NCBI GenBank assembly: GCA_030668875.1
Contig: DAOVER010000071.1
Coordinates: 1-13,023 of the forward strand
Source of the DNA: Candidatus Heimdallarchaeota archaeon
Lineage (GTDB): Archaea > Asgardarchaeota > Heimdallarchaeia > Heimdallarchaeales > Heimdallarchaeaceae
Direction of reading: 5' to 3'
DNA: 13,023 nucleotides
Shown: in pieces, positions 1 to 13,023 of the stretch
Numbering within the stretch: position 1 is the first letter of the stretch
Layout: each line of letters begins with the position of its first letter
Position numbers and translations under genes: made by a program
The notes under the pieces: model-generated
Seen by the model: the letters and a program-made list of their open reading frames with translations, nothing else
Told to the model about the DNA's origin: nothing
The model's database searches: none

Positions 1-135
1 TGAAGGTTTTTCTTCAACAACTTCTTCTGAAGGTTTTTCTTCAACAACTTCTTCTGAAGGTTTTTCTTCAACAACTTCTTCTGAAGGTTTTTCTTCAACA
101 ACTTCTTCTGAAGGTTTTTCTTCAACAACTTCTTC
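1..135. repeat. Perfect tandem repeat, 5 x 27 bp (tgaaggtttttcttcaacaacttcttc); may continue beyond the left edge
   Basis: Identical units start at 1, 28, 55, 82 and 109, with no spacers between them. The unit length is a multiple of 3 and the array lies in-frame in the minus-strand ORF starting at 186. Confidence 0.98.
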
Positions 136-186
136 TACAAGGGGGTTTTCTTGTGCATCTTCTCCTTTTTTATTTTTCTTGCTCAT
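1..186 (-). CDS. 5' part of a hypothetical protein with an acidic low-complexity repeat (MSKKNKKGEDAQENPLV-EEVVEEKPS x~5...), running off the window
   Basis: Manual translation from ATG at 186-184 is open for 62 codons to the window edge. An SD-like AAGTGAT lies just upstream on the minus strand. The gene follows the GTPase on the same strand after ~70 nt. Not in the supplied ORF track. Confidence 0.8.
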   Translation of the reverse strand, partial: MSKKNKKGEDAQENPLVEEVVEEKPSEEVVEEKPSEEVVEEKPSEEVVEEKPSEEVVEEKPS

Positions 187-255
187 ACTATCACTTAGCC
201 AAGTAAAGAAAATGCTAAAAAAAACTTTTCTCTATTAGCTTGAAATCAGAAGTGA

Positions 256-897
256 TTATTCACCATAAATTTCTCGCTTAATCGTTTCAAAAATACCATC
301 AATAACATTGTACATGTCTTCAGATTCATCAATTGCCGAAATAGCTTCCCAATAATGACCACTCTTAGGATATCTTTCTTTAAGATGGTTCCATGCATTT
401 TGATATTGGTCGCGTAACAATTGATCTGCTTTTCCTTTGCTGTAATCAAGTAAATCTATTTTATTAACAACTAAGAAAAAGATGGCTTTCTCTTTTCTAG
501 CCTTTCTTTCAGCCTTAACAACATCATCATCAAGTGTCATTAAGAAGTAATTTGAAACTTGTGTAAGAGCATCAATCTGAATCTTCGCATCCTGAGTGGG
601 ATCTATAAGGAAGATAATTCCATGTGTTTTATAGTCTACTAAAGCCTTCTTCCAGTAAGGCCACAAACTCATATCTCCAGGACAGTCAACCGCTAATACT
701 TTATAGCTACGGTATTTTTCAAGACTAAATGCGGATTTGTATGATTGACTCTTCAATCGGATTGTTTTTTCATGTACTTCTATGTTGGTTGTAGGGCTAA
801 TATCTTCGACAGATTCTCCTTTGAGACGTTTGATCAAAGTACTTTTTCCAACACCAGTATTTCCCATAATAGTAACAGATAAATCTCGTGACAACAT
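256..897 (-). CDS. Small Ras-superfamily (Arf/Rab-like) GTPase, ~213 aa
   Basis: G1 GNTGVGKS, G2 Thr (SPTTN), G3 DCPG, G4 NKID and G5 SAI are all present, plus an Arf-like W-x-x-(Y/W)...GIIFLID segment. ATG at 897 is preferred; the in-frame TTG at 906 is an alternative start. Confidence 0.9.
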   Translation of the reverse strand: MLSRDLSVTIMGNTGVGKSTLIKRLKGESVEDISPTTNIEVHEKTIRLKSQSYKSAFSLEKYRSYKVLAVDCPGDMSLWPYWKKALVDYKTHGIIFLIDPTQDAKIQIDALTQVSNYFLMTLDDDVVKAERKARKEKAIFFLVVNKIDLLDYSKGKADQLLRDQYQNAWNHLKERYPKSGHYWEAISAIDESEDMYNVIDGIFETIKREIYGE

Positions 898-1068
898 TTT
901 CAACAACTATGAATATTCCTTTTTAACTCTTTAATATTTCTCTAATCCTAGTATGATATTTTCAAAATAATATCACTTTTTGACAAAAATGGCAAGTTGT
1001 TGTTAACTTGCACAGTCGAAAGAACAGTAAGTAACGACAAAAATCACACAGTTAAAGGATGCCTTTCC

Positions 1069-1076
1069 TTTATATA
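1069..1076. promoter_or_regulatory. Candidate TATA box (TTTATATA on +, TATATAAA on -)
   Basis: Matches the archaeal TATA consensus and lies in the divergent intergenic region. No convincing purine-rich BRE on either side, so orientation is unresolved. Confidence 0.35.
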
Positions 1077-1100
1077 TGGGCACGGCAGAATGAAGAATAG

Positions 1101-1116
1101 CAAAAAGCCTTATAAG
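1101..1116 (+). promoter_or_regulatory. Candidate BRE-TATA (caaaaagc-CTTATAAG)
   Basis: A-rich BRE-like segment adjoining a TTATAA core, upstream of the kor operon. Confidence 0.4.
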
Positions 1117-1155
1117 TGGAACAAACTCGTCTAAAAGTGGAGATACGTGTCGTTT

Positions 1156-1171
1156 TAACAAAACTTATAAG
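1156..1171 (+). promoter_or_regulatory. Candidate BRE-TATA (taacaaaa-CTTATAAG), the most operon-proximal promoter candidate
   Basis: A-rich BRE-like segment plus TTATAA core ~57 nt before the ATG at 1228; would place a transcription start near 1195. Confidence 0.45.
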
Positions 1172-1227
1172 AGACCTATAGCTGTTCCATCAAACTGAAA
1201 TTAATTAGTGGTTTGCGGGATTCATTG

Positions 1228-1548
1228 ATGAACTATAGTTTTGATCGGAAAAAGAAAAAAGCAGAATGGCCTGCTTTTGTAGATATTAAAGAGTGGAAAA
1301 TAGTTACACCTCAGATTCACATTATATCCTCTAGATGTAAAGAGTGTAGGTGGTGCGTGGAATTTTGTCCAGAGGAGATACTAGAAACATCCGATGAAAT
1401 CAACGAAAAAGGATATCACCCCCCTAGACTTATTGAAGGGAAAACATTTGAGAACTGTGCAGAGTGTCATTTCTGTGAACTAATTTGTCCTGAATTCGCT
1501 ATTTTTGTCAAAAAACCTGCCGAAGAGGAGGAAATAATAGTTGAGTGA
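1228..1548 (+). CDS. korD: 2-oxoacid:ferredoxin oxidoreductase delta subunit (2x[4Fe-4S] ferredoxin-like)
   Basis: CKECRWCVEFCP and CAECHFCELICP motifs, a KGYHPP linker typical of KorD, and a position directly upstream of the alpha subunit. ATG 1228 chosen; TTG 1213 is an alternative. Confidence 0.85.
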   Translation: MNYSFDRKKKKAEWPAFVDIKEWKIVTPQIHIISSRCKECRWCVEFCPEEILETSDEINEKGYHPPRLIEGKTFENCAECHFCELICPEFAIFVKKPAEEEEIIVE

Positions 1549-2707
1549 TAATAAAGAAAATACACCAATGGTTAATACTGGAGAATATTTCACCAGTGGA
1601 AATTTAGCAGTAGCTGAAGGATCGCTTGCTGCAGGATGCAAGTTTTTTGGTGGGTATCCCATTACTCCTAGTTCTGAAGTTGCAGAACATATGTCCATCA
1701 AATTACCCCAAACTAAAGGACACTTTGTTCAATTTGAAGATGAAATAGCTTCAATAGCTTCAATTCTGGGGGCTAGTTGGGGTGGATGGAAATCAATGAC
1801 CGCTACTTCTGGACCAGGTTATTCCTTGATGTTGGAAAATATTGGATTAGGAATCATGACCGAAACACCTTGTGTTATAGTCAATGTTCAACGTGGTGGA
1901 CCATCTACAGGATTACCAACCTTAGTAGGTCAACAGGATATTCAGCAAGCAAGATGGGGAAGTCATGGAGATTATGAAATTATTGCACTATCACCTAATA
2001 GTGTGCAAGAATGTTTTGATCTTGCTATTACAGCATTTAATCTGGCAGAGGAATACAGAGTTCCTGTAACTATTCTGATGGATGAAACAATTGGCCACAT
2101 GAGTGAAAAACTTATTATTCCAGAAAAAGAGAAAATTAAAATTGTCAACAGGAAGAAACCAACTAACGAAGCTGATGGTCATCTACCCTATAAAGCAGAT
2201 GAAGACTTGATACCTCCAATGGCTGTTGCAGGTGAGGGGTATAATGTAATCACAACAGGTTTGACTCATGATGAAAGAGGATATCCTGCTCTTGATGCGG
2301 ACGCACAAAAAATTCTGCTTACAAGACTTCTAGATAAAATTAGAAAAAACAAAGACAAAATAATCAAGCTTGAGGAGTACATGCTTGACGATTCTGAATT
2401 TGTAATTGTCTCTTTTGGGATAAGTTCAAGAGCAGCTAAGGGAGCGGTTAATCTTGCCAGAAAAAAGGGTCTAAAAGTTGGTTATTTGAGGTTAATTACT
2501 GTTTGGCCATTTCCAGATGAACAAATTAATCAAATTGCTGAAAAAGTTAAAGCTATTTTCATAACAGAAATAAACTCAGGACAAGTTACAAGAGAAGTTA
2601 AACGAGCTGTTGAAGGAAAAACAGAGGTTCACGGATTACTAAAACTAGGTGGGGCAATTCATACACCTGCAGAAATTGTAGAAGAAATAGAGAGGCGAAC
2701 AAAATGA
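1541..2707 (+). CDS. korA: 2-oxoacid (probably 2-oxoglutarate):ferredoxin oxidoreductase alpha subunit
   Basis: GYPITP, QFEDE, ATSGPG and QRGGPSTGLPT motifs. TTG start with GAGGAGG at 1525-1531; overlaps the korD stop. Substrate specificity is inferred from family resemblance only. Confidence 0.92.
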   Translation: MSDNKENTPMVNTGEYFTSGNLAVAEGSLAAGCKFFGGYPITPSSEVAEHMSIKLPQTKGHFVQFEDEIASIASILGASWGGWKSMTATSGPGYSLMLENIGLGIMTETPCVIVNVQRGGPSTGLPTLVGQQDIQQARWGSHGDYEIIALSPNSVQECFDLAITAFNLAEEYRVPVTILMDETIGHMSEKLIIPEKEKIKIVNRKKPTNEADGHLPYKADEDLIPPMAVAGEGYNVITTGLTHDERGYPALDADAQKILLTRLLDKIRKNKDKIIKLEEYMLDDSEFVIVSFGISSRAAKGAVNLARKKGLKVGYLRLITVWPFPDEQINQIAEKVKAIFITEINSGQVTREVKRAVEGKTEVHGLLKLGGAIHTPAEIVEEIERRTK

Positions 2708-3573
2708 CTGAAGAAGAAATTGGTTTGATAGAAGCAGAGGAACACCCTCTTGATTGTTATCTAAGGAAGGGGAGAATACCTCACATATGGTGTCCCGGAT
2801 GTAGTTTGGGTTCAGTCGCAACAATGATTATAGAGGCAATAAGAGAAACAGGTATTGACCCAAAAAATATATCTGTCATTTCAGGAATTGGTTGTACTGG
2901 TCGAACAGCAGGGTATCTGAATTTCGATTCTTTCCACACAACACATGGGAGAGCAATACCTTTTGCGATTGGTCTTGGTCTAACTGATCCTAATAGAAAA
3001 ATCATAGTTATCTCAGGTGATGGAGATCTCGCTTCAATTGGTGGAAACCATCTAATACACGCTGCAAGAAGAAATGCCGATATTACAGTTATTTGTGTGA
3101 ATAATTTTCAATATGGTATGACAGGAGGGCAAGTCGGTCCAACTTCATACAAAGGTCAAGTTCAGACTACAGCACCCTATAGTAACATCGAAGAACCTTT
3201 CAACTTACCAGAACTCATAAAAGCATGTGGGGCCACTTATGTTGCAAGATGGACAGCTTTAGATGTTAGAAGAGTGAAAGAATCTTTTGTTGAAGCAATT
3301 AATCACAAAGGATTCTCTTTTGTTGAGATTTTGGGTGCATGTCCAACAACGTATGGTAGAAGAAACCAATTAAGAGAAGGGATAGCGATATTAGAAAATT
3401 TCAAGGAAAGAGCAGTGATTGAACACGGAATAGATACCGAAAAGGTCGCAATTGGCAAGGAAGGACCGATTATTGTTGGTAGGTTTGTAGATATTCATGA
3501 TAAACCATCTTTGACGGACAATTTGCTTAGTATTCAAAGAATGGCAACAGCATCTAAAGGTAAGGGGTCATAA
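2704..3573 (+). CDS. korB: 2-oxoacid:ferredoxin oxidoreductase beta subunit (TPP-binding, [4Fe-4S])
   Basis: WCPGC, GIGC, HTTHGRA, TPP motif GDGD...NN, YGMTGGQ and CPT. ATGA overlap with korA. Confidence 0.93.
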   Translation: MTEEEIGLIEAEEHPLDCYLRKGRIPHIWCPGCSLGSVATMIIEAIRETGIDPKNISVISGIGCTGRTAGYLNFDSFHTTHGRAIPFAIGLGLTDPNRKIIVISGDGDLASIGGNHLIHAARRNADITVICVNNFQYGMTGGQVGPTSYKGQVQTTAPYSNIEEPFNLPELIKACGATYVARWTALDVRRVKESFVEAINHKGFSFVEILGACPTTYGRRNQLREGIAILENFKERAVIEHGIDTEKVAIGKEGPIIVGRFVDIHDKPSLTDNLLSIQRMATASKGKGS

Positions 3574-3575
3574 AA

Positions 3576-4115
3576 ATGAGTGATAGAATCGAAATTCGTT
3601 TTGCTGGATTTGGTGGGCAAGGAATTGCTCTTATGGGAAGACTTGTTGGAGAAGTAATTAGTCTTCACGAAAAAGGTAAGCAGTCAGTCATGACACAGAG
3701 TTATGGTCCAGAAAGCAGAGGAGGAGCTAGTAGTTGTGATGTTGTGATTGACACTCAAGTTATTGATTATCCTAAATCAACAGAGTTTGATTATTTTGTT
3801 GTGATGTCTGAAGAAGCTTATCACAAATATGTCCCTCTTTTGAAAAAAGGTGGAATTATGTTCGTTGAAGAAAACCTTGTAACTTTAGACGACCAGGCAA
3901 AGAAAGCTAGTAAAATTTTCAAACTACCCGCAACCGCAATAGCAGAATCTCTTGGAAGTCGTTTATATGCAAATATTGCAATGTTGGGCTTCGTATGTGC
4001 TAATACTGATCTTTTCTCTGAAGAGGCTTTTATTCAAGTAATGAAAGCGAAAGTGCGAGCAAGGTTCATCGAGAAAAATCTTACAGCTTTTGAAAAAGGA
4101 AAGAATCACAAATGA
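3576..4115 (+). CDS. korC: 2-oxoacid:ferredoxin oxidoreductase gamma subunit
   Basis: AGFGGQG, QSYGPESRGG, YPK, and NIAMLG...N..AF.KG pattern of POR/KOR gamma subunits. Confidence 0.9.
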   Translation: MSDRIEIRFAGFGGQGIALMGRLVGEVISLHEKGKQSVMTQSYGPESRGGASSCDVVIDTQVIDYPKSTEFDYFVVMSEEAYHKYVPLLKKGGIMFVEENLVTLDDQAKKASKIFKLPATAIAESLGSRLYANIAMLGFVCANTDLFSEEAFIQVMKAKVRARFIEKNLTAFEKGKNHK

Positions 4116-4149
4116 TTATCCAAAAACATGTGGAATTAGGCGTATAGAG

Positions 4150-4575
4150 ATGGAAGATTTCGAACCAAATATCATAGGATTCTTGTGCAACTGGTGCTCA
4201 TATGCCGGTGCAGACTTAGCTGGTACTAGCAGGATTCAATACTCACACAATGTCAAAATTATTCGGGTTATGTGCTCAGGAAGAGTTAACCCGATGTTTG
4301 TTATTAATGCATTACAACAAGGTGCTGATGGTGTTCTAATTGGAGGTTGTCACCCAGGTGATTGTCATTATCAACACGGAAACTATCTTGCCAGAAGAAG
4401 AATATCCGTTATGAAAAAGTTGCTTGAATTTATGGGAATTAATCCGGAGAGGATTAAAATGACTTGGGTTTCTGCTGCTGAAGGAAGAAAATTTGCTGAA
4501 GTTGTGGATGAAGTAACTGCAGAAATCAGAAAATTAGGACCTAACACTAAAATTAGGAGGAAGAACGAATGGTAG
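4150..4575 (+). CDS. flxD: MvhD-family [2Fe-2S] electron-transfer protein (FlxD-type), 141 aa
   Basis: FLCNWCSYAGAD, RVMCSGRV and GCHPGDCHY motifs, diagnostic of MvhD. ATG at 4150 with AGGCG 7 nt upstream is preferred to the track's TTG at 4090, which overlaps korC. Confidence 0.9.
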   Translation: MEDFEPNIIGFLCNWCSYAGADLAGTSRIQYSHNVKIIRVMCSGRVNPMFVINALQQGADGVLIGGCHPGDCHYQHGNYLARRRISVMKKLLEFMGINPERIKMTWVSAAEGRKFAEVVDEVTAEIRKLGPNTKIRRKNEW

Positions 4576-5552
4576 ATCAGAAAATGCTTGTTGAAGTTGC
4601 CAAAGAAACACTTGCAAGAGAAGATGTTAAGTACATTATTGGCTATAAGAAAGGATCATACGGATTTCAGACAAGTGCAGCATTTGCATACACCCCTAAA
4701 GATGTAGAAGAATTTATTTTTACTCCTCTATGCAATAAAAACCTAGCAAAATATCCTCTTAAAGAAGAAAAACTACCTCTGAAAAGAGGAGAAGAAGAAG
4801 ATAAAAGAAAAATAGGCCTCGTTGTAAAAGGATGCGATTCAAGAGCAATTGTTCAGATCATTCAGGAAAATGGAATGAAAAGAGAAGATGTTGTTTTAAT
4901 AGGTATCCCATGCCCAGGTGTAATTAATCAGAAAGAGATAGAGAAGAGATTTCCAAACCAATCAGAAATTACTGATATAAATGAAATTAATGATGAATAT
5001 GTTTTTACAGTCGAAGGAAAAGAGCATAAAATTCCAAAACAAGAACTCTTAGCTGAAGTCTGTAAAACTTGTGAGTATCCAAATCCCGTATTATATGATG
5101 TAATGATTGGAGAAGAAGTTGAAGTTAATCCTAAGGCAGAATACGAAGGAATAAAAGATTTGGAAGAAGCGCCCTTAGAAAATAGATGGGAGTATTGGGA
5201 AGAACAATTTCAAAGATGTATCCGTTGTTATGCTTGTAGAGAAGCATGTCCATTATGTTATTGTAGTACATGTATGGCTGATTTGCTTGAACCTCAGTGG
5301 ATTAGACGTTCCGTCAACCTTTCTGAAAATACTGCTTGGAATATAATGCGCGCTTTTCATCTTGCTGGGAGATGTATTAGCTGTGGAGCTTGTGAAAACG
5401 CATGCCCAATGGATATTCCTTTGATGGAATTAAACAAAAAATTAGGGAAAGAAGTAAAAGAAATGTTTGAATATACACCAGGATTAGATATTGATGCCAA
5501 ACCATTGCTTGGTAGTTTTAATCCTGATGATCCCGAAGAATTCATAAAATGA
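4569..5552 (+). CDS. flxC: FlxC-like Fe-S protein (FdhB/FrhB-related N-terminus, C-terminal 4Fe-4S dicluster)
   Basis: KGCDSR, PCPG, CKTC, CIRCYACREACPLCYCSTC and HLAGRCISCGACENACP motifs. Lies between the MvhD-like and AsrA-like genes, as in flxDCBA. Confidence 0.75.
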   Translation: MVDQKMLVEVAKETLAREDVKYIIGYKKGSYGFQTSAAFAYTPKDVEEFIFTPLCNKNLAKYPLKEEKLPLKRGEEEDKRKIGLVVKGCDSRAIVQIIQENGMKREDVVLIGIPCPGVINQKEIEKRFPNQSEITDINEINDEYVFTVEGKEHKIPKQELLAEVCKTCEYPNPVLYDVMIGEEVEVNPKAEYEGIKDLEEAPLENRWEYWEEQFQRCIRCYACREACPLCYCSTCMADLLEPQWIRRSVNLSENTAWNIMRAFHLAGRCISCGACENACPMDIPLMELNKKLGKEVKEMFEYTPGLDIDAKPLLGSFNPDDPEEFIK

Positions 5553-5561
5553 AGTGAAGAA

Positions 5562-6587
5562 ATGGAAAGTCTAGTAATATCAAAAGAAAATTTTCCTGAA
5601 ATCATCAATACTATAATAAAAAGCTACAGACTATTCGCTCCCACAGAGGAGAATGGATTTTCTGGTTTCAATATTATAAAGGATTATTCAGAGATGGATC
5701 TATCTTATCTAAATTCTAGAATGCCCCCCAAAGCAATATTGTTTAATCAAACTGAAACGCTCTTTCTAATGAAACCTGGTGCAAAAGGATCTATTAAACC
5801 TAAAGAAATTAGAAATGAAAAAACAGCAATTTTTGCTATTAGACCTTGTGATGCTAAAGGTTTCAGAATCCTTGATCCAGTGTTTCTTGGTAATTATGTT
5901 GATCCATTATATAAGGCCAATAGAGACAACAGTGTTTTGATCGGATTAAGTTGTAATCAACCTGATTCGAGTTGTTTTTGTACTTCATTTGGTGATAGCC
6001 CTGCTTCTGGAAAATATGTTGATATTCTATTTACTGATATAGAAGAGAAATATTTAGTTGAAGTCATGACTGAAAAGGGGAAGGGGTTTGTTAACGATTT
6101 CAGCAGATTTTTCTCACCAGCTTCACCAAATCAAATAGAAGCTAAGAACGCTAAAGAAGAAGAAGCAATCAAATTAATAAAACGAAATTTGAAAGTAGAA
6201 GGCATAGAAGAAAAAATGGATAAAATGTTTGATCATCCAATTTGGGAAGAATATGCCAAAAAGTGCATAGGGTGTGGAACATGTACATATTTGTGCCCAA
6301 CTTGCCACTGCTTCGATATGCAAGACGAAAGCACACTAGATAAAGGAGCTAGAGTTCGTACCTGGGACGCATGTATGTTCCCAGAATATACAATGCATGC
6401 TTCAGGACATAACCCACGTCCAGCAAGAATGCATAGAGTGAGAAATAGGTTTTATCACAAATACAGTTACTATCCAAAAAATTCTGGTGTTATCGCTTGT
6501 ACAGGATGTGGTAGGTGTATCAGATATTGTCCCGTAAATATTGATATTATAGAATTAATGAACCGAGTAAGTGAGATGGAACTATGA
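5562..6587 (+). CDS. flxB: FlxB-like Fe-S protein (sulfhydrogenase beta / AsrA family)
   Basis: RPCD, CNQPDSSCFC, CIGCGTCTYLCPTCHCF, RTWDAC and CTGCGRCIRYCP motifs. Confidence 0.8.
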   Translation: MESLVISKENFPEIINTIIKSYRLFAPTEENGFSGFNIIKDYSEMDLSYLNSRMPPKAILFNQTETLFLMKPGAKGSIKPKEIRNEKTAIFAIRPCDAKGFRILDPVFLGNYVDPLYKANRDNSVLIGLSCNQPDSSCFCTSFGDSPASGKYVDILFTDIEEKYLVEVMTEKGKGFVNDFSRFFSPASPNQIEAKNAKEEEAIKLIKRNLKVEGIEEKMDKMFDHPIWEEYAKKCIGCGTCTYLCPTCHCFDMQDESTLDKGARVRTWDACMFPEYTMHASGHNPRPARMHRVRNRFYHKYSYYPKNSGVIACTGCGRCIRYCPVNIDIIELMNRVSEMEL

Positions 6588-7429
6588 CAGAAAATCCTTA
6601 CCAACCTTCGTTGGCAACAATTGAGAAGATAAAAGTCGAAGTGACTGGTGAAAGAGCGATAAAGACATTCAGATTGGTAATGCAGGATAAAAAAATCCAA
6701 GAAGAGTTTAGTTTTGTTTGTGGTCAATGTGTCATGATAAGTAAGCTAGGAAAAGGTGAAAGCATGTTTGCAATTTCATCCTCACCTACTGAGAAAGATT
6801 ATCTTGAAGTAAGTGTGATGAAACACGGAAAGAATACCTCAGCTTTGCATGAAACAGAAGAAGGAGACACTGTTGGAGTAAGAGGACCTTATGGTAATCA
6901 TTTTGACGTAGAAGGATGGAAAAATAAGAACATTGTTTTCGTCGGAGGAGGGATTGGAATGGCACCACTAAGATCAGTAGTCAACTATACTCTTGCTGAT
7001 AAAAACAGAGACCAATATGGCAATCTAGACATTATCTATGGAGCAAGAACATCAAATGATTTATGTTTCAAGGATGAATTTGCTGAGCTACAAAAACGCG
7101 AAGATGTAAACGTCCATCTCTCTATTGATGTAGTAGAAGAAGGATGGGAAGAGTTTGTAGGATTTGTTCCGTCTAATCTGCTCAGGGTTAAACCCCCATC
7201 CAAGAATACAATTGCTATTACTTGTGGTCCCCCAATAATGATCAAATTTGTCATTCAAAACTTACTAGAATTAGGATTCAAAGATGAGCAAATTTACACA
7301 ACTCTCGAAATGAGAATGAAGTGCGGAATTGGAATTTGTGGACGATGCAATATCGGCAATCTTTATGTTTGCAAAGATGGTCCAGTATTTTCGAATGCTC
7401 AGTTAAAAAATCTTGAAGGAGATTTGTAA
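6584..7429 (+). CDS. flxA: FlxA-like FAD/NAD(P)H oxidoreductase with [2Fe-2S] (FNR family; sulfhydrogenase gamma / AsrB / PyrK-like)
   Basis: RGPYGN, GGGIGMAP, YGAR, CGPPIM and MKCGIGICGRC...VCKDGP motifs. ATGA overlap with the preceding gene. Confidence 0.85.
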   Translation: MTENPYQPSLATIEKIKVEVTGERAIKTFRLVMQDKKIQEEFSFVCGQCVMISKLGKGESMFAISSSPTEKDYLEVSVMKHGKNTSALHETEEGDTVGVRGPYGNHFDVEGWKNKNIVFVGGGIGMAPLRSVVNYTLADKNRDQYGNLDIIYGARTSNDLCFKDEFAELQKREDVNVHLSIDVVEEGWEEFVGFVPSNLLRVKPPSKNTIAITCGPPIMIKFVIQNLLELGFKDEQIYTTLEMRMKCGIGICGRCNIGNLYVCKDGPVFSNAQLKNLEGDL

Positions 7430-7442
7430 AGGTCGTGAAACT

Positions 7443-9410
7443 ATGCGTATAGGTGTTTATGTCTGTGAATGTGGAAAAAATATATCTGCAACTGTTGACG
7501 TTGAAAAGGTTGTAGATTATGCAAAATCTCTTCCTAATGTAGCCGCAAGTCGTGTTTACAAGTATATGTGTGCTGATCCTGGTCAAGAACTTATTAAGAA
7601 GGATATAGAAGAACTGAAGCTAGATAAAGTCATAGTTGCAGCATGTTCTCCCAGAATGCATGAACCTACTTTTAGAGCTGCGATTGAGGACAAAGGATTA
7701 AATCCATATACACTAGAAATAGTCAATATTCGTGAACAAGTTTCATGGGTTCATGACGATAAAAAGAAAGGCACTAAAAAAGCAAAATCATTAGTAAAGA
7801 GTTCTGTTATGCGTTCTGCTCTAATGGAACCTTTGGATAGGAAAAAAGTAGGAGTTACTCACAAAGCTCTCGTAATAGGTGCAGGAATTGCTGGAATACA
7901 AGCAGCTTTAGATATTGCAGGATCAGGTTATCAAGTAACGCTTGTTGAAAAGACATCATCCATTGGAGGAAAAATGGCACAGTTAGATAAGACTTTTCCA
8001 ACATTAGATTGCTCTGCATGTATTCTGAGTCCTAAAATGGTTGAAGTAGGACGTAATCCTAATATCACTCTAATTGCCAATGCTGAAGTGGAACAAGTTG
8101 ACGGTTATGTAGGTAATTTCAAAGTTAAAATTAAGAAAAAACCACGCTATGTAATTGAAGAAAGATGTACAATGTGTGATGATTGTGTTCCTGTTTGTCC
8201 TGTTATTGTTCATGATGAATACAACGAGAACTTATCACCTCGTAAAGCGATATATATCGCATTTCCTCAAGCTATTCCGGCATCGTATATTATTAACCCT
8301 GACGATTGTTTAGGTATCGACCCTCTCATATGCTCTAAATGTAAAGATGTTTGTGGTCCTGAAGCTATTGATTTTGACATGAAACCTGAGATAATTGAGG
8401 ATGAATTTGGAGCTATTGTTGTTGCTACTGGATTTGATACATACCCAATAGAAAATCTTGGAGAATATGGTCAAGGCAATATACCTGATGTTATTACAGG
8501 TTTAGAGTTCGAAAGATTGATATCCCCAGGAGGTCCATCAACTGGAGATTTAAGAAGACCTTCTGATGGAAAATTGGTGAAAAATGTTGTTTTCATCCAT
8601 TGTGCTGGCTCAAGAGATCCTGCAAAACACTTACCATACTGCTCTAAAATCTGCTGCATGTACTCCACTAAACAAGCTTTAATGTTCAAACATGAAGTGC
8701 GTGATGGAACTGCAGTTAATTTCTACATTGATATACGTACTGGAGGAAAAGATTACGAGGAGTTTTATCAAAGAGCAGCAGAAGAAGCAAAAGTTATTTA
8801 CATTAGAGGAAAAGTTTCTGAGCTAATACAAGATGGAGATAAGATTTTAGTTAAAGGTGTAAATACACTAACTGCTGAAACGGTTGAACTACATGCTGAT
8901 TTAGTTGTGCTTGCAACAGGTATTATCCCAAGTCAAGGAACAAAGGATATAGCAAGTGTATTAAGACTCTCCCTTGGAATTAACGGGTTCATCAAAGAAG
9001 CTCATCCGAAATTAAAACCAGTTGAAACTTCAATTACTGGGGTTTTCGTTGCTGGATGTGCTACAGGGCCGAAAGATATCCCCGAGACAGTATCACAAGC
9101 AGGAAGAGCAGCAGTAAGAGCTTGTAATATTATAGCTCAAGATGAGATTGAAGTCGAAGCAACAATTGCTCATGTTGACGAAATATTATGTCGAGGTTGT
9201 GGAATCTGTGTGGGAACATGTCCTTATAGTGCAATCACTTTGATAGACACTAAAAGATTTGGAAATATCTACAAAGTAGCTTCTGTAAATGAAGCACTGT
9301 GCAAGGGATGTGGCTCATGTGCAGCTGCATGTTTGAATGGCGCCATAAACCAATTTGGTTTTGAAGATAAGCAAATCCTTGCAATGATACAAGCTTTAGG
9401 AGAAGAATAG
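7443..9410 (+). CDS. hdrA: Heterodisulfide reductase subunit A (bifurcating flavoprotein), 655 aa
   Basis: N-terminal CECG/CADP/AACSP, GAGIAG, TLDCSAC, inserted ferredoxin domain, GLEFER, HCAGSR...YCSKICCMYSTK, and a C-terminal 2x[4Fe-4S] domain. ATG 7443 is preferred to the track's TTG 7413. Confidence 0.96.
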   Translation: MRIGVYVCECGKNISATVDVEKVVDYAKSLPNVAASRVYKYMCADPGQELIKKDIEELKLDKVIVAACSPRMHEPTFRAAIEDKGLNPYTLEIVNIREQVSWVHDDKKKGTKKAKSLVKSSVMRSALMEPLDRKKVGVTHKALVIGAGIAGIQAALDIAGSGYQVTLVEKTSSIGGKMAQLDKTFPTLDCSACILSPKMVEVGRNPNITLIANAEVEQVDGYVGNFKVKIKKKPRYVIEERCTMCDDCVPVCPVIVHDEYNENLSPRKAIYIAFPQAIPASYIINPDDCLGIDPLICSKCKDVCGPEAIDFDMKPEIIEDEFGAIVVATGFDTYPIENLGEYGQGNIPDVITGLEFERLISPGGPSTGDLRRPSDGKLVKNVVFIHCAGSRDPAKHLPYCSKICCMYSTKQALMFKHEVRDGTAVNFYIDIRTGGKDYEEFYQRAAEEAKVIYIRGKVSELIQDGDKILVKGVNTLTAETVELHADLVVLATGIIPSQGTKDIASVLRLSLGINGFIKEAHPKLKPVETSITGVFVAGCATGPKDIPETVSQAGRAAVRACNIIAQDEIEVEATIAHVDEILCRGCGICVGTCPYSAITLIDTKRFGNIYKVASVNEALCKGCGSCAAACLNGAINQFGFEDKQILAMIQALGEE

Positions 9411-9421
9411 AGGCGAAAAAT

Positions 9422-9835
9422 ATGTCTTATGATTATATAGAATTTGGAGACACTGAAAAAGAGTTCACTTCAAAGATAGAAGAAATATCTGGACAGAACA
9501 TCTTTAGTTGTTATCAATGCGGAAAATGTTCTGCTGGTTGCGCTTTTAGTAATCTTATGGAAAAAACAATAAATCATACCATGCAACTTGTACAGTTAGG
9601 AAAAAAAGAGAAAGTTCTGCAATCAAATACCCATTGGGTATGTGCAAGTTGTTTAACATGTACTGTTCGATGTCCAAGAGAAATTGATGTTGCAGCCGTT
9701 ATGGAAGCTATACGTGAGTATACCTTACGCTATGAACCAGAAACAATTGAGAGGCTAGATTTGCCAGAAGAGTTGTTGAAGAAGATACCCAATATTGCAT
9801 TGGTTGGGAGCTTCCGTAAAAAATCAGAATTATAA
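9422..9835 (+). CDS. hdrC: Heterodisulfide reductase subunit C (2x[4Fe-4S])
   Basis: CYQCGKCSAGC and WVCASCLTCTVRCP motifs; lies between hdrA and hdrB. Confidence 0.9.
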   Translation: MSYDYIEFGDTEKEFTSKIEEISGQNIFSCYQCGKCSAGCAFSNLMEKTINHTMQLVQLGKKEKVLQSNTHWVCASCLTCTVRCPREIDVAAVMEAIREYTLRYEPETIERLDLPEELLKKIPNIALVGSFRKKSEL

Positions 9836-9847
9836 TAAGGTGAATAA

Positions 9848-10756
9848 ATGAAAAATTCCTACTTTCCCGGATGTAATTTAAAAACTGAGGCCAAAGGATT
9901 TGAACAATCAGCAATCGCTGTGTCAAAAGCACTAGATGCGGAACTAGTAGAAATGCCTGAATGGAATTGTTGTGGAACAGTTCAAACCATGACAACTGAT
10001 AATTTAATGAGAAGGATTGCTCCAGTTAGAGTTCTATCTAGAGCATCAAACCATGTAAAAGAGTTAAAGAACTCTCAGAATCAAGTTATAACCTTATGTT
10101 CAATGTGTAATTCTACTCTAAAAATAGTCAATGCAGAAGTAAAAGAGAATCCAAATGATCTTGAGAAAATTAATTTTCAGCTAGAAAACGATGATTTAGT
10201 TTACGAAGGAGATATGGAAGTAAAGCATTTTCTTGAAATTCTCAGAGACGATGTTGGTTATGAAAATATCGCAAAAAAAGTAACTAATCCATTAGAGGGG
10301 ATGAAAATTGCTTCGTATTATGGCTGTATGCTTCTACATCCAGAAAAAGCTAAAATAGATGACGAAGAGATGCCCACAGTTATGGAAAGTATTGTTCTAT
10401 CATTGGGAGCTGAAGTAGTTGATTGGCCTTACTTCAAACAATGTTGTGGTTCCTATCATATCGTAGATAGAGACGATATTGTAAATTCTCAAGTTGTTAA
10501 AATCATCAGAAATGCAAAGAAAACTGGTGCAAATGCTTTGATCGTAGCATGTCCTTTGTGCGCTTATAATCTTGATAATCAACAAGTAGAATTAGAAAAA
10601 CTAGGTGTAGAAAAAGAGCCCATACCCATTTTTTATTTTACACAACTAATGGCTATAGCAATGGGATTACCACAAAAAGTAAATCATTTTGAAGATCATC
10701 ATATAAACCCAATACTCTTACTTAAAGAGTTAGGACTGATAGGGAAAAAGAAATAG
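9848..10756 (+). CDS. hdrB: Heterodisulfide reductase subunit B (two CCG domains)
   Basis: YFPGC...NCCG...LCSMC and YYGC...QCCG...ACPLC: both 5-Cys CCG motifs are complete. Confidence 0.93.
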   Translation: MKNSYFPGCNLKTEAKGFEQSAIAVSKALDAELVEMPEWNCCGTVQTMTTDNLMRRIAPVRVLSRASNHVKELKNSQNQVITLCSMCNSTLKIVNAEVKENPNDLEKINFQLENDDLVYEGDMEVKHFLEILRDDVGYENIAKKVTNPLEGMKIASYYGCMLLHPEKAKIDDEEMPTVMESIVLSLGAEVVDWPYFKQCCGSYHIVDRDDIVNSQVVKIIRNAKKTGANALIVACPLCAYNLDNQQVELEKLGVEKEPIPIFYFTQLMAIAMGLPQKVNHFEDHHINPILLLKELGLIGKKK

Positions 10757-10766
10757 AGGGTTAAAA

Positions 10767-11492
10767 ATGGCAAAAACAAAATCAAAAACAAAAGCAGAAA
10801 ATCAAACCCAGATGGTAAAAATTTACATTATGGGGAGTATGTATGAAGTTCCTTCATCATTAACCATAATGAAAGCAATAGAATATGCGGGATTCAAACT
10901 AATAAGAGGCAGTGGATGTCGTGCTGGCTTCTGTGGCGCATGTGCTACCGTATATCGTAAAAAAGGAGATTTCAGAATATATACCGCTTTAGCTTGCCAG
11001 ACTCAAGTTGAAGAAGGGATGTATCTCACACAAATGCCCTTCGTTCCAGCAAATAAAGCAAAATATGATATTGACACCATTCAACCTATAGCAAGCACAA
11101 TTCTTCAGTACTATCCTGAAGTAGCACGATGTTTAAGCTGTAACGCTTGCTCAAGAGTATGCCCACAAGAAATTCAAGTGATGGATTATGTGCAACATTG
11201 CTTGCATGGGGAAATCGATAAAGCAGCTGCAGTGAGTTTTGACTGTGTGCAATGCGGTTTATGTGCAATTCGTTGCCCTGCTGAAATCCCACAATATCAT
11301 GTAGCTACTTTAGTAAGAAGACTACACGGAAAATATAATATGAAACCTCCAGAATCTCTTGAAAAGAGAGTAAAAGAGATTGAAGATGGAGAATATGAAG
11401 AAGGGTTCAAAGAACTCATGTCTCTTCCTGAGGACAAATTACGACACAAATACTATCACGAAAGAGACTTCATTGATCAGAAAAAGGCGTGA
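10767..11492 (+). CDS. SdhB/FrdB-like iron-sulfur protein ([2Fe-2S] + 2x[4Fe-4S]), no CCG domain
   Basis: GCRAGFCGAC...LACQ [2Fe-2S] motif, CLSCNACSRVCP and CVQCGLCAIRCP. Lies 2 nt upstream of an SdhA-family flavoprotein gene. Confidence 0.85.
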   Translation: MAKTKSKTKAENQTQMVKIYIMGSMYEVPSSLTIMKAIEYAGFKLIRGSGCRAGFCGACATVYRKKGDFRIYTALACQTQVEEGMYLTQMPFVPANKAKYDIDTIQPIASTILQYYPEVARCLSCNACSRVCPQEIQVMDYVQHCLHGEIDKAAAVSFDCVQCGLCAIRCPAEIPQYHVATLVRRLHGKYNMKPPESLEKRVKEIEDGEYEEGFKELMSLPEDKLRHKYYHERDFIDQKKA

Positions 11493-11494
11493 TT

Positions 11495-13023
11495 ATGATG
11501 ATAAGAGGATATCCTGAAAATATGCGTAAAAGCATAAAAAATGTAAACAAAACTAGAGCAAAACGCTTAACAGAAATTAAAGCAGATTTAACAGAAGCTG
11601 AAAGAAAAGAGGTTCTTGACAATTATCATCCAGATTACAATCCAAAATTTAAAAGAGATCTGGGATGGGGACCCAACAAAGGCGATAATGTACCTAATGA
11701 AGTAGCAGACGTAATCGAAGCTTACCCAGTTGTTAACCCTGATGATATTGATTTATCTCAAATTGATTATGATGTAGGAGTACTAATAATTGGAGCGGGT
11801 GGAGCAGGTACTTCAGCTGCTTTATGGGCAGTAAAAGAAGGAGTACCAGCTGATAAAATCTTTATGGTAACTAAATTAAGATTGGGTGATTGTAATACTG
11901 TCATGGCTCAAGGAGGCATTCAAGCAGCAGATCGTGATGTAGATTCTCCCCTCATCCATTACCTTGATGTAATGGGTGGTGGGCATTTTGATAATAAGCC
12001 TAAGTTGGCAAAAGCTCTAGTGAATGATGGACCAAAAATCATAAAATGGCACAAAGAACTTGGCATGATGTATGACCAAAATCCAGATGGAAGTTTTGTT
12101 GAAAATCCAGGTGGTGGTACATCTAGAAATAGAATGCATTGCTCAAAAGATTACACAGGAATGGAAATTTTCCGCACTTTGAAGGATGAAATCATCAATA
12201 AAGATATTCCAGTTCTAGAATTTTCTCCAGCTATTGAGCTCTTAACAGATGAAACAGGAAGAATTGCCGGAGCTATTCTCTATAACATCGAAACTAAGCA
12301 GTATTTCGTAGTTAAAGCAAAAATAACAATTTTAACCACAGGAGGTTTTGGTAGATTACATGTTGCTGGTTTTCCAACAACCAACCATTATGGAGCTACA
12401 GCTGATGGTGTAGTAATGGCTTATCGTGCAGGAGCTAAACTCCGAAATCTTGAATCCACACAATTCCACCCCACTGGAGCAGCTTTTCCAGAGCAAATAG
12501 TCGGTCTGCTCATAACTGAAAAAGTAAGAAGTCTAGGAGGGCAAGTATTAGGATACGATGGAGAACAAATTTGTTATCCACTTGAACCAAGAGATGTTGA
12601 AGCTTCTTCTCTTATCAAATGCTGTAAATCCACAGAAAATTACATTGAAACACCTACAGGTATGAGAGGTGTTTGGTTGGATAGTCCATTGATCGAAGAA
12701 TTAAAAGGAAAGGGTTCAGTTGAGAAAAACCTAAGTGCTATGTATCGTATGATGCAACGTTTCGATATTGACATATCCAAGGATCCCATTCTAGTTTATC
12801 CTACACTTCATTATCAGAATGGAGGAATTCTACATGATGAAAACTGCTATTCTTCTCTTAAAGGTCTTTTAGCTGCAGGAGAAATCTCTGGTGGAGTTCA
12901 TGGAAAGAATCGTTTAATGGGTAATTCACTATTAGAAGTTAATGTGTTTGGAAGACGAGCAGGTATAACAGCAGCTAAAGAATACAAAAAGAAAGGTGGA
13001 AACTCAGGAAAATTGTCTTTGGA
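11495..13023 (+). CDS. SdhA/FrdA/TfrA-family FAD flavoprotein (fumarate reductase-like), 3' end beyond the window
   Basis: Manual translation gives 509 open codons from ATG 11495 (MMIRGYPENMRKS...). Motifs: IIGAGGAG, CNTVMAQGG, TGGFG, TNHYGATADG, QFHPTG, ITEKVR, EPRDV, LHYQNGG, AAGE, HGKNRLMGNSL, FGRRAG. Absent from the ORF track, presumably because it has no stop codon in the window. Confidence 0.92.
   Translation, partial: MMIRGYPENMRKSIKNVNKTRAKRLTEIKADLTEAERKEVLDNYHPDYNPKFKRDLGWGPNKGDNVPNEVADVIEAYPVVNPDDIDLSQIDYDVGVLIIGAGGAGTSAALWAVKEGVPADKIFMVTKLRLGDCNTVMAQGGIQAADRDVDSPLIHYLDVMGGGHFDNKPKLAKALVNDGPKIIKWHKELGMMYDQNPDGSFVENPGGGTSRNRMHCSKDYTGMEIFRTLKDEIINKDIPVLEFSPAIELLTDETGRIAGAILYNIETKQYFVVKAKITILTTGGFGRLHVAGFPTTNHYGATADGVVMAYRAGAKLRNLESTQFHPTGAAFPEQIVGLLITEKVRSLGGQVLGYDGEQICYPLEPRDVEASSLIKCCKSTENYIETPTGMRGVWLDSPLIEELKGKGSVEKNLSAMYRMMQRFDIDISKDPILVYPTLHYQNGGILHDENCYSSLKGLLAAGEISGGVHGKNRLMGNSLLEVNVFGRRAGITAAKEYKKKGGNSGKLSL

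What the first reader, a model, noticed from the sequence alone, without database searches (positions are those of the whole stretch)
1228..13023. One 13-gene cluster joins KorDABC, Flx-Hdr and a soluble SdhAB/FrdAB-like pair: candidate NAD(P)H-driven electron-bifurcating fumarate reductase coupled to a 2-oxoacid synthase
Seen: all 13 genes are co-oriented with overlaps or gaps of 2-34 nt, and I saw no TATA-like box or T-tract in the gaps. Established: HdrA bifurcates electrons; FlxABCD-HdrABC of Desulfovibrio is an NADH dehydrogenase/heterodisulfide reductase; fumarate reduction and reductive carboxylation of succinyl-CoA by Kor are near-consecutive reductive TCA steps. Inference: NADH (about -320 mV) gives little or no driving force for ferredoxin reduction if the high-potential acceptor is a CoM-S-S-CoB-like disulfide (about -140 mV), but a favourable one if it is fumarate (about +30 mV). 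The cluster could therefore catalyse 2 NAD(P)H + fumarate + Fd(ox) -> succinate + Fd(red), with the ferredoxin feeding Kor. Alternatively, Kor runs oxidatively and the module acts as an NADH sink. I recall Flx-Hdr genes next to SdhAB-like genes in some anaerobic bacteria, so parts may be known. I am not aware of a biochemically characterised HdrA-fumarate bifurcation or of this Kor-linked archaeal arrangement.
Basis: partly seen in the sequence, partly recalled or inferred. Interest (0 to 1): 0.85.

Follow-up and report, generated by a model that had tools for sequence, protein, structure and literature searches.

The report
Archaeal Kor–Flx–Hdr–fumarate reductase operon
A Heimdall-group (Asgard) archaeon packs a 2-oxoglutarate enzyme, an NAD(P)H-fed electron-splitting HdrA module and an unusual membrane-free fumarate reductase into one 13-gene operon; this is an archaeal copy of a gene set already proposed, but never tested biochemically, in bacteria.

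Summary
There are 13 co-oriented genes at 1228-13021, with four overlaps and eight gaps of 2-34 nt. The last gene is cut by the contig end. The genes are korDABC, flxDCBA, hdrA, hdrC, hdrB, an SdhB-like FeS protein and an FrdA-like flavoprotein.

The flavoprotein belongs to a distinct, uncurated subfamily:
- the fumarate catalytic His-Arg-His-Arg set is invariant;
- the covalent-FAD His is always Asn;
- it has a conserved 95-aa N-terminal extension and no Pfam C-terminal domain.

In about 30 related loci, hdrC-hdrB-frdB-frdA is always together and kor is often attached. The electron-input module swaps between Flx, Mvh [NiFe] hydrogenase and an unknown polyferredoxin set. A same-genus relative carries both Flx and Mvh.

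The genome also encodes ATP-citrate-lyase-like genes, aconitase, IDH, SCS, fumarase and MDH. No other Hdr or Sdh/Frd was found.

Most likely reading: NAD(P)H-driven HdrA bifurcation sends electrons to fumarate and to ferredoxin, which feeds Kor in a reductive TCA route.

The idea is already published for tubeworm-symbiont rTCA clusters and for P. thermosuccinogenes. This scan has already noted Mvh-type versions in other Asgard genomes. The window is therefore a new member of a known, untested kind.

The parts
907..1227 (.). Intergenic region shared with a divergent small-GTPase gene; likely promoter of the operon
   Evidence: TATA-like motifs at 1069, 1109 and 1164. This is the only long non-coding stretch before the 13 genes.
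1228..1548 (+). korD: delta subunit of a 2-oxoacid:ferredoxin oxidoreductase, 2x[4Fe-4S]
   Evidence: Fer4 families. Best NCBIfam match is OGOR_delta, 57 bits, below its cut-off.
1541..2707 (+). korA: alpha subunit
   Evidence: POR_N + PFOR_II. NF006412 scores 569 bits against a cut-off of 411. Best PDB matches are 1yd7, 8ys5 (2-oxoglutarate synthase) and 6n2n.
2704..3573 (+). korB: beta (TPP-binding) subunit
   Evidence: TPP_enzyme_C. Best NCBIfam match is the 2-oxoglutarate Fd oxidoreductase beta subunit, 240 bits, below its cut-off.
3576..4115 (+). korC: gamma subunit
   Evidence: PF01558 POR; NF006323, 170 bits.
4150..4575 (+). flxD: MvhD-type [2Fe-2S] adaptor to HdrA
   Evidence: PF02662 FlpD, 196 bits. 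Matches VhuD and the HdrA2 C-terminus. Five Cys.
4569..5552 (+). flxC: FdhB-like iron-sulfur protein
   Evidence: Fer4 families plus a weak FrhB_FdhB_C match. Best PDB matches are the FdhB chains of Fdh-Hdr complexes, 7bkb_E and 8rvu_E.
5562..6587 (+). flxB: sulfhydrogenase-beta/AsrA-like FeS protein
   Evidence: Fer4_22; ShyB/HydB/AsrA models; PDB 9nez_B, sulfhydrogenase beta.
6584..7429 (+). flxA: FAD/NAD(P)H-binding subunit with a [2Fe-2S] site; electron entry point
   Evidence: FAD_binding_6 + NAD_binding_1 + DHODB_Fe-S_bind; HydG/ShyC/AsrB models.
7443..9410 (+). hdrA: bifurcating-type flavoprotein
   Evidence: HdrA2 model, 817 bits. Full-length match to the solved HdrA chains 5odc_A and 8rvu_a. 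It is the only hdrA found in the genome.
9422..9835 (+). hdrC: 2x[4Fe-4S] subunit
   Evidence: CoB_CoM_SS_C and qmoC N-terminus models. Eight Cys are invariant in 19 homologues.
9848..10756 (+). hdrB: two CCG domains (non-cubane cluster sites)
   Evidence: PF02754 x2. CoB_CoM_SS_B scores 156 bits and MFR SdhE 148 bits. Ten Cys are invariant. Matches solved HdrB chains in PDB.
10767..11492 (+). frdB: SdhB/TfrB-N-like FeS subunit, [2Fe-2S] + 2x[4Fe-4S]
   Evidence: A CX4CX2C...C motif plus two CxxCxxCxxxCP motifs, all invariant. Weak matches to the TfrB N-terminus and dhsB.
11495..13023 (+). frdA: fumarate-reductase-type flavoprotein, cut by the contig end (509 of about 554 aa)
   Evidence: FAD_binding_2. 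Best NCBIfam match is TfrA, well below its cut-off. Catalytic H/R/H/R are invariant and the covalent-FAD His is Asn. The model's top Foldseek hits are FrdA and SdhA.

Best explanation
The 13 genes encode a soluble redox unit that takes electron pairs from NAD(P)H and splits them at the HdrA flavin.

Proposed electron paths:
- Entry: FlxA (FAD, 2Fe-2S) passes electrons through FlxB and FlxC to FlxD (MvhD) and on to the HdrA FAD.
- High-potential branch: electrons run through HdrC and the two non-cubane clusters of HdrB into the SdhB-like FeS subunit. From there they reach the non-covalently bound FAD of the FrdA-like subunit, which reduces fumarate to succinate.
- Low-potential branch: electrons leave through the ferredoxin-like domain of HdrA to ferredoxin, or perhaps directly to KorD. 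They drive KorDABC to carboxylate succinyl-CoA to 2-oxoglutarate.

One fumarate reduced yields one reduced ferredoxin, which is exactly what one Kor turnover needs. Together with the ATP-citrate-lyase-like genes, aconitase, IDH, SCS, fumarase and MDH encoded elsewhere in the genome, this would power a reductive TCA cycle or branch.

Shown here: gene content, cofactor motifs, catalytic residues, conserved synteny, module swapping and genome context. Inferred: the direction of flow, bifurcation itself, fumarate as the substrate, and any physical contact with Kor.
For: Operon structure:
- The genes are tightly packed with SD-like motifs.
- None of the 13 proteins has a transmembrane-like segment.

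Hdr and Flx components:
- HdrA aligns over its full length to solved bifurcating HdrA.
- HdrB and HdrC keep all cluster Cys.
- FlxA and FlxB resemble the NAD(P)H module of sulfhydrogenase.
- FlxC resembles FdhB of the Fdh-Hdr complexes. FlxD is MvhD.

Flavoprotein and FeS subunit:
- The flavoprotein keeps the positions that align with SdhA His242, Arg286, His354 and Arg399. These are invariant in 42 homologues.
- The His45 position (covalent FAD) is invariantly Asn. From established E. coli FrdA His44 mutant work, this fits a fumarate-reducing direction.
- The fold matches FrdA/SdhA.
- FrdB has a 2Fe-2S motif and two 4Fe-4S motifs.

Synteny:
- The gene order is identical in 10 Heimdall loci at 54-97% identity.
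- hdrC-hdrB-frdB-frdA is adjacent in nearly all of about 30 loci, including one bacterium. Exceptions: L027 puts hdrA, mvhD and a flxC-like gene between hdrCB and frdBA, and L034 has hdrCB on the opposite strand.
- kor is attached in about 8 of about 14 lineages.
- The donor module is exchangeable: Flx, MvhDGA + HycI, or an unknown polyferredoxin set. One same-genus locus carries both Flx and Mvh, with two hdrA genes.
- HdrA clades track the donor type.

Own genome:
- hdrA, hdrB, hdrC, frdA and frdB occur only in this cluster.
- No PF02910-type SdhA or NadB was found.
- aclBA-like genes, aconitases and IDH are on C68. sucCD and fumAB are present, as is an Ldh_2-type MDH.
- McrA and DsrC were not found.

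HdrB + FrdB complex prediction gave weak support only:
- The score was 0.39 and the best control 0.00.
- The mark was reached by 58 of 80 solved complexes and 2 of 110 mismatched pairs.
- At 0.60 or under, it was reached by only 7 of those 80 and by both mismatches.
- The runs agree in at least 92% of contacts, and the partner pLDDT is at least 81.

Thermodynamics, from established standard potentials: 2 NADH (-320 mV) to fumarate (+33 mV) plus ferredoxin (about -450 to -500 mV) is exergonic.
Against: - No biochemical or expression data exist for this or any homologous complex. No RNA run could be found.
- Kor is absent from the cluster in several lineages: f24, f28, f30, f31, Methanofastidiosia and Theionarchaea. 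The Kor link is therefore frequent but not obligatory.
- HdrB keeps both complete CCG sites, so a thiol/disulfide intermediate cannot be excluded.
- Kor specificity for 2-oxoglutarate is only suggested. The 2-oxoglutarate-specific NCBIfam models score below their cut-offs.
- Residues alone do not separate the flavoprotein's active site from that of L-aspartate oxidase.
- The genome is 92% complete, so genes 'not found' may simply be unassembled.
- No anaplerotic carboxylase was found with the two families tried.
Confidence: 0.55

Rival explanations
1. Thiol-shuttle version. Flx-HdrA-HdrCB reduces an unknown low-molecular-weight or protein disulfide. The thiol is then re-oxidised by the CCG/FeS/flavoprotein part acting as a thiol:fumarate reductase, as proposed for the tubeworm-symbiont cluster. 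The net reaction is the same, but a diffusible thiol carries the high-potential electrons.
For: - Both CCG motifs of HdrB are complete and invariant.
- The best NCBIfam matches of the flavoprotein and the FeS subunit are TfrA and the TfrB N-terminus.
- The four-gene unit hdrC-hdrB-frdB-frdA stands alone, without hdrA, in Methanofastidiosia and Theionarchaea.
- The same proposal is made in PMC6315080.
Against: - The cluster and the genome hold only one HdrB. The same site would have to both make and consume the thiol.
- McrA and DsrC were not found.
- HdrB sits directly next to FrdB in nearly all loci. The HdrB-FrdB contact prediction passed only weakly.
- CCG proteins are known to act as plain electron entry subunits in type E Sdh and MFR (established knowledge). 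HdrB here scores 148 bits on the MFR SdhE model.
Confidence: 0.12
2. Reverse (confurcating) operation in an oxidative route. Kor oxidises 2-oxoglutarate, for example from glutamate via GDH. The reduced ferredoxin is then used together with succinate to reduce 2 NAD(P)+, which would allow succinate oxidation without a membrane.
For: - Asgard archaea are described as amino-acid fermenters that use Hdr complexes in the confurcating direction (10.1101/726976).
- A GDH gene lies just downstream of the cluster in Heimdallarchaeum.
- The 1:1 stoichiometry of ferredoxin and succinate also fits this direction.
Against: - With standard potentials, the donor mean (about -210 to -235 mV) lies above NAD(P)H (-320 mV), so the reaction is endergonic.
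- The covalent-FAD His is invariantly Asn. Non-covalent FAD enzymes of this superfamily are poor succinate oxidisers (established knowledge).
- The genome carries ATP-citrate-lyase-type genes rather than a stand-alone citrate synthase.
Confidence: 0.12
3. The flavoprotein acts on a substrate other than fumarate, such as another enoate or L-aspartate. The cluster would then be an Hdr-linked reductase of a different kind.
For: - No NCBIfam model reaches its cut-off, and L-aspartate oxidase models score nearly as high as the Frd models.
- The protein has a unique N-terminal extension and lacks the C-terminal domain.
Against: - All four fumarate-binding and catalytic residues are invariant.
- It has a dedicated SdhB-like FeS partner.
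- It is the only Sdh/Frd-type enzyme found in a genome that has every other TCA step.
- It is repeatedly linked to kor, and in some loci to idh or gdh.
Confidence: 0.08
4. Co-located but independent enzymes: Kor, a Flx-HdrABC working on an unknown disulfide, and a separately reduced Frd. They share a promoter but exchange no electrons directly.
For: - Kor is missing from the cluster in several lineages.
- In Endoriftia, tfrAB expression departs from the rest of the cluster (PMC11636981).
Against: - hdrCB and frdBA are adjacent in nearly all loci. They are split by other genes in L027 and lie on opposite strands in L034.
- The genome has no other electron donor module next to frdBA and no second Hdr.
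- Swapping of the donor module between a fixed hdrA and hdrCB-frdBA argues for one assembly.
Confidence: 0.08

Closest known systems
korABCD - tfrAB - flxABCD-hdrABC rTCA gene cluster of tubeworm symbionts ('Ca. Endoriftia persephone') and Thioflavicoccus mobilis (Rubin-Blum et al. 2019, PMC6315080; Mitchell et al. 2024, PMC11636981)
   Same: It has the same four component sets: a four-subunit Kor, Flx, HdrABC and a soluble Tfr/Frd-like pair, co-oriented. It lies in a genome with ATP citrate lyase. The same hypothesis was proposed: NADH-driven bifurcation feeding fumarate reduction and Kor.
   Different: The window is archaeal (Heimdallarchaeaceae) and has a different gene order. It has no pntAB or rnf in the cluster. 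The bacterial cluster has co-expression data, and this one has none. I could not fetch the bacterial proteins, so whether their TfrA carries the same N-terminal extension and Asn was not tested.
'Succinate operon' of Pseudoclostridium thermosuccinogenes: fumarate hydratase + Flx-Hdr + novel fumarate reductase (PMC7282089; Koendjbiharie & van Kranenburg 2019 preprint, cited there)
   Same: Flx-Hdr is encoded with a soluble fumarate reductase. It was proposed to couple succinate formation to ferredoxin reduction.
   Different: It belongs to a fermentative succinate producer, has no Kor in the operon and is bacterial.
FlxABCD-HdrABC of Desulfovibrio vulgaris (Ramos et al. 2015; DsrC interaction, Ferreira et al. 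2023, cited in PMC10504309)
   Same: The subunit types are the same: FlxA with FAD/NAD(P)H, FeS subunits FlxB and FlxC, MvhD-like FlxD, and HdrABC.
   Different: There the acceptor is the DsrC disulfide and the neighbour is an alcohol dehydrogenase. Here DsrC was not found, the flx order is reversed (DCBA), and frdBA follows hdrB.
MvhAGD-HdrABC and Fdh-Hdr-Fmd complexes of methanogens (PDB 5odc, 7bkb, 8rvu)
   Same: HdrA, HdrB, HdrC, MvhD and the FdhB-like subunit match these solved chains. Relatives of the window carry MvhDGA in place of Flx. The Fmd precedent shows that a ferredoxin-consuming CO2-fixing enzyme can dock on Hdr.
   Different: McrA, used as a marker of the CoM/CoB system, was not found. 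The terminal acceptor module is FrdBA, and the CO2-fixing partner would be Kor.
Thiol:fumarate reductase TfrAB of Methanothermobacter
   Same: It is the best NCBIfam match of the flavoprotein and the FeS subunit. It has the same cofactor logic: flavoprotein + 2Fe-2S/4Fe-4S + CCG domains.
   Different: Scores are far below cut-off (295 against 718). TfrB is a fusion of the FeS and CCG parts, which here are separate genes with an extra HdrC. The flavoprotein has an N-terminal extension and lacks the TfrA C-terminal region.
QmoAB-HdrBC feeding AprAB in Gram-positive sulfate reducers (PMC10504309)
   Same: HdrA-type flavoproteins plus HdrBC deliver electrons to a flavoprotein/FeS pair of the fumarate-reductase superfamily.
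   Different: The substrate there is APS, not fumarate. No NCBIfam AprA match was listed for the flavoprotein.

Membership tests
kor-flx-hdr-tfr/frd rTCA-linked cluster (PMC6315080) | Four-subunit Kor, FlxABCD, HdrABC and a soluble Frd/Tfr pair, co-oriented in one cluster | tested here: met
kor-flx-hdr-tfr/frd rTCA-linked cluster (PMC6315080) | The genome carries ATP citrate lyase and the other rTCA enzymes | tested here: met
   aclB/aclA-like genes, aconitases and IDH on C68; sucCD and fumAB; Ldh_2-type MDH. ACL activity itself was not tested.
kor-flx-hdr-tfr/frd rTCA-linked cluster (PMC6315080) | The cluster is co-transcribed | not testable with these tools
   No RNA run was listed. Only the tight spacing supports co-transcription.
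kor-flx-hdr-tfr/frd rTCA-linked cluster (PMC6315080) | The flavoprotein is orthologous to the bacterial 'TfrA' of that cluster | not tested
   The gammaproteobacterial sequences could not be fetched. An Acetothermia bacterium does carry the same subfamily next to kor and hdr.
FlxABCD-HdrABC (D. vulgaris type) | FlxA with FAD/NAD(P)H + 2Fe-2S, two FeS subunits, an MvhD-like FlxD, and HdrA, HdrB and HdrC with full cofactor motifs | tested here: met
FlxABCD-HdrABC (D. vulgaris type) | DsrC disulfide as the high-potential acceptor | tested here: not met
   PF04358 was not found in the 92%-complete genome.
Thiol:fumarate reductase TfrAB | TfrA equivalog score; TfrB as a fused FeS + CCG protein; CoM/CoB thiols | tested here: not met
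   TfrA scores 295 bits against a cut-off of 718 on a full-length homologue. The FeS and CCG parts are separate genes. McrA was not found.
Canonical complex II SdhA/FrdA | Catalytic His-Arg-His-Arg set | tested here: met
   Aligned to E. coli SdhA and invariant in 42 homologues.
Canonical complex II SdhA/FrdA | Covalent 8-alpha-histidyl FAD, the C-terminal Succ_DH_flav_C domain, and a membrane anchor | tested here: not met
   Asn replaces the His. PF02910 is absent from four full-length homologues and was not found in the own genome. No transmembrane protein is encoded.
2-oxoglutarate:ferredoxin oxidoreductase (KorDABC/OorDABC) | Delta-alpha-beta-gamma subunits of the Kor/Oor clade rather than Por/Vor/Ior | tested here: met
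   Kor/Oor models are the top hits for all four subunits, and Por/Vor/Ior score far lower. PDB 8ys5 and 6n2n are among the best matches.
2-oxoglutarate:ferredoxin oxidoreductase (KorDABC/OorDABC) | 2-oxoglutarate specificity | tested here: inconclusive
   Only the general 2-oxoacid alpha model passes its cut-off. The 2-oxoglutarate-specific equivalogs score below theirs.

The most novel reading that the evidence does not exclude
HdrA, HdrCB-FrdBA and KorDABC form one physical supercomplex, analogous to the Fdh/Mvh-Hdr-Fmd megacomplex of methanogens. Low-potential electrons would pass straight from HdrA to KorD without free ferredoxin. The electron-input unit would be a plug-in cassette (Flx for NAD(P)H, Mvh for H2, or a third unknown polyferredoxin set) that Asgard lineages have exchanged. 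The same-genus locus carrying both cassettes and two hdrA genes would be an evolutionary intermediate. This would be a dedicated machine for the two hardest steps of the reductive TCA cycle in the closest archaeal relatives of eukaryotes.
Probability: 0.25. Interest if true: 0.75.

Novelty: new member of a known kind. Interest (0 to 1): 0.5.

Why it matters
Fumarate reduction and reductive carboxylation of succinyl-CoA are the redox-critical steps of the reductive TCA cycle. A soluble bifurcating enzyme that pays for the ferredoxin-dependent step with the energy released by fumarate reduction would explain how strict anaerobes run this route on NAD(P)H or H2 without a membrane.

Several papers have proposed this enzyme, but it has never been assayed.

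The Heimdall-group versions add three things:
- a cross-domain distribution;
- a clear invariant core (hdrCB-frdBA);
- natural donor-module swaps that point to which subunits to express together.

The finding also bears on metabolic models of Asgard archaea. Those models usually list these genes separately, as 'Flx-Hdr', 'Mvh-Hdr' and 'succinate dehydrogenase'.

Tried and rejected
- RNA evidence: no RNA holder was listed, either for a 9.2-kb stretch or for the hdrB-frdA junction. Co-transcription is therefore untested.
- The single genome-contig scan with the flavoprotein returned only close Heimdall relatives. Wider context had to come from the look-up of encoding contigs and the genome search.
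- A second homologue search seeded with the Acetothermia protein did not reach Proteobacteria or Clostridia in its top 120. Orthology with the published bacterial 'TfrA' could not be checked.
- The phrase search 'bifurcating fumarate reductase' returned no paper.
- Pereira et al. 2011 could not be opened. The Flx subunit description of Ramos and Pereira therefore rests on my own knowledge.
- AprAB/Qmo identity was considered, because hdrC matches the qmoC N-terminus. It was rejected because no AprA family was listed for the flavoprotein.
- The C-terminal 45 aa of FrdA are not on another contig of the assembly.
- Anaplerotic enzymes were not found with PF02436 and PF14010. Other families were not tried.
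- The sigma-70 promoter/terminator scanner was not used, because the organism is an archaeon.

Full report
**Observation**

The window is an entire 13,023-bp contig of a 3.23-Mb, 92%-complete MAG. Its closest protein relatives are labelled Heimdallarchaeaceae or Heimdallarchaeota.

Thirteen + strand ORFs run from 1228 to the contig end. With the best-supported start codons, the junctions are four overlaps (8, 4, 7 and 4 nt) and eight gaps (2, 34, 9, 13, 11, 12, 10 and 2 nt). Most genes are preceded by a GAGG/GGAGG/GGTG-like motif. No gap has a T-run. TATA-like motifs occur only in the 320-nt region upstream of korD. The last gene is truncated: 509 aa are present, against about 554 aa in homologues.

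**Gene identities**

- Genes 1-4 are the delta, alpha, beta and gamma subunits of a 2-oxoacid:ferredoxin oxidoreductase of the Kor/Oor clade.
  - The alpha subunit passes the NF006412 cut-off.
  - The 2-oxoglutarate-specific models are the best but sub-threshold hits for the other subunits, while Por, Vor and Ior models score far lower.
  - Solved relatives include a 2-oxoglutarate synthase (8ys5) and Magnetococcus KorAB (6n2n).
- Gene 5 is an MvhD-type protein.
- Gene 6 is an FeS protein whose best solved relatives are the FdhB chains of Fdh-Hdr complexes.
- Genes 7 and 8 resemble the beta and gamma (FAD/NAD(P)H) subunits of sulfhydrogenase and AsrAB. Genes 5-8 together are FlxDCBA.
- Gene 9 matches solved bifurcating HdrA over its whole length.
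- Genes 10 and 11 are HdrC (eight Cys) and HdrB (two complete CCG motifs). All these Cys are invariant in 19-20 homologues.
- Gene 12 carries a CX4CX2C...C motif and two CxxCxxCxxxCP motifs, all invariant. This is SdhB-like cofactor content, but with a four-Cys third cluster.
- Gene 13 is an FAD_binding_2 flavoprotein.
- None of the 13 proteins has a transmembrane-like segment.

**The flavoprotein is a distinct subfamily**

- On a full-length homologue that is 93% identical, no NCBIfam model reaches its cut-off. The best is TfrA at 295 bits against 718, and L-aspartate oxidase and Sdh/Frd models follow closely.
- Pfam finds only FAD_binding_2, starting at residue 96, and no Succ_DH_flav_C domain.
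- The alignment to E. coli SdhA shows that the positions of His242, Arg286, His354 and Arg399 are conserved. The covalent-FAD His45 position is Asn.
- In a 42-sequence alignment these five positions are invariant, and many residues of the 95-aa N-terminal extension are invariant too.
- An AlphaFold model (mean pLDDT 79.5) folds the extension confidently. Its best Foldseek hits are E. coli FrdA and M. smegmatis Sdh1.
- Searched alone, the extension finds 276 cluster representatives. In the 150 representatives listed, the match is at or near the N-terminus in all but two (P0252, P0333).
- From established work on E. coli FrdA His44 variants, loss of the covalent link preserves fumarate reduction but not succinate oxidation. 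This argues for the reductive direction.

**Comparative genomics**

Ten Heimdall loci keep exactly the window's order at 54-97% amino-acid identity. The flavoprotein subfamily occurs in 63 of 399 Asgard genomes and is patchily distributed:

| Family | Genomes with the flavoprotein |
|---|---|
| f1 (own family) | 26/29 |
| f7 | 9/12 |
| f24 | 6/7 |
| f25 | 5/5 |
| f28 | 5/5 |
| f20 | 0/135 |

Context analysis of about 30 loci gave five results.

1. hdrC-hdrB-frdB-frdA is contiguous in almost every locus. This includes an Acetothermia bacterium, and Methanofastidiosia and Theionarchaea, where the four genes stand alone. In two loci (L027, L034) the hdrCB and frdBA pairs are close but not contiguous.
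2. korDABC is attached in about eight lineages and absent from the cluster in about six.
3. Between the conserved parts, the electron-input module differs:
   - flxDCBA in the window's genus and a sister genus;
   - mvhD-mvhG-mvhA-hycI in Heimdallarchaeum and several other families;
   - an MvhD-polyferredoxin fusion plus a Fer4_11 protein and two unknown small proteins in two lineages;
   - an HdrA-MvhD fusion with no donor genes in the bacterium.
4. One genome of the window's own genus (L025) carries kor-hdrA-mvhDGA-flxDCBA-hdrA-hycI-hdrCB-frdBA. It therefore has both cassettes and two hdrA genes.
5. In an HdrA tree, the Flx-linked copies form one supported clade (98/100) that includes the second L025 copy. 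The Mvh-linked copies of the same family form another (100/98) that includes the first L025 copy. flxDCBA-hdrA therefore behaves as a cassette.

In the nearest relative, frdA is followed by a convergent MFS transporter gene, so the operon ends with frdA.

**Genome context**

By tblastn, hdrA, hdrB, hdrC, mvhD, frdA and frdB occur only in this cluster.

| Searched for | Result |
|---|---|
| Canonical SdhA/NadB C-terminal domain | not found |
| McrA | not found |
| DsrC | not found |
| IDH, two aconitase-family sets, and an AclB-like (ATP-grasp_2/Citrate_synth_N) plus AclA-like (CoA_binding/Ligase_CoA/Citrate_synt) pair | found on contig C68 |
| sucCD | found on C74 |
| Class I fumarase | found on C17 |
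| Ldh_2-type malate dehydrogenase | found on C39 |
| GDH | found on C91 |
| Group 3b-like NAD(P)-linked hydrogenase | found on C23 |

Every step of a reductive TCA cycle thus has a candidate gene. The window supplies the only fumarate/succinate enzyme and the Kor.

**Mechanism**

The most economical reading follows the solved Hdr complexes. NAD(P)H enters at FlxA and passes through FlxB, FlxC and FlxD to the HdrA flavin, where electron pairs are bifurcated. The high-potential branch runs through HdrC and HdrB into FrdB and FrdA and on to fumarate. The low-potential branch reduces ferredoxin for Kor.

With standard potentials (NADH -320 mV, fumarate +33 mV, ferredoxin about -450 to -500 mV) this is exergonic. 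One fumarate reduced gives one reduced ferredoxin, which matches one Kor turnover.

A prediction of HdrB with FrdB gave weak support only:
- The score was 0.39 and the best control 0.00.
- The mark was reached by 58 of 80 solved complexes and 2 of 110 mismatched pairs.
- At 0.60 or under, it was reached by only 7 of those 80 and by both mismatches.
- The runs agree in at least 92% of contacts, and the partner pLDDT is at least 81.

Rival readings are a thiol-shuttle variant, reverse confurcation, a different substrate, and independent enzymes. They are weighed in their own sections. None is excluded, because no biochemical or expression data exist.

**Comparison with the literature**

- Rubin-Blum et al. 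2019 described co-oriented korABCD, tfrAB and flxABCD-hdrABC in the rTCA clusters of tubeworm symbionts and Thioflavicoccus. They proposed a complex that shuttles electrons to OGOR and fumarate reductase.
- Mitchell et al. 2024 showed co-expression of that cluster.
- Koendjbiharie and colleagues proposed Flx-Hdr plus a novel fumarate reductase as a ferredoxin-reducing unit in P. thermosuccinogenes.
- Imachi et al. noted Flx-Hdr and a monophyletic Asgard 'SdhA', but did not join them.
- An rTCA cycle in Heimdallarchaeaceae has been suggested at the pathway level.
- I found no paper describing the archaeal Kor-Flx-Hdr-Frd operon, and no biochemical characterisation of any member.
- Earlier notes of this scan describe Mvh-type and hybrid versions in other Asgard genomes with the same reading. 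I reached the Mvh-type, hybrid and literature results independently before opening them.

**Verdict**

The system is an archaeal, Flx-fed member of an already proposed but untested kind. The results that I did not find described in the papers I searched are:
- the invariant hdrCB-frdBA core;
- the defining features of the flavoprotein subfamily;
- the exchangeable donor cassettes, with a same-genus hybrid;
- the ACL-containing genome context.

Noticed in passing
window 256-906 (- strand): A divergently oriented 216-aa small GTPase with Arf/Ras/Roc-type Pfam hits. It is of the eukaryote-like kind common in Asgard genomes.
   Followed up: no
L041 (G000:C68) 5509-13865: One co-oriented run on another contig of the same genome: IDH, a split aconitase-family pair, a 616-aa aconitase, and an AclB-like plus 713-aa AclA-like pair (ATP-citrate-lyase architecture).
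   Followed up: partly
L025 (G019, same genus as the window): A hybrid cluster with both MvhDGA and FlxDCBA and two hdrA genes, one from each HdrA clade. The flx-hdrA cassette sits between mvhA and hycI.
   Followed up: partly
L020 5497-7923 and L028: A third donor module in place of Flx or Mvh: an MvhD-2x[4Fe-4S] fusion (339 aa), a Fer4_11 protein (163 aa), and two proteins of 132 and 165 aa with no Pfam family.
   Followed up: partly
L015 12681-14033 and L021: A glutamate dehydrogenase gene lies about 1 kb downstream of frdA in Heimdallarchaeum. An isocitrate dehydrogenase gene follows the cluster in the Acetothermia bacterium (L017 12865-13980).
   Followed up: no
L002 11713-13059 (- strand); L016 12928-14268: An MFS transporter gene lies next to frdA in two relatives. 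It might move dicarboxylates, by analogy with the putative succinate transporter in the P. thermosuccinogenes operon. This is speculative.
   Followed up: no
L019 about 2624-4591, stop at 4141: The hdrA of an Asgardarchaeia MAG has one in-frame TGA and was not called as a gene in the record. The aligned window residue is not Cys, so an assembly error or a pseudogene seems more likely than selenocysteine.
   Followed up: partly
L035 and L036, downstream of frdA: A second, shorter FrdA-like ORF (402-409 aa, 35% identity) directly follows frdA in family f31.
   Followed up: no
G000:C23 49499-53460: A sulfhydrogenase-like (group 3b-type) four-gene set that includes paralogues of FlxB and FlxA. It could link H2 to NAD(P)H in the same organism.
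   Followed up: no
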